A stretch of 64,000 nt of DNA. It comes from Tricharina praecox. Lineage: Eukaryota. The notes under the pieces were generated by a model. It had not been told where the DNA came from, ran no database searches, and saw only the letters and a program-made list of their open reading frames with translations. Below are positions 1 through 64,000 of this stretch, piece after piece; within the stretch, counting starts at the first letter, position 1, and every line of letters begins with the position of its first letter. The DNA lies in NCBI RefSeq assembly GCF_024521635.1, contig NW_026250406.1:372001-436000 (forward strand), written 5' to 3'. A program made the position numbers and the translations under genes.

Positions 1-1424
1 TGGTCAGCAAGGTAGTCCTCTTGATTTTCCATACCACGCTTACCGAGATCAACAGTGCCCTAGAAGGAAAGAAGGACCCCACGGCATATATACCTCACAA
101 ATACCATGAGTTCGTACTGTTGTTCTCCTGAGGCCTGGCCCAGAACCTGCCCCCGCAACGGCACCACGACCATCAGATTTCACTCAAGGAAGGATTGACG
201 CCCCCATACGGACTACTGTACTCATTCTCGAAAACACAGCTCATTGCACTGAAGGAATGGCTGGACGGCAACCTCAGCAGAGGTTTCATCCAGGCTTCTT
301 CCTCTCCAGCAGTGTCGCCAATCCTGTTTGTCAAGAAATTGCAAGGCTCCCACGCCTGTCTGTAAATTACAGGGGCCTGAATGAAGGAACCATCAAGAAC
401 AGGTACCCACTCAGACTCCTCCAAGAAACCGCGATCGGGCTGTGCGGCGCAACCTACTTCACCACTCTGGATATCCGTGGTGTAATAAAATACAGTGAGG
501 AAGTACTATATCACTTGACCAATAGGTGTTTTAAAGGCTGAAGGCCATCATCCCAGTAGCTACTTAAGGCGAGGATTGCCGAACTGTGACAAGTGGTGCG
601 TACAACCTGATATGGTTGGCTGAAGTGGAGGAGTGGAATACAGCCTTCCGGACACGCTATGACCAGTTTGAATCCTTCGTCATGCCCAGCGGCCTTACAA
701 ACGCCCCTGCCGGCTTCCAAGCTCTGATCAATGATTTCCGACGCCCGTTCCTCAACAGTTTCTGCACCGCATCCATCGAAGATGTCTTCATCTACAGCGG
801 ATCCTAAGAAGGACACCAGAAACAGGTCAGGCATGTACTTGAGGCTTTATCAGCAGCCGGCCTACATCTCATACCCAAAAAATGTCATTTCCTACAGGCG
901 AAAGTGAAGTATTTGAGACTAATCATTACAACAAAAGGGATCAAGATGGACTTAGCGAAACTCTCCTGCATACTGGAAATGGAGGAGCCGAGTACGGTTA
1001 CCGATGTGCAATGCTTTCTGGGATTTGCAAACTTCTACCGGCGATTCATCCAAGACTATTCCAAGGTGGTATCCCCATTGACAGGATTGACCAAGAAGGA
1101 GAATGGAAAGTATGTTCCCTTCATGTGGGGACCAGAACAGCAGAAAGCATTCGACGAACTGAAAACAGCATTCACCTCGGCCCCGATCCTCCGGCACTTT
1201 GACTACGATAGGGAGATGGTAGTTGAAAATGACGCCTCTGACTACGTCTCTGCAGCAGTCCTATCTCAGTACGACGACAAGCGAATCCTGCAGCCAGTCG
1301 CGTTTTATTCCAAGAAACACTCCCCGGCAGAATGCAACTACAGATGTACGACAAAGACCTCCTCGCAATTATCCGCGCCTTTGAGGAGAGGAGACCACAC
1401 CTGGAGGGCGCTGCTCACCCCATC
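1..1424 (+). pseudogene. Degenerate Ty3/Gypsy family B pol fragment (RT-RNase H), copy B0
   Basis: Broken frames with [26 protein letters not shown] and [15 protein letters not shown]. Colinear with pol at 22927-24130. Interrupted by the 111-bp element and ended by the A' LTR. Confidence 0.92.
481..591. mobile_element. 111-bp TG..CA mini-element (putative tiny solo LTR), copy 1
   Basis: TGTAAT...TGTGACA inserted in the DIRG|AYN codons of B0 RT. Flanks CGTGG/AGTGG form a 5-bp TSD with one mismatch. Inverted homolog at 4047-4157. Confidence 0.8.
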
Positions 1425-4046
1425 AGTGACACCCCAATAGACTCTGGGGCGGTCACAGAAGGAGCGGTACGTTCAGAACTGATCCCAACATAGGAGTAGA
1501 TAATTATAGCGTAGAGACAAGTAAGGCAGGAGCGAGCAAACGGGAATCAGAGTCTAGACAGCGATTGGCGATATGGGTGATGCATAGTAAAGTCTAATCC
1601 AGCTGAGACGGCCTGAGGCAGTGCATCATGGAACCCCGTGGAAAGAAAAGCCACAATGGAACCTGTTATGACCCGCGATTACCAATGTATCGACAAATGA
1701 AACGCTGCAGAGCCAGGCCGGTTCTCAGTGCCAACATGAAGATGTGTGCTGCTTACTCTGAGCTTTGCTGGGGTGGGAAATGGTAAATACTTCTTGACTA
1801 GTTGAAAATGACTATCCCTGTAATGGCTTACGACAACTGGACCGCCTAGACTCCAGGGGTCAGTCTCCGTAGCACTTACGCCACAGCATGACTCAAAGAG
1901 CGTTGGCAACGAAGTTTCCCATGACAGAGTTGTCCGATCACGTGCGTAGGTGTACTGGTAGATTACATAGTCACTCGACTATTGTGACGGAAAAATTTTA
2001 AAACCAGCACAACCAGATCAGTGAACACTACCGACAATTCCCCTTCAGTTTATTCCGCTGTGAATTATCACAATTCCTCATTTTATTCTATACTTGATAT
2101 CTATTAAGACTCCAACGCCTCATATCCGTTCCAGTCTCATACTATGATTTTGAGAGTTATCAGTTGCCGGTTTCACAACAAGCAACCACTATCTGATCCT
2201 CTAACGTTGACATACTTTGCTTCCAATACTGACAGACGGGTGATACGGCGCTCCCAACCCTACACATGGCCGGCGCCACCATTGAGATCACAAACCCCTC
2301 TGCCTGGTTGAGAATGATACTGCAACCATAACACCTCGCGCTGTGCCGCCTACGCCAGATGTATGCCGTGAGTGACCACGTCTTTAACCCTAATAACTGC
2401 CGGATGCGAGAGATGGACTCAACTACGACCAGTTCTGGGAGGCCATGAAGTATCTTCAGACGCAACACACGGCAAAAAACCAAGCCGCTACGGAATGGCT
2501 CCATACGGAACGCGCAGACGCCACCCACGCCATCCAAGCCTCAAACAGCAACATATTGGGAGTAATCACAGAGCGCAGCAAGGAGGATCTGTTCAGGCAG
2601 GAGAACACCGCCAAAGCCCACACCTGGCTCCAAAGCCTGTTTATCTTCCTACAAACTGTCTAGGCTGAGCAGAGAGAAGCCCAGGAAAATAACAATCGCA
2701 GCATCTATGTATGGGTGGAACAGCAGGTGAGAAGGAGCGACAAGCTCCACAAACAACAGGCGGAGTGGAAGAGGCTAGTGAAGGAACATGCAAAAGCGTT
2801 GAAGTAGGTGGAGATCCACGCAGGAAAAGAGAAAGAGAAGGTTGCGAAATGGGTCCGCACAAGCGCAAGGGAAAAATCAAGACCTGGAGGATGGTGCGCA
2901 TCGGCTCCTGGCTCAGTGATGAATCCCAGCGGTTCGGGAATGGTTCCCCCTGTCACGGCTCGCGACGGAATGACGAACGAACGGTCGGCGCTAGGATCAG
3001 AACAGTTGGGTGGTAGTGCACAGGCACTGCACCGGCAGTGCAAGGATGAGACCCACAGGATTGAGGGCTGCATGCAGAAAGCAGGGATAGTGCAGGAATG
3101 AGCCGTACAGGATTAGGGCTGCGTGCAAGAAGCAGGGGTAGTGCGGCTGCGCAGGGTATGAGTCACGGAAGCGGGGGTACTGGCAAGGTGAATCTCTCAG
3201 GGTCTGGCACACGCTCACACTCATTGTCAAGTTACGGGAAGAAGTGGAGGATTTTCTACATAAACGGGCCGTTGCCCCTCTGTATTTAGTTCTTCACCCA
3301 ACAACTTGTTAATTCAACAACTGTTACCTCTGTCCTTGCCTCGGCTGCCGTCTGCGCCGTCGTCCTTTTCCCTCCCTCTGTTCTCAGTTGCCGTCTGCAC
3401 TGCGCTCTGCCTTGCCTTGTCCTCCGAACCTGTCTTGCCTTTGCCAAACCCAGCACCTGATCATCCGCCCGGCTTCGCTACCTTGAGCCTTGCTGGACCG
3501 TGCAGTTACACCCCCTCCCCCACCTCCGAGAAATCCAGCTGCTAACCTGGGAGGTGACCACTGGGATCACGACTGCTCTGACTGCGAAGAACCTTTCACA
3601 AGAACCCCATCTTTTCGCTGCGCAGGCCGCTCCGCTCCCCACGGAGATGCTGACCACGAGGACAAAGAACAACGCTTTGTCCGCATCATGGTTGACGCGC
3701 TGAGGCCGGCTAACCGAGGGGGCCCTGAGCTCCGTTTAAGCAACACCAACAACTTCGGCGGCAAACCAAACACAGATTTCGAACCGCCGTGGGATGCTGT
3801 GGAAGAATATCTCGCCGTCTACCTCAACACCAACGGCGTGCAAGGTGTAGCCTGGGTGGGAACATTGTCGACTCACAAAGCGCGTGTCTGGCGTCAAGAA
3901 CGAAGACTCGTCCTACGCGGGCTAGACAATTGGCAGGCCTACCAGGAAGCTATACAAGAAGAGTATAGACACTCGAGGTGAGGCGGAGACGCTCTAAGCA
4001 AAATGTGGGCCTTGAGGTATAATAACGACATCAAGTCATACCTCAC
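1425..4046 (+). mobile_element. Truncated family A' element: 5' LTR 1425-2141 plus decayed gag
   Basis: The LTR (AGTGACACCCC...GTCTCATA) is homologous to 26715-27430. Gag relics (ITNPSAWLRM, WDAVEEYL, WQAYQEAIQEEYR) match family A Gag. Confidence 0.85.
2951..3510 (+). mobile_element. Family B solo LTR with TSD CCCCC
   Basis: TGTCACGG...GTTACA, 560 bp, CCCCC on both sides. Inserted in the poly-Pro codons of A' gag. Homologous to 13112-13670. Confidence 0.92.
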
Positions 4047-4157
4047 TGTCACAGTTCAGAAATCCTGGCCTTAAGTAGCTACTGGGATGATGACCATCAG
4101 CCATCAAAATACCTTTTGGTCAAGTGGTATAGTACTTTCCCAGTGTACTTTATTACA
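4047..4157. mobile_element. 111-bp TG..CA mini-element, copy 2 (inverted relative to copy 1)
   Basis: Reverse-complement homolog of 481-591. Flanks CTCAC/AATGC do not match. Confidence 0.8.
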
Positions 4158-7129
4158 AATGCCTAGCAGCCAGATGAATTCTTTCCATGTACCCGAGGTA
4201 AACCGTGAGTCTCGATCCGACACTATGTCTGCTGGTAATCCGTGAAAGGGCCATATCTCGCGGGCAAAAATCTTCGCGAGATCCTCGGCTATCTTTCCAT
4301 CCTTAGGTAGGGGGATGAAATGCGCCATCTTGGTGAAGCGGTCGACGACCACCCATAGCTGGTCGCATCCGTTGGATTCCGGTAGGTCGGTAATGAAGTC
4401 CATGGCTATTAATTGCCATGGGGTGTATGGTAACTCGAGGGGATTGAGTAGTCCATACGGCTGGTGCCTTGTTGCTTTGTCCTTCTGACACTGCGCGCAA
4501 CTCCGGACGAAGTCTATAATCTGCTCGTCCATCTTTGGCCACCAGAAATTGGGTCGGATAAGTTCGATAGTCTTGTCCTGGCCCATATGCCCCGCGACTT
4601 TCGTATCGTGTTCCGACTCGAGGATGTGTCTGACGAGTTCCTTATTGTCTGGTACCCATAGCCTTTCTTTCCTATACAGGCACCCCTCTTCCATCCTCAA
4701 AATCCTGGCCTTTCGGCCCATCCTGCCGGAGTCCCTACTCTCGGCGGCCAGCTCCCAGGCCTTTCGGCCCTCCGGCTCAGCGTCCTTCTGAGCCGCCTCC
4801 TCGTTCGTGTCCTTGATGCTGCTCAGAGCCTCCTGATACCCAGCATCTTCCTTTCCTGCCTTCCTGACCCAACCCAGAAATTCTTCATTCCACTTTGGCA
4901 CGGGGATTGATTGTAGCCGAGTTGACGAAACCAGGAACACGGTGCTTTCGCCTCCGGTGCTGATTGATGAAACTCTCGAATCGTCGCCTGCAAAGTGTGA
5001 TTTATGCAGGATCGTCGTAATCGGCTGATCTTCACCCCCCCCTTTTTCAGGGCGGTACTCCGGGCGCCTGGATAATGTGTCAGGCTTGCCGTTCTGGCTG
5101 CCGGGCCGGTAGTAGATTTTGAAGTCGATGCCAGCGAGTTCTTGTGCCCATCTCGCCTGCCGTCGATTGAGTACTTTCGTGGTTGTGAAGTACTCAAGGT
5201 TCTGGTAGTCGCTGTACACCTGGATCTGGTGTTTTGCTCCCTCGAGGTATTGCAGCCAGCGTTTGAAAGAGTCTACTATCGCGAGTAGCTCCTTATCGTG
5301 AATCTCGAAGTTGATTTCGGCTGGGGTAAACTTTCTTGAGTGGAAGGCAACCGGGTGTAACTTCCCATCCTCTGCCCTTTGAGACAGGACCGCGCCCAAC
5401 GCAAAGTCCGAAGCGCCGGATTCGACCACGCCAGGTAGTTCCGGGTTGAAGTGCCCGAGAATCGGTGCCGTGGTGAACCTAGACTTCAGCTCCTCGAAGG
5501 CCAGTTCCATCTCCCCTGTCCATTTCCAATCTTTCCCTTTTTCTTTTGTGCTCTCGGTCAAGGGTCTCGTGATCTTTGAGAAATCCTTGATGAAGCGCCT
5601 GTAAAAATTGGCGAACCCAAGGAAGGCTTGTACTTCCTTCAGGGACCGCGGCGCCTCCCACGAGAGCACAGATTCCACCTTGTCCTTAGCCATCTCAATT
5701 CCATCTTGGGATATCACGTATCCTAGGAACTGGACTCTCCCTGTCGACCAGACACACTTCTCTGGTGAGATTGCCAACTTATTTTCTTCCAACCTCTTTA
5801 GTACCTCGATGACTATCTTGTCATGCTCCTCGTGCGTCTTCGCATAGATGAGGAGGTCATCGATGTACGCGACCAGTCCCAGGTCCAACATATCCCGAAA
5901 TATGTGGTTAATCATGTCCTGAAACGTCGCTGGAGCGTTGGTCAGCCCAAACGGCATGACCAAAAACTCAAATAGTCCGTATCGACAGCGGAAAGCCGTC
6001 TTCCACTCGTCACCTTCCTTGATGCGGATAAGGTGATAGCCATTCTTCAGATCAATCTTGGTGAAGACTTTCGCACCCCTGACTCGGTCTTGCAACTCTG
6101 CCATGATCGGGAGTGGGTAGCGATTGGCTACGGTAATCTTGTTGATACCGCGATAGTCGACACACAATCGGAGACCCCTGCCGTGCGCCTTTGGTACAAA
6201 TAATATCGGCGCCCCGGCTGGTGATTTGGATCTTCGAATCTTGCCTGTCTGGAGCATCTCCTTGAGCCACTCCCTGAGGGCCTCAAGTTCTTTCTCTGAC
6301 AGCGCATAGATAGGACCCCATGGAGGAGTCTCTCCTTCCTTGAGATCGATTGCGTGGTCGTAGGACTTGTGGTTGGGAAGCTTATCGGCTGCCTCCTTGC
6401 TCATGAGGTTGGCATATCGTCTGTATTTCTCCGGAAGCAGATTGATGGGTGGATCTGATTCCGGGCCAGCTGAGACGTATCCAATAATGCGAGCCTCCGA
6501 ATTGTGAATGACAGACGTGTCAAGTTCCATCGGAAAGCTGGTTGCTTGTTGCAAGGTGCATTGTTCCTCGCATCGGGTGCTGGTGAAGCGAATTTTCTGT
6601 GCTTCATTCTCCCACAACGCTGTCGGTTCATGCTTAGCCATCCACCTATACGGGAGGTAGGCATCGCAGTCGTCCAAGGGAGCCACTTCGAAGGTTTCGT
6701 TGGTGTAGTGCCTCCGGTGTTGAAGGAGCATCGGCATTGTATAATATTCCCCCGCTCCTTCCACTATGGTTCCGTGGAAGTCCTTGATTTCCACTGGCTT
6801 GGGTCGTTGAATGAGGGGCAACCCAAGTTCCCGTGCAAAGCTTCGTTTGATGATCGGAATGGCACATCCTGTGTCAAGGAGTACTCGGATCCGTCGTAGC
6901 TTGTGCTCAGACCAGAGGAGCATCATTTCTATGATTGGTCGTGGTCCGCTGACAGGTTTTGGGGGCTCACACCCTGAGGCGCTCGGCGCGGTTGGCCTCG
7001 TAGAAATAGGTTGGTCCGTTCGTCTTCGCTTATCTCTGGATTCACTGTTGATATCCTGAGGCCGTGGTCTCTTCGTTCCGCAAACATATACACTTGGTCG
7101 TCCAGTCTGCGGAGTGCTGGGCCGCTCAA
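4158..7129 (-). pseudogene. A2 pol (protease-RT-RNase H-partial integrase)
   Basis: LLDTG, YIDD and HHCC motifs present. RNase H ESD is changed to ESG. One C is deleted just after the slippery site. Truncated before the final integrase Glu. Confidence 0.92.
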
Positions 7130-9128
7130 AAATCCTCCGGCTCACTCTCATTCCTTTCCCAGAATGGAGGGGCCTCCGTCATTGCTTCATCCTCCACCAC
7201 AACCGCCGCAGCCTTGTGTTGCTTGGACCTCGGTCGAGTGGGTTCGGCATCCTGGGTGTCCCGCTTTCTCTTTGTCACGGATGACACCTTTGGACTCTCG
7301 GGGAGTTCGGTACCCGCGACTGTTTTTCTGGCGTAGCATTGGAAGGTTCGGTGGCCGTCCCGTCCGCAACGCCAACAGTCGCACTTGGATGCTTTGTGGG
7401 CATCGATCTCCTTCTGGGGAACCCCTACCAGAGCCTCCTTTGCTCCTGCGTAGATGTCCCCTTCCCTTGTCCTTCCCTTCCTGACCCCTGTTGCTTCCTT
7501 GGACTTTCGGCCCTCCGGGGACACCCCGCTTTCCTTGCGGCCCCCGGGGTCTCTGCCCTTTCCTTGGCCCTGCCGGCCGTTGCCAGGTCCCTTCCGGTCG
7601 CCGCCGGAACCCTGGCTACCCGATCCCCCTTTCCTCATTGCCCTTGCCTTCTTCAGCGCATCCCGCCGTTCCACATGGTTGCCAGCCCTGAGCACCGTTT
7701 CCAGGAATTCTTCATCGTCTTCGTAGGGTTCGGTGTGCTGGTTAAAGCACATGTCGACGATGTCGGTGGTCATGGCCTGGTTGACTATGTCGTGTAGCGG
7801 TTCGCCTCTGGCGCGAGCGATCATGTTGAGTGATCGGAAGGAGGTCATGTAAGCCTGGATGTCTGCTTTGTATTCGAGGGCCCACATCCTGCTTAATGCA
7901 TTCGCTCCTTGCTGCGTGTCGCGGTACGCCTCCTTGGGTGCCTCTTGGTACGCCTGCCACGTATCTTCCAAGTGTAGCTGCCTCAGGCTTTTTCGACGGG
8001 CTTGATGCCATTCTGCCGCTGTTCCTTCCAGTCGGGATCCCACCCATGCTATCTTCTGCTGCTCGTTTGACTCTGGGTGGAACTCAAGATATTCTTCGAC
8101 TGAGTCCCACCATGGACGGAAGGCTGTCTTCTGCTTGCCATCGAACGGCTTGGGCTCTTTCATCTTCAGCTTGATGGCCCTCGGGTTCGATGCGGAGACG
8201 GCAGCAGCAATGATCCGAGCGAAGCGACTCTCCTCGTCTTCGTGGTATTCTCTTGGTAGCGGGGCGTTTCGGTGACGGGGCGGCGAACGACGCGGCAAGG
8301 GGATGAAACCGTCATCATCCAATGATCCTCATCCGAGCGATCACCTACAAGGTTAGTCATCAGACGTCTTGGGGGTGGAGGAGGAGGGGACATTCCTGAA
8401 CCTGCCGGAGTTTCCCTTGTTGCTGATCTTTCTGCCCGCGATCCTCCTCTTGGGGTGGTGTTTACCCACTCTGGGGCCTTTTCCTTCGCCTTCCCTGTCC
8501 TTACCTCTACAGCCTTTAATTTTTTCTCCGCTCGAGCGATTTTTTCCTTGATTCGCTGTTGCTCTTTGTAGAGGTATTCTGCCTTCTCTTCCTGTTTCCC
8601 TGCCCAAATTTCCACGTTGCGGTTGTACACCGCTTTCTCCCTGCGTTGTTCGACTTGCGCAGTTTCGTGGAACACGATGGCATCTTGTAGCCGAGCGTGT
8701 GCGACGCTTTGCAGCTCGCGGTTGTCTTCATCTTTTTGGTTACGTTCTCGAATGACTACCCATACGTCGCTGCTCAGAGCGTTCGTCGCGTTTAGTACCG
8801 TTGACAGCTCGGTCCGCAGCTATTCTGTATTCATTTCGGCATTGTGAGCGTAGAGGTTGTACACATACTTGACCCCATACCAGAGTTGTTCGTAGTTCCT
8901 TCTGATTTCCTGCATTCTGGACTCCTCTTTGTTTAACTTCTGATCGCATGCTTGGTAAAGTTGGCGCAGGTCTCTTTGTGCCGTTTGGTATTGGTGGTTC
9001 ATCAGCCTGAGCCAGGCTGCCGGGTTCCGTACTTCGACAGTTTCGGATGCTTGCGGGATGCTAACGAGCGCATTGCTCAGGGTCTGAGGAAGTTCGAGAC
9101 GGAGCATGTCGAGGTTTGAGGAGCACAT
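7126..9128 (-). pseudogene. A2 gag
   Basis: Matches 16281-18284 but has a TGG>TAG stop at 8820-8822 and a frameshift near 8320. Retains the CWRCGRDGHRTFQC knuckle. Confidence 0.9.
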
Positions 9129-9415
9129 TTCGATAGCAAACGGTGACTGTAACCTTAAGATTATAGTGTGAGACTGGAACGAGTTTGTGTCGTCGGAGTC
9201 TAGGGTAATATCGAGTGCAGAATAAAAGTCAGGGATTTCGATAATTCACAACGGAATAATCTTAAGGGTGTTTCTTCGATGGTTTGTTCGGTGCGATGAT
9301 TGTGTTTTGTTCGGTTGCCCGCTCGGTTCGACTTATAGTCGTCCCGATCCTCAGCACGTGATTCCTCTAGAGTGCGGCCTAACGTAGCTCCGTTGCTTCC
9401 TTTGCATCGGAGTTC

Positions 9416-11281
9416 TCCAGGATTACCGGAAGTGGTGGCGGTGGAATTTGTCCAGGGAAGGGATCGTCAGCGGAGGCATGAAGCAGGGATACAGGAAATG
9501 TGCGGTGCTTCTGAACGGTGTCCGGGATGTCCAATTCGTAGGCGTGGGTTCCGATTGTCCGAATCACACGGTAGGGACCATGGTGTTTGTTTTCCAGCTT
9601 GCGACTGGGTCTCTCGGTGCGCCAGTTCCGACCATCCACTCATACCAGGTCGCCTGGTTGGAAGGCTGGCGCAGGGGTTCGGTGTCGGTCGGCGTCGTCC
9701 TGATGCCGTGCCTGAGAATATCGCATTTGGCTGCGGGCGACGTCGTGAATTTGATGCAACTGTTCCGCTGCACTCTGAGCCTGATGTTCATCCTTGGTGT
9801 CGACACCGATATCAAGCTCAAAGTCACACCGCGGGTGGTATCCTAGATTAGCGAACAATGGGGACACGGTAGTCGTGTCGGAGACATCGTTGTTACCAGC
9901 GCATCCGGCCAAGAACAGGTAGCCGACCCAGTCATCCTGGAGGTAGCTGACGTACGCGCGGAGGTGCTGTTCCATGACAGCGTTCATCCATTCGGTTTGG
10001 CCATCAGTCTGGGGGTGGAAGGCAGTCGACAGGCGTGGCTCGATCTTGAGGCATGAGCATAGGTGTTTCCAGAATCTCGAGGCAAACTGGGGGCCCCTAT
10101 CCGAGACGATGGTTTCTGGCACCCCGTGGTACCTGAATATCCGGTCGCAGAACAGCTCGGCCAGTCCTTTCGAGGTGATGGTCGTGGTACATGGTAGGAG
10201 ATGGCATTGCTTGGTCAGTCGGTTAACAAAAACACAGATGGCGTCAAACCCCTTTGAGGCGAGTAGGCCAGTGACAAAGCCGACTGAGATGTGTTGCCAT
10301 GGCTTCTCGGGTACTTGGAGGGAGCGCAGGACACCATAGGGTGCGTGCCGGGTGGCCTTCGTTCGCCGGCAGGTGTGGCAGTTTTGGACATACTGGTCAA
10401 CATCCTTTCGCATCTGTGGTCAGTAGTACCTCCAAGCAAGTAGTTCCAGGGTTTTTGCGCGCCCTGGGTGCCCCCATGGTCGGTGGGTCGTGGTGGTCCT
10501 GGATCAGTCGTAGTCGGAGTCGGTCGTACTCTGGAACATAGAGGCAGTCTCGGTAGATCAGTCGCCCGTTGACTTCGCGGCATTCGGCCAAGGAGATCTC
10601 CTTCGAGTGGCGTGTACCATTTCGGAGTAGCTCGAGGATTCGATTTGGGACGGGGTCTATGTCGTAGCCTTCTGTTATCAGTGACGTGAGGAGGGGACGG
10701 TCTTGTTCGGGTGTGTTGGTTGCTGCCAACCGGAGTTCTTCCGGTAGGTTGTCCGGTTTCAGGACTGCCTGCTGGTTGGCGAGCAGTCTTTCATCCCCTT
10801 CTTTAGGGAGGTCTCCTGACCTCCTGGTCAGTGCATCCGGTTTTCATCCCGCTTTGCCTGGTCGGTAGACAATCTTGAAATGGAAACGGGAAAGGAACTC
10901 TGACCATCGCGCTTGTCGTCGGTTGAGTAGTTTCGTTGTCATGAAATACTCCAGATTCTTGTGGTCGCTTAGGACTTGGATGGGGTGAGGAGCGCCCTCC
11001 AGATGTGGTCTCCACTCCTCAAAGGCGCGGATGATTGCAAGGAGTTCTTTGTCACAGATCTCGTAGTTGCATTCTGCCAGGGAGTGTTTCTTGGAATAGA
11101 ATGCCGTGGGTGCAGGATTCCCTGGTCGTCGTACTGAGATAGGAATCCGGCAGAGACGTAGTTGGAGGCGTCAGTTTACACTACTATCTCCCAATCATAG
11201 TCGAAGTGCCGGAGGATAGGGGCCGAGGTTATGCTATTTTCAGTTGGTCGAACGCTTTCTGCTGTTCCGGTTCCCACATGA
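9416..11281 (-). pseudogene. Family B pol relic (RNase H-integrase), copy B3
   Basis: Inverted homolog of ~23830-25695 with stops and frameshifts. CHTC and SDRGPQF motifs. Confidence 0.9.
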
Positions 11282-13111
11282 TGTCACGGCTCCCGACGGA
11301 ACGTTCAAGGAAGAGTCGGAACAGGCGCCGAAAAGCAGCGCGGGGGCAGTGCAAGGGGCTGGGTGGGCGGCAATGCAGGAATGAGCCGGAGGAATTGGGG
11401 CTGTGTGCAGGAAGCAGGGGGTAGTGCGGCTGCGCAGGGTATGAGTCACGGAAGCGGGGTAGTGGCAAGGTGGATTTCTCAGGGTCTGACACACGCCCAC
11501 GGTCATTGTCAGGTTGCGGGAAGAAAGGAGGATTCCCTATATAAACGGGCCGTTGCCCCTCTGTACTTAGTTCTTCACACAAGTACTTGTTAAATCAATC
11601 ACTGTTACCTCTGTCCTTGCCTCGGCTGCTGTCTGCGCCGTAGTCCTTGTCCCTGTCTCTGTTCTCAGTTGCCGTCTGCACTGAGCCCTGGCTCACCTTG
11701 TCCTCTGAACCCGTCTTGCCTTTGCCGAACCCAGAACCCGATCCCCAGCCTGACTTCGCTACCTGGAGCTGGGCCCAACCGTGCCGTTTCACTTTGTTGC
11801 CTCGCCCATCTCTCCACCTAGCGAAGAACCATGGCCACCAATACCCCAGCACCAGACCCTCCCCAGCAGGAGGAAGTACTAGGGGCACCCCCCTACTATG
11901 GAGAAATTCCGGCCACCGTCTGAGAACAACTCGAGATCATAGTCAACCACGACTCACCCGCTGACAATGCGACACTGTTGGGGTTGTATAACCAGTTACA
12001 AATCATAGCCCGTGAAATCACCCAATCCCCCACAGAAGCACCCACCTGACGAGCAGACAACCTCGAAGAACAACTTGCCAACTCCCGCCGTATCGCCAAC
12101 CGTCTCGCCACACTAGAAACCCTACCACAGGGCCGCGCCGAGCGCGTCCCGGAGCCAGCCATGTTTGATGGCACTCGAGAGAAGCTCGAAGGGTTCGTTG
12201 CCCAGCTTTGACTTAAACTGTACAGCGACCCCACCTGTTTCCCATCCCCAGCACTCAGAATGGCCTACACCTTCAACTGTCTCGACGGCCGTGCCCAAGC
12301 CCAGATACTGCCATACATCCAAAACAACGTCATCAGATTGACCGGCACCGATGCCATGGTCACCATTCTCAAAAACGCCTTTGGAGATCCCGACCCAGCC
12401 GCCACCGCACGCGCCTAATTCCACTGCCTCAAGCGAGGGAACAAGGACTTTACGTTTTACTTTGTGAAGTTTCAAAGGCTCGTGTCCAAGCTGAGCTGGG
12501 ATGATCATGCCAAACTCGATGCACTACGCGAAGCAGTCTCCATCGAGCTCCACCGACAACTGGTGGGCCGCACTCAAGGACTCACCTACAATCAGTTTGT
12601 GGCTCTCTGCCAGAGCCTCGGTTCCGAGCTAGGGGCCCTCCAACTCCGTGAAGGCCGCCGCAACCCCCTGCGACAAAACCACAACCCGCAACCCCCAGCT
12701 CCGCCCAGGAATCAAACCCATAACAGTACACCACCGGCAACCACTGCGACCGCAACAGCCCCAGGGGCTATGGACCTCAGCGCATACAGTCGCAAGATCT
12801 CTGATCAAGAACGAGCTGCGCGTCTCGCAACGGTCGTTGCCTATACTGTGGAGTCATTGGCCACATGGCCCGACACTGCCCCAATAAGAATCGAAACTCT
12901 TTTCGTGCCGCAGCTGCACAGCTGACGCCCGAGCAACCTGGAACCCTGACCCCAGACCACCCGTACCACAATTGCAACCAGAATTGTGGCGACAACCAAA
13001 GGCAGTTAAGAAAAGCCTAGACCGACAACCGCTTGATGGCACCGTTGTTGGCCGTACCCAGGATAAGTCTTTTTCTCCCTTTTCTACTCGTTTTCGTTTG
13101 TCCAATTTGTC
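11282..13111 (+). mobile_element. Truncated family B copy B2: LTR 11282-11791 plus decayed gag (11831-13020)
   Basis: TGTCACGG...GTTTCA LTR followed by CTTTGTTGC. Gag is homologous to 13710-14770 with stops. Inserted antisense into B3. Confidence 0.88.
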
Positions 13112-13670
13112 TGTCACAGCTCGCGACGGAATGACGAAGGGAGGGTCTGCACAAGGATCGGGAGAGTTGGGGGGCAGTGCAGAGGCAGTGCACCGGCAGT
13201 GCAAGGACGAGTCGCAGAGGATTGGGGGCTGTGTGCAGGGAGCAGGGATCGCGCAGTAATTAGTCGCAGGAGATTGGGGCTGTGTGCAGGAAGCAGGGGT
13301 AGTGCGGCTGCGCAGGGTATGAGTCACGGAAGTGGGGTACTGGCAAGGTGGATTTCTCAGGGTCTAACACACGCCCACGGTCATTGTCAGGTTGCGGGAA
13401 GAAGTGGAGGATTTTCTATATAAACGGGCCGTTGCCCCTCTGTATTTAGTTCTTCACGCAACAACTTGTTAATTCAACCACTGTTACCTCTGTCCATGCC
13501 TCGGCTGCCGTCTGCGCCGTAGTCCCTGTCCCTGTCTCTGTTCTCAGTTGCCGTCTGCACTGAGCCCTGCCTTACCTAGTCCTCCGAACCCGTCTTGCCT
13601 CTATCGAACGCAGAACCCGATCCCCAGCCCGACTTCGCTACCTGGAGCCTTGCCCGACCGTGCCATGACA
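13112..13670 (+). repeat. B1 5' LTR
   Basis: TGTCAC...TGACA. TATATAAA at 13417-13424. Internal ~54-bp tandem duplication in U3. Confidence 0.93.
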
Positions 13671-13709
13671 CTTTGTTGCGTCCCCTATCTCTCCACCTAG
13701 CGAACTACC

Positions 13710-14897
13710 ATAGCCACCAACACTCAGGTACCCGACGTCCCCCAGCAGGACGAAGTACCAGTGGCACCCCCCTTCTTCCTAGAAATTCCCGCCGCCATCT
13801 ACGAACAACTCGAGATCATCGTCAATCACGATGCACCCGCCGATGATGCAACCCTGATGGGGTTGTACAACGAATTCAGAATCCTCGCCCGCGCAATCAC
13901 CCTGTCCCCAATAGCCGTACCGACCTGGCGGTTCGACGACCTCGAAGAACAAGTTGCTGACGCCCGCCGCATCGCCAACCGCCTCGCCACCATCAAAACC
14001 CAACGTCAAAGCCACGCTGAGCATGTCCCAGAGCCAGCCGTGTTCGACGGAACACGCGAGAAACTGGAAGTGTTCGTTGCGCAACTTCGACTCAAGCTGT
14101 ATAGCGACCCAGCCCGTTTCCTAACTCCAACACTCCGAATGGCCTATGCCTTCAACCGCTTGGAAGGCCGCGCCCAAGCCCAGATCCTGCCGTACATCGA
14201 GAATCACAACATCTCCCTCACCGACGCTAATGCGATCATCACACTCCTGAACAACGCATTTGGTGACCCTGACCCTGCGGCCTCAGCTCAAGCCAAGCTA
14301 CACCACCTGAAACAAGGCAATAAGGAGTTCACCTCCTACTTTGCGGAATTCCAGATGCTTGTCACCAAGCTCAATTGGGACGAGCATGCGAAACTTGACG
14401 CGCTGCGAGAAGGAGTATCCATCGAACTCCACCGACAACTTGTGGGCCGTACTCAGGGCCTCAACTACGATGAGTTTGTGGCCCTCTGTCAACGCCTTGA
14501 CTCCGAGCTGCGTGCCCTGCAGCTTCGTGAGGGGCGCCGCACCACCAACCCCCCTAGGCAGAGTAGCGCCCCACACCCCACGGCGCCGCCCAGGCACACC
14601 ACCCACAACACCATGCCAACGACGACCACTGCCACAGGAACGGCCCCCGGAGCCATGGACTTGAGTGCCAACAGCCGCAGGATCCCAAGCGAGGAGCGTG
14701 CTGCCCTGCTCTGCGAAGGCCGCTGTCTGTACTGTGGGGGAAGTGGCCACATGGCCAGGCACTGTCCCCTATTTTGCGTTCGTCTAGTCTCTCAGTGTCA
14801 GGAATGGTTGTGGAAGAATCATCAATGGAAGGAAAACATCTTGTTGTATTGTGTAACCTTTCGTTTGGTGACAAAACCATTGCCACGCATGCGCTGA
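13710..14897 (+). pseudogene. B1 gag
   Basis: Start codon is ATA where B2 has ATG. Retrotransposon-gag core and CLYCGGSGHMARHC knuckle. The gag/pol junction seen in B2 is deleted near 14769. Confidence 0.85.
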
Positions 14898-15552
14898 TCG
14901 ATTGTGGGGCAACCGGAATTGCATTTGTAGACAAAGACTTCGCCCGCCATCACCACCTACCCCTCGTACCCCTGAAATCCCCGCGAAGTCTCGAAGTCAT
15001 CGAAGGCCGTCCCATCGAGTCAGGTGACATCACACATGTTGCCACCACCACCCTGTCCATACAGGAACACCACGAGGAAATCCCTATGTTTGTCACCAAA
15101 CTAGGCCACTACCCCGTTGTACTCGGAATCCCCTGGATGGACCTCCACGATGTGGCCATCCGGTTCAGCTCCCGAACCCTCACCTTTGGCTCCCAATACT
15201 GCACAGCCAACTGCAATGCGGTACCCACAGTTGCACATGGAATCACCACCGACCAGCCTGACGTATCTACCTATGCTCTCGCGTCAAAAGCAGCTCAGCA
15301 AGAGCCAGCGGTAAGCGCGGGGGCCGGCGACATCGTGGCCCGCCACATTACGTCTCCCCCAAGGAAGAATCACCAAGAACGCACTAACCTTTCAAGGGAA
15401 AGCACAGTCAGAATCTCAGCCTTACAGATGGAGTCATTCCAAGAACTGGTCAACAAGGAAAGCCTCACGATTTTCAACACCCCGCTTGCCGAGGTCAACG
15501 GCGCACTGGAAGGAAACAAGGACCCCACGGCACATATCCCTCACGAATACCA
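14774..15552 (+). pseudogene. B1 pol 5' part (aspartic protease)
   Basis: ALIDCGATG and VVLGIPW motifs. Interrupted by A1 at HEYH|EF. Confidence 0.88.
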
Positions 15553-16241
15553 TGTGACACCCCGATAGGTATCGGAGGTCACGACGGTCGCAAGAGATGT
15601 GATTAGATAGTTCGGGTGATTAGAATAGAGTTGCGAGCCGAAAGGATAGTTAGAAGCGATCAAGGACAAGATAGGAAGGAGGGAGCAAACGGATTCCAGA
15701 GTCTAGACAGTGATCGGAGATGCGGGAGATCGGGATAACAGTCCAGAGGACTTTGAGATCTCCGATCATAGGGCCCCGCAGTAGGAACTCCGATCCAGGA
15801 AAAAACTGTTATGACGAGAGAATCGAACATCGACCGATGGGGGCAGACAACTTCGAGCGAAGAACTCTGCCGGCGCATGAGGGAGATAATTGCTCGGAAA
15901 CTCCGATCTATCTTGGGCGCGTGGTGTTTACCACCTGCCTAGTCGAGAAGACTATCCGAAGAGAGCTGACGACGACTCAAGGCTAGGCCGCGGAACTCCG
16001 ACGCAAAGGAAGCAACGGAGCTACGTTAGGCCGCACTCTAGAGGAATCACGTGCTGAGGATCGGGACGACTATAAGTCGAACCGAGCGGGCAACCGAACA
16101 AACTACAATCATCGCACCGAACAAACCATCGAACAAACACCCTTAAGATTATTCCGTTGTGAATTATCGAAATCCCTGACTTTTATTCTATCCTCGATTT
16201 TACTATAGACTCCGACGGCACAAACCCGTCCCAGTCTCACA
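15553..16241 (+). repeat. A1 5' LTR
   Basis: TGTGACACCCC...GTCTCACA. TATAAG at 16071. Confidence 0.97.
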
Positions 16242-16280
16242 CTATAATCTTAAAGGTTACAGTCACCGATTTCTATCGAA

Positions 16281-18284
16281 ATGTCCTCCTCAAACCTCGA
16301 CATGCTCCGCCTCGAACTTCCTCAGACCCTGAGCAATGCGCTCGTTAGCATCCCGCAAGCATCCGAAACCGTCGAAGTACGAAACCCGGCAGCCTGGCTC
16401 AGGCTGATGAACCACCAATACCAAACGGCACAAAGAGACCTGCGCCAGCTTTACCAAGCATGCGATCAGAAGTTCAACGAAGAGGACTCCCGAATGCAGG
16501 AAATCAGAAGGAACTACGAACAACTCTGCGATGGGGTCAAGTATGTGTACAACCTCTACGCTCACAATGCCGAAATGAATACAGAATGGCTTCGAACCGA
16601 GCTGTCAACGGTAGCGAACGCGACGCACGCCCTGAGCAGCGACGTATGGGCAGTCATTCGAGAACGTAACCAGAAAGACGAAGACAACCACGAGTTGCAA
16701 AGCGTCGCAAACGCTCGGCTACAAGACGCCATCGTGTTCCTCGAAACGGCGCAAGTCGAACAACGCAGGGAGCAAGCGGTGTACAACCGCAACGTGGAAA
16801 TTTGGGCAGGGAAACAGGAAGAGAAGGCGGAATACCTCTACAAAGAGCAACAGCGAATCAAGGAAAAAATCGCTCGAGCGGAGAAAAAATTGAAGGCTGT
16901 AGAGGTAAGGACAGGGAAGGCGAAGGAAAAGGCCCCAGAGTGGGTAAACACCACCCCAAGAGGAGGATCGCGGGCAGAAAGGTCAGCAACAAGGGAAACT
17001 CCGGCAGGTGCAGGAATGTCCCCTCCTCCTCCACCCCCAAGACGTCCGGTGACTAACCTTGGAGGTGATCCCTCGGATGAGGAACCATCGGATGATGACG
17101 ATTCCATCCCCTTGCCGCGTGGTTCGCCGCCCCGTCACCGACACGCTCCGCTACCAAGAGAAGACGACGAAGACGAAGAGAGTCGCTTCGCTCGGATCAT
17201 CGCTGCTGCCGTTTCCGCATCGAACCCGAGGGCCATCAAGCTTGTAATGAAAGAGCCCAAGCCGTTCGATGGCAAGCAAAGAACAGCCTTCCGTCCATGG
17301 TGGGACTCAGTTGAAGAATATCTTGAGTTCCACCCAGAAACAAACGAGCAGCAGAAGATAGCGTGGGTGGGATCCCGACTGGAAGGAACAGCGGCAGAAT
17401 GGCATCAGGCCCGTCGAAAAAGCCTGAGGCAGCTACACTTGGAAGATACCTGGCAGGCGTACCAAGAGGCACTCAAGGAGGCGTACCGCGACACGCAGGA
17501 AGGAGCGAACGCATTAAGAAGGATGTGGGCCCTCGAATACAAAGGAGACATTCAGGCTTACATGACCTCCTTCCGATCGCTCAACATGATCGCTCGCGCC
17601 ACCGGCGAACCGCTACAAGACATAGTCAACCAGGCCATGACTACCGACATCGTTGATATGAGCTTCAACCAGCACACCGAACCCTACGAAGACGATGAAG
17701 ACTTCCTGGAAACGGTGCTCAGGGCTGGCAACCATGTGGAACGACGGGACGCGCTGAAGAAGGCAAGGGCAATGAGGAAAGGGGGATCGGGTAGCCAGGG
17801 TTCCGGCGGCGACCGGAAGGGACCTGGCAACGGCCGGCAGGGCCAAGGAAAGGGAAGAGACCCCGGGGGCCGCAAGGAAAGCGGGGAGTCCCCGGAGGGC
17901 CGAAAGGCCAAGGAAGCAACAGGAGTCAGGAAGGGAAGGACAAGGGAAGGGGACATCTACGCAGGAGCAAAGGAGGCTCTGGTAGGGGTTCCCCAGAAGG
18001 AGATCGATGCTCACAAAGCATCCAAGTGCGACTGTTGGCGTTGCGGACGAGACGGCCACCGAACCTTCCAATGCTACGCCAGAAAAACAGTCGCGGGTAC
18101 CGAACTCCCCGAGAGTCCAAAGGTGTCATCCGTGACAAAGAGAAAGCGGGACACCCAGGATGCCGAACCCACTCGACCGAGGTCCAAGCAACACAAGGCT
18201 GCGGCGGTTGTGGTGGAGGATGAAGCAATGACGGAGGCCCCTCCATTCTGGGAAAGGAATGAGAGTGAGCCGGAGGATTTTTGA
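16281..18284 (+). CDS. gag: Gag (667 aa): N-terminal helical region, capsid, CCHC zinc knuckle
   Basis: ATG ORF with EPKPFDG, WVGSRLEGTAAEW and CWRCGRDGHRTFQC. Confidence 0.95.
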   Translation: MSSSNLDMLRLELPQTLSNALVSIPQASETVEVRNPAAWLRLMNHQYQTAQRDLRQLYQACDQKFNEEDSRMQEIRRNYEQLCDGVKYVYNLYAHNAEMNTEWLRTELSTVANATHALSSDVWAVIRERNQKDEDNHELQSVANARLQDAIVFLETAQVEQRREQAVYNRNVEIWAGKQEEKAEYLYKEQQRIKEKIARAEKKLKAVEVRTGKAKEKAPEWVNTTPRGGSRAERSATRETPAGAGMSPPPPPPRRPVTNLGGDPSDEEPSDDDDSIPLPRGSPPRHRHAPLPREDDEDEESRFARIIAAAVSASNPRAIKLVMKEPKPFDGKQRTAFRPWWDSVEEYLEFHPETNEQQKIAWVGSRLEGTAAEWHQARRKSLRQLHLEDTWQAYQEALKEAYRDTQEGANALRRMWALEYKGDIQAYMTSFRSLNMIARATGEPLQDIVNQAMTTDIVDMSFNQHTEPYEDDEDFLETVLRAGNHVERRDALKKARAMRKGGSGSQGSGGDRKGPGNGRQGQGKGRDPGGRKESGESPEGRKAKEATGVRKGRTREGDIYAGAKEALVGVPQKEIDAHKASKCDCWRCGRDGHRTFQCYARKTVAGTELPESPKVSSVTKRKRDTQDAEPTRPRSKQHKAAAVVVEDEAMTEAPPFWERNESEPEDF

Positions 18285-21200
18285 GCGGCCCCAGCACTCC
18301 GCAGACTGGACGGCCAAGTGTATATGTTTGCGGAACGAAGAGACCACGGCCTCAGGATATCGACAGCGAATCCAGAGATAAGCGAAGACGAACGGACCAA
18401 CCTATTTCTACGAGTCCAACCGCGCCGAGCGCCTCAGGGTGTGAGCCCCCAAAACCTGTCAGCGGACCACGACCAATCATAGAAATGATGCTCCTCTGGT
18501 CTGAGCACAAGCGACGACGGATCCGAGTACTCCTCGACACAGGATGTGCCATTCCGATCATCAAACGAAGCCTTGCACGAGAACTTGGGTTGCCCCTCAT
18601 TCAACGACCCAAGCCGGTGGAAATCAAGGACTTCCACGGAACCATAGTGGAAGGAGCCGGGGAATATTATACAATGCCGATGGTCGTCCAACACCGGAGC
18701 CACTACACCAACGAAACCTTCGAAGTGGCTCCCTTGGACGACTGCGATGCCTACCTCCCGTATTGGTGGATGGCTAAGCATGAACCGACAGGGTTGTGGA
18801 AGAATGAAGCACAGAAAATTCGCTTCACCAGCACCCGATGCAAGGAACATTGCACCTTGCAACAAGCAACCAGCTTTCCGATGGAACTTGACACGTCTGT
18901 CATTCACAATTCGGAGGCTCGCATTATTGGATACGTCTCAGCTGGCCCGGAATCAGATCCACCCATGAATCTGCTTCCGGAGAAGTTCAGACGATATGCC
19001 AACATCATGAGCAAGGAAGCAGCCGATAAGCTTCCCGACCACAAGTCCTACGACCACGCAATCGATCTCAAGGAAGGAGAGACTCCTCCATGGGGTCCTA
19101 TCTATGCCCTATCAGAGAAAGAACTTGAGGCCCTCAGGGAGTGGCTCAAGGAGATGCTCCAGACAGGCAAGATTCGAAGATCCAAATCACCAGCCGGGGC
19201 GCCGATATTATTTGTACCAAAGGCGCACGGCAGGGGTCTCCGATTGTGTGTCGACTATCGCGGTATCAACAAGATTACCGTAGCCAATCGCTACCCACTC
19301 CCGATCATGGCAGAGTTGCAAGACCGAGTCAGGGGTGCGAAAGTCTTCACCAAGATTGATCTGAAGAATGGCTATCACCTTATCCGCATCAAAGAAGGTG
19401 ACGAGTGGAAGACGGCTTTCCGCTGTCGATACGGACTGTTTGAGTTTTTGGTCATGCCGTTTGGGCTGACCAACGCTCCAGCGACGTTTCAGGACATGAT
19501 TAACCACATATTTCGGGATATGTTGGACCTGGGACTGGCCGCGTACATCGATGACCTCCTCATCTATGCGAAGACGCACGAGGAGCATGACAAGATAGTC
19601 ATCGAGGTACTAAAGAGGTTGGAAGAAAATAAGTTGGCAATCTCACCAGAAAAGTGTGTCTGGTCGACAGGGAGAGTCGAGTTCCTAGGATACGTGATAT
19701 CCCAAGATGGAATTGAGATGGCTAAGGACAAGGTGGAATCTGTGCTCTCGTGGGAGGCGCCGCGGTCCCTGAAGGAAGTACAAGCCTTTCTTGGGTTCGC
19801 CAATTTTTACAGGCGCTTCATCAAGGATTTCTCAAAGATCACGAGACCCTTGACCGAGAGCACAAAAGAAAAAGGGAAGGATTGGAGATGGACAGCGGAG
19901 ATGGAACTGGCCTTCGAGGAGCTGAAGTCTAAGTTCACCACGGCACCGATTCTCGGGCACTTCAACCCAGAATTACCTGTCGTGGTGGAATCCGACGCTT
20001 CGGACTTCGCGTTGGGCGCGGTCCTGTCTCAAAAGACAGAGGATGGGAAGTTACACCCAGTTGCGTTCCACTCAAGAAAGTTTACCCCAGCCGAAATCAA
20101 CTTTGAGATTCACGATAAGGAACTACTCGCGATAGTAGACTCTTTCAAACGCTGGCGGCAATACCTTGAGGGAGCAAAACACCAGATCCAGGTGTACAGC
20201 GACCACCAGAACCTTGAGTACTTCACAACCACGAAAGTACTCAATCGACGGCAGGCGAGATGGGCACAAGAACTCGCTGGCATCGACTTCAAAATCTACT
20301 ACCGGCCCGGCAGCCAGAACGGCAAACCTGACGCATTATCCAGGCGCCCGGAGTACCGCCCTGAAAAAGGGGGGGGTGAAGATCAGCCGATTACGACGAT
20401 CCTGCATAAATCACACTTTGCAGGCGACGATTCGAGAGTTTCATCAATCAGCACCGGAGGCGAAAGCACCGTGTTCCTGGTTTCGTCAACTCGGCTACAA
20501 TCAATCCCCGTGCCAAAGTGGAATGAAGAATTTCTGGGTTGGGTCAGGAAGGCAGGAAAGGAAGATGCTGGGTATCAGGAGGCTCTGAGCAGCATCAAGG
20601 ACACGAACGAGGACGCGGCTCAGAAGGACACTGAGTCGGAGGGCCGAAAGGCCTGGGAACTGGCCGCCGAGAGTAGGGACTCCGGCAGGATGGGCCGAAA
20701 GGCCAGGATTTTGAGGATGGAAGAGGGGTGCCTGTATAGGAAAGAAAGGCTATGGGTACCAGACGATAAGGAACTCGTCAGACACATCCTCGAGTCGGAA
20801 CACGATACGAAAGTCGCGGGGCATATGGGCCAGGATAAGACTATCGAACTTATCCGACGCAATTTGTGGTGGCCAAAGATGGACGAGCAGATTATAGACT
20901 TCGTCCGGAGTTGCGCGCAGTGCCAGAAGGACAAAGCAACAAGGCACCAGCCGTATGGACTACTCAATCCCCTCGAGTTACCATACACCCCATGGCAATC
21001 AATAGCCATGGACTTCATTACCGACCTACCGGAATCCAACGGATGCGACCAGCTATGGGTGGTCGTCGACCGCTTCACCAAGATGGCGCATTTCATCCCC
21101 CTACCTAAGGATGGAAAGATAGCCGAGGATCTCGCTAAGATTTTTGCCCGCGAGATATGGCGCTTTCACGGATTACCAGCAGACATAGTGTCGGACCGAG

Positions 21201-22090
21201 ACTCACGGTTTACCTCGGGTACATGGAAAGAATTCATCCGGCTGCTAGGCATTAAGCCCCGGATGTCAACAGCGTTCCACCCACAGACGGATGGACAAAC
21301 CGAACGCCTCAACCAGACGATCGAAGCATACCTCCGCTCCTTCGTCAACTACGAACAGAACGATTGGGTGAATCTCCTACCGATGGCTGAGTTTGCCTAC
21401 AACAACTCGGTTACATCGGCAACCGGAATGTCGCCCTTCTATGCGAATATCGGATACCACCCGTCGGCGACAAACCCTGCTGCGGCAAATTCTCTCAACC
21501 CCGCCAGCAAGGTCTACGCTCACTGGATGCATACAGTCCACGAGGAAAACATCAAGACCCTCGAACGAACGCGCGAACGAATGCGCAAGTATGCAGATCA
21601 ACATCGTCAGGAGGCACCGGCTTATCAAGTAGGAGACTTGGTAATGCTCAATGGGCGGAACATTCAAACCCGCCGACCCTCGCGGAAGTTGGACCACAAG
21701 AACCATGGTCCCTTCCAAATCGAGAAGATCGTATCGCCGCTCGCTGTCAAGCTCACTCTGCCAAGGAAGTGGAAGATTCATAATGTCTTTCACGTCTCGC
21801 TCGTTGAACCGTTCCGAGCCGGCACCCGAACACCACCGGATCCCTCTCAAATCTTACGAGAGGCCGATGATGTGGAAGGCAACGAAGAATACGACGTCGA
21901 TGAGGTTATGGGCAGCTCGAAGAAAGGTCGACGAGTGCTCTACCTCGTCAAATGGCTCAACTACCCCGAACGACGGGACTGGACGAACGAGCCATTCGAC
22001 AACTTCTCATTAGGCGGTCGGGAAAAGCTACGCGAGTTTCATCGCAAAAATCCCGATGCGCCGAGGGACTACCGGCTTACAGATGAGTAA
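18281..22090 (+). CDS. pol: Pol in the -1 frame: protease, RT, RNase H, integrase, chromodomain
   Basis: LLDTG; YIDD; ESDASDFALGAVLSQ; H..H..CAQC; DFIT, SDRD and GQTER; YDVDEV...YLVKWLNY. Confidence 0.97.
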   Translation: MSGPSTPQTGRPSVYVCGTKRPRPQDIDSESRDKRRRTDQPISTSPTAPSASGCEPPKPVSGPRPIIEMMLLWSEHKRRRIRVLLDTGCAIPIIKRSLARELGLPLIQRPKPVEIKDFHGTIVEGAGEYYTMPMVVQHRSHYTNETFEVAPLDDCDAYLPYWWMAKHEPTGLWKNEAQKIRFTSTRCKEHCTLQQATSFPMELDTSVIHNSEARIIGYVSAGPESDPPMNLLPEKFRRYANIMSKEAADKLPDHKSYDHAIDLKEGETPPWGPIYALSEKELEALREWLKEMLQTGKIRRSKSPAGAPILFVPKAHGRGLRLCVDYRGINKITVANRYPLPIMAELQDRVRGAKVFTKIDLKNGYHLIRIKEGDEWKTAFRCRYGLFEFLVMPFGLTNAPATFQDMINHIFRDMLDLGLAAYIDDLLIYAKTHEEHDKIVIEVLKRLEENKLAISPEKCVWSTGRVEFLGYVISQDGIEMAKDKVESVLSWEAPRSLKEVQAFLGFANFYRRFIKDFSKITRPLTESTKEKGKDWRWTAEMELAFEELKSKFTTAPILGHFNPELPVVVESDASDFALGAVLSQKTEDGKLHPVAFHSRKFTPAEINFEIHDKELLAIVDSFKRWRQYLEGAKHQIQVYSDHQNLEYFTTTKVLNRRQARWAQELAGIDFKIYYRPGSQNGKPDALSRRPEYRPEKGGGEDQPITTILHKSHFAGDDSRVSSISTGGESTVFLVSSTRLQSIPVPKWNEEFLGWVRKAGKEDAGYQEALSSIKDTNEDAAQKDTESEGRKAWELAAESRDSGRMGRKARILRMEEGCLYRKERLWVPDDKELVRHILESEHDTKVAGHMGQDKTIELIRRNLWWPKMDEQIIDFVRSCAQCQKDKATRHQPYGLLNPLELPYTPWQSIAMDFITDLPESNGCDQLWVVVDRFTKMAHFIPLPKDGKIAEDLAKIFAREIWRFHGLPADIVSDRDSRFTSGTWKEFIRLLGIKPRMSTAFHPQTDGQTERLNQTIEAYLRSFVNYEQNDWVNLLPMAEFAYNNSVTSATGMSPFYANIGYHPSATNPAAANSLNPASKVYAHWMHTVHEENIKTLERTRERMRKYADQHRQEAPAYQVGDLVMLNGRNIQTRRPSRKLDHKNHGPFQIEKIVSPLAVKLTLPRKWKIHNVFHVSLVEPFRAGTRTPPDPSQILREADDVEGNEEYDVDEVMGSSKKGRRVLYLVKWLNYPERRDWTNEPFDNFSLGGREKLREFHRKNPDAPRDYRLTDE

Positions 22091-22218
22091 GAGTTTTTTC
22101 CCATGTGGTTTTTCTCGAACTCGGGCAGGTAGTAGGATGAAGGGGTTGGAGGACTTCATCCACAGTTATCAAGTTAGGATAAAGGCGAGGACTTGGGTGC
22201 TTCGGGCCGAAGCCTCGT

Positions 22219-22232
22219 GGGAGGGGAGATGG
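22219..22232 (+). other. Polypurine tract of A1
   Basis: GGGAGGGGAGATGG immediately before the 3' LTR. Confidence 0.85.
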
Positions 22233-22921
22233 TGTGACACCCCGATAGGTATCGGAGGTCACGACGGTCGCAAGAGATGTGATTAGATAGTTCGGGTGAT
22301 TAGAATAGAGTTGCGAGCCGAAAGGATAGTTAGAAGCGATCAAGGACAAGATAGGAAGGAGGGAGCAAACGGATTCCAGAGTCTAGACAGTGATCGGAGA
22401 TGCGGGAGATCGGGATAACAGTCCAGAGGACTTTGAGATCTCCGATCATAGGGCCCCGCAGTAGGAACTCCGATCCAGGAAAAAACTGTTATGACGAGAG
22501 AATCGAACATCGACCGATGGGGGCAGACAACTTCGAGCGAAGAACTCTGCCGGCGCATGAGGGAGATAATTGCTCGGAAACTCCGATCTATCTTGGGCGC
22601 GTGGTGTTTACCACCTGCCTAGTCGAGAAGACTATCCGAAGAGAGCTGACGACGACTCAAGGCTAGGCCGCGGAACTCCGACGCAAAGGAAGCAACGGAG
22701 CTACGTTAGGCCGCACTCTAGAGGAATCACGTGCTGAGGATCGGGACGACTATAAGTCGAACCGAGCGGGCAACCGAACAAACTACAATCATCGCACCGA
22801 ACAAACCATCGAACAAACACCCTTAAGATTATTCCGTTGTGAATTATCGAAATCCCTGACTTTTATTCTATCCTCGATTTTACTATAGACTCCGACGGCA
22901 CAAACCCGTCCCAGTCTCACA
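22233..22921 (+). repeat. A1 3' LTR
   Basis: No mismatch to 15553-16241 found in a line-by-line comparison. Confidence 0.97.
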
Positions 22922-22926
22922 TACCA

Positions 22927-25900
22927 CGAGTTCCTACCGCTATTCTCTGAAGCCCTTGCCCAGAACTTGCCCCCGCACCGACACTACGACCATAAGATTC
23001 CACTCAAGGAGGGATTTACGCCCCCATACGGACCCCTGTACTCACTTTCGAAAACGGAGCTTGTCGCACTGAAGGAATGGCTTGACGACAACCTGCGCAA
23101 AGGTTTCATCCGTGCCTCTTCCTCTCCAGCAGCATCGCCAATCCTGTTTGTCAAGAAATCGGACGGCTCCCTACGCCTGTGTGTGGATTACAGGGGCCTG
23201 AACGAAGGAACAATCAAGAACAGGTACCCTCTCCCACTTCTCCAAGAAACACTGATGCGGCTATCCGGGGCAAAATACTTCACCACCCTGGATATCCGCG
23301 GTGCCTACAACCTTGTGCGGATGGCGGAAGGAGAAGAGTGGAAAACTGCCTTCCGGACACGCTATGGGCTATTCGAATCCCTCGTCATGCCCTTCGGTCT
23401 CACCAACGCCCCTGCCGACTTCCAAGCTCTGATCAACGATGTGCTACGCCCGTTCCTCGACGGCTTCTGTACCGCATTCATCGATGACGTCTTCATTTAC
23501 AGCGGATCCTTAGATGAACACCGGAAACATGTCAGGAAAGTACTTCAGGCCTTATCAGCAGCCGGTCTACATCTCAAACCCGAAAAATGTCATTTCCACC
23601 AGACGGAAGTCAAGTATTTGGGACTGATCATTACAACAAACGGGATCAAGATGGACCCAGCGAAAGTCTCCTGCATACTGGAATGGGAGGAGCCGAGTAC
23701 CGTCACCGATGTGCAATGCTTTCTGGGATTTGCGAACTTCTACCGGCGATTCATCCAAGAGTATTCCAAGGTGGTATCCCCACTGACAGCATTGACCAAG
23801 AAGGAGGATGGAAAGTATGTTCCCTTCGTGTGGGGACCGGAACAGCAGAAAGCATTCGACGAACTAAAAACAGCATTCACCTCGGCCCCGATCCTCCGGC
23901 ACTTCGACTACGATCGGCAGATAGTAGTGGAAACTGACGCCTCCGACTACGTCTCTGCTGGAGTCCTATCTCAGTACGACGACGAGGGAATTCTGCACCC
24001 AGTGGCATTCTATTCCAAGAAACACTCCCCGGCAGAATGCAACTACGAGATCTATGACAAAGAACTCCTTGCAATCATCCGCGCCTTTGAGGAGTGGAGA
24101 CCACATCTGGAGGGCGCTCCTCACCCCATCCAAGTCCTAAGCGACCACAAGAATCTGGAGTATTTCATGACAACGAAACTACTCAACCGACGACAAGCGC
24201 GATGGTCAGAGTTCCTTTCCCGTTTCCATTTCAAGATTGTCTACCGACCAGGCAAAGCGGGATGAAAACCGGATGCACTGACCAGGAGGTCAGGAGACCT
24301 CCCTAAAGAAGGGGATGAAAGACTGCTCGCCAACCAGCAGGCAGTCCTGAAACCGGACAACCTACCGGAAGAACTCCGGTTGGCAGCAACCAACACACCC
24401 GAACAAGACCGTCCCCTCCTCACGTCACTGATAACAGAAGGCTACGACATAGACCCCGTCCCAAATCGAATCCTCGAGCTACTCCGAAATGGTACACGCC
24501 ACTCGAAGGAGATCTCCTTGGCCGAATGCCGCGAAGTCAACGGGCGACTGATCTACCGAGACTGCCTCTATGTTCCAGAGTACGACCGACTCCGACTACG
24601 ACTGATCCAGGACCACCACGACCCACCGACCATGGGGGCACCCAGGGCGCGCAAAAACCCTGGAACTACTTGCTTGGAGGTACTACTGACCACAGATGCG
24701 AAAGGATGTTGACCAGTATGTCCAAAACTGCCACACCTGCCGGCGAACGAAGGCCACCCGGCACGCACCCTATGGTGTCCTGCGCTCCCTCCAAGTACCC
24801 GAGAAGCCATGGCAACACATCTCAGTCGGCTTTGTCACTGGCCTACTCGCCTCAAAGGGGTTTGACGCCATCTGTGTTTTTGTTGACCGACTGACCAAGC
24901 AACACCATCTCCTACCATGTACCACGACCATCACCTCGGAAGGACTGGCCGAGCTGTTCTGCGACCGGATATTCAGGTACCACGGGGTGCCAGAAACCAT
25001 CGTCTCGGATAGGGGCCCCCAGTTTGCCTCGAGATTCTGGAAACACCTATGCTCATGCCTCAAGATCGAGCCACGCCTGTCAACTGCCTTCCACCTCCAG
25101 ACCGACGGCCAAACCGAACGGATGAACGCCGTCATGGAACAGCACCTCCGCGCGTACGTCAGCTACCTCCAGGATGACTGGGTCGACTACCTCTTCTTCG
25201 CCGAATTCGCTGGTAACAACCAGGTCTCCGAGACGACTACCCTGTCCCCATTCTTCGCTAACCTAGGATACCACCCACGGTGTGACTTTGAGCTGGAAAT
25301 CCGTGTCAACACCAAGGAGGAACATCAAGCTCAGAGTGCAGCGGGACGGTTGCATCAAATCCACGACGCCGCCCGCAGCCAAATGCGGTATGCCCAGGCA
25401 CGGCAACAGGACGACTCCGACCGACACCGAACCCCTGCGCCAGCGTTCCAACCAGGCGACATGGTATGGGTGGATGGTCGGAACTGGCGCACCGAGAGAC
25501 CCAGTCGCAAGCTGGAAAACAAACACCATGGTCCCTACTGCGTGATTCGGACAATCGGAACCCACGCCTACGAATTGGACATCCCGGACACCGTTCAGAA
25601 GCACCGAACATTTCCTGTATCCCTGCTTCATGCCTCCGCTGGCGATCCCTTCCCTGGACAAATTCCACCGCCACCACTTCCGGTAATTGTGGACGACCAA
25701 GAAGAATGGGAGGTTGAAGAGGTCCTCGACAGCCAGAACCTCAGGGGCAAACTCCAGTACCTGGTGAAATGGAGAGGCTACGCGGCACCAACATGGGAAC
25801 CAGAGGAGAACCTTACCAAGGTACAAGCTGTGGACGACTTCCATCGACGATACCCCATGCAGCCTGGACCAGTCGAACTTGCTCTCGTGAGAACTCGAGC

Positions 25901-26066
25901 CTTAGGAGGGACTACTGTCACGGCTCGCGATGGAATGACGAAGGGAGGGTCGGCACAAGGATCGGGAGAGTTGGGGGGCAGTGCAGAGGCAGTGCACCGG
26001 CAGTGCAAGGATGAGTCGCAGAGGATTTGGGGCTGTGTGCAGGGAGCAGGGATAGCGCAGCAATGA
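22927..26066 (+). pseudogene. B1 pol 3' part (RT-RNase H-integrase-chromodomain)
   Basis: FIDD, ETDASD and EWEVEEVL...YLVKWRGY motifs. TGA at 24263-24265, frameshifts near 24630-24690, and first integrase Asp changed to Gly (SVGFVT). Confidence 0.92.
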
Positions 26067-26474
26067 GTCGCAGGAGATTGGGGCTGTGTGCAGGAAGCAG
26101 GGGTAGTGCGGCTGCGCAGGGTATGAGTCACGGAAGTGGGCTACTGGCAAGGTGGATTTCTCAGGGTCTGGCACACGCCCACGGTCATTGTCAGGTTGCG
26201 GGTAGAAGTGGAGGATTTTCTATATAAACGGGCCGTTGCCCCTCTGTATTTAGTTCTTCACGCAACAACTTGTTAATTCAATCACTGTTACCTCTGTCCT
26301 TGCCTCGGCTGCCGTCTGCGCCGTAGTCCTTGTCCCTGCCTTTGTTCTCAGTTGCCGTCTGCACTGAGTCCTGCCTCACCTTGTCCCCTGAACCCGTCTT
26401 GCCTCTACCAAACCCAGAACCCGATCCCCAGCCCGACTTCGCTACCTGGAGCCTTGCCCGACCGTGCCGTTACA
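25916..26474 (+). repeat. B1 3' LTR
   Basis: TGTCACGG...GTTACA, preceded by AGGAGGGACTAC. Confidence 0.93.
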
Positions 26475-27430
26475 GCTATGTGACAACTTTTTATCCGGCG
26501 GCCAGGAGAAACTGCGAGAATTCCAGCGCAAGAACCCTGACGTGCTGAGGGACTATCGGCTCACCATGGACTAAGGGTTTTTTCCCTTGAGGTTTTTCTC
26601 AAAGCCGAGCAACAGTAGGTTGGAGGGGCTGGAAAACTCCATCCATTGTGTCTAGACAGGATGAAGGTGAGAACTTAGGCGCTTCCAACTGAAGCCTTGA
26701 AAGGGGGGACGCCGTGTGACACCCCGATAGACCGGCGGGCAGTCACAGCATGAGCAGTACGTTTGGAAGTGATGAGGACATAAAAATAGATAGTCACACC
26801 ATACAGACACGTTGAGCAGCAGTGAGCAAACGGGATTCATAGTCCAGAAAGCGACTGGCGATACGGGCGATACACGGTAAAGTCTGATACGGCCGAGACG
26901 GCAAGAGGCAGTCCATCATGCAGCCCCGTAGAAATGAACGCCGATCATGTAACCTGTTATGACGCGTAATTGCCAATTTATCGTTAAATGGAAGCCTGTG
27001 CAGCCGGGCGGGTTCTCAGTGCCCACACGAAGATATGTATTGCTTACTCTGAGCTGCGCTCAGGAACGAAGTGGTCAGCACTTTTTGCGTAGTTGGAAAC
27101 TGCTACTCCTGCAACAGCTCAAGATGACTATACGGCCTAGACTCCGGGTATGACTCTTCGTAGCGCTTACGCCAGAGCATGACTCAAAGGGCCTTTGCAA
27201 CGGATTTCCCCTATGACAGAGTTTTCCAATTACGTGCATAGGTTACAGGTAGACTATATAGTCACTCGACTATCGTCACGGAAATCCCAACACCAGCACA
27301 ACCAGAACACCAAACACTACCGAACATACCCCTGAAGATTATTCCGCTGTGAATTATCGAAATCCCTGACTTTTATTCTATACTTGATATGTAAAAGACT
27401 CCGACGCCCTGAAACTGTTTCAGTCTCACA
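26475..27430 (+). mobile_element. 3' end of an A' element: chromodomain tail, PPT, LTR 26715-27430
   Basis: DNFLSGGQEKLREFQRKNPD..RDYRLT* matches the A1 Pol C-terminus. AAGGGGGG PPT. TGTGACACCCC...CTCACA LTR. Confidence 0.9.
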
Positions 27431-27741
27431 TTGGCACTGAGAACCGGCCTGACTCCACAGGCTTCCATTTGTCAATACATTGGTAATTGCGCGTGGTAAC
27501 AGGTTCCATGATCCGCGTTCCTTTCTACGGGGTTCCATGATGCACTGCCTCAGGCCGTCTCGACTGTATCGGACTTCGCTGTGCATCACCCATATTGCCG
27601 ATTATTGTCTACACTTGGAATCCCGTTTGCTCACTCCCGTCTAACACGTGTCTATGCTCAAACTATCTATTGCTGTGTTCCGATCACTTCCAAGCGTACC
27701 GCTCTTGCTGTGACTACCCGATGGTCTATTGGGGTCTCACA
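27431..27741 (-). mobile_element. Partial A' LTR (5' part, inverted)
   Basis: Reverse complement begins TGTGAGACCCCAATAG and matches 1425-1735. Confidence 0.85.
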
Positions 27742-28084
27742 GGGGCAGTGCAGCGAAGTATTTCTCAAGGTCTACTACACCCGCATTATCAATATCGGGT
27801 TGCAGGAAGAAGTGGAAGATTTCGTTCATAAACTGGCCGCTGCCCCTCTGTAATTAGTTCTTCACGTAATAACTTTTTGAATTCATTAACTGTTACCTTT
27901 GTCTTTGCCTCACCAGCCTTCTGTGCTGTAGGCATTGTCTCTGTCTCTGTTTCTCAGTTGCCGTCTGCACTGAACCTTGTTCGGCCTTGTTGTTCGGCCC
28001 ACCTAGCTCTTGCCAAACCCAGTTTCCAGTTGACCCGCCTGCCCGTCTTCGCTACCTGGAGCCCAGCCCGACCGTGCTGTTACA
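27742..28084 (+). mobile_element. Old partial family B LTR (3' part)
   Basis: Diverged match to the B LTR, ending CCGTGCTGTTACA. Forms the right edge of the nest. Confidence 0.8.
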
Positions 28085-29929
28085 GGCAGCGGGAATGCAG
28101 CTGGGAGGTAGTGGGGAGGCAACGGGGAGGCAGCCAACTTGAAGGCTGTCCGAGAGGCCTTATCTCTTCCTCTCATATCATCTTCATGATTGTCTCCAGA
28201 ATGCACGCCTCCCCTCTCTCTCTTTTATGATTATCTACACAATAGATGACCAACCTTTACCTCCTCTCTCTCCCGTCATCACTGTCATCAACAGGATAGA
28301 AGATCAATCTCTAGTGACGTCGGCTACGACCATGAGAGTAGCTTCTTTTTGTTGTATGGGTAGATGGACGTTATGATAAGATGGAAGGAGGAGAGGCTGG
28401 TGTGATCTGTGGGATCTGTGGAATCAGTGGATCCAAATGGTGGTGACAGCCAGACTAGCCGTATGGAGTGACACCGAACATTGTAGGCACCGAACATTGT
28501 AGGCACCGGAGGAGAGACATAAGATGGCTCCACAAAGTTGAACCTACATCATCTTTCTCTCGTCATCATATAAAGAATAGACGATGAACCCCTCCCCCTC
28601 CCCCCTCCCCTCTCTCTCTCCTGCTCTATATATATCTCTCTCTCCAGCTATATATCTCTCTCATCGTCATCTACAGAATAGACGTCTCATCTCTCTCTAT
28701 CCCTCTTCATCAACCTCTTCGTCATCTCTCCCTCTAGTATCAACTGCAACGAGAGCACCATATCCACGGCGAGGACAGTCTTGCGAGGGCTCTTTGCCAA
28801 TGCCTCTCCGGCCGACCCCGCCATGCCCCCCTCCATGACCGTCCCCCCCCCCCCGCCATACCCACCAACGTTGATGCCCACTAATAACCACATTCCTTTC
28901 CTCCCACCGACACCTCCTCCTTCACTTCCACATCTCGCCAACAGCTCCTTCTCTACTTCCCCCACTTCCTCAACCCGCTGACATCTCCTTCTCCACTTCT
29001 TCATCTCGCTGGCAGCTTCTCCATCACTGCCTCCTCTCTCTGACAGTTCCTCCATCACTTTGTCTTCCTCTAATTCCCCCTCTCGCGTCTTCCTGTCGTC
29101 GATAGCTGCTTCTCCACGTCCCTTACTTCCTCCTAACCAACCGCTCCCACCCACACAGACAACTGCTCCACCACTTCCACAACAGTGTGGCATTCGCTAC
29201 AAGAATGGGTTGATGTTGTAGGACTACATAGGAAGTCGAGGCGAGAACAGCTAGGCCAGTGTGGTATCCCCGGTGAGATGACAGTAATATCCGCGGGGAG
29301 ACTGAGCTGACTATTCTACGGCCGCACAGTAAGACATTGCGAGGACATCGTCGAGAGAGGATGGTATCCGCGGTGATGAAGATCTGGTATCTGCAGCGGA
29401 GAGACTGTAGGAAGACCGAGGGCTAACCGCCAGCGCAGGACAGCAAGGACAGCGGGGGCAGCGGGGAGGAGAGGGTGCTATCCACGGTCGGAGAGGGTAG
29501 TACGCTGTGGTGCAACTGTAGGAAGGCATAGGAGGGGACTGCGGGGAGGAGAGGAGGCTATCCGCGGTCGGACAAGGCTGTACGCTGCGGCGCAACGGGA
29601 GGACTGCATGGGAGAACAAGCCGTATAGTACCCCATATGAATGTAACGCATTTGATAACACTGCAAATTACCCAAAATATCGCATTTTGCAACAATATCA
29701 GGAAAACAAATCTACTCCCATAAGGCTGTCGCCTCTGTATTTATGCAGTGCTGTGGTAAATGCGGTGGATGCATAGGGCATGGTGGCAGGCCGTTTCACC
29801 CTAACTTAAATGATGTTCCGTGAGCACGACGTTAGGTGGGGTTTGCCACATCTTTTTATTGATTGATATCACGTGGTCTATCTACATAATGGCAATACAT
29901 ATCCGCCCTGTTCATACACCCCGTCTCTT

Positions 29930-31275
29930 CCCTCATCTCTCCCGGGGCCTTGACTGTTCAGTGCCCTTGCCGTCGACTCGCCCTCTCCGTCACCTCTTCC
30001 GGCTGCATCACATCTTCCGTTACTTCACTAATCGGTGCGGTCATCTCTTCTGGCGCGGGCATCGCTTCAATGCCACCATCTCTTCAGTACCGTCCTCTCT
30101 TCCGGCGCCGTCATGTCTTCCGTGCTCCCACAACCCGTCTGTGCCCTCACCTCTTTCGTGCCGTTACCTCTTCCGGCCCGTCGACTCGTCCGTGCCGTCA
30201 TCTCTTCTGCCCCCTCCCACACTTCTGCCGTGCTCCCACCACTCTGCCGTGCTCCCACAACTCTGCCGTGCTCCCACAATTCTTCCGTGCTGTCACCTCT
30301 TGGCCGCCCTTGTCCTTGACTCGCCTTCTTCTGCTCCCTCGCCCTCGAGGTGGCCATTTCCTCAACTATTCCGGTGTCTTGCTTCTCCCAGGGCCCTTGG
30401 CTTGACCACACTCGCAGCTCTTCCGCGCCCTTGAGTCTTGACAGAGCCACTCCCTCGACTCTCCGGGGACTCTTGACTAGGTTACTTCCTCAACTCTTCT
30501 GGCGCTATCATTTGTTCCGGTGGAATCAAATCGTAGGCTCGGTAATCTCCCCCTTGCCGTCATCTCTTCAGTGCCGTCATCTCTTCCAGCTCATCAATTC
30601 GTATGTCCTCCCACAACTCTGCTGTGCTCCCACAACTCTTCCATTCTTTGACTGTTCCGCTCCCTTAACCTCGACTGGCAAGCGACCTAACTCTTCCGTG
30701 CCGTGGTCTCTTCCGGCCCGTGGACTCGTGCGTACTCCCACCACTCTTCCGTGCCGTCATTTCTTCCGACCCGTCGACTCGTCCATGCTCTCACAACTCT
30801 GCCTTGCTCCCACAACTCGTCCATGCGTCACCTCTTCCGGCCTGTAGCACCTGCCAGCATCTGGTACTCCACCAATCCACACATCGAACTCCCTATACCG
30901 ACGCATCGATCATGCCTTCTCCCCAACGGACTTCCAAGCCGTGAGCAATGCAGAAGATTGAGACGGCCGGCCCAAGAGACGGGCACGACCGCCACCTCGC
31001 CCTCACTCCCCACCGCCACCTTGCCCTTGTTCCCCACCTCCATTTCGCTTAGCCCTCGCCCTCGTTCAGCACTTCCACTCGGCCCCGTTCCCCACCATCA
31101 CCTCGCCCTCGTTCCCAGCTTCGCCCTCGTCCTCGTTCAGCACTTCCATTTCGCCCTTGCCCTCGTTCAGCACTTCCACTCGGCCCGTTCCCCACCATCA
31201 CCTCGCCCTCGTTCCCAGCCTCCATTTCGCCCTCGTTCCCCGCCTCCATCTCGCCCTCGTTCCCCACCAGCTACG
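29930..31275. repeat. Degenerate minisatellite-like arrays
   Basis: Recurrent CTCTGCCGTGCTCCCACAA (19-bp, tandem at ~30225-30290), CTCTTCCGGCCCGTCGACTCGTCC and TCGCCCTCGTTC units. Confidence 0.7.
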
Positions 31276-32225
31276 ACGGCCCTCGCGGCGGGCAAGAGAC
31301 AAGGGCAACTGACAACATTCAGCACGAGGACGATGTAGAGACGATTCGTCTACGTTGATCTCCAGAAAGTGGGGAATTTGGTGGCGATGAGAATGAGGGT
31401 GTTGAAGTGGACGAAGACAGGACGAGCTCCGGCGGGGAGGGCTGAAAGGAATGGAAGGGCTGGGAGGGCGAGGAAGGCTGAGAGGGTGGGGAAGGCTGAG
31501 AGGGTGGGGGGCGGGGAAGGCGGAGGGGAGATGGAGGAGGATCCTGTATAATAGCAAATACAATATTTATCTATATGAGCAAGGTCACGTGAACTTGCTA
31601 GAAATTGCGAATATGCCAGCACAGCAGGCATTATACAGAATCTAACGTTATGTGCGGTACATGGCGAGCTGCGATCACTCATGGACTATTTTCAATCCAG
31701 GCACCGTGCCAATCCAGTCAGAGTGTTACGCTGTGTGCAGCACCTGGCTAGCTGTGGCCTGGCATGGCGAGCTGCGGTCCGGCATGCAGAGCTTCGGTCC
31801 GACACGGACATCTGTGGTCACATGGCATCGTGCCTATCCAGCCATTATGTCATGCCATGTGCAGTTCAAGCAGTACAAACGTCTCCCCGCGCCCATCGGA
31901 GTTTTTTTTTCCTGATGAATACCATCTCAAAACCCAGCGCATTCTACGTCTTGTCGCATTCATCATTATGCTGCATTGAGTGAAATCTCCGTTAATGCGA
32001 CACCTTGCACCTCATTCCATTCACTAATTGAGTGACCTCATTTTGGGGTGGTGTTTCTTGCGACTTCTGACCATAAAATGCTGGTTTGCCTCATTACTTG
32101 TACCCTAGGGTCCCTTCGACGATTACATGGCGCTAATCCTACTATTGCGTCCTGCTGAAGCCCAACTATTGCGAACTCTCAACTATTGCGCATTCTCGAG
32201 ACAATCAAAGTATCAACTTTGCACT

Positions 32226-32289
32226 GGGCTACGTGGGCGCGGCGCCCACGTAGCCCGCCCACTATTTGGGCGGGCTACTGAACACACTG
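32226..32289 (-). repeat. Overlapping palindromes, possible DNA-transposon terminus
   Basis: 15-bp and 12-bp perfect inverted repeats. The minus strand starts CAGTGTGTTCAG. Confidence 0.55.
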
Positions 32290-34087
32290 CGTAGGAGCCA
32301 TATCTCCCGTATAGCATTGATCTAGCTCGCACGTTGCTTGAGATGTAGGAGCCGGGCTTTTGCACGGAGGGGTGAGGCGAACTCCTGGTGTAGGGTGGAT
32401 TGAGGATCTTCGACTCGTACCATCGCCACTAAAGGACCACTGCAAAGTGCTACGCAGTAGTGGAAGAGAGCTCGAGCCTTGGGGCCATTATGGGGATGAA
32501 GTAAGACTGGATAGTATGGATGGGCCATGGGCAGGTCCCGCTGTTGGTGCTGTGGCACTGTATCTGCAGTGGTGGCGGTGAAAACAGGACTGATGGATGG
32601 CCGTTGGGACTCCAAAATGCGTAGTCTATGTTAGCATGGTACTTCCTTTCACCGGTAGAATACTGTACTGACAATCTCTACCATGGTGATGGGGTTGCGT
32701 TGCGCAATACGGCGGTGGCACGGGTGTGTCGAGTTGCAGCAAGGTCCGAGTCGAACAAAACATTTTGATACTATCTACCACAGTATTTTTTACCCACCTG
32801 ATGGCAGTCATCAGAACCTCCACTTCATCACTGCACCCACCAACCCTCATTTGGACGAAGGGTCACCGGCATTCGAAGTGCGCACTGCGCACTTCAACAG
32901 CCAAACCCCCGTAGTACAGCGGTACCTATGTACTTTGGACGCAATACTGGCCCGTGCATCGCAGTACCTACAAAGCTAACAGTACTACGGACCGCTCACA
33001 TTAAGTAGGTATATCGCATTACCAGTCCGTACTGCATATTTACCATCAGTCCGTAAACCAGAATTGGTGTCTCTTGGGCGGTGTATAGAGGTTTCTGCCC
33101 CACACGTTCGAATTACCGATACACAAAAGCAGCTGTTCCCACAGCTAGCCGCCATTTAGCCCCGCCACCATCAGGAACAGGAACCAGCACCACATCGTTC
33201 CCTTTTCACTTTTCATTTTCAACCCCGTGTAACTTACCTGCAGGGTCTGTGCAGAAGAACCCTCCCCCGCTGTTGCCTCTGGCCGCTTGCAACTTGTGCA
33301 CTGCCGCACTGCCCCCACGGACCCCGTGGTCATCGGCCCACTGTCGCGATATCCAACAAGAAGGCAGACTGGAGTCCGATATGAACCAACGTATTACCAC
33401 TTTCAAAGCGTTGCTAGTTACTCGAAAAACGAGTATTTCACCCGGCAAAGCGATCATTTGTCTATTCGTTTTCCCGTCACCGCATCGCATATTCTGGTCG
33501 CCATGTACCACTGTTTTCATGACTTGTGCAACATGTCGACTCCAACACGCGCTGGTTCTTCAGCCTCAACCTTAAGTCCGAAACCGTGCGGCTGAAATGT
33601 TATAGAAGGGCTGTTTCACAGCCAATATCAATTAGGAGCGAAGCTACACTCAATGGCTGACGATACCGAAGTAAAGGGGTAGCGAGTCTGGTGAGGAGTC
33701 ATGTTTGAAGAAGCGGATTTGAGCAGCTTTGAATGTGGTTTCGCCGTGAGGAATACTCAATCAAAAGCAATTTGAGGCCAGATCCAGAACAGCAAAGCCT
33801 ACGTTTCGCTAACTGCAGGACGAACATACGGTGCATGCTCGGGAAGCCTGGTGCCGTTTCAGCATACGAGTTGTGCGCTGTTCGTGAGACACGAAAGAGG
33901 TTATAAACCCGTTCCTCCCTTCCGTGACGAGTCTATTTCAGCTCTCTAGTTTTTCTTCAGTCTGAGATTAAAATCCTACGATAGACCACATCCTCCGGGT
34001 ATTTTTTTTTTGTTTTTTGTCAGTGGTACCTTTCCACGGTCACATCCAATCCGCCTCTCCGGCAGCCAAATCGCGACCTACATACAA

Positions 34088-34628
34088 ATGATGTTCCCCA
34101 CGTTCGTGAGCACAATGGTGGCTCTCCTCTACGCTCTCGATACTTGCAAGTAGGTGTTCTGCTTCCGCACCTTCCTCTCCGCTCTCGTCTAACCTGTTCA
34201 TCAGTGCGAAAGACCTCGAAGAACGGGAATTGACTCTGAACGATGCGCAGCAATCCTCGTATGCGGCCGCGCTGGCCAACGTAGCCACCGCCTACGCCGC
34301 CGTCCCCAGCATAACTGCATTCCTGGCCGCCGGCTCCTCCTTCGAATCCGTCTTCATAGCCACACAGACGATCGCACCGGGCGCGGTCATGGGCGAAACC
34401 ACCCTCGACGATAAGGTTCTCATAGCTTTGAGCAAGGAGTACTCGGAGAAGGTACTGCACTTTGTGGCGACCCAGACGTTTGTGGATGGCTCGGCGAAGA
34501 AAAGTTTGGCCGCGGATTTTAAGGCGCTTTTGCCCGTGCCTGGTGCTGCGGTCCGGGACAGGGCGGGAATGGCTGCTGTGGTGGTGGCGGGAGTGGCGGC
34601 TGGCGTGGCGGTTGTTGCGGCGTTTTAA
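34088..34628 (+). CDS. Small secreted, probably GPI-anchored protein (exons 34088-34149, 34205-34628)
   Basis: Signal-like N-terminus MMFPTFVSTMVALLYALDTCNA. A GTAGGT..CTAAC..CAG intron restores the frame. Hydrophobic C-terminus. Confidence 0.7.
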
Positions 34629-34911
34629 GAGGAGTTGATGGTTATAGAGCTTAGAAATTGACACCTGTGCTGTACAATTCCGGTTGAGCTGAGCTCCTTG
34701 CTAATGGAAATCTATCACTCGTGAATATGGCTGGCCTCGTTTGATTTTCAGTAGCATTGCATGAAATGGTTCCTTCCAACACCCGTTATCACTCTGTTGT
34801 TCCGTTCCAAAATTCGTCTTAACCCACATACACAAGGAGAGAACCCAGTCGAGCCAGGCACTTCAGTGAACGATAGGGCCGCTACTACAGCATGATGAAA
34901 CAAACAACATC

Positions 34912-35413
34912 CTACATCAAAACCGCACCCAGGACACCGCCCACCGCCACGACGACCGCCATCCCCACCGCAGTCCCCACCGTCGCAGCACTACTCTTGA
35001 ACCCGCTCCCGACATCAGCCTTCATATTCTTCTCCACTGCGGCCATGACACTCTTCTTCCCCTTGGCATCCGTGATATACGTCTGGGTAGCCACAAACTT
35101 CGAAGCCCGCTCATACGCTTCACGGTGCAGCTATTTCATTGTCGCCTTAGGCATCGTCATCATCTCGCTGGCGAGCGTGTGCGTCGCAAAGCATTCATTG
35201 ACTACGGCGGCCCCGGCGGAGGTGAACTGCGCGTAGCCCGGATAGGACGAGAGCGCGTTAGGAACGGGGAGGAAGGCGGATAGTCTGCGGGTGTTAGATC
35301 GGTGCACAGGTGGGATGAGATGCATGCTCTTACGGGTGGTGTTCGTCGGCATTTGCGAGGGATGCTAGGACGGTGAGGGTGGTGATAAGTGATGTTTGGA
35401 AATTGAAGTGCAT
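34912..35413 (-). pseudogene. Paralog of the adjacent GPI-type gene with an in-frame TAG (exons 35413-35334, 35284-34912)
   Basis: Signal peptide MHFNFQTSLITTLTVLASLANA. GTAAGA..CTAAC..CAG intron. Shared FVATQT motif. TAG at 35133-35131. Confidence 0.65.
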
Positions 35414-36125
35414 CGTTCTTCAGCTAGCTTGCGGGCGGTTTGGTCGAGTGAATGAGCCACGAGGAGGTCCATTATAAGCTTACTCGGAAATCGCTGTTGT
35501 CGAGGAAGCTGTACGTACCCGAGGACTCGGTGGCCAGTCATCGACATCCACTTCATGACAACGTCCACGCAGCCAACACCGCCGGACAGCAGACATTTCA
35601 CAATGGAAGTTTTCAGGTTCCAGATCAACTACTTCATTATCCACCCAACAATATAGGCCACCTCTCGAAGGAGCCTTACATCGATATCGTCGCGGAGATT
35701 TCGCATGTGCCACCTCGAGTCCGGTCAGAGCAGTCGGCGACACGCGAAGAAGCAGTGATTACGGGGACGTACTGGTTCCTCGTGTCAACGGATGGCGGTA
35801 TTCCCTATCATGCCACAAATCCGCGCCTTTGGTTTACCTTGTTTGTGGTTCCCATCCATGGACCATCTCACGAACGCCTTCTATTGTTGCATCTTTTGCA
35901 AGTCCGTATCCTGATATGGAGATGGGAAGGGATGATGTGTATTGAATTTCCGGAAACCTAAACTATCGAGCCCACACGCAGAAAACTCAAGAAAAACGAT
36001 AACCCAAAACCCAACCGCAGGCCCCTTCCCCTCCACTCCGCCCTCTTCCCCTCCGCCATCCACTCCGCCCCTCGCTCCTCCCCACTCCTCCCCCTCCCTC
36101 CCCCCCTCCCCCCAGTAGGAGTTAC

Positions 36126-36953
36126 CTACATCGTATCCCCGCCCATTTCTCCGGCCAATTCCCTTGCCGACGCGCCCTGCCTCTGAGCACCCGCAGGCTG
36201 CTCAACCTTTCCGTTCGGCACAAATTCAGGGGTGGCAGGGAAGTGGCCATTTCCGTTGGAGAAGCCATTGCTCTCCCTATGGGTTCCGTTTTTGATGCCA
36301 TTGACGCCATTTGCGACACCATTGGTTCCATTCGCCTTGCCGTTGATGCCATTGGAGTGGCCATTGGCGGTGCCGTTCGTCTTGCCGTTAATGCCGTTGG
36401 AGTGACCATTGGCAGTGCTGTTCGTCTTCCCTTCCTCACTGGCCCACTTCTCCTGCAGGGCTTTCTCAACCCACTCGTTGAACCAATAGCCCTCCAACTT
36501 CTCCCTACTCATCTGTCCGGCGCCGTTGATGGTTCCCCTGCACTGTTCCTCGCCACAGTGACAGTCGAACGGCTGGGCCATGTCCCACTCAGTGCTTGGG
36601 TAGAAGAACGTCAACTCCTGCCCCTGGTTGAGGGTTCCTCCCTTGATATCCCTCGCGACCCTGATCTCCATGCGCGCAATATCAAACTCCAGCGATGGCG
36701 CACACGAGTGGTTGATGTACACAAGGTCGGAGTTGAGCTCTACGTGGGTAGTGGCGGAGGTCTGGACAGTGGAGTACGCCTTCTTTGCGGGGGTGAGGGG
36801 CGGGGTGCTGAGCGCGGCGAAGACGGCGCCCGCCGGGAGTGTCACCTGCGAGATCGAGCGCGAGGAGAACGAGTCCCGGTCGGCGGAGGCGTGGATCACC
36901 GAGAGAATCGAGGGGTGCGAGGGCTGCGACCAGTGCGGGATGAGGGCGGCCAT
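36126..36953 (-). CDS. Small SET/post-SET domain protein (putative lysine methyltransferase)
   Basis: YINHSCAPS, ELTFFYPSTEW and FDCHCGEEQCRG motifs. NG-repeat tail. TATAAG upstream near 37075. Confidence 0.9.
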   Translation of the reverse strand: MAALIPHWSQPSHPSILSVIHASADRDSFSSRSISQVTLPAGAVFAALSTPPLTPAKKAYSTVQTSATTHVELNSDLVYINHSCAPSLEFDIARMEIRVARDIKGGTLNQGQELTFFYPSTEWDMAQPFDCHCGEEQCRGTINGAGQMSREKLEGYWFNEWVEKALQEKWASEEGKTNSTANGHSNGINGKTNGTANGHSNGINGKANGTNGVANGVNGIKNGTHRESNGFSNGNGHFPATPEFVPNGKVEQPAGAQRQGASARELAGEMGGDTM

Positions 36954-37760
36954 TGTGCTGTACGAGTTGAAGTGCGGTGAGTGCGCGGCGATTGCGTAGT
37001 GTAGTGTAACAAGTGTGCGTATGTGCGGGTACCTGTGATATCATAGTAACAGCACCCGCCAACCATCCGGGGCCTTATATAGGACCCCATCTCCAACTCT
37101 CCCGTCGACCGGCCCGACAGCGGCAAGTGGAGGATTCAATTTTGCGTGCCGGAGACATGGAGATTAAGTTCATCCCAAGCCTGTCGAGATGAGGGAATTC
37201 GCTAGCCTTATTAACACGGGAAATGGCGGGGGAATGGAGGGTGCCTCGGCGCTCTAGAGCGTGATCCGGCGTTGCGGGTAGGTGCGGAGCGGAGCCGGAG
37301 CTACATATCGCGGTGGGGGATCAGCTGCGGGGTATGGGGTGAAACCTCGGCTTCAGATGAACCATCCATGCCGTGCGCTATATGCCATCGGCGATCTTGG
37401 CGATGTTTGGAATGACATCACAAATATACAAACAATCCTGGGCTTCGGAAAGTTTGGAGCCGGTGTTATTGAGGGTCCTTCAAACGATTTCGTGGAGCAG
37501 AGGTAACAATTTTTGAGAGAGATCACATCACCATGCGGAGCAATTGGTATGCCATGGCTATCAGACGGATAATCCCTTTCGATAAGCAGTAGTGCTTGGG
37601 CTTCACTGAAATAGACATTGCCATGTGTCCCACAAAGGCCAAAAACCCATGACTCGAACCACACACCCTCACCAGCAGTTGGAGACGAAAACACTATTGA
37701 CCGCCTTCCCGCTCAATGGATTCTGGAGTAGAGACGAAGTTGTAAAACAAAAGAAACAAC

Positions 37761-37832
37761 TGCCCTGGACCGGAATTGAACCGGCGATCTCGTCATTACG
37801 AGTGACGCGCCTTACCGCTTGGCCACCAGGGC
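37761..37832 (-). tRNA. tRNA-Thr(CGT)
   Basis: 72-nt cloverleaf GCCCTGG..CCAGGGC-A. Anticodon arm CGTCA-CTCGTAA-TGACG. GGTTCAATTCC T-arm. T runs downstream. Confidence 0.96.
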
Positions 37833-39435
37833 TAGTGTTGTTGATTGCCATGTACAGTGGCTATACACTAGCTGAAACAAACAACTGCATTCGTAGATCG
37901 TGCTGTGAGCCTAGAGTTCAACTGCTTGTGTGATGCACGCTTTTCCTTGGTGCAGAGTGAATGAAATATTTAACTCCTGTACTCCATCATCATCCCCAAC
38001 TGAGGGAAGTAAAAACGGGGTGATGCCCAGTGTACCTATTAAGCCCAATGGACTCTCATGATGAGCGCGGGACGGAAGGTGAAGGTCGAGTAAAGACACA
38101 GCAAGGCCGCATCGATCCATTCGGCTTGACAATCCCGAAGACAGAGCGGGTCGACATTCAGTCTTGAGAAACCCTCTAAGATCAATGAACGATTGTCGAT
38201 GTAGATGATAATTATTCCCTTCCACTGCAACCTCACTTCAACCTCATCAAGATTGCCCGGCATCTGTGATGACCGTTGCTCCTAATTTGTAGAACTCGGT
38301 AGGATCAGAAGCCGATTCCTGAGTTAGGCTGCAGTATGAAGACTCTTTTTTGTTTCATTCAGCCCATCTAAGCTATGGCGGCGTACTTCTGAATGATTCC
38401 AGTTTGAATGAACTCTTGTGTTTACTCATTCCCGTGCAGAACGAAGATTCTAAAATATTTGAGTGGCCATCCTTTCCGCTCCCTGAGTGCTAAGTTGTGA
38501 TCCTCCTCACTGTTTATCGTTCGCTTCCGTGAGCCATTCGAGCAGTGGCTGGGTGTGGTGGTGCATTCACCCGGGAATCCGGTCCATCATAGCGGCGATC
38601 CCGGATAACATGTCGTCTACGATACCCCGCTGCAGGACCGTGCCTGCAAGCCAGTGCAAAGGCTTTTGACGGGGACATCCTGTCATCCGATAACCTTCGT
38701 AACTGTGCGAGCGAGCTCCTCGCTTTCGATGTTCGCTTCCCCTTAATTTTGTTTACATCACTTCCTCCTGCTGAGAGCTGTCTGTTTTTGTTATTGTTTT
38801 TTTTGCGACAAAGCAGGCTGGACCAATAAGCACCCGGCGCGTGCCGTTTGTTATGTCTTTGGGGAGGCTGGGATCGCTGGGGCTGGTTGCCTCAGCGACT
38901 CGCGCCGCGCCAACACCAAATCAACAAAGCAAGGAACGGCCGGACGGGTTCCTGCGCGCTGGCCTGGAGGGGGCTGGCTGGTGGGTGGTGGGAGGTGGCG
39001 GACAGTGCTGGGCGGGAATATCATCACCATTCTCCAACACATCCTCCCCCCAACACCACACGAACACGTTCTCCCCACACAGTAGCCCCCTTCCTACTAT
39101 ATACTCTTCGCGATTATTACGCAGCGTGCTTCTGTTTTCTTTCTTTTGCATGCAAGGGCTTATTACTCCGCGTCGTTACGGCTGATATCACGGCCGCCTG
39201 AATCCAGACGAGAAACGAAACGAAACGCCATAGTGTTACACCCGCTTCCTTCCTGTCCTGACAAGTTGTAAGCGACCGCCCTGTCCGGGACATACTACCC
39301 ATTACCGCCACCGTTACCACTGCACCACCCCCAGACTTTACTCTACACACTCGACGAGAAGAAACGGGACCGGACTGCACTCTCTTTCTACACCTCCGAC
39401 ACTCACACGCTCGTGCCCGCGTCGGATCACCAACC

Positions 39436-41571
39436 ATGGCCGGAATGCAGCGCTCGTACAGCTTCGACGCCAACGACGACGACCCCTCGTACTATCCCCT
39501 CCGTCCCCAGCAGCAGCAGCAGGAGGCGGCCCACTACCACCAGCAACGGTCACAAGAACCACAGTTCTACGCCCCGCCGGTCGCGCAGCCACCAGTATAC
39601 CACCAGTCCCCTTCACAACACCACCAGAACTACCTATCCCCACAAGCACCACAGCGATATCCCTCGGACGTATCATGGGGCGAGCCACCGCACCGTTCGG
39701 TCTCGGAGAGCTCCATGTCCTCGGTGGGGATCGAGCACCAGCCCACCGTGATCCGGAAGTCGCTACCGCCTGCTGCAGCAGCGGCGGCCGCGGCCGCACT
39801 CCACGCCGTGCAGGAAGATGTCGCCCCGAGCCCGGTAGAACGCGATGAGCGGTACTGGGCACCGGAACTCGGGTATGCACAACGCGGACAGCCGGATGGC
39901 GCATACCCATATCCATCGCAGCGCTCGACGCCCGCGTCGCAAGCACCTCTACTTCCCGGTCCGCCTGCGCCCCCGGCACACGCGAGGGGTACCGGTAATG
40001 GCAACGATAGCCCCGGCGGTCGACAGCGAGTGCTGGTTGATCCGCTGCTGGGACAGTACACGGATAATCCGTACCAGAGGATGAGCACTACTTGGGATCC
40101 TGCGTTGAGCCAATCACAGTTTGATGGCGCGAACGATGTGCTGAGTGATGATGATGACGACTGGGGAAAGAAGGGCGGGAAGAAGGGGAAGGGCATGGGG
40201 GGGATTGCGGCGGCCACGGCCGGAGTCGGGGCCACTGGGGGCATAAAAGGTGGGGCGGTCGAGAGCGGGGGGTTGCTTGCGAGTGGGGCGAGGGCGGGTG
40301 TTAATGGTATGGACTCCCTTGGGCGTTCCGTGTTCGTCGACGATCTTGCTAACCCATAGCAACAGAAAAATCGGATTGGCTCCGCTCCAACGAAAACTCC
40401 TCCCGAAAGCGAAGACGCTGGGTCATCGGCATCATACTGGTCGTGATCATCGCCGGCATCGCCGCCGGCACCGCAGCGGGCGTCCTCCTATCCAAGCGCG
40501 GAAACAACAACGACAACTCCAGCGGTGCCCCCAGTGGTCCCTCCGCCGCAGATGACCTCCGCCAGAACGGTTTACTCGACAAAAATTCTGCAGAGATCAA
40601 AGCACTCATGAACAACCCGGACCTGCACAAAGTCTTCCACGGGATGGACTACACCCCTCTCGGTGGCGTGTACCCCGAGTGCCTCACATGGCCGCCGACG
40701 CAGAACAACATCACGCGTGATATCGCGGTGTTGTCTCTACTGACCGACAAAGTCCGCCTATACGGCACTGACTGCAACCAAACCGAGATGGTTCTGCACG
40801 CCATCGACGCTCTCGGCGTTGACATGACGGTCTGGATCGGCGTCTGGCTCGACGGCAATTCCACCACCAACACACGACAGCTAAACCACCTGTACACGCT
40901 CCTCTCAGACGAGAAGCACCATGACAAGTACGCCGGCGTAGCCGTCGGCAACGAAGTGCTCTTTGCCAAAACCCTCACCCAAACGCAACTCTTCAACATC
41001 ATCTCGGAAGTGCGCACAAACCTCACCACGCTTGGCTACAACATCCCTGTCGGCACCAGCGACCTCGGCTCCAACTGGAAAACGGAGATGGCGAGCGAGG
41101 TGGACGTGCTCATGGCGAATGTACACCCGTTCTTTGCCGGCGTAGTCGTGGAGAAGGCGGCGAATTGGACATACACCTTCTTCCAGGAGAACGATGTGGT
41201 GCTTACCGACGGCCTCAGCCCGAAGCCAAGAGTGATGATCAGCGAAGTCGGCTGGCCGTCCGGTGGTGGCTCCACCGGCGGCTCCGTCGCTGGAATCGAT
41301 GAAATGAACACTTTCATGGCCGACTTTGTATGCAAGGAAAATGCGCGTGGCACGGAATACTTTTGGTATCTAACCCACCCCTCACCCACCCTATCTCCGC
41401 GCCAATTGAGCAGCAGCTAATGGAAATGCGCGTAGGTTCTCGGGCTTCGACGAACCCTGGAAGATCCGCTACAACGAGCCAAAGCTTGGAAAGGAGTGGG
41501 AGGATAAGTGGGGCTTGCTCGATGTCAACCGGAAGCTCAAGAAGGGGTTGACGATTCCGGACTGTAAGTAA
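39436..41571 (+). CDS. btgC: Membrane-anchored GH17 endo-beta-1,3-glucanase, BtgC-like (exons 39436-40306, 40360-41365, 41436-41571)
   Basis: Disordered N-terminus, EKSDWL then a TM helix. [30 protein letters not shown] and FDEPWK motifs. Canonical introns. Confidence 0.9.
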
Positions 41572-42586
41572 TGGTAGGAAAATAGTGACGAGGGGCGGTG
41601 GGGTGGGGTGGGGTGGGGTGGGGTGGGAGATGTTGGGTGGAGTTGGCGTTTATGATTATTGCTTTATGATGAGATGGAAAGGAGAGGGGAAAAGAGAGCG
41701 GGGGAAGGGATAAGAATGGGGAGGATGTGGGGAGGGGAGGGGAGGAGAGGGGAGGGAGGCTGCATATACCTGTGTCTGTCATGTTTGGTTTGATGTGTTT
41801 ATGTTGCATTGCATTTTGTTTCGTGTATATGATGAAGATTTAATGATCATGTCAAAAGCTGCGTTGCCTTGTACGGGACAGTTCGTGAGGTGGTTACTGC
41901 GAGGCCTGGGTCAGGGGTGAGATGCTCTCCCCAGCATAAGAAGTAGAAGGCAACGCAACCATCGCATAACCCACTTGAGTTGAGTTGCACAACCCCTCCA
42001 TCCATACCTACATAATAACCCTTCAATACACCTCGCCAGTATATACGGGCCCTGCATCCACTCTACTATATCGTACATACCTGCCTGCCTGCTTCAGCTG
42101 TACCCCACGCGCACACAGAAAAACGTGCTGCCACCTTCATCTGCAACCTTCTTCTGCTGCATCAGCCAGCCAGCCTAACCACGTGCAAAAGATACCCACC
42201 GACATCCACCACGTCCGGAGGCATTACCCATCCGTCACTCGGGAGTCGGTATTCCGCTACCTATATAGCATTCCGTAGCAATCAAGCATCACCGATTCGA
42301 GCTAGTACTCTATGCACGTAGAGTACTTCTCACATGTATGATGTATCAAGACCCGGCACGGCGCGGATGACGTTCGACTGTGTTCTGACAGCCACCATCC
42401 CACCGATCCACCGGCAGCGGGTGCATAGCGGCCCGTGCCGGGTGACAGTGGGACGGGCGAGGCCTGATAAAGTTTGTCAGCCGATCGTGTACATTATTAG
42501 CGATGAAGCCCCTTACTAGAATCCTCGACTGTAAAATAATCGTGCTGCCTCGCAGAAAAGTGGGAAGTGGTTGAGGGCAAAAAGAA

Positions 42587-42658
42587 AGCTCTGACGCGGA
42601 TTTGAACCGCGGATCTCATCATTACTAGTGATGCGCCTTACCGCTTGGCCACCAGAGC
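42587..42658 (-). tRNA. tRNA-Thr(AGT)
   Basis: 72-nt cloverleaf GCTCTGG..TCAGAGC-T. Anticodon arm CATCA-CTAGTAA-TGATG. T5 terminator. Confidence 0.96.
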
Positions 42659-43256
42659 CTTGTACGGAATCCAAGCGGTTTTAGCGTATATGACATACTT
42701 AGTGGATTTCGCCAGCACCTCCGTATCGTCTCCAAGTCCCAAGCTCCGAGTGCTGGTCTCAAGATTCCCTCCCGCCAATATGTTGCCGCAGAAATCAGTA
42801 CAGTCAGTTGTCGCATACATGCTAAAATTAATCGAGGGGTCCTAAATTCAATCCACTTCTGCTACAACTAATTCAGGGATTCTATGTCATCATACAAATT
42901 CAATCCTACCATTCATCGATAAACAACCGTAGTTTCTAGCTTGGAGCTGATGGGAATATAACGATTGCTTTATAATCGAAGCATTGAGGTATGTGTTGTC
43001 TGTAGTCCTTGTCCGATCAAAATATTGTTATATGTACCGCCCTCATCATACTCTTTCCAGCCGTTTTATCGTGATTGTCCTACAGCGTTGGTGTGATATT
43101 CTATGATGACGATTAAAACGCGCAGATCGAGCTCTGGAAGCCGGCCGGTACATAGACAAGATCGCCACATGTCCCCCTGCAATCGCGCCCGTCAGGGTCA
43201 AAAGAGATTGCTCACGCGCGGATCTCTCGCGACGCGGGATGTCACCCAGCACAAAA

Positions 43257-43328
43257 AGCTCTGACGCGGATTTGAACCGCGGATCTCATCATTACTAGTG
43301 ATGCGCCTTACCGCTTGGCCACCAGAGC
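43257..43328 (-). tRNA. tRNA-Thr(AGT)
   Basis: Identical body to 42587-42658, with a T run immediately downstream. Confidence 0.96.
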
Positions 43329-43995
43329 AGTTAATGCCGAAGCTACAATCTACTCCATGTACATATCACTAGCCGCCGGCTTCCTTGCAAGCGCTATATC
43401 ACTCCACGGTTTCGGATCTCGGGTTCCGGCTTTCGGCTTTCAGCTTTCTCTAGATACGGCTCGCCGCCGTGTCGCTGCAAAATTGTCGAGTTGGCTGTTG
43501 TGGGCCAATGACATCGCTGCGCGGCCCTAAGTTCCGTTTGGTCGTTCGCGCTAGAGCTAGAGGCCTGGGACCTTGATGGCTTGACTTGGTCTGCCAGGGA
43601 AACAAGTGGACCTCGCTCGCGTGTTAAGATGGTGATGATGACGAGTTTCGCTGCGAACTGGGAGCGACCTGGAAGATAAGATGAGACAGGGAACTAGGAG
43701 GAGCAGGGGAGAACTGGAGGCCTTTGTTCTCATGGGTGTCTCCCTCTGCTTTATACCTTTTTTTTTCTCTTCTGATCTCCGTTGCACTTTGAATTCCCCG
43801 GTGTTGTTGCGCAAATCCCTTCCAGCCCGCGATCGCAGATCACTGCCAACCTGCGTCGTCGTCATCGTCGCCATAGACAATTCCCGTCTTATCACCCACC
43901 AGCCGCCGCATACATAGCACTTACATTCCTCGTACACCCTTATCTATCACCACCGCTACCGTCGCTACATACACCCATACCTCGAGAATCTTGCG

Positions 43996-46416
43996 ATGTT
44001 CACCCGCCGCCCCCGGCGCTCCTCCTCCCCCGCGGCGCCCTCGCAGTCCGCGCTCATCGCCGCCGCCTCCGTGTACAACCCACTCGCGGCGGCAGCCGCA
44101 GGCGCCGCCCTCCGCGATGCGACCGTATCGCCGCCGCCGCCAGAGCAGCGCACGGGGAGTATTCCCACGAAGCGCATGCTGCAGCGACGCGATAGCTACT
44201 CGTCTACTGCGTCGGATCCGCCAGCGGTGGGGATGGGGATGGGGATGGGGCGGAGGGGGAGTTCCGGCTCCCTCACACAGCGCAGGTTTAGGAATAGCCC
44301 GCCGCCGCCGGCGAGCGATGGCGCGAGAAGTCCTCCGCCGTCGTCGGTTAGGAGTTCCGGCAGCATGCGAAAAACCATGAGGAGTCCCCCGCCGCAGGAG
44401 GTACACGCCGCCGAGAGCTTGCGCGAATCGTTGCGACCGCAGAAGCATGAGACGAGGGGCGTGCTATCGCGAGGATCGCTACGTGGAGATCCGGATGTGC
44501 ACAGGGAGAGGCGCAGGTTTAGTTCTTCGTCGGAGTCCGAGGATGGAAGGGGGTTGGCGCCTGTGAAGCGGAGGCAGGACGCGTATGCTGAGTCGCTTGG
44601 GAGTTATGCTAGCGATCTGGACAGCATCGTGGAGGATGAAAGGAGGCAACAGACGAGACGCAGGAGGAAGAGTGCTCCCATCGTGGAGGAGGAAGAGGAG
44701 GAGGATAGAAGAAGGAGGGAGGATCAGGAGGATATCCGGCGGAAGAGGGAGGAGGCGAAGATGAGGCTTAGACGGGGTGAGGAGGCGGACGAGGAATTGA
44801 GGAAACTTCGCCAAGAGGAGGAGGAGATTAAACTTCGACGCGAGGAGGAGACGAGGCTTAGACGTGAGGAAGAGGAGATGGAGAAGAGGCGGGCCGAACG
44901 AAGGAAGACGTTATCATTACTCGAGTCGCCGCGCATCGCGCAGGAAGAGGTCCAAGTGGTCCCGCGGTCACCCGCGCGCACGCACTTCGCCGGCACGACG
45001 CTTGAGGCACATCGACACTCTCCACCACCGCGATCGGTGAGCCCTGCCAAGAGCGCGCTGAAGCATCCCATCTCCGAGAGGGTTCCCGGCGATACGAGCC
45101 CGATTGCGAGTGACAGGAAGAGGACGTATGTACGTGTTTCGTTCTCGGATGAGGAGAGTGTTGTTTCTTTCTCACATTCAAGGCCGCCGGCCGTGACGGT
45201 GGATGAGCTCGCGCCAAGACCGGGACTACCGGTGTTTGGGAGTGTCAAGGAGAGGGATATTGCGGCTGAGATGGAGACATGGAGGAAGCGTGAGACGACG
45301 CTGGTTGAGCCAGCGCCTCCGGTTGCTGCAAATGGGGATCCGATTTCCTTTGGGTCTGAAGCAGTGCCTGAACTGGTGTTGATCGAGCCTACGCCGATGG
45401 AAGAGAAAAAAGAGAGTGTGGCCATGTCTACGGTTTTTGAGAAATCGCCAGCCGCACCGCTTGAGACATCTGCGCTCACACAACAGCCCCTTCACCGCAA
45501 GCAAGTTGGCACTGTCTCGCTCCCAATAACGCCCGTGCCCGGATCCTTCCCAGAGACATCATTCGTACCGACCGCCGATGATGCAGCCAGCGATTCTGAC
45601 AGCTCCAGCATGTACGAAGATGCACTCGAGGACGTCACCCCACCGGCGGAACCTACGATGAACCCATTAATCGTCGCTACCACCCCCTCAGCGCCCCCGC
45701 AATCTACAGCTTCATCGCCCCCGCAATCTCCACGTCAAACCAATGCAGGCAACCGCACCCCCATTCCTCGGCCCCCTTCACCCCCGCTCCCGGCCAGTTT
45801 CTCCCTGCCAACCCCCACCCCCTCTCGCAGACGTTCCCTCACCCCACCCCCACGCCGCCGTTCCTCCCAGCGCCAAACCTCGCAGCCCCCTCGCCACGAC
45901 GATGACGACGACGACGCAGCCTCAGTCTCCAGTTTCCGCCGCGTCCACCCGCGCGCAACTTGCGGCTTCCGCAGCTCTATGCGCATTGCTGCTCCCATCG
46001 CTCCCGCGAGACGTTTCTCTGAAGACTCGAGCGACGAGGAAGCGGGTGGTGTGCGCCGACGGTTCGGCCTTGGTGGTGGTGGCGAGGGCAGGTCGTGGAA
46101 GAGTAGGTACGAAGACTCTAGCGATGACGAGGGGGGTGTAAGGCCCGTTACCGCTCGGAGTAGTGTGCGCCCCGCCACGGCAGCAAGTAGTCCGGGGAAG
46201 CTGAGGAAACAGAGCTTCAAGAAAACGTCTTCGGCGCCGATTCAAGGGGAGGAAGAGAAGACGAAGAAGAAGGGGTTGTTTGGGTTCTTGGGGGGGAAGC
46301 AGTCAAGAAAGAATCTAGAGAAGAGGAGTGAGAGTGCGGCATTAGATTCGGCGTTTCCCACTGGGGAGGGGGAGGCGAGGAAGGAAAAGAAGAGGTGGTG
46401 GAAGTTTGGGCATTAG
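43996..46416 (+). CDS. Uncharacterised 806-aa low-complexity protein with a charged coiled coil
   Basis: Long ATG ORF rich in S/P/R/E, with an RVSF motif and basic-aromatic C-terminal patches (KKKGLFGFL, KKRWWKF). Confidence 0.8.
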   Translation: MFTRRPRRSSSPAAPSQSALIAAASVYNPLAAAAAGAALRDATVSPPPPEQRTGSIPTKRMLQRRDSYSSTASDPPAVGMGMGMGRRGSSGSLTQRRFRNSPPPPASDGARSPPPSSVRSSGSMRKTMRSPPPQEVHAAESLRESLRPQKHETRGVLSRGSLRGDPDVHRERRRFSSSSESEDGRGLAPVKRRQDAYAESLGSYASDLDSIVEDERRQQTRRRRKSAPIVEEEEEEDRRRREDQEDIRRKREEAKMRLRRGEEADEELRKLRQEEEEIKLRREEETRLRREEEEMEKRRAERRKTLSLLESPRIAQEEVQVVPRSPARTHFAGTTLEAHRHSPPPRSVSPAKSALKHPISERVPGDTSPIASDRKRTYVRVSFSDEESVVSFSHSRPPAVTVDELAPRPGLPVFGSVKERDIAAEMETWRKRETTLVEPAPPVAANGDPISFGSEAVPELVLIEPTPMEEKKESVAMSTVFEKSPAAPLETSALTQQPLHRKQVGTVSLPITPVPGSFPETSFVPTADDAASDSDSSSMYEDALEDVTPPAEPTMNPLIVATTPSAPPQSTASSPPQSPRQTNAGNRTPIPRPPSPPLPASFSLPTPTPSRRRSLTPPPRRRSSQRQTSQPPRHDDDDDDAASVSSFRRVHPRATCGFRSSMRIAAPIAPARRFSEDSSDEEAGGVRRRFGLGGGGEGRSWKSRYEDSSDDEGGVRPVTARSSVRPATAASSPGKLRKQSFKKTSSAPIQGEEEKTKKKGLFGFLGGKQSRKNLEKRSESAALDSAFPTGEGEARKEKKRWWKFGH

Positions 46417-46732
46417 GTAATACGATCGGAGTGATTTGAGGCGGTATATGCTTTTCTGCGATGATAAACCATGAGGTCATCTAATTTACGTTCTTCTATG
46501 GATCTGTTACTTTAGTTTGATGTATCTTTTGTAGTGAGGCGCTGGGTGGACTTTGACTTCTATTTATACTTAGCGGGTGGGAATCATTTGGGAATGAGAT
46601 TTTTGATGTGTGATTGATTATGATCGTCTACATGTTTTACCATCAACGGTGTACTTGAAAAATGGATCACTTTATTTCATTACCATAAAATACGGAGCCC
46701 TCACATAACCCACTACATGCAACCGCCTATCA

Positions 46733-47952
46733 TCAAACCATCCTCTCTGCACCCTGCGGTGGTTGCCAAACCCCCTCTGGCCCCCTCTGGCCCGGCCTGG
46801 CCATCTCCAATCCCTTCTGACCGGCACCAGCCTGCTGTCTTCCAACCGAAACATTTCTCTCCTGTCTAATTACATGCAGTTTCAATCCTGGCGTGGAATA
46901 CATCAAATACAGCACCCTGATCAAACCTCCCACTCCGGTCACCAGCGGAATCAACTGTCCGGTACTGAGCGCATCATTGACGCGCGTGATGCCATTCCAC
47001 AGGATCAGAGCCTCAATCGCGGAGATGGACACGCCTAGGATGACGATACACAGGATGGGCGTGAACTTATGCACGACGGGAATCTGCACGTTCGGATCGA
47101 TAGCGTCGGCGAGCAGCCCTTCGAACCCGCCCTTCTTGCGGAGGCGGTGGGTGCCAACGAAGGAGCGATCGACGAAGCTGCTGCCGTGCTGCCAGCTGAT
47201 GTAGCCGAAGAGAGTAGTGAAGACTAGCAGCGCCAGCGAGCAGATGATCTTGTGCGTCGTGCGGAACCACGGCTTCAGCAGCGGGACTTTGATGAACATG
47301 AAGCCGTACGCCTCGCAGCCCGCCGGCAAGGGCTGCAGCAGGTTGACGTCTCTGAACCAGAAAAATGTGCTGTAGGCTGCGACCACGAAGTAGATCATGA
47401 AGCGGATCACACCGCCCCACGAGGTCTCCCCCCATTTGGACTTGTGCGTGGCTTGCGCAGAGATTGTGCACGACTATATATATATCACGCGCTGTTAGCC
47501 CTCCGATGCATACGTGCTGCTGTCCGTACACGGGTATATGCCAAACGTACACTTCCAACAATCTGCATGATGATGATGTACATTTCGATCGCGCGGGGTT
47601 TCGTGGTGGCGGTGGACAGTGCAATGAGAGCGATCGACATGGCGAGCGAAAACATGGTGTTGATATCCCTCATCCGCGTGAGGTTCTGCGTATGCATGAA
47701 ATTGCTGATCAGCGTGGACAGCCATTGCGAGTACAGTCCCAGCCGGATTCCGAGGCCGTAGACATCTTGGTTTCCCTCGAAGCCGCAGTTACCCGCCTCG
47801 TCCGGGGCGGCATCGGCGCCGGCGGCGACATCGGTGCCGGCTGCGACCCCATTGACGAGTTTTTGCGCGGTGGTCAGCGTGAGGAGGAAGGTAAGGGCGA
47901 GGGGGAGCAGGTGCGCCGAGCGCTGGAGGCGGAAGCTTGGTCGAGAACCCAT
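46733..47952 (-). CDS. Uncharacterised multi-pass membrane protein (exons 47952-47551, 47473-46733)
   Basis: Signal peptide, GNQDVYGLGIRLGLYSQW, several hydrophobic helices and STGQLIPLV. A GTACGT..GCTAAC..TAG intron joins the ORFs in frame. Confidence 0.82.
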
Positions 47953-48410
47953 AATGAGTTTGGAGCTCAACTCAAGGTCGCCGGGACGTGGGGCATATGT
48001 ACTCGTATATAGTCCTTTCGCTTCCCCCAAAATTGACACCGGTCATACCTTTAGTCAGACGTTTGATTCGGGCGTCGCATGAGCCTCCAAGTTAACTGTT
48101 CTCAGGCAACAGCCAAGTGTATGGATGCCGGATCATGGAGTGCTGTGAACTTCCTTTTGCTGTGGCGTTTATATGTATCCGGGGAGCGGCTGATGTCGTG
48201 TCGCACGCGCAGCTCGCCAATGGATGCAGCGTAAGTTCGAACGGGAGAGGTGCAGTCACTAGCCAAAAGTCACAGCCATACATGTGCCTGGGCAAGAGTG
48301 GGGCTGAGGTTTGATGGTTCTGACTGTGCAGAAGGCATTGATTCAAGATGGAAGGGATCACCGGTTTAATATTTGCTTGTTGTCAGCATTGAGGAATTTA
48401 TGGCATGTGC

Positions 48411-48455
48411 GATTCAAGAAAGTACGATTCAAGAAAGTACGATTCAAGAAAGTAC
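48411..48455. repeat. 15-bp tandem repeat x3
   Basis: GATTCAAGAAAGTAC three times. Confidence 0.9.
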
Positions 48456-49014
48456 GGACCGTGGGAGCCTAAGTTTCATGAATTGTTTGAGCAAGGGAAA
48501 CAGACAGCAATGAATTGAAGCTGACCGTAGGGGTCGGTATCAGGCCGTAGACAAGGGGCTTTGGCAATAGTGGCGGAAGCCGGGAGAACAGTGGGGGCGA
48601 GCCCGATGAAGCGAAGACGGTACATAACTGCAGAGTCGGAGCGTGTAACCCAAAGCAAGCGCAACTAGAGTGAAAGTTGAATGGATAATGAATGCACAAG
48701 CGTTATTAATAGTGTACTCTCTAGACGAGCGAGTGACCGCATGCGATGACATACCAATGTCGACTTCAGATACATAGCGGAGATTGGCTTGGAGTGGGCT
48801 TGGAGTTAGGGCTTGGAGTTAGGTGGAGGCCCTAATGGAGCCATTGAGCCTTGGTCGTTACATGGCCCGCCCAAATGCTTGGGATAGGCTCTTTGACGAA
48901 ATGCACGATCATGGCGATTGGAACTAAACGCATCCGCGTGACTTTTATTTGTTTTTTATACAGAATCTGACAGCAGAAGCCAGCCAACAAATCCACCACT
49001 GAACACCCTCCAAC

Positions 49015-49689
49015 TCAAGCTTTCGGTGTAGCCTCCTTCGGAAACCTCGCAAAAATATCCCTAATCTTATCAATCGGGGCGGCCATAAGTCCTGCCACAG
49101 TCTCCCACGGCGGGCGGTCAGGGGCGCTTGGGTGACTCCTCGTGGGCACCAGCATCTTCGTCCTCACGAAACTCTTCGCCAGTCCCGCGCTATCCCCATC
49201 CGTCGCCCCCGCCTTCAACGCCTTCTCCAACGCCGGCAAATCATGCTCCTCTTCCTCTATGATATGTTCCTTCACGGTGGCCATCAGGCTCTTCAACGTG
49301 CCCTCGAAGTTCGTGTCGGTCGGATACATGCTCTGGAACTCGTAGAGACGCTCCTTGATGTCCTGGTGCGCGGCTCGGTCTTTCGCGGCCATGGACTCGC
49401 CGCCAGGCTTCAGGTACTGCTCGAAAGCGGGGTAAACGATGAGTTCTTCGCCGATGCTGTGTCGTGCTAGCTCCCAGACGTACTGGTTCTGCCATCGGAT
49501 CTTCGTATCGACATCCGTGGCGGACAGGATGTTGTTGTAGTACGACTCGAGCTCGCGGTGGTCGTTTTTGATCGCGTCCGAGACGGTGGGGTAATCGGCG
49601 GTTGTAGCGAGAGAACGAAGCGCATTCCTGGGGAGACGATATGTGAGCGGTGCTCGCGGGGCGGCGCGAAGGGTTCGTAGGGCTTGCAT
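49015..49689 (-). CDS. Hemerythrin/HHE cation-binding domain protein, probable mitochondrial presequence
   Basis: DHRELE, ELARHSIGEELIVYP, HIIEEEEHDLP and PTRSHP motifs. Arg-rich N-terminus without acidic residues. Confidence 0.9.
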   Translation of the reverse strand: MQALRTLRAAPRAPLTYRLPRNALRSLATTADYPTVSDAIKNDHRELESYYNNILSATDVDTKIRWQNQYVWELARHSIGEELIVYPAFEQYLKPGGESMAAKDRAAHQDIKERLYEFQSMYPTDTNFEGTLKSLMATVKEHIIEEEEHDLPALEKALKAGATDGDSAGLAKSFVRTKMLVPTRSHPSAPDRPPWETVAGLMAAPIDKIRDIFARFPKEATPKA

Positions 49690-50133
49690 TGTGTTCTTGG
49701 TGTAGTTTTGGAGATATTAATCGTAGGTTTGTGATGATGATGGACATGGGAGGATACGGACGGAGAATGGGTTTATATTCCCTCCTCCCTCGAGGCCATA
49801 CACAGCGCGATGTCATGATGCCGTAGTTTGGAGGTCATCGTTACCTACGGGCAACTATCCGCGAGCGAATAGAAAAGTTCCAATTTCACAAGTCTGCTGG
49901 ATGAAGCGATGATCGAGAGAGAGAGAGGGCCTTACGAACGGATAACGTCATAACGATCGGCAGCGGGAAAATGCTCCAGATACGTACGGATACGGATAAA
50001 CCATGGAGCTTAAGATTAGCAGGACTCGCGCTGGATTCCTGCCGAAGCGTCGCAGTAATGGATGTTTTTTCTTTAATTTCTATTGGTCGGACATGTGAGA
50101 TGTGTAGCCGCCGAGTGCTTTAGTATGATTACC

Positions 50134-51623
50134 CTATCCTAACAAATCCTTAACATCAATATGTCCCTTCCTCCGCAATCTCACCATAGCTTCAGCTATC
50201 CTCTTGACACCTTCCTCAATCCTGGCTTCCTCTTCCCAAGCCAAACAAATCCTCAGTCCCTCCTCGCCACCCCCGCCCTCAAAAACCCCCACATGTCCAA
50301 CTACCAACTTCTCCTCCTTCTTCAATCTTTCCACCAGTACCGGGACATCACACCAATCCGGCAGGTCAAGCCACAAATACCACCCACCATCCCCTCTCCT
50401 CTTTACTCCCAGCGGACTGAGATACTTGCCCACCGCCTCGAGCACTACCTTATGTCGTTTTGAATATGTGGGAATCAACACATCCTCCAGAAAACTCCGC
50501 AACGTTCCCGTTGTCAGAAGATTCCACACACAGGAAGCCTCGAGTCCGCCCGCTTCCGCGCCTCTTCCCATCGCCTCCACGAACGCGGTCGTGCCCTGGA
50601 CCCACCCCACCCTGCAACCAGGCGCAACAAGCACGCTGAAATCGCCGCTTGAGACGGCGTTGCCGTAGTCGCTCCTCCCGGGAAGACTGGCATCGAGGAA
50701 TACCATTGGTGTTATTTGCGGCGAGGCGGCGTCCCATCGGAGGAAGTCGCCCGCGTCGTCGGCGACAATGAGCGCATCGTAGCGGCGCGCGAGGGACACG
50801 AGCTGCGTACGACGGTCGAGGGAGATGGTGCTGCCGGTCGGATCGCGGAAGGTCGGTGTGAGGTGGATTATGTGCCGGTATATTTTAGGGTATTTTGTTG
50901 GTGATTTGAATGCCTACTCCGCCTCGTTAATTATGGTCGGTGGGGGGTGTAGGAGATCGGGGAAGGAAAGCAGGGGAGGGGCAGGGTGTTTACATACGGG
51001 TCTTAGATTTACCGCCGCTGTAGCCCGCGCCTCTTCTTCGCACAGTCCCCGCTCTAGCGCCTCGATGTCGATACCCTCTTTATCTTCCGGTACGAACCGG
51101 ATCTTACTCCCAAGACAACAGTCCTCGAATATTGTTTTACATCCCCGTGGTGAAGGCGCAAGTAGCCACACGGAGCGTGTAAACACCGGATCCGAAAACT
51201 TTTGTAGGATCCCCTCGAGGGCCTGATATTTGCCTGCCGCGGTCAATTCTGCACATGTTGGCGGGTAGTCGGAGAGGGGGAGGGGAAGGAACCTGCTGTG
51301 ACGTAGAGCTCTTCCGCAGTAGCGGTAGTGTTGTAAAAGGTGTTTAGCCAGTCGGTGATGGCGGCACGGAGCGGGATGGAGGAGCAGAGGAGGGCGTCGG
51401 CGTAGGCGAAGGGGTCAGTGAGCACCGAGCGGCTTGCATAAGCGATAGAGGCGGCTGGAAGGAGCCGAGGGGATTGGCAGCATTTTTGGAGGTCGATCGG
51501 CGTTGAGATGGGCGGGGGAGGCGGCGGCAGCGGCAGCGGCGGATGGGGTGATGTGCGGTGTCTGCTGTAGGAGCTGGGGGAACTCGAGCGCGTGGAGCTT
51601 GAGCGTGTGGATGTTTTTGGCAT
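50134..51623 (-). CDS. Class I/II PLP aminotransferase-fold protein with a degenerate active site (exons 51623-51293, 51233-50998, 50913-50134)
   Basis: ELYVTAG, PTFRDPTG, ARRYDALIVADD, FSVLVAPGCRVGW, GGWYLWL and LRICLAWEE motifs. Two introns join three ORFs in frame. Confidence 0.8.
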
Positions 51624-52921
51624 GTTTGTAAGCGCCTGTGGGACGTTTCTGGAGATGTATATCGATAGCTGGAACTGGCAGAATGGATCTTCAGAAGGAG
51701 GGGAGAAGGGAGAAGGACGAAGAAGAAACCTTCTACATCATATGGTCCTCGTATCATATTCGTACATCACGTCAGCTCAGCCCACCATCTATGGGAGCTG
51801 CTGGCCACGGCCGCCGGCCAATCATTCGCACCACCCTAACACGATGGCCGTTACAGACATATGGTGGAGTGTACACACTGCGCTCACGGGCCCGGAAAAA
51901 CCGATGTGCCGTAGCGTTATCGGCTAGTTAGCGCGCTCGCGAAGAAAAAAAAAGTGAGCGTCGGCCGGTTGGACGTACCCGAAACAGCCAGCTCCAACGG
52001 TCCGGGAGAGAACGTGGGGTGATGATTTCGGCCCACCACGCCTACCAGGCCCCACTCTTGTCCGTTGCTGTACCTCTTATCACTCCCAGATTCGGGACCA
52101 GACACGGCCAGCTTCGTGCTACGTTATCGCCGACGCAGCAGCACGGCAGAAATAGCTCTAGATTGCGGGTTCTCCGTAGATACACTCCCGCGCAGGAGAG
52201 CCGTTTCATACGTTTCGAATCCATGAAGATTTACGGCCCGGAGCCCTTAGAAGAACCCGGATAGAGTAACGATAGGTGGAAAAAATCAATTCCCAGTCAG
52301 TGCAGAGTCGCAGAATCCCTTTAGATGAGACCTTAGAAGATGGTCTCACCTACCAACATACCTAGATACTCTAGGTACAAATAGCTGCATATCAGGATGC
52401 ACGACCCGAGCTGAGATCTCGGCCTTTCCATGTATCTACCCTACTACCACGTCTGAAACAATTTCTCGATAAGGCGAGATAAAGCGAGGCTGACCGGTAA
52501 CTCTTGCACGAAGCGAGCACGTTTTCGCAATATTCGCGCGTCTATCTGGGGCATAGAAACGTGGGGAGCTATATATACCGCGGACTGCTCTATCTAGCGT
52601 AACGGTAATGCCGAAGACTGATGACGATGCCACACCGATTGACATGCGAGTGAGAATATGTGCTATAGGACATCTACGGTACCGATGGTCATTGACGCCG
52701 ATTCGCTCAATCTATGAGGAGATGCTCATGAAAATATCGAAGTTGCCGAGCGATAAGGAAGCCGAACACCCCGACTTTCAGAGCCACGGTGAACACCGCG
52801 AGTAACAAATGAAATGATCTGTAACATCTACCGACGTTCACAACATTCGGCCGCCACAAAAACAAAACAAAAAAAAACTGATCAGGGCGCCCATTATTAA
52901 GCTCGCCTACCTGGCTTGGTT

Positions 52922-52993
52922 AGCTCTGACGCGGATTTGAACCGCGGATCTCATCATTACTAGTGATGCGCCTTACCGCTTGGCCACCAGAGC
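52922..52993 (-). tRNA. tRNA-Thr(AGT)
   Basis: Identical body to the other two AGT genes. T run ~45 nt downstream. Confidence 0.95.
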
Positions 52994-53678
52994 TAATCAT
53001 GTTAGACATTCCCTGTGGCGTTTATGAGGATACATCACCAGGCAGGCAGGCGAAAAGATCAGTCGCTGCGAGCCGCGCACCACATGGATATAGACGTTCC
53101 CAACCGGGCGAGACGCCCGGGTTTGGCGCAAGTACTCTCGCAAGCAGCTTTACTTCAAACTCTTATTCACCGTTAGATGTGTTGCGTGATTATCATTCGC
53201 AAAGGAAAAAAATTGTTATTGCGTAGTCACCATTTTCATTGCTCACGCCCCAGAGCCACCAGTAATTGTGAGTCTCCACCTTGTCTCCCACTTCTTTGCT
53301 CCTATGGAACCGTACGATTCGATGAGAGAAAGTAGCCAAATAGTGCGGTCACTACATGAGCGTTGGAGGATCCACTAGGTACTGGTAACGATGTGGAAAG
53401 CGAATCATAGCTATCACCTCAAGGCATCCTCTCGTCTACGGCAGTCCAGCAGCCTACGTAGCCGGGCTTTTTTTTTGTAGCCGGTCAGGTCTGCGAGGTC
53501 GCGCCTGTATATGCAACATGCGGCTTTCACCTTTGAGAATCGTTTCATTGGTGCCTATTCAAGATGCGGACAAGTATTGCGGCGTGAGATCAGTCAATGG
53601 TACGGTCTGGATAGGCCAGTGCTCAATAGACATGTGTGCCCAGTAATTTCAGCTCATGGTACTGTCTGTCATCAATCG

Positions 53679-53750
53679 GCTCCGGTGGCCAAGTGGTAAG
53701 GCGCGTCACTTGTAATGACGAGATCCGCGGTTCAATCCCGCGTCGGAGCT
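53679..53750 (+). tRNA. tRNA-Thr(TGT)
   Basis: 72-nt cloverleaf GCTCCGG..TCGGAGC-T. Anticodon arm CGTCA-CTTGTAA-TGACG. Confidence 0.95.
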
Positions 53751-54838
53751 TCAATATCAAGCATCGCTTTCCCGATGAAGATTTTTGATGCCTGCGTTTC
53801 TGGAGTTGATCTTTGCTCGAAAACTCTCATGATACGTATCACGCGTGGTTTTTAGTTTTACCCCGCATTCTGTTACGACGTGATTGTGAGTCGGTGCAAA
53901 TTGCACGCCCTGTGCAGGACCATGACGCTACGGTAGGACCATTACCAGATCTACCCGTCGTCACGGAAACTCAAAATGAATGTCGGTAGAATTTGGAAGA
54001 ATCTGTCGGGGCGTTACATGGTAGGGCGGTCGGCGAAGTTGTCCATCACTCCTCCAAGCTACCACTACGGACTGGGACATGCCATATCTACCCCAGTCAT
54101 CGCCGGTACTCCTCCGAAGAACCCAACAAGCTGTCAAAGAAAACAGTGTGAGCTTCGTTCGTATGGTGGGGCGGCGGGGCGGCGAGATTGTCCACGACTT
54201 ACACAGGCCATCATGAAGAATGAAGGACACGCAAAAAAAACACCGGCTCCTTGCTAAAACACTAGCCGTCACACCGGCTCGACGATGGAAAGGAGGTGAG
54301 TGAGTGTCAATTATTGACTCGGTCTAGGTGTTGTAGATCGGCTTGGCCTGCGACTATAAACCAACAGATCCTCGCCAAAAATATTCGAACTCGAACTGAA
54401 GGATCTGGATCAGAGAAACAAATTATTCTTCCTTCTCCCATACCTAGCTCAGGGTCCTCTCCCACCGTTGTGGGTGGGTGTATGTATATGTAGGGCTTTC
54501 TTTCTCTACCTCTCCCTGTGTGGGTTGGTTGGTTTCTGTAGCATGAATAGAGGAGTTTCATGATACCGCTGTTCCCGCTGATCCTGTAGCCCTTCCGCAT
54601 CGCCTTCCGCATCGCTTGGGACCCTTAATTCCATCCAAAGCATGAGATCCACCAGTGTATTCCGCGCGGTTAATCAGTCGTCGATATTCTCGAACTAGTT
54701 ATTGATAATCGCCAACCCACGACCCAGAGAGTACACGTTCTGTGAATCTCATTATCCGAGACAAAAATACTGCCTGTACGTGACAGGCGGAACGGCACAT
54801 CCGTACTGTTTTACCTGAACATGATTCAGAAATTCAAA

Positions 54839-54910
54839 AGCTCCGACGCGGGATTGAACCGCGGATCTCGTCATTACAAGTGACGCGCCTTACCACTTGG
54901 CCACCGGAGC
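54839..54910 (-). tRNA. tRNA-Thr(TGT)
   Basis: Identical to 53679-53750, in convergent orientation. Confidence 0.95.
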
Positions 54911-55279
54911 TGGTGCTGTTAAAGGTTTTTATTCAGTCAATATGATAGTAGAAATATGCAGCTGCTCAGGTACTCACAAACTTGAGGAGATTTGGTTTCG
55001 TGAGTGATTCTGGATGTCTAGCGTGGAACGAAACATTTTCGGTCAGGACACTTTTCTGCATCCAATATCTACCCCAATCGAAACTCCTATGTATATAGCT
55101 AGACTGACGAACGAAACAAGCTACCTATTTTCTGTCGAGAAAACAAGCGCAGGGCAAGAGCTGTGACCCCAAATCGTGGCATAACCATGCTCACTTGTGG
55201 TCCCAGGTTGGTGTATACCAATGCCCAGTCCAACCCTGACATTTGCGACCTTCCACCTCGCAGTAGCACATGGCAGCTT

Positions 55280-55656
55280 CTTACATGCACATCCCCGGCT
55301 TGCGCTCAGACGACGTGAGCGTGCAGCCCACGGCCTTCGGGAGCCGTTCCAGGATCACCTTCGCCTCGATCCTCTCGGTGGGATCGTACCGCAGCATGTC
55401 TCGCAGGAGCTCCGCGAAGTGTTTGATATCCATCGGCTCCTGCTAGTGCGGCCCATGCCCGAGCTTGTGCGTGATCTGCCATGACGGACCGGTGGTATGC
55501 GGGCAATTGTTGTCCCAAGTAGTCGCACATGATGTGCGTGATGACATCGCCGAGGTGCACAGGATGATAGCCGCCGGGCCTGTACAGCGCGAGGCACTCG
55601 GTTTCGATGTCGCGACACTTGTGGACTGGAGCTGCTGCGGCAGCGCTGGAGTCCAT
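55280..55656 (-). pseudogene. Internally deleted SRPK-like protein kinase relic
   Basis: N-terminal ECLALYRPGGYHPVHLGD and, in another frame, C-terminal FAELLRDMLRYDPTERI. The catalytic core is absent. Confidence 0.65.
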
Positions 55657-58600
55657 GGTGATCAGCTCGGATGGCGGTGAGCTCGGGAGTGACAGTACAA
55701 GAGAAGAGTATCACATCAGCATTCGAATGATGAATAGTGAACCGTTTAGAAGAAGGACCTCGTAAACCATGAGCCAAACACCAAACGGAGCCGGAGACCC
55801 AACAGGCTCGGACAAACAAAGAACCGAGCCGAGAAACAGACGTCAAAGTTCAAAAGACTGAAGAAACGAAACGAGGCAGAGAAGTCGGAACCGCACATCC
55901 ATACATCACATAATGATGCACGAGGGCCGAGAACAATAAGCCAAATCGACGGACAAAGCAAGAGTAAACCGAAACATAGAAGGACCGCCGGAGGCCGAAG
56001 GCTGGACACGAATTTTCTCCGAAGATAGAATCCTACCAAAGTAGCCGACTGGACACGAGCTCTCACTCACTCGCTCACTCACTCTGTACCGCACTGACGG
56101 TTTTTTTTCACATCCATTTCCGAAGAGACCCCATTTTCCCCCGACGCGCGAGCCAGAAACAGGGCCGCAGAGCCCGGGTGCGAGCGTGTCTGCCTTGAAC
56201 ATCACGTGACAAACCCCACCCTGAGACCGAATAATGTCGTAAATACCAGCGGATCACCACGTGAGGGTTGTCAAGGAAGCTTTTGTCCGGGCAGTCTTGC
56301 GGTCAACTAAACTGAGCACTCGGACTTTCAGGCCTTTGATCTTCTAGGAAATTTCGGCTTGAGCGGCACCTCTAGCGGCCCTCCGAGTGTGAGATCCGGT
56401 TGTCGAATTACGCAATGGTATGTAGAGTATGTCATGGATGATGGGCCTCGCACAGCTGTGGCTGTATCCCGGAATGGTGTTGCAGTCTTGACTCTTGTTC
56501 GTGTGGTGCTAAAGCCACTCAACATTCTCCTGCGTGTCTACCTATTCGGCCTGGGTGAGGCTGGTGCGTGTGGCTAGTACCAGCATAGTAGACTGTGGTC
56601 CTCACCATGCACCCATAGGTACACGGAAACGTTGAAACCGGTGTGGCGGAGTGATGGAGGAGCTATCTGCGAGAGGAGGAGCTGTCAGCGGGAGAAAACG
56701 AATGTGGTTAGGTAGTAGTGGGCATCAAGGTTGGCGGGCTTCAACGTTGGCGGCCATGGCGGGGTCTTCTTCTTCTTCTTCTTCTTTTCTTGATCATCAT
56801 CTATCAAATAGACGGCCAACCCCCCATCTCCTCTCTCTCCTCTGTGTGCGCTTCCTTTCTCGTCAGGCCTAGAGAGGCATTGGCAACGAGCCCTCGCAAA
56901 ACTGGCTTCACATCTTTCCGGCCGCAACAAAGGAAGTACTCCCCCCTAGGCCTCCTCATCTCCCCCTCTTCCACCCCTCTCCCTCACATCGGCCTCGCTT
57001 GAAGCAGTCGCCTCAATCGATAAAGTCACTGATTCCCGCGCTCCAGCTCGCCCAGTCCACTCCGCCATGGTTCGTTAAAGGTTGCACGCGAAACAAAATC
57101 GATGTCGCGGCTTACGTGCCGGTTCACGCTAGTGACTCTGGAATGGCACCGGAAAGACTCCCGCCCGCGCCTCAATCGTTGTTGTGGCAGATTTTCCCGA
57201 ACGAACACCTCAGCATCGATGCGTTCGGGACCGGCACGGGTGTTCGTACAATGATAAGTCCTGAACGTGTGTTCCCACTTGTGAGCCGACACCAGACCAC
57301 CACCCCGTACATACCGCACCGAGCCGTCTCGGTTAGTTTGAACTGTGGAATCACATCAGCCCTATTACATATACGCGCCGACCAGCCTCCAGGTCGGTTC
57401 CGATCGGGACCGGATGCGACTTGCGAGGAGGAGAGCCAAAGTGCTGTTTGGAGAAGCGCTGCATTTTTCATGCTGTTGGCCGCCGCTGCTGCTGGACTGG
57501 GCGGCAACGCATGGGCGGTGGACTCGATGCTGTTGGTTTGCGTGGATGCCCTCCTGCAGTTTCCGGTTCATGGGCGACGCTGCATACATATCATACCGGC
57601 AGATTCCATACAACATTTGCTAGTACTTGCCCAAGTACCCAAGTACCCACTCCACCGACCTACTCTACTATACATCCTAGGTACGGTATGCACCCCGCGT
57701 AGGAGTGGGCCGGTCGGCGGCACAGAACACATCCGGGGACGAGAGAGGTAGAGTACTCTACATACCTACTTACCTAGGTAACCATCTATCTCGCTCGATT
57801 ACATATTGCTGACGGACGGACGGCGGAACAATTTACCCAGCACACCGGTGCCTGCGCTGCGGGGAAGGATTGACGGAGGGTCTGGTCTGATTGCATGAGG
57901 GACGAGGGCGGATTCTTCGCCGCAGAACGAAAGGGACCACCCAATAGGTAATTAATGCCTTACAGCCGGAGATAGGTACCTAACTATCTATGATGAAGTG
58001 CCTGCAGCGAGAGCGAGCGGAGCAAGCAGAGCAAGGACTCCCGGGTGCTAGGTAGTTACATACGCGACGACGCTAGAGATCTCGGCCGGGATCGATGGCG
58101 GTCACGTCGTTCGTCGCTCGCTCGTTTCGCTACTCCACTACTATCTGTACTATGATAGGCAAGCTTTCTTCACGGCGAGGGAGATCGACTGCCCGGTGCC
58201 CACGAAGCGTAGTGCTTGTCTTTCGGCGTGATCGAGTCTCGGGGTGGTGGTTTCTTTTCCCCATAGTTATATACTCCGATCGGACTGCGAGTTCGTACGC
58301 ACTTGCAATCCGTGCTCGCCATCTCGACGACAGTTACATACCATCCCCCTCTAATCCGCAGAATCAGCGAATGGATTCGCAGGGACCCGTCTTGCCGCCG
58401 AGACCATCCTCAGGAAGGGTTGGATCGCTGGATGATTGGCCCGTCGCCACCTGCAGGCTGCTGCCGAATCCCAGCCAGTCCAGGCGTCTACGAGGCAGGT
58501 GATGGCTCGATGGGGGAAGGGGCCCCCTCCACCTGGCGGTAGAGTAGGTACTCGGTCAAGTTCCACAGCCAATCACGATGCGTTAGCCAGACCGACACGA

Positions 58601-59293
58601 ACAATCGATGTGATTTGCACTTTCCAGACACACACACACACATTCACAACCGCACCCACTCTGTGACGAGATGAGTACGTACAGGAAAAAAACCCGCAGC
58701 AGCCAGGTTGAGGGGGAGGGGAGGGGAGAGTGCTCCGGCGGTTATACATAAACCTCCAGACACCCCCCGTCCCCCATTTCGCGTGGGCGTCAGGCTTGAA
58801 GTCCTACACAGCAACCAACAATACACAAAAAGTACTGGAATACCACGCCCCCTCGCGACATACCTCCCACCTTCTCCGAATCGTCGAGCATCATCATCAA
58901 GCCAATAGCGACTGCCTGCGGAACTACTGCATACGTAAATTTCCGTTGACCGACAGGAGGAGGAGCATAACAGCAGCCCTTCCCGCATATCATCATCACC
59001 ACCCACCGGAGCGGCTCGACGAACGCGACAATTCGCTTGCCTGTTATACGCACCTGCGACAGGTGTCCACCCCCACCCCACACCAAGGAGTTATAGGAGT
59101 TATCGGACGCCGTGTCGGATTGAAATAGAAGCCTGCCGCATCGGTGCCCACATCCAAGCATCCATTCACGCATCCATCGCCATCGTCCTCGTTCACTCCA
59201 GTTGACCTCGACCTCGACCTCCACTTCGACATCACCACCAAGCATCAAGCATCAAGCATCAAGGCTTCTCAATCACATCACATCCGAGCAGTC

Positions 59294-60125
59294 ATGTCAC
59301 GACGAACATCATCACCACTGCCATCGACCCTCGTGGCCATCACCCTCCTCCTCCTCGTGTCGCTACAAACCGTCTCGGCACACTTCCAGATTGTGTATCC
59401 AGCATGGCGAGGCAACACATTACAGAACGACATGCAATGGGAATATCCATGTTTGTCTTTCCTCCCCTCCCCATTCACGCACCCTCCTGTCCATTCACCT
59501 CACCTCCCCATTCACCACCCCCCATTCACACTTACTAACACCCTCCAGGCGGTGGACAGCGACTCACAACGAACCGCACCAAATGGCCCATCGACGGCGG
59601 CTCGCTCTCCATCATTCCCGGCTGGAATTCGGGCCATCCGACGTCGTTCTTCTACGTCAACATGGGCTTCGGCACGCAGCCGCCCAACATGACCAACGTG
59701 ATCGTGCCGGTATTCCAGATCACGGGTCCCAGCCGAGACCCCTTCCCGGGACAATTCTGCTTCCCCGACCTCCCGCTGCCAAAGAACGCCTCCGTCCAGG
59801 TTGGCGACAACGCGACGCTGCAGGTTATCCAGGTTGCGCTGCACGGCGCTAGTCTCTACAACGTATGTCTCCTCTCCTCTCCTTCTCTCCTCTCCTCTCC
59901 GCGAACAATGGCTAACGAATGAACGAACTGCAGTGCGCCGATATCACGTTCGTCGAGCGCGGCGAGGAGGACCCCATGCCCGAGGGCATGTGCACGAACT
60001 CGAGCACCATCGGCTTCAACCTCGTGTACTCGACCACATCGGACGCGTTCCGCACCGCCATCGTCGTGCCCAGCATCATCAGCTTCGTCACGGCGCTGTC
60101 GGTGCTGTCGCACTGGATCCTCTAG
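59294..60125 (+). CDS. GPI-anchored BIM1/X325-like copper-binding protein (exons 59294-59450, 59549-59862, 59934-60125)
   Basis: Signal peptide followed by His1 (SA|HFQIVYPAWRG). QWEYPCGG, GDNATLQV and LYNCADITF motifs. Hydrophobic C-terminus. Canonical introns. Confidence 0.88.
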
Positions 60126-61782
60126 ATCTTGCCGCTACCACGCGATTTTCTTTTTGTTGGGGAGGGGCAGGCACGGTTGTATATACAAAATAGCGGGCGG
60201 CGGACGGAAGCGGGAAGCGGGATGCGATCGACTGATCAACAGCTCTTTCATCCGGTTCTTTGTGTATATCTTTTTTCCTTTCTCTTTTTTTTCTTATTCT
60301 CTTTTTTCTGTTGAATCAGGATCCAGGCGACGATGTTTAGGGGGTTGTGTTGGGTGGGGTGTGCACTGTGTCGAGCGGAGCGGAGGCGAGCGGGTGGTTT
60401 CCTATGTACACGTCTACTTTGTGGGTTTTATTTGGCATACGGAGTTTATTTTGATTTTTTGATTTCCTAGGTACTCTACTTTCTGGCAATAGTTTCTCTA
60501 AATACGGTTGGGACGGGGACGGGGAAGCGGAGGTTGCGGGCGACGAATGGAATGGAATCGAAGGGAATCGGTGTAATTTATCATGATTGTCATTGTCATT
60601 GTCATTGTCGTCATGAGTGAACGGTGTGAGTGAATGGTGTGAAACAGTGGAACAGTGATTGCAGGATGGAGGCGGAGGTGGAGGCGGAGGTTGGTAGGAC
60701 GGACGGGATGAGAATGGATGGATGGACGGATGGTATGGATGTATGGTAATCCGCCATGCCATCATCACCGCAAATAGTAGATGCAATGCGGCGGGATTCG
60801 ACAGATCACAGATTCACAGTATGTATCTACATACCGGCAGTACATACCCTTCAAGAATCATGACCATGGGACGGGCTGTTTGAGTACCCACAGCGCACAT
60901 GCAAGACTGACTCGCGAGTCGCGACTCGGGGTCCTGTATATAGTGTAGACTCAGTAGAGTAACCAGAGCGTATGATATCACATTCCATCGTTTCCATCGT
61001 TTCCATCGCAGTAAGCAAGCACCTGGCACCTGGCACTTGTATGTAGGTATGCGGTACAGGTATATGCGGTAACTACAGGACCGTGTCAACACCCCACACT
61101 GCCTTTCAAGTTTCAAGTTTCGGCTCGACAGTCGATGTCGTCTAATACCTATAAACGTATAGAAAGGACAAACAAGTGCGACAGAGAAGGGAGTGCAAGA
61201 TACTCACCTACTGGACAGTGGTCGACAGTACTACCTAGTAGGTAGGTCGATCGTGTGGCCGACACTTTTCTTTCTTTCTTTCGTTCCATGCAGCTCACTG
61301 CGGTGTACTCTAGTTATGACCGTATCACTGTCCCCAATCCACCCAATCCAATCCAACGAGTCGACTACGCCTTACAGCTGTGCCTTGCTTGCGCGTCCTC
61401 CTCCTCCGTGGGCCACTGGCCAGTATGCGGGGTAATCACCACTCGCCATCGTCATCGTTATCGTTTCTGCGGGGACGGGGAGACGAGGCTTGATCGTCGC
61501 GACTCGCTCACGACTCGCGAGCGATCGGCTTGTGAGTTCTGGTGCTGACTGGATGACTGGCTGACTGGCTGACAGGACAGGACTGGCTGACAGCGGCGAT
61601 TCGTTGGAGAGCACGGAGAGCACGGAGGCCCAGGGAGCACGGAGGAACCGGATTTCTGGTGGAGGTGGAGAATGGATCCCCACTCACTCACTCGCGTTCG
61701 TGAAAGTTGAAACTTGAAACGAACGCTAGGTTTTGGGAGGGGCTCCGTGATGCGCTGGCCTCGAGAATCGAGATACCGTACG

Positions 61783-61827
61783 GGAGTGGAGAGCTTAGGA
61801 GTGGAGAGCTTGGGAGTGGAGAGCTGG
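61783..61827. repeat. 15-bp tandem repeat x3
   Basis: GGAGTGGAGAGCTT-based unit three times. Confidence 0.8.
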
Positions 61828-64000
61828 CTATGATACCTACTGCAGAGTACTAGTAGTCTACTCGCCACGGTCGATTCTTCTTCTCCTCCTCCTCCTCCTC
61901 CTCCTCCTGTTTCTCGTCCTCTTCTCCACTGCTTCTCGGCCCCCGCCCTAAACTCTACATAGTGCCCGCCAACCAACGGGAGATCGATGAAGCGGTCCGA
62001 CTCTGACGATCACTGCCCTTCACTTCAAAATTCAAGCTTCTCCCTCTCCACAGTTCACGGTTCACAGTTCAGCCCCGATTGGTTATCTAGGTTAGGCTGT
62101 GGTCACTGGTGTGTAGCCAATAATAGCATCGACTATTATCTAACCGGTTATGGCCCTAGATCGTTGAAAGTTAGCCCGCGCCCGCGCCCGGGATCGCGGA
62201 GCCTGGCCGCTGGAGCTTGGACTGACGCATGTTTACAGTTTACAGATTACTGATTACTCTGGCAGCTGGACGTGAAGACTGGAGGATGGGGGAGCACTGA
62301 CTTGGGATGTTGGAAGTTGTCGATGCGCAGAGTTCGTTTCACTGCCGTGGTGATGGTGAGGAGGGGTGCGAAGATAGTCGTATGATCGGGATTCGGGACT
62401 CGGCCGACGGCGCGGCAGGTGCATATATACGAGATGTATATTTATCCACAAGGACCGTTGCATCGTCGTTGCATCTGAAATCGTCGACTTGGAACTTAGA
62501 AGTTAGAAGTTACGACTGCACTCTGCCAACTTCCAAGTGCGTGGTGACACCGTGCAACGGCAGAGTGAGAGACCTTGAATCCAACTGCTGGCACTGCAGT
62601 CTGCGTGCCCGACTCCCCGTCTCCTCGCCAAAGTTCAAACCACCAAACCACCAATGTTTGTTTCGAAGAATCGATATATGATATCTCACATCACGGATGC
62701 GAGCCAAGTCGATAGGTACATAAGGTACCTCGATCCCACCACGCGCGATAGGGCTGATACCTGGGGTACCATCATTTGAGTGTGCACTGTGCGCTGATCC
62801 TGATATCGAGCAGATTGTGCTTCTGGCCTTCGGGCTTGGTTTCCACGGTCTAGAGTCCAGACTCCAGGCGCAGGTGAAAACAACAATGCCACGGTAGCGG
62901 AGGCCTGCGGCTCGGGCTCGGCGCCATGGCACCGGAATCGGCAGCAAGTCCAAGTCCAGTGATGGATGGTGCATCTCCAGGTACCGAGCTGCACCCGACT
63001 CCACTCCACCCCGACTATCGGTACATAGTACTCGACGGTCGAAGAGCCAGGGCTGATGCACGTGCCCGCCCCGCCGTCCAGTATCTACAGCTGCACGAGA
63101 TAGAGTTGTGCACGAGGTAACTACCGACGACGGTAGCCAGCATCACCGGCATGACATCACAGACATCACGGTGTACTCTACGTGTGGAAGAGATTAAACT
63201 CGAGTCTTGGCTAACTTTAACATTAACTTTAAGATTAACTTTAACGGGCGACTGCGGAGCAGAGGCGAAAGACTCGTCACTCGGCGCTTCGGCCTTCAAA
63301 GTTTAGGCTTCGGTAGGCTGCGGCGTCCACTGCGCGGTATCGTAGCCGAGCACACCGGCCGTGCGTCCAGTGAACCGAACTACGGGGAATGATGAATCAG
63401 CTTTCAGGTCGTCGGGGAAAGGGAGTTCCCCTTGGTCCTTGATCCGGCGCTGGAGGATCTGGCGGATGGGACGAACTGTCTGCCGGCGGAGGGACGGATT
63501 CCGGCTCTGATGGCCTGCCGTCCATGCCCTGGCGGGCTGGGATATCTCTAGCATAGAGTTACTTCTCCAGCCCGACGCGATGACTTCAAAGTTCCAGCGT
63601 CTCCAATTTGCAGCATCCATGATCCAAGATCCATCGTCCAATCCTTTTTGGCGGCGGCAATCCGTCCGGTGAAGGGTTGCTCGCTTTTTTTGCTGACGAG
63701 ATGACATGTTAGTTATCGCTGATCTGCAATGTTACCGCATGGTTGAGCAGTTCCGTCTCCCGTGCCCCAACAGGCACAATTTCCGGCCCCATGATCCCGC
63801 ATGATCCCGCATGAACATGCCCAACCAGCATTACTCCGCAACGTCAAACGTTGAGGGGGAGGCGAGGGCGCACGAGGAGCGGATCCCTTGCACGAAGCAT
63901 CGGAGCATGAAGGTGTTTCGTTTCCAAATTCCAACGCTCGACATGCAAGTTTGTGGACCAGTCATCGCAGACGACGATCCACCAGGATTCGCGAACTCGG

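Follow-up and report, generated by a model that had tools for sequence, protein, structure and literature searches.

Six tRNA genes, all of them decoding threonine, lie within 17 kb of a 64-kb stretch of DNA from the cup fungus Tricharina praecox (Pezizales), which we call the window and in which positions are counted from the first base. The original prediction had placed exactly these genes here, one with anticodon CGT, three with AGT and two with TGT, and ARAGORN and Rfam RF00005 agree on all of them (Table 1). Each is complete at 72 nt, with a full cloverleaf and a threonine anticodon, and each matches the Rfam model from end to end (1-71 of 71) at 62.3-67.9 bits, the gathering score of 29 having served as the cut-off for tRNA calls. 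It had also been claimed that every tRNA in the 64 kb is a threonine tRNA. A permissive Rfam scan for overlooked tRNAs of other identity (E up to 1) found no further tRNA or tRNA fragment in the whole window. The seven extra rows that it returned were one H19_2 match (E 0.96) and six sub-threshold Plastid-ycf2 matches, all of them antisense to the six genes already called.

Between successive genes there are 4754, 598, 9593, 685 and 1088 nt. That the genes occupy both strands is true of a single member, TGT copy 1, which is on the plus strand, but the minus strand carries the other five. This plus-strand gene stands head-to-head with AGT copy 3 and tail-to-tail with TGT copy 2. Runs of at least four T within 50 nt downstream, which we count as Pol III terminators, accompany five of the six genes; at TGT copy 2 the sole T4 run takes in the gene's final base as called. 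Within an anticodon the copies are identical, be they the three AGT or the two TGT genes. Across anticodons there are 8 differences between AGT and TGT genes, 12 between CGT and AGT, and 13 between CGT and TGT.

Table 1. Features of the tRNA-Thr island and its surroundings in the 64-kb window
Feature	Position	Strand	Evidence and remarks
Ty3/gypsy chromovirus nest	1-28085		Pfam; window self-comparison
tRNA-Thr(CGT)	37761-37832	-	ARAGORN; Rfam RF00005 67.9 bits; T4 run starts 9 nt downstream
GH17-like glucanase gene, expressed, synteny anchor	38731-41574	+	Pfam PF00332; spliced contigs
tRNA-Thr(AGT) copy 1 of close pair	42587-42658	-	ARAGORN, Rfam; T5 run directly downstream
Spacer between AGT copies 1 and 2	42659-43256		598 nt
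tRNA-Thr(AGT) copy 2	43257-43328	-	ARAGORN, Rfam
806-aa ORF, expressed, synteny anchor	43996-46416	+	No Pfam domain; RNA-like contigs
tRNA-Thr(AGT) copy 3	52922-52993	-	ARAGORN, Rfam; T9 run 43 nt downstream
tRNA-Thr(TGT) copy 1	53679-53750	+	ARAGORN, Rfam; T5 run 31 nt downstream
tRNA-Thr(TGT) copy 2	54839-54910	-	ARAGORN, Rfam

The assembly is supported by DNA-run contigs (X1, which may be the source sample of the window itself); these cover all 30 bins of 37000-56000. Two of them, 52965-53708 and 53722-54867, each connect a pair of neighbouring tRNA genes. Protein genes had been said to separate the tRNA genes, and spliced contigs from three runs (X2, X3 and X5, taken as RNA-like because their contigs are spliced) define five such genes, all expressed, at 38731-41574, 43844-46592, 46709-48190, 48982-49716 and 50090-51700. 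The GH17-like gene has introns at 40306-40364 and 41365-41434 and about 80% nucleotide identity to L002/L005, a related taxon known from metagenomes; its product matches, at 100% identity, a protein recorded under the name Tricharina praecox. The 806-aa ORF has homologues in Pezizales only, with 73-75% nucleotide identity to the metagenome loci L001, L002 and L005. The RNA-like contigs skip all six tRNA genes; contigs of this kind are uninformative for small RNAs. A tie between the cluster and threonine-rich neighbours was considered and rejected: the threonine content of four adjoining ORFs, 2.8-10.3%, is unremarkable.

Chance co-location is one way in which six genes might meet in so short a stretch. 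Pyronema confluens, a relative, is reported to have 605 predicted tRNAs (in 50 Mb), a number roughly four times as high as the mean for Pezizomycotina, 146 (in 39 Mb). Taking the tDNA densities of these relatives, not that of the T. praecox genome, 0.21 tDNAs are expected in 17.15 kb at the density of Pyronema, with a Poisson probability of 9e-8 for six or more; at the Pezizomycotina mean this probability is 9e-11. Once a first gene is given, and with an assumed threonine share of 4-7% of tRNA genes, the remaining five would all be threonine genes with a probability of 1e-7 to 2e-6. Chance is excluded for the density of the island as well as for its single identity, and the genes are more clustered than random placement would have them.

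Past the ends of the tRNAs the six genes have nothing in common. There is no similarity among their 50-nt flanks and none among their 600-nt flanks, and a 7-nt-word search of the flanks found no duplicated-flank remnant beside any copy. Self-comparison of the window gave no repeat of at least 80 nt with E below 1e-10 in 31.3-64 kb. The flank comparisons agree at both lengths with the earlier statement that the flanks are unrelated. Because the 598-nt spacer of the close AGT pair matches neither of the flanks outside the pair, this pair is not a recent tandem unit. A tandem tRNA array was rejected altogether, as no spacer or flank is repeated around any of the six genes. Known arrays, those of Entamoeba or of Arabidopsis (tRNA-Cys and other repeat units), likewise bring many tRNA genes into a short stretch, but as described they repeat the whole unit, spacer included, whereas the threonine island repeats neither spacer nor flank.

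Repeats derived from tRNA are known in many eukaryotes, according to the survey of Bermudez-Santana et al. (2010; PMC2888827), and a high-copy, SINE-like family had been named beforehand as a possible source of the copies. Such a dispersed SINE or pseudogene family is hard to reconcile with six complete cloverleaf genes that fill the Rfam model, with 600-nt flanks that share neither body nor tail, with the lack of partial or degraded copies in the 64-kb window, and with a metagenome collection in which an exact scan for the AGT tRNA gave only five matches, at three distinct loci. A tRNA-derived SINE was rejected on the flanks and the missing partial copies. An assembly artefact is opposed by the DNA-run contigs, which span the island and link tRNA gene to tRNA gene, and chance co-location by the Poisson probabilities. 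An explanation by SINE or pseudogene family, by chance or by artefact is already largely ruled out, and we hold it to be extremely improbable.

The five exact matches to the AGT tRNA (L001-L005) were retrieved with 2-kb flanks. L002 and L005 come from one related taxon found in two samples, whose flanking genes have 73-80% nucleotide identity to the window; L001 represents a second related taxon, at 75%. Synteny was compared for the AGT pair. Both taxa have one tRNA-Thr(AGT) between or beside the same genes, where the window has two. On the left, the distance from AGT copy 1 to the GH17-like gene matches that of the single copy of L002. Towards the 806-aa ORF it is AGT copy 2 that is colinear with the single gene of L001 and L002, with short colinear patches to its right at 43546-43622, 43759-43794 and 43833-43863. 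Nothing in L001 or L002 resembles the 598-nt spacer, which with one tRNA copy adds up to roughly 670 nt, present in the window and missing from L001 and L002/L005. Relative to these two taxa, AGT copy 1 is either an extra copy or a survivor.

A single AGT gene at the orthologous gap of two taxa, against two here, means that the site is old and that its copy number has changed. The position of the AGT site is kept in two relatives, its copy number is not. The three-taxon comparison is unrooted, and the difference of two against one could reflect a gain in the lineage of the window or a loss in the relatives; the 72-nt direct repeat formed by the pair would permit deletion of one copy. As for AGT copy 3, no second exact match is present on the 21.8-kb L002 contig, which reaches 18.4 kb on that side and should include the place of this copy. 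The suggestion of local copying made in the original prediction fits both observations, the variable copy number at the orthologous gap and the third AGT copy that has no identical counterpart on the L002 contig. The AGT tRNA itself is 100% identical in all five loci of the relatives despite about 25% divergence of coding DNA, so that identity among copies reflects constraint and does not require recent copying. This reading of the identical copies agrees with flanks that cannot be aligned.

The island is probably an identity-homogeneous tDNA cluster that has grown by local duplication and loss around a conserved tRNA-Thr gene. Its members would be six ordinary, independently transcribed Pol III genes for three threonine isoacceptors, sitting in the intergenic space between expressed protein genes. 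The cluster most likely began from the older, position-conserved tRNA-Thr(AGT) gene, and the rest would be the outcome of recurrent small, local events in which tRNA genes were duplicated or lost. Selection on the tRNA, perhaps with the aid of gene conversion, would hold the copies of each anticodon to one sequence even as their flanks diverge. The mix of anticodons may derive from first-base (isoacceptor) anticodon shifts after copying, or from the copying of genes that were already different. Since AGT and TGT genes are 8 differences apart and the CGT gene 12-13 from either, any anticodon shift would be old, or none would have taken place inside this cluster. The function of the cluster would then be the supply of tRNA-Thr, its grouping by amino acid being presumably a by-product of tRNA gene birth rather than a device.

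Clusters of this kind have precedents. Homogeneous tDNA clusters are described in Tetrahymena, Monosiga and drosophilids, with neighbours of the same amino acid beyond random expectation, an origin suspected to lie above all in local duplication, and clusters that are dynamic between species (Bermudez-Santana et al., 2010); filamentous ascomycetes are absent from the passages of that survey that deal with homogeneous clusters. The island resembles them in that neighbouring nuclear tDNAs share one amino acid (6/6 threonine) beyond chance. Measured against the definition used there, neighbouring tDNAs less than 1000 nt apart, two of the five spacings fit (598 and 685 nt) and three exceed it (1088, 4754 and 9593 nt), so that under this rule the island would be two homogeneous pairs and two single genes. 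It differs also by the expressed protein genes that lie between some of its members.

Drosophila offers a looser definition, over 100 kb with three or more neighbours, which the island satisfies. Under the 100-kb definition a single identity was found in 34 of 58 one-neighbour clusters and 7 of 23 three-neighbour clusters, and nearly half of the Drosophila clusters had two or more anticodons, which the authors put down to a change of anticodon once a gene had been duplicated (Rogers et al., 2010; PMC2997554). Across eukaryotes isoacceptor shifts mostly concern the first base of the anticodon (39 of 44; Rogers and Griffiths-Jones, 2014; PMC3923123), and both papers present Drosophila clusters as a conserved core alongside fast turnover. 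In the island, by contrast, 8-13 further differences set the AGT, TGT and CGT genes apart. With clusters of mixed anticodons and a single amino acid described in these other eukaryotes, the framing of the locus as unusual was overstated: the tRNA-Thr island is real but fairly ordinary. On this reading it is a clean fungal example of tRNA families expanding by local copying around conserved founders, and the orthologous AGT site, with a copy number that varies between related species, provides a marker for tRNA turnover in Pezizales.

The left part of the window is taken up by the retroelement nest. The last of the repeats stops at 28085, which leaves 9.7 kb to the first tDNA, and self-comparison of the window found no LTR or retroelement piece inside the island. 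The retroelements have long open reading frames, 100% identical LTRs and no drop in GC. A direct link between them and tRNA-Thr was rejected, the window holding no primer-binding site for any of the three tRNA 3' ends. Co-regulation of the genes, or insulation of their neighbours from the nest, had been put forward in the original prediction; with a repeat-free gap of this length and an island devoid of retroelements, neither idea finds support in the sequence.

More generally, the cluster might have been selected as a chromatin barrier or TFIIIC hub, protecting the genes on its right from the nest, or because it supplies threonine decoding as a co-regulated unit. Heterochromatin barriers made by tDNAs are described in both budding and fission yeast (PMC2040200; bioRxiv 10.1101/412247), a nest of at least 28 kb stands on one side, and two relatives have kept one tRNA-Thr site in place. 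We nevertheless consider such a functional grouping unlikely, because the AGT copy number differs between the window and these same relatives and because the nest edge is remote from the first tDNA, with long ORFs and RNA-like contigs (37000-37633) between the two, where they would be on the 'wrong' side of a barrier. Intact ORFs, identical LTRs and steady GC give no sign of silenced, mutated heterochromatin, and a barrier would be served by any amino-acid identity. The barriers described at S. pombe centromere 1 and S. cerevisiae HMR are likewise tRNA genes beside a repeat-rich block, whereas here, judging by sequence alone, the nearest tDNA keeps its 9.7 kb from the nest. The HMR locus of S. 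cerevisiae is flanked by a tRNA-Thr gene; the centromeric tDNA groups of fission yeast are of mixed amino acids.

Growth by local duplication and loss, our preferred explanation, applies to one locus, and the island could instead be one example of a genome-wide architecture in which this fungus, or Pezizales at large, gathers its tRNA genes, many of them or all, into single-amino-acid islands. The 605 tRNAs of Pyronema confluens would fit the expansion of families by local copying. Against this stands the other tRNA-Thr(AGT) locus of a relative (L003, the same as L004), which is solitary within 2 kb on each side. In our literature search for clusters of nuclear tRNA genes, fungal or pezizomycete, all that came up were papers on mitochondria and surveys of a general kind, none of which described this architecture for a fungus; the supplementary co-occurrence matrices of Bermudez-Santana et al. 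(74 genomes) may hold fungal data. We regard sorting on this scale as doubtful. A bolder version, in which T. praecox, and perhaps the tRNA-rich Pezizales as a whole, has for each amino acid a 'home locus' with all its isoacceptors, the threonine locus having a core of conserved position beside the nest and being kept by selection as a Pol III/TFIIIC chromatin domain, seems to us decidedly improbable; as a genome-wide organising principle, 'home loci' would be undescribed for filamentous fungi. The present findings do not require sorting by amino acid as a rule of the lineage. If such a rule were true, it would offer a tractable test of Pol III clusters as selected chromatin domains.

The six tRNA genes of the 64-kb window are all threonine genes, ARAGORN and the Rfam tRNA model (gathering score) agreeing on each, and every one covers that model end to end (positions 1-71 of 71) at 62-68 bits. 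The original prediction of a threonine-only island stood up to a search for overlooked tRNAs of other identity: to what both tools had found, a permissive Rfam scan of the 64-kb window (E up to 1) added no tRNA, intron-bearing tRNA or tRNA fragment, so that no gene of another identity contradicts the claim. The seven other rows of that scan were all sub-threshold, namely one H19_2 (E 0.96) and six matches of RF04354 (Plastid-ycf2 5'UTR) to the antisense strand of all six tRNA-Thr genes, at 30-35 bits against a gathering score of 65.7. The RF04354 model probably contains a tRNA-like element; its matches are without meaning for the island. The three AGT genes share one sequence and the two TGT genes another; these two sequences differ at 8 positions, two compensatory stem pairs among these, and the CGT gene is 12 positions away from AGT and 13 from TGT. 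Successive genes are separated, from left to right, by 4754, 598, 9593, 685 and 1088 nt.

Coordinates of the tRNA-Thr genes, the expressed genes and a chromovirus of the neighbouring nest
Feature	Position	Strand	Basis or remarks
tRNA-Thr(CGT)	37761-37832	-	ARAGORN, Rfam
tRNA-Thr(AGT)	42587-42658	-	ARAGORN, Rfam
tRNA-Thr(AGT)	43257-43328	-	ARAGORN, Rfam
tRNA-Thr(AGT)	52922-52993	-	ARAGORN, Rfam
tRNA-Thr(TGT)	53679-53750	+	ARAGORN, Rfam
tRNA-Thr(TGT)	54839-54910	-	ARAGORN, Rfam
GH17-like gene	38731-41574	+	spliced RNA-like contigs
Gene of 806-aa ORF, without Pfam domain	43844-46592 (ORF 43996-46416)	+	spliced RNA-like contigs
Expressed gene	46709-48190	-	spliced RNA-like contigs
Hemerythrin-like gene	48982-49716	-	Pfam PF01814, E 3e-15; spliced RNA-like contigs
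Aminotransferase-like gene	50090-51700	-	spliced RNA-like contigs
Ty3/gypsy chromovirus, apparently intact	15553-22921		LTRs 689 nt, 100% identical, TG..CA ends
LTRs of that chromovirus	15553-16241 and 22233-22921		
gag ORF of that chromovirus	16281-18284		
pol ORF of that chromovirus	18485-22090		RT, RNase H, integrase, chromodomain

Chance expectation can be drawn from relatives' tRNA gene densities, in place of that of the T. praecox genome: given the 605 predicted tRNAs reported for the 50 Mb of Pyronema confluens (PMC3778014) or the Pezizomycotina mean of 146 in 39 Mb (bioRxiv 10.1101/2020.05.11.088658), 0.21 or 0.064 genes are expected per 17.15 kb, and the probability of at least six is 9e-8 or 9e-11. 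Scaling this up by how many such intervals a genome holds leaves it at <= 3e-4. If Thr genes make up 4-7% of the total, an assumed share, five further genes would all be Thr with a probability of 1e-7 to 2e-6. Neither an alignment of the 50-nt flanks of the six genes nor a sensitive search of their 600-nt flanks revealed any likeness outside the 72-nt genes, and a self-comparison of the window confined repeats to 1-31.3 kb, leaving the island free of them. This bears out the claim of unrelated flanks, and a tandem array is rejected. (The one long match between the close AGT copies arose only because their flank windows overlap.) The exact AGT sequence occurs five times in the metagenome collection, at three distinct loci; with unshared flanks and a repeat-free island, the high-copy SINE-like family envisaged as an alternative was looked for and not found, and is likewise rejected. 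As for assembly, a DNA run that may be the window's own source sample has contigs over 30/30 bins of 37000-56000, nearly identical to the window; one at 52965-53708 and another at 53722-54867 each link two neighbouring tRNA genes. On all these counts, we give next to no credence to the island being a SINE, chance or artefact.

Related fungi provide points of comparison. An exact-match scan with the AGT tRNA sequence retrieved five metagenome loci, of which L002 and L005 belong to one taxon in two samples and display, in order, a GH17-like gene (about 80% nt identity to the window, 86% at the protein level by tblastx), one tRNA-Thr(AGT) and an orthologue of the 806-aa ORF (73% nt). In a second taxon, L001 (75% nt identity to the window, 68% to L002), a single tRNA-Thr(AGT) lies 585 nt upstream of that orthologue, and no second tRNA is found over the 973 nt past it. 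Following short colinear patches, the relatives' single AGT gene matches copy 42587 by its distance from the left-hand gene and copy 43257 by its distance from the right-hand gene, so that the window adds about 670 nt, one tRNA and a 598-nt spacer, to the layout of the relative. Among these three taxa, compared without an outgroup, the difference amounts to one event: either the window's lineage acquired a copy or the relatives lost one, a loss that recombination between the 72-nt direct repeats could have brought about. Further along the L002 contig, 18.4 kb towards the position of AGT 52922 hold no second exact AGT match, so unless the relative is arranged differently, that stretch lacks an identical third copy. 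Because the AGT tRNA sequence is invariant across all these taxa, the sameness of the window's copies reflects constraint and is uninformative on their age.

The island is likely an instance of a known pattern, which is also its simplest account: tRNA birth by small local duplications, together with loss, leaving clusters of one identity. Small local duplications would give birth to tRNA genes, the copies would later be lost again, and clusters of a single amino-acid identity would remain around older, positionally conserved tRNA genes, while mixed anticodons would come from first-base anticodon shifts or from copying of isoacceptors already distinct. In this account we infer how the copies were made, whether genes were gained or lost, and where the TGT and CGT genes came from. 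It is supported by the definition of homogeneous clusters, dominant in Tetrahymena, Monosiga and drosophilids, with local duplication as prime suspect (PMC2888827), by Drosophila clusters within 100 kb, of one identity in 34/58 and mixed in anticodon in nearly half (PMC2997554), and by isoacceptor shifts in surveyed eukaryotes, first-base changes in 39/44 (PMC3923123). The island has the uniform identity of a homogeneous cluster (6/6 Thr), but only 2/5 of its gaps respect the 1-kb spacing of that definition; it fits the looser 100-kb one. Our literature searches turned up no work on how nuclear tRNA genes cluster in Pezizomycetes or any other filamentous fungus. Genome-wide sorting of tRNA genes by amino acid, a reading whose mechanism overlaps with local duplication, is unlikely: the sole other tRNA-Thr(AGT) locus seen, in a related fungus (L003 and L004, 99.98% identical over 4072 nt, two samples, contigs of 102 kb and 46 kb), is a lone gene that lacks tRNA neighbours within 2 kb and does not resemble the window's flanks. 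A lineage-wide architecture that would give each amino acid its own 'home locus', kept up as a Pol III chromatin domain, seems very improbable.

To the left, 1-28085 is a nest of Ty3/gypsy chromoviruses that continues past the window's left end. The one in the table is apparently very young; an inverted copy (96.7%) lies at 4158-9415. The nest bears no sign of repeat-induced point mutation, neither GC drop nor reading-frame loss. That the island might be a selected barrier against it, or a co-regulation unit, is quite improbable: the nest's edge lies 9.7 kb before the first tRNA gene, with ORFs and one RNA-covered bin intervening, a barrier does not require a single amino-acid identity, and tRNA copy number differs among relatives. 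Between nest and island, 29454-31257 carries short internal direct repeats (81-165 nt, 75-81% identity) within 170-215-aa ORFs without Pfam match.

Expressed protein genes lie between the tRNA genes, as had been proposed; their extents come from spliced contigs of three RNA-like runs. In 52216-56000, which holds the three rightmost tRNA genes, RNA-like contigs are almost absent (coverage was examined up to 56000). Protein matches of the GH17-like exon 40608-41363, which is 100% identical to an NCBI protein named for Tricharina praecox (closest other named relatives Trichophaea hybrida, 84%, Geopyxis carbonaria, 74%, and Tuber, 74-75%), identify the window as nuclear DNA of a pyronemataceous cup fungus. 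The expressed 806-aa ORF contains acidic and Gly/Met low-complexity runs, and the relatives found are confined to Pezizales (Pyronema, Ascodesmis, Tuber, Morchella and others). At 725 aa, the protein deposited for this locus on the same contig spans 90% of the ORF, so that a start or an intron was possibly modelled differently. The hemerythrin-like gene has by far the region's highest contig depth in all three RNA-like runs (594, 3023 and 87), its neighbours showing tens to hundreds, contig depth being a rough guide only.
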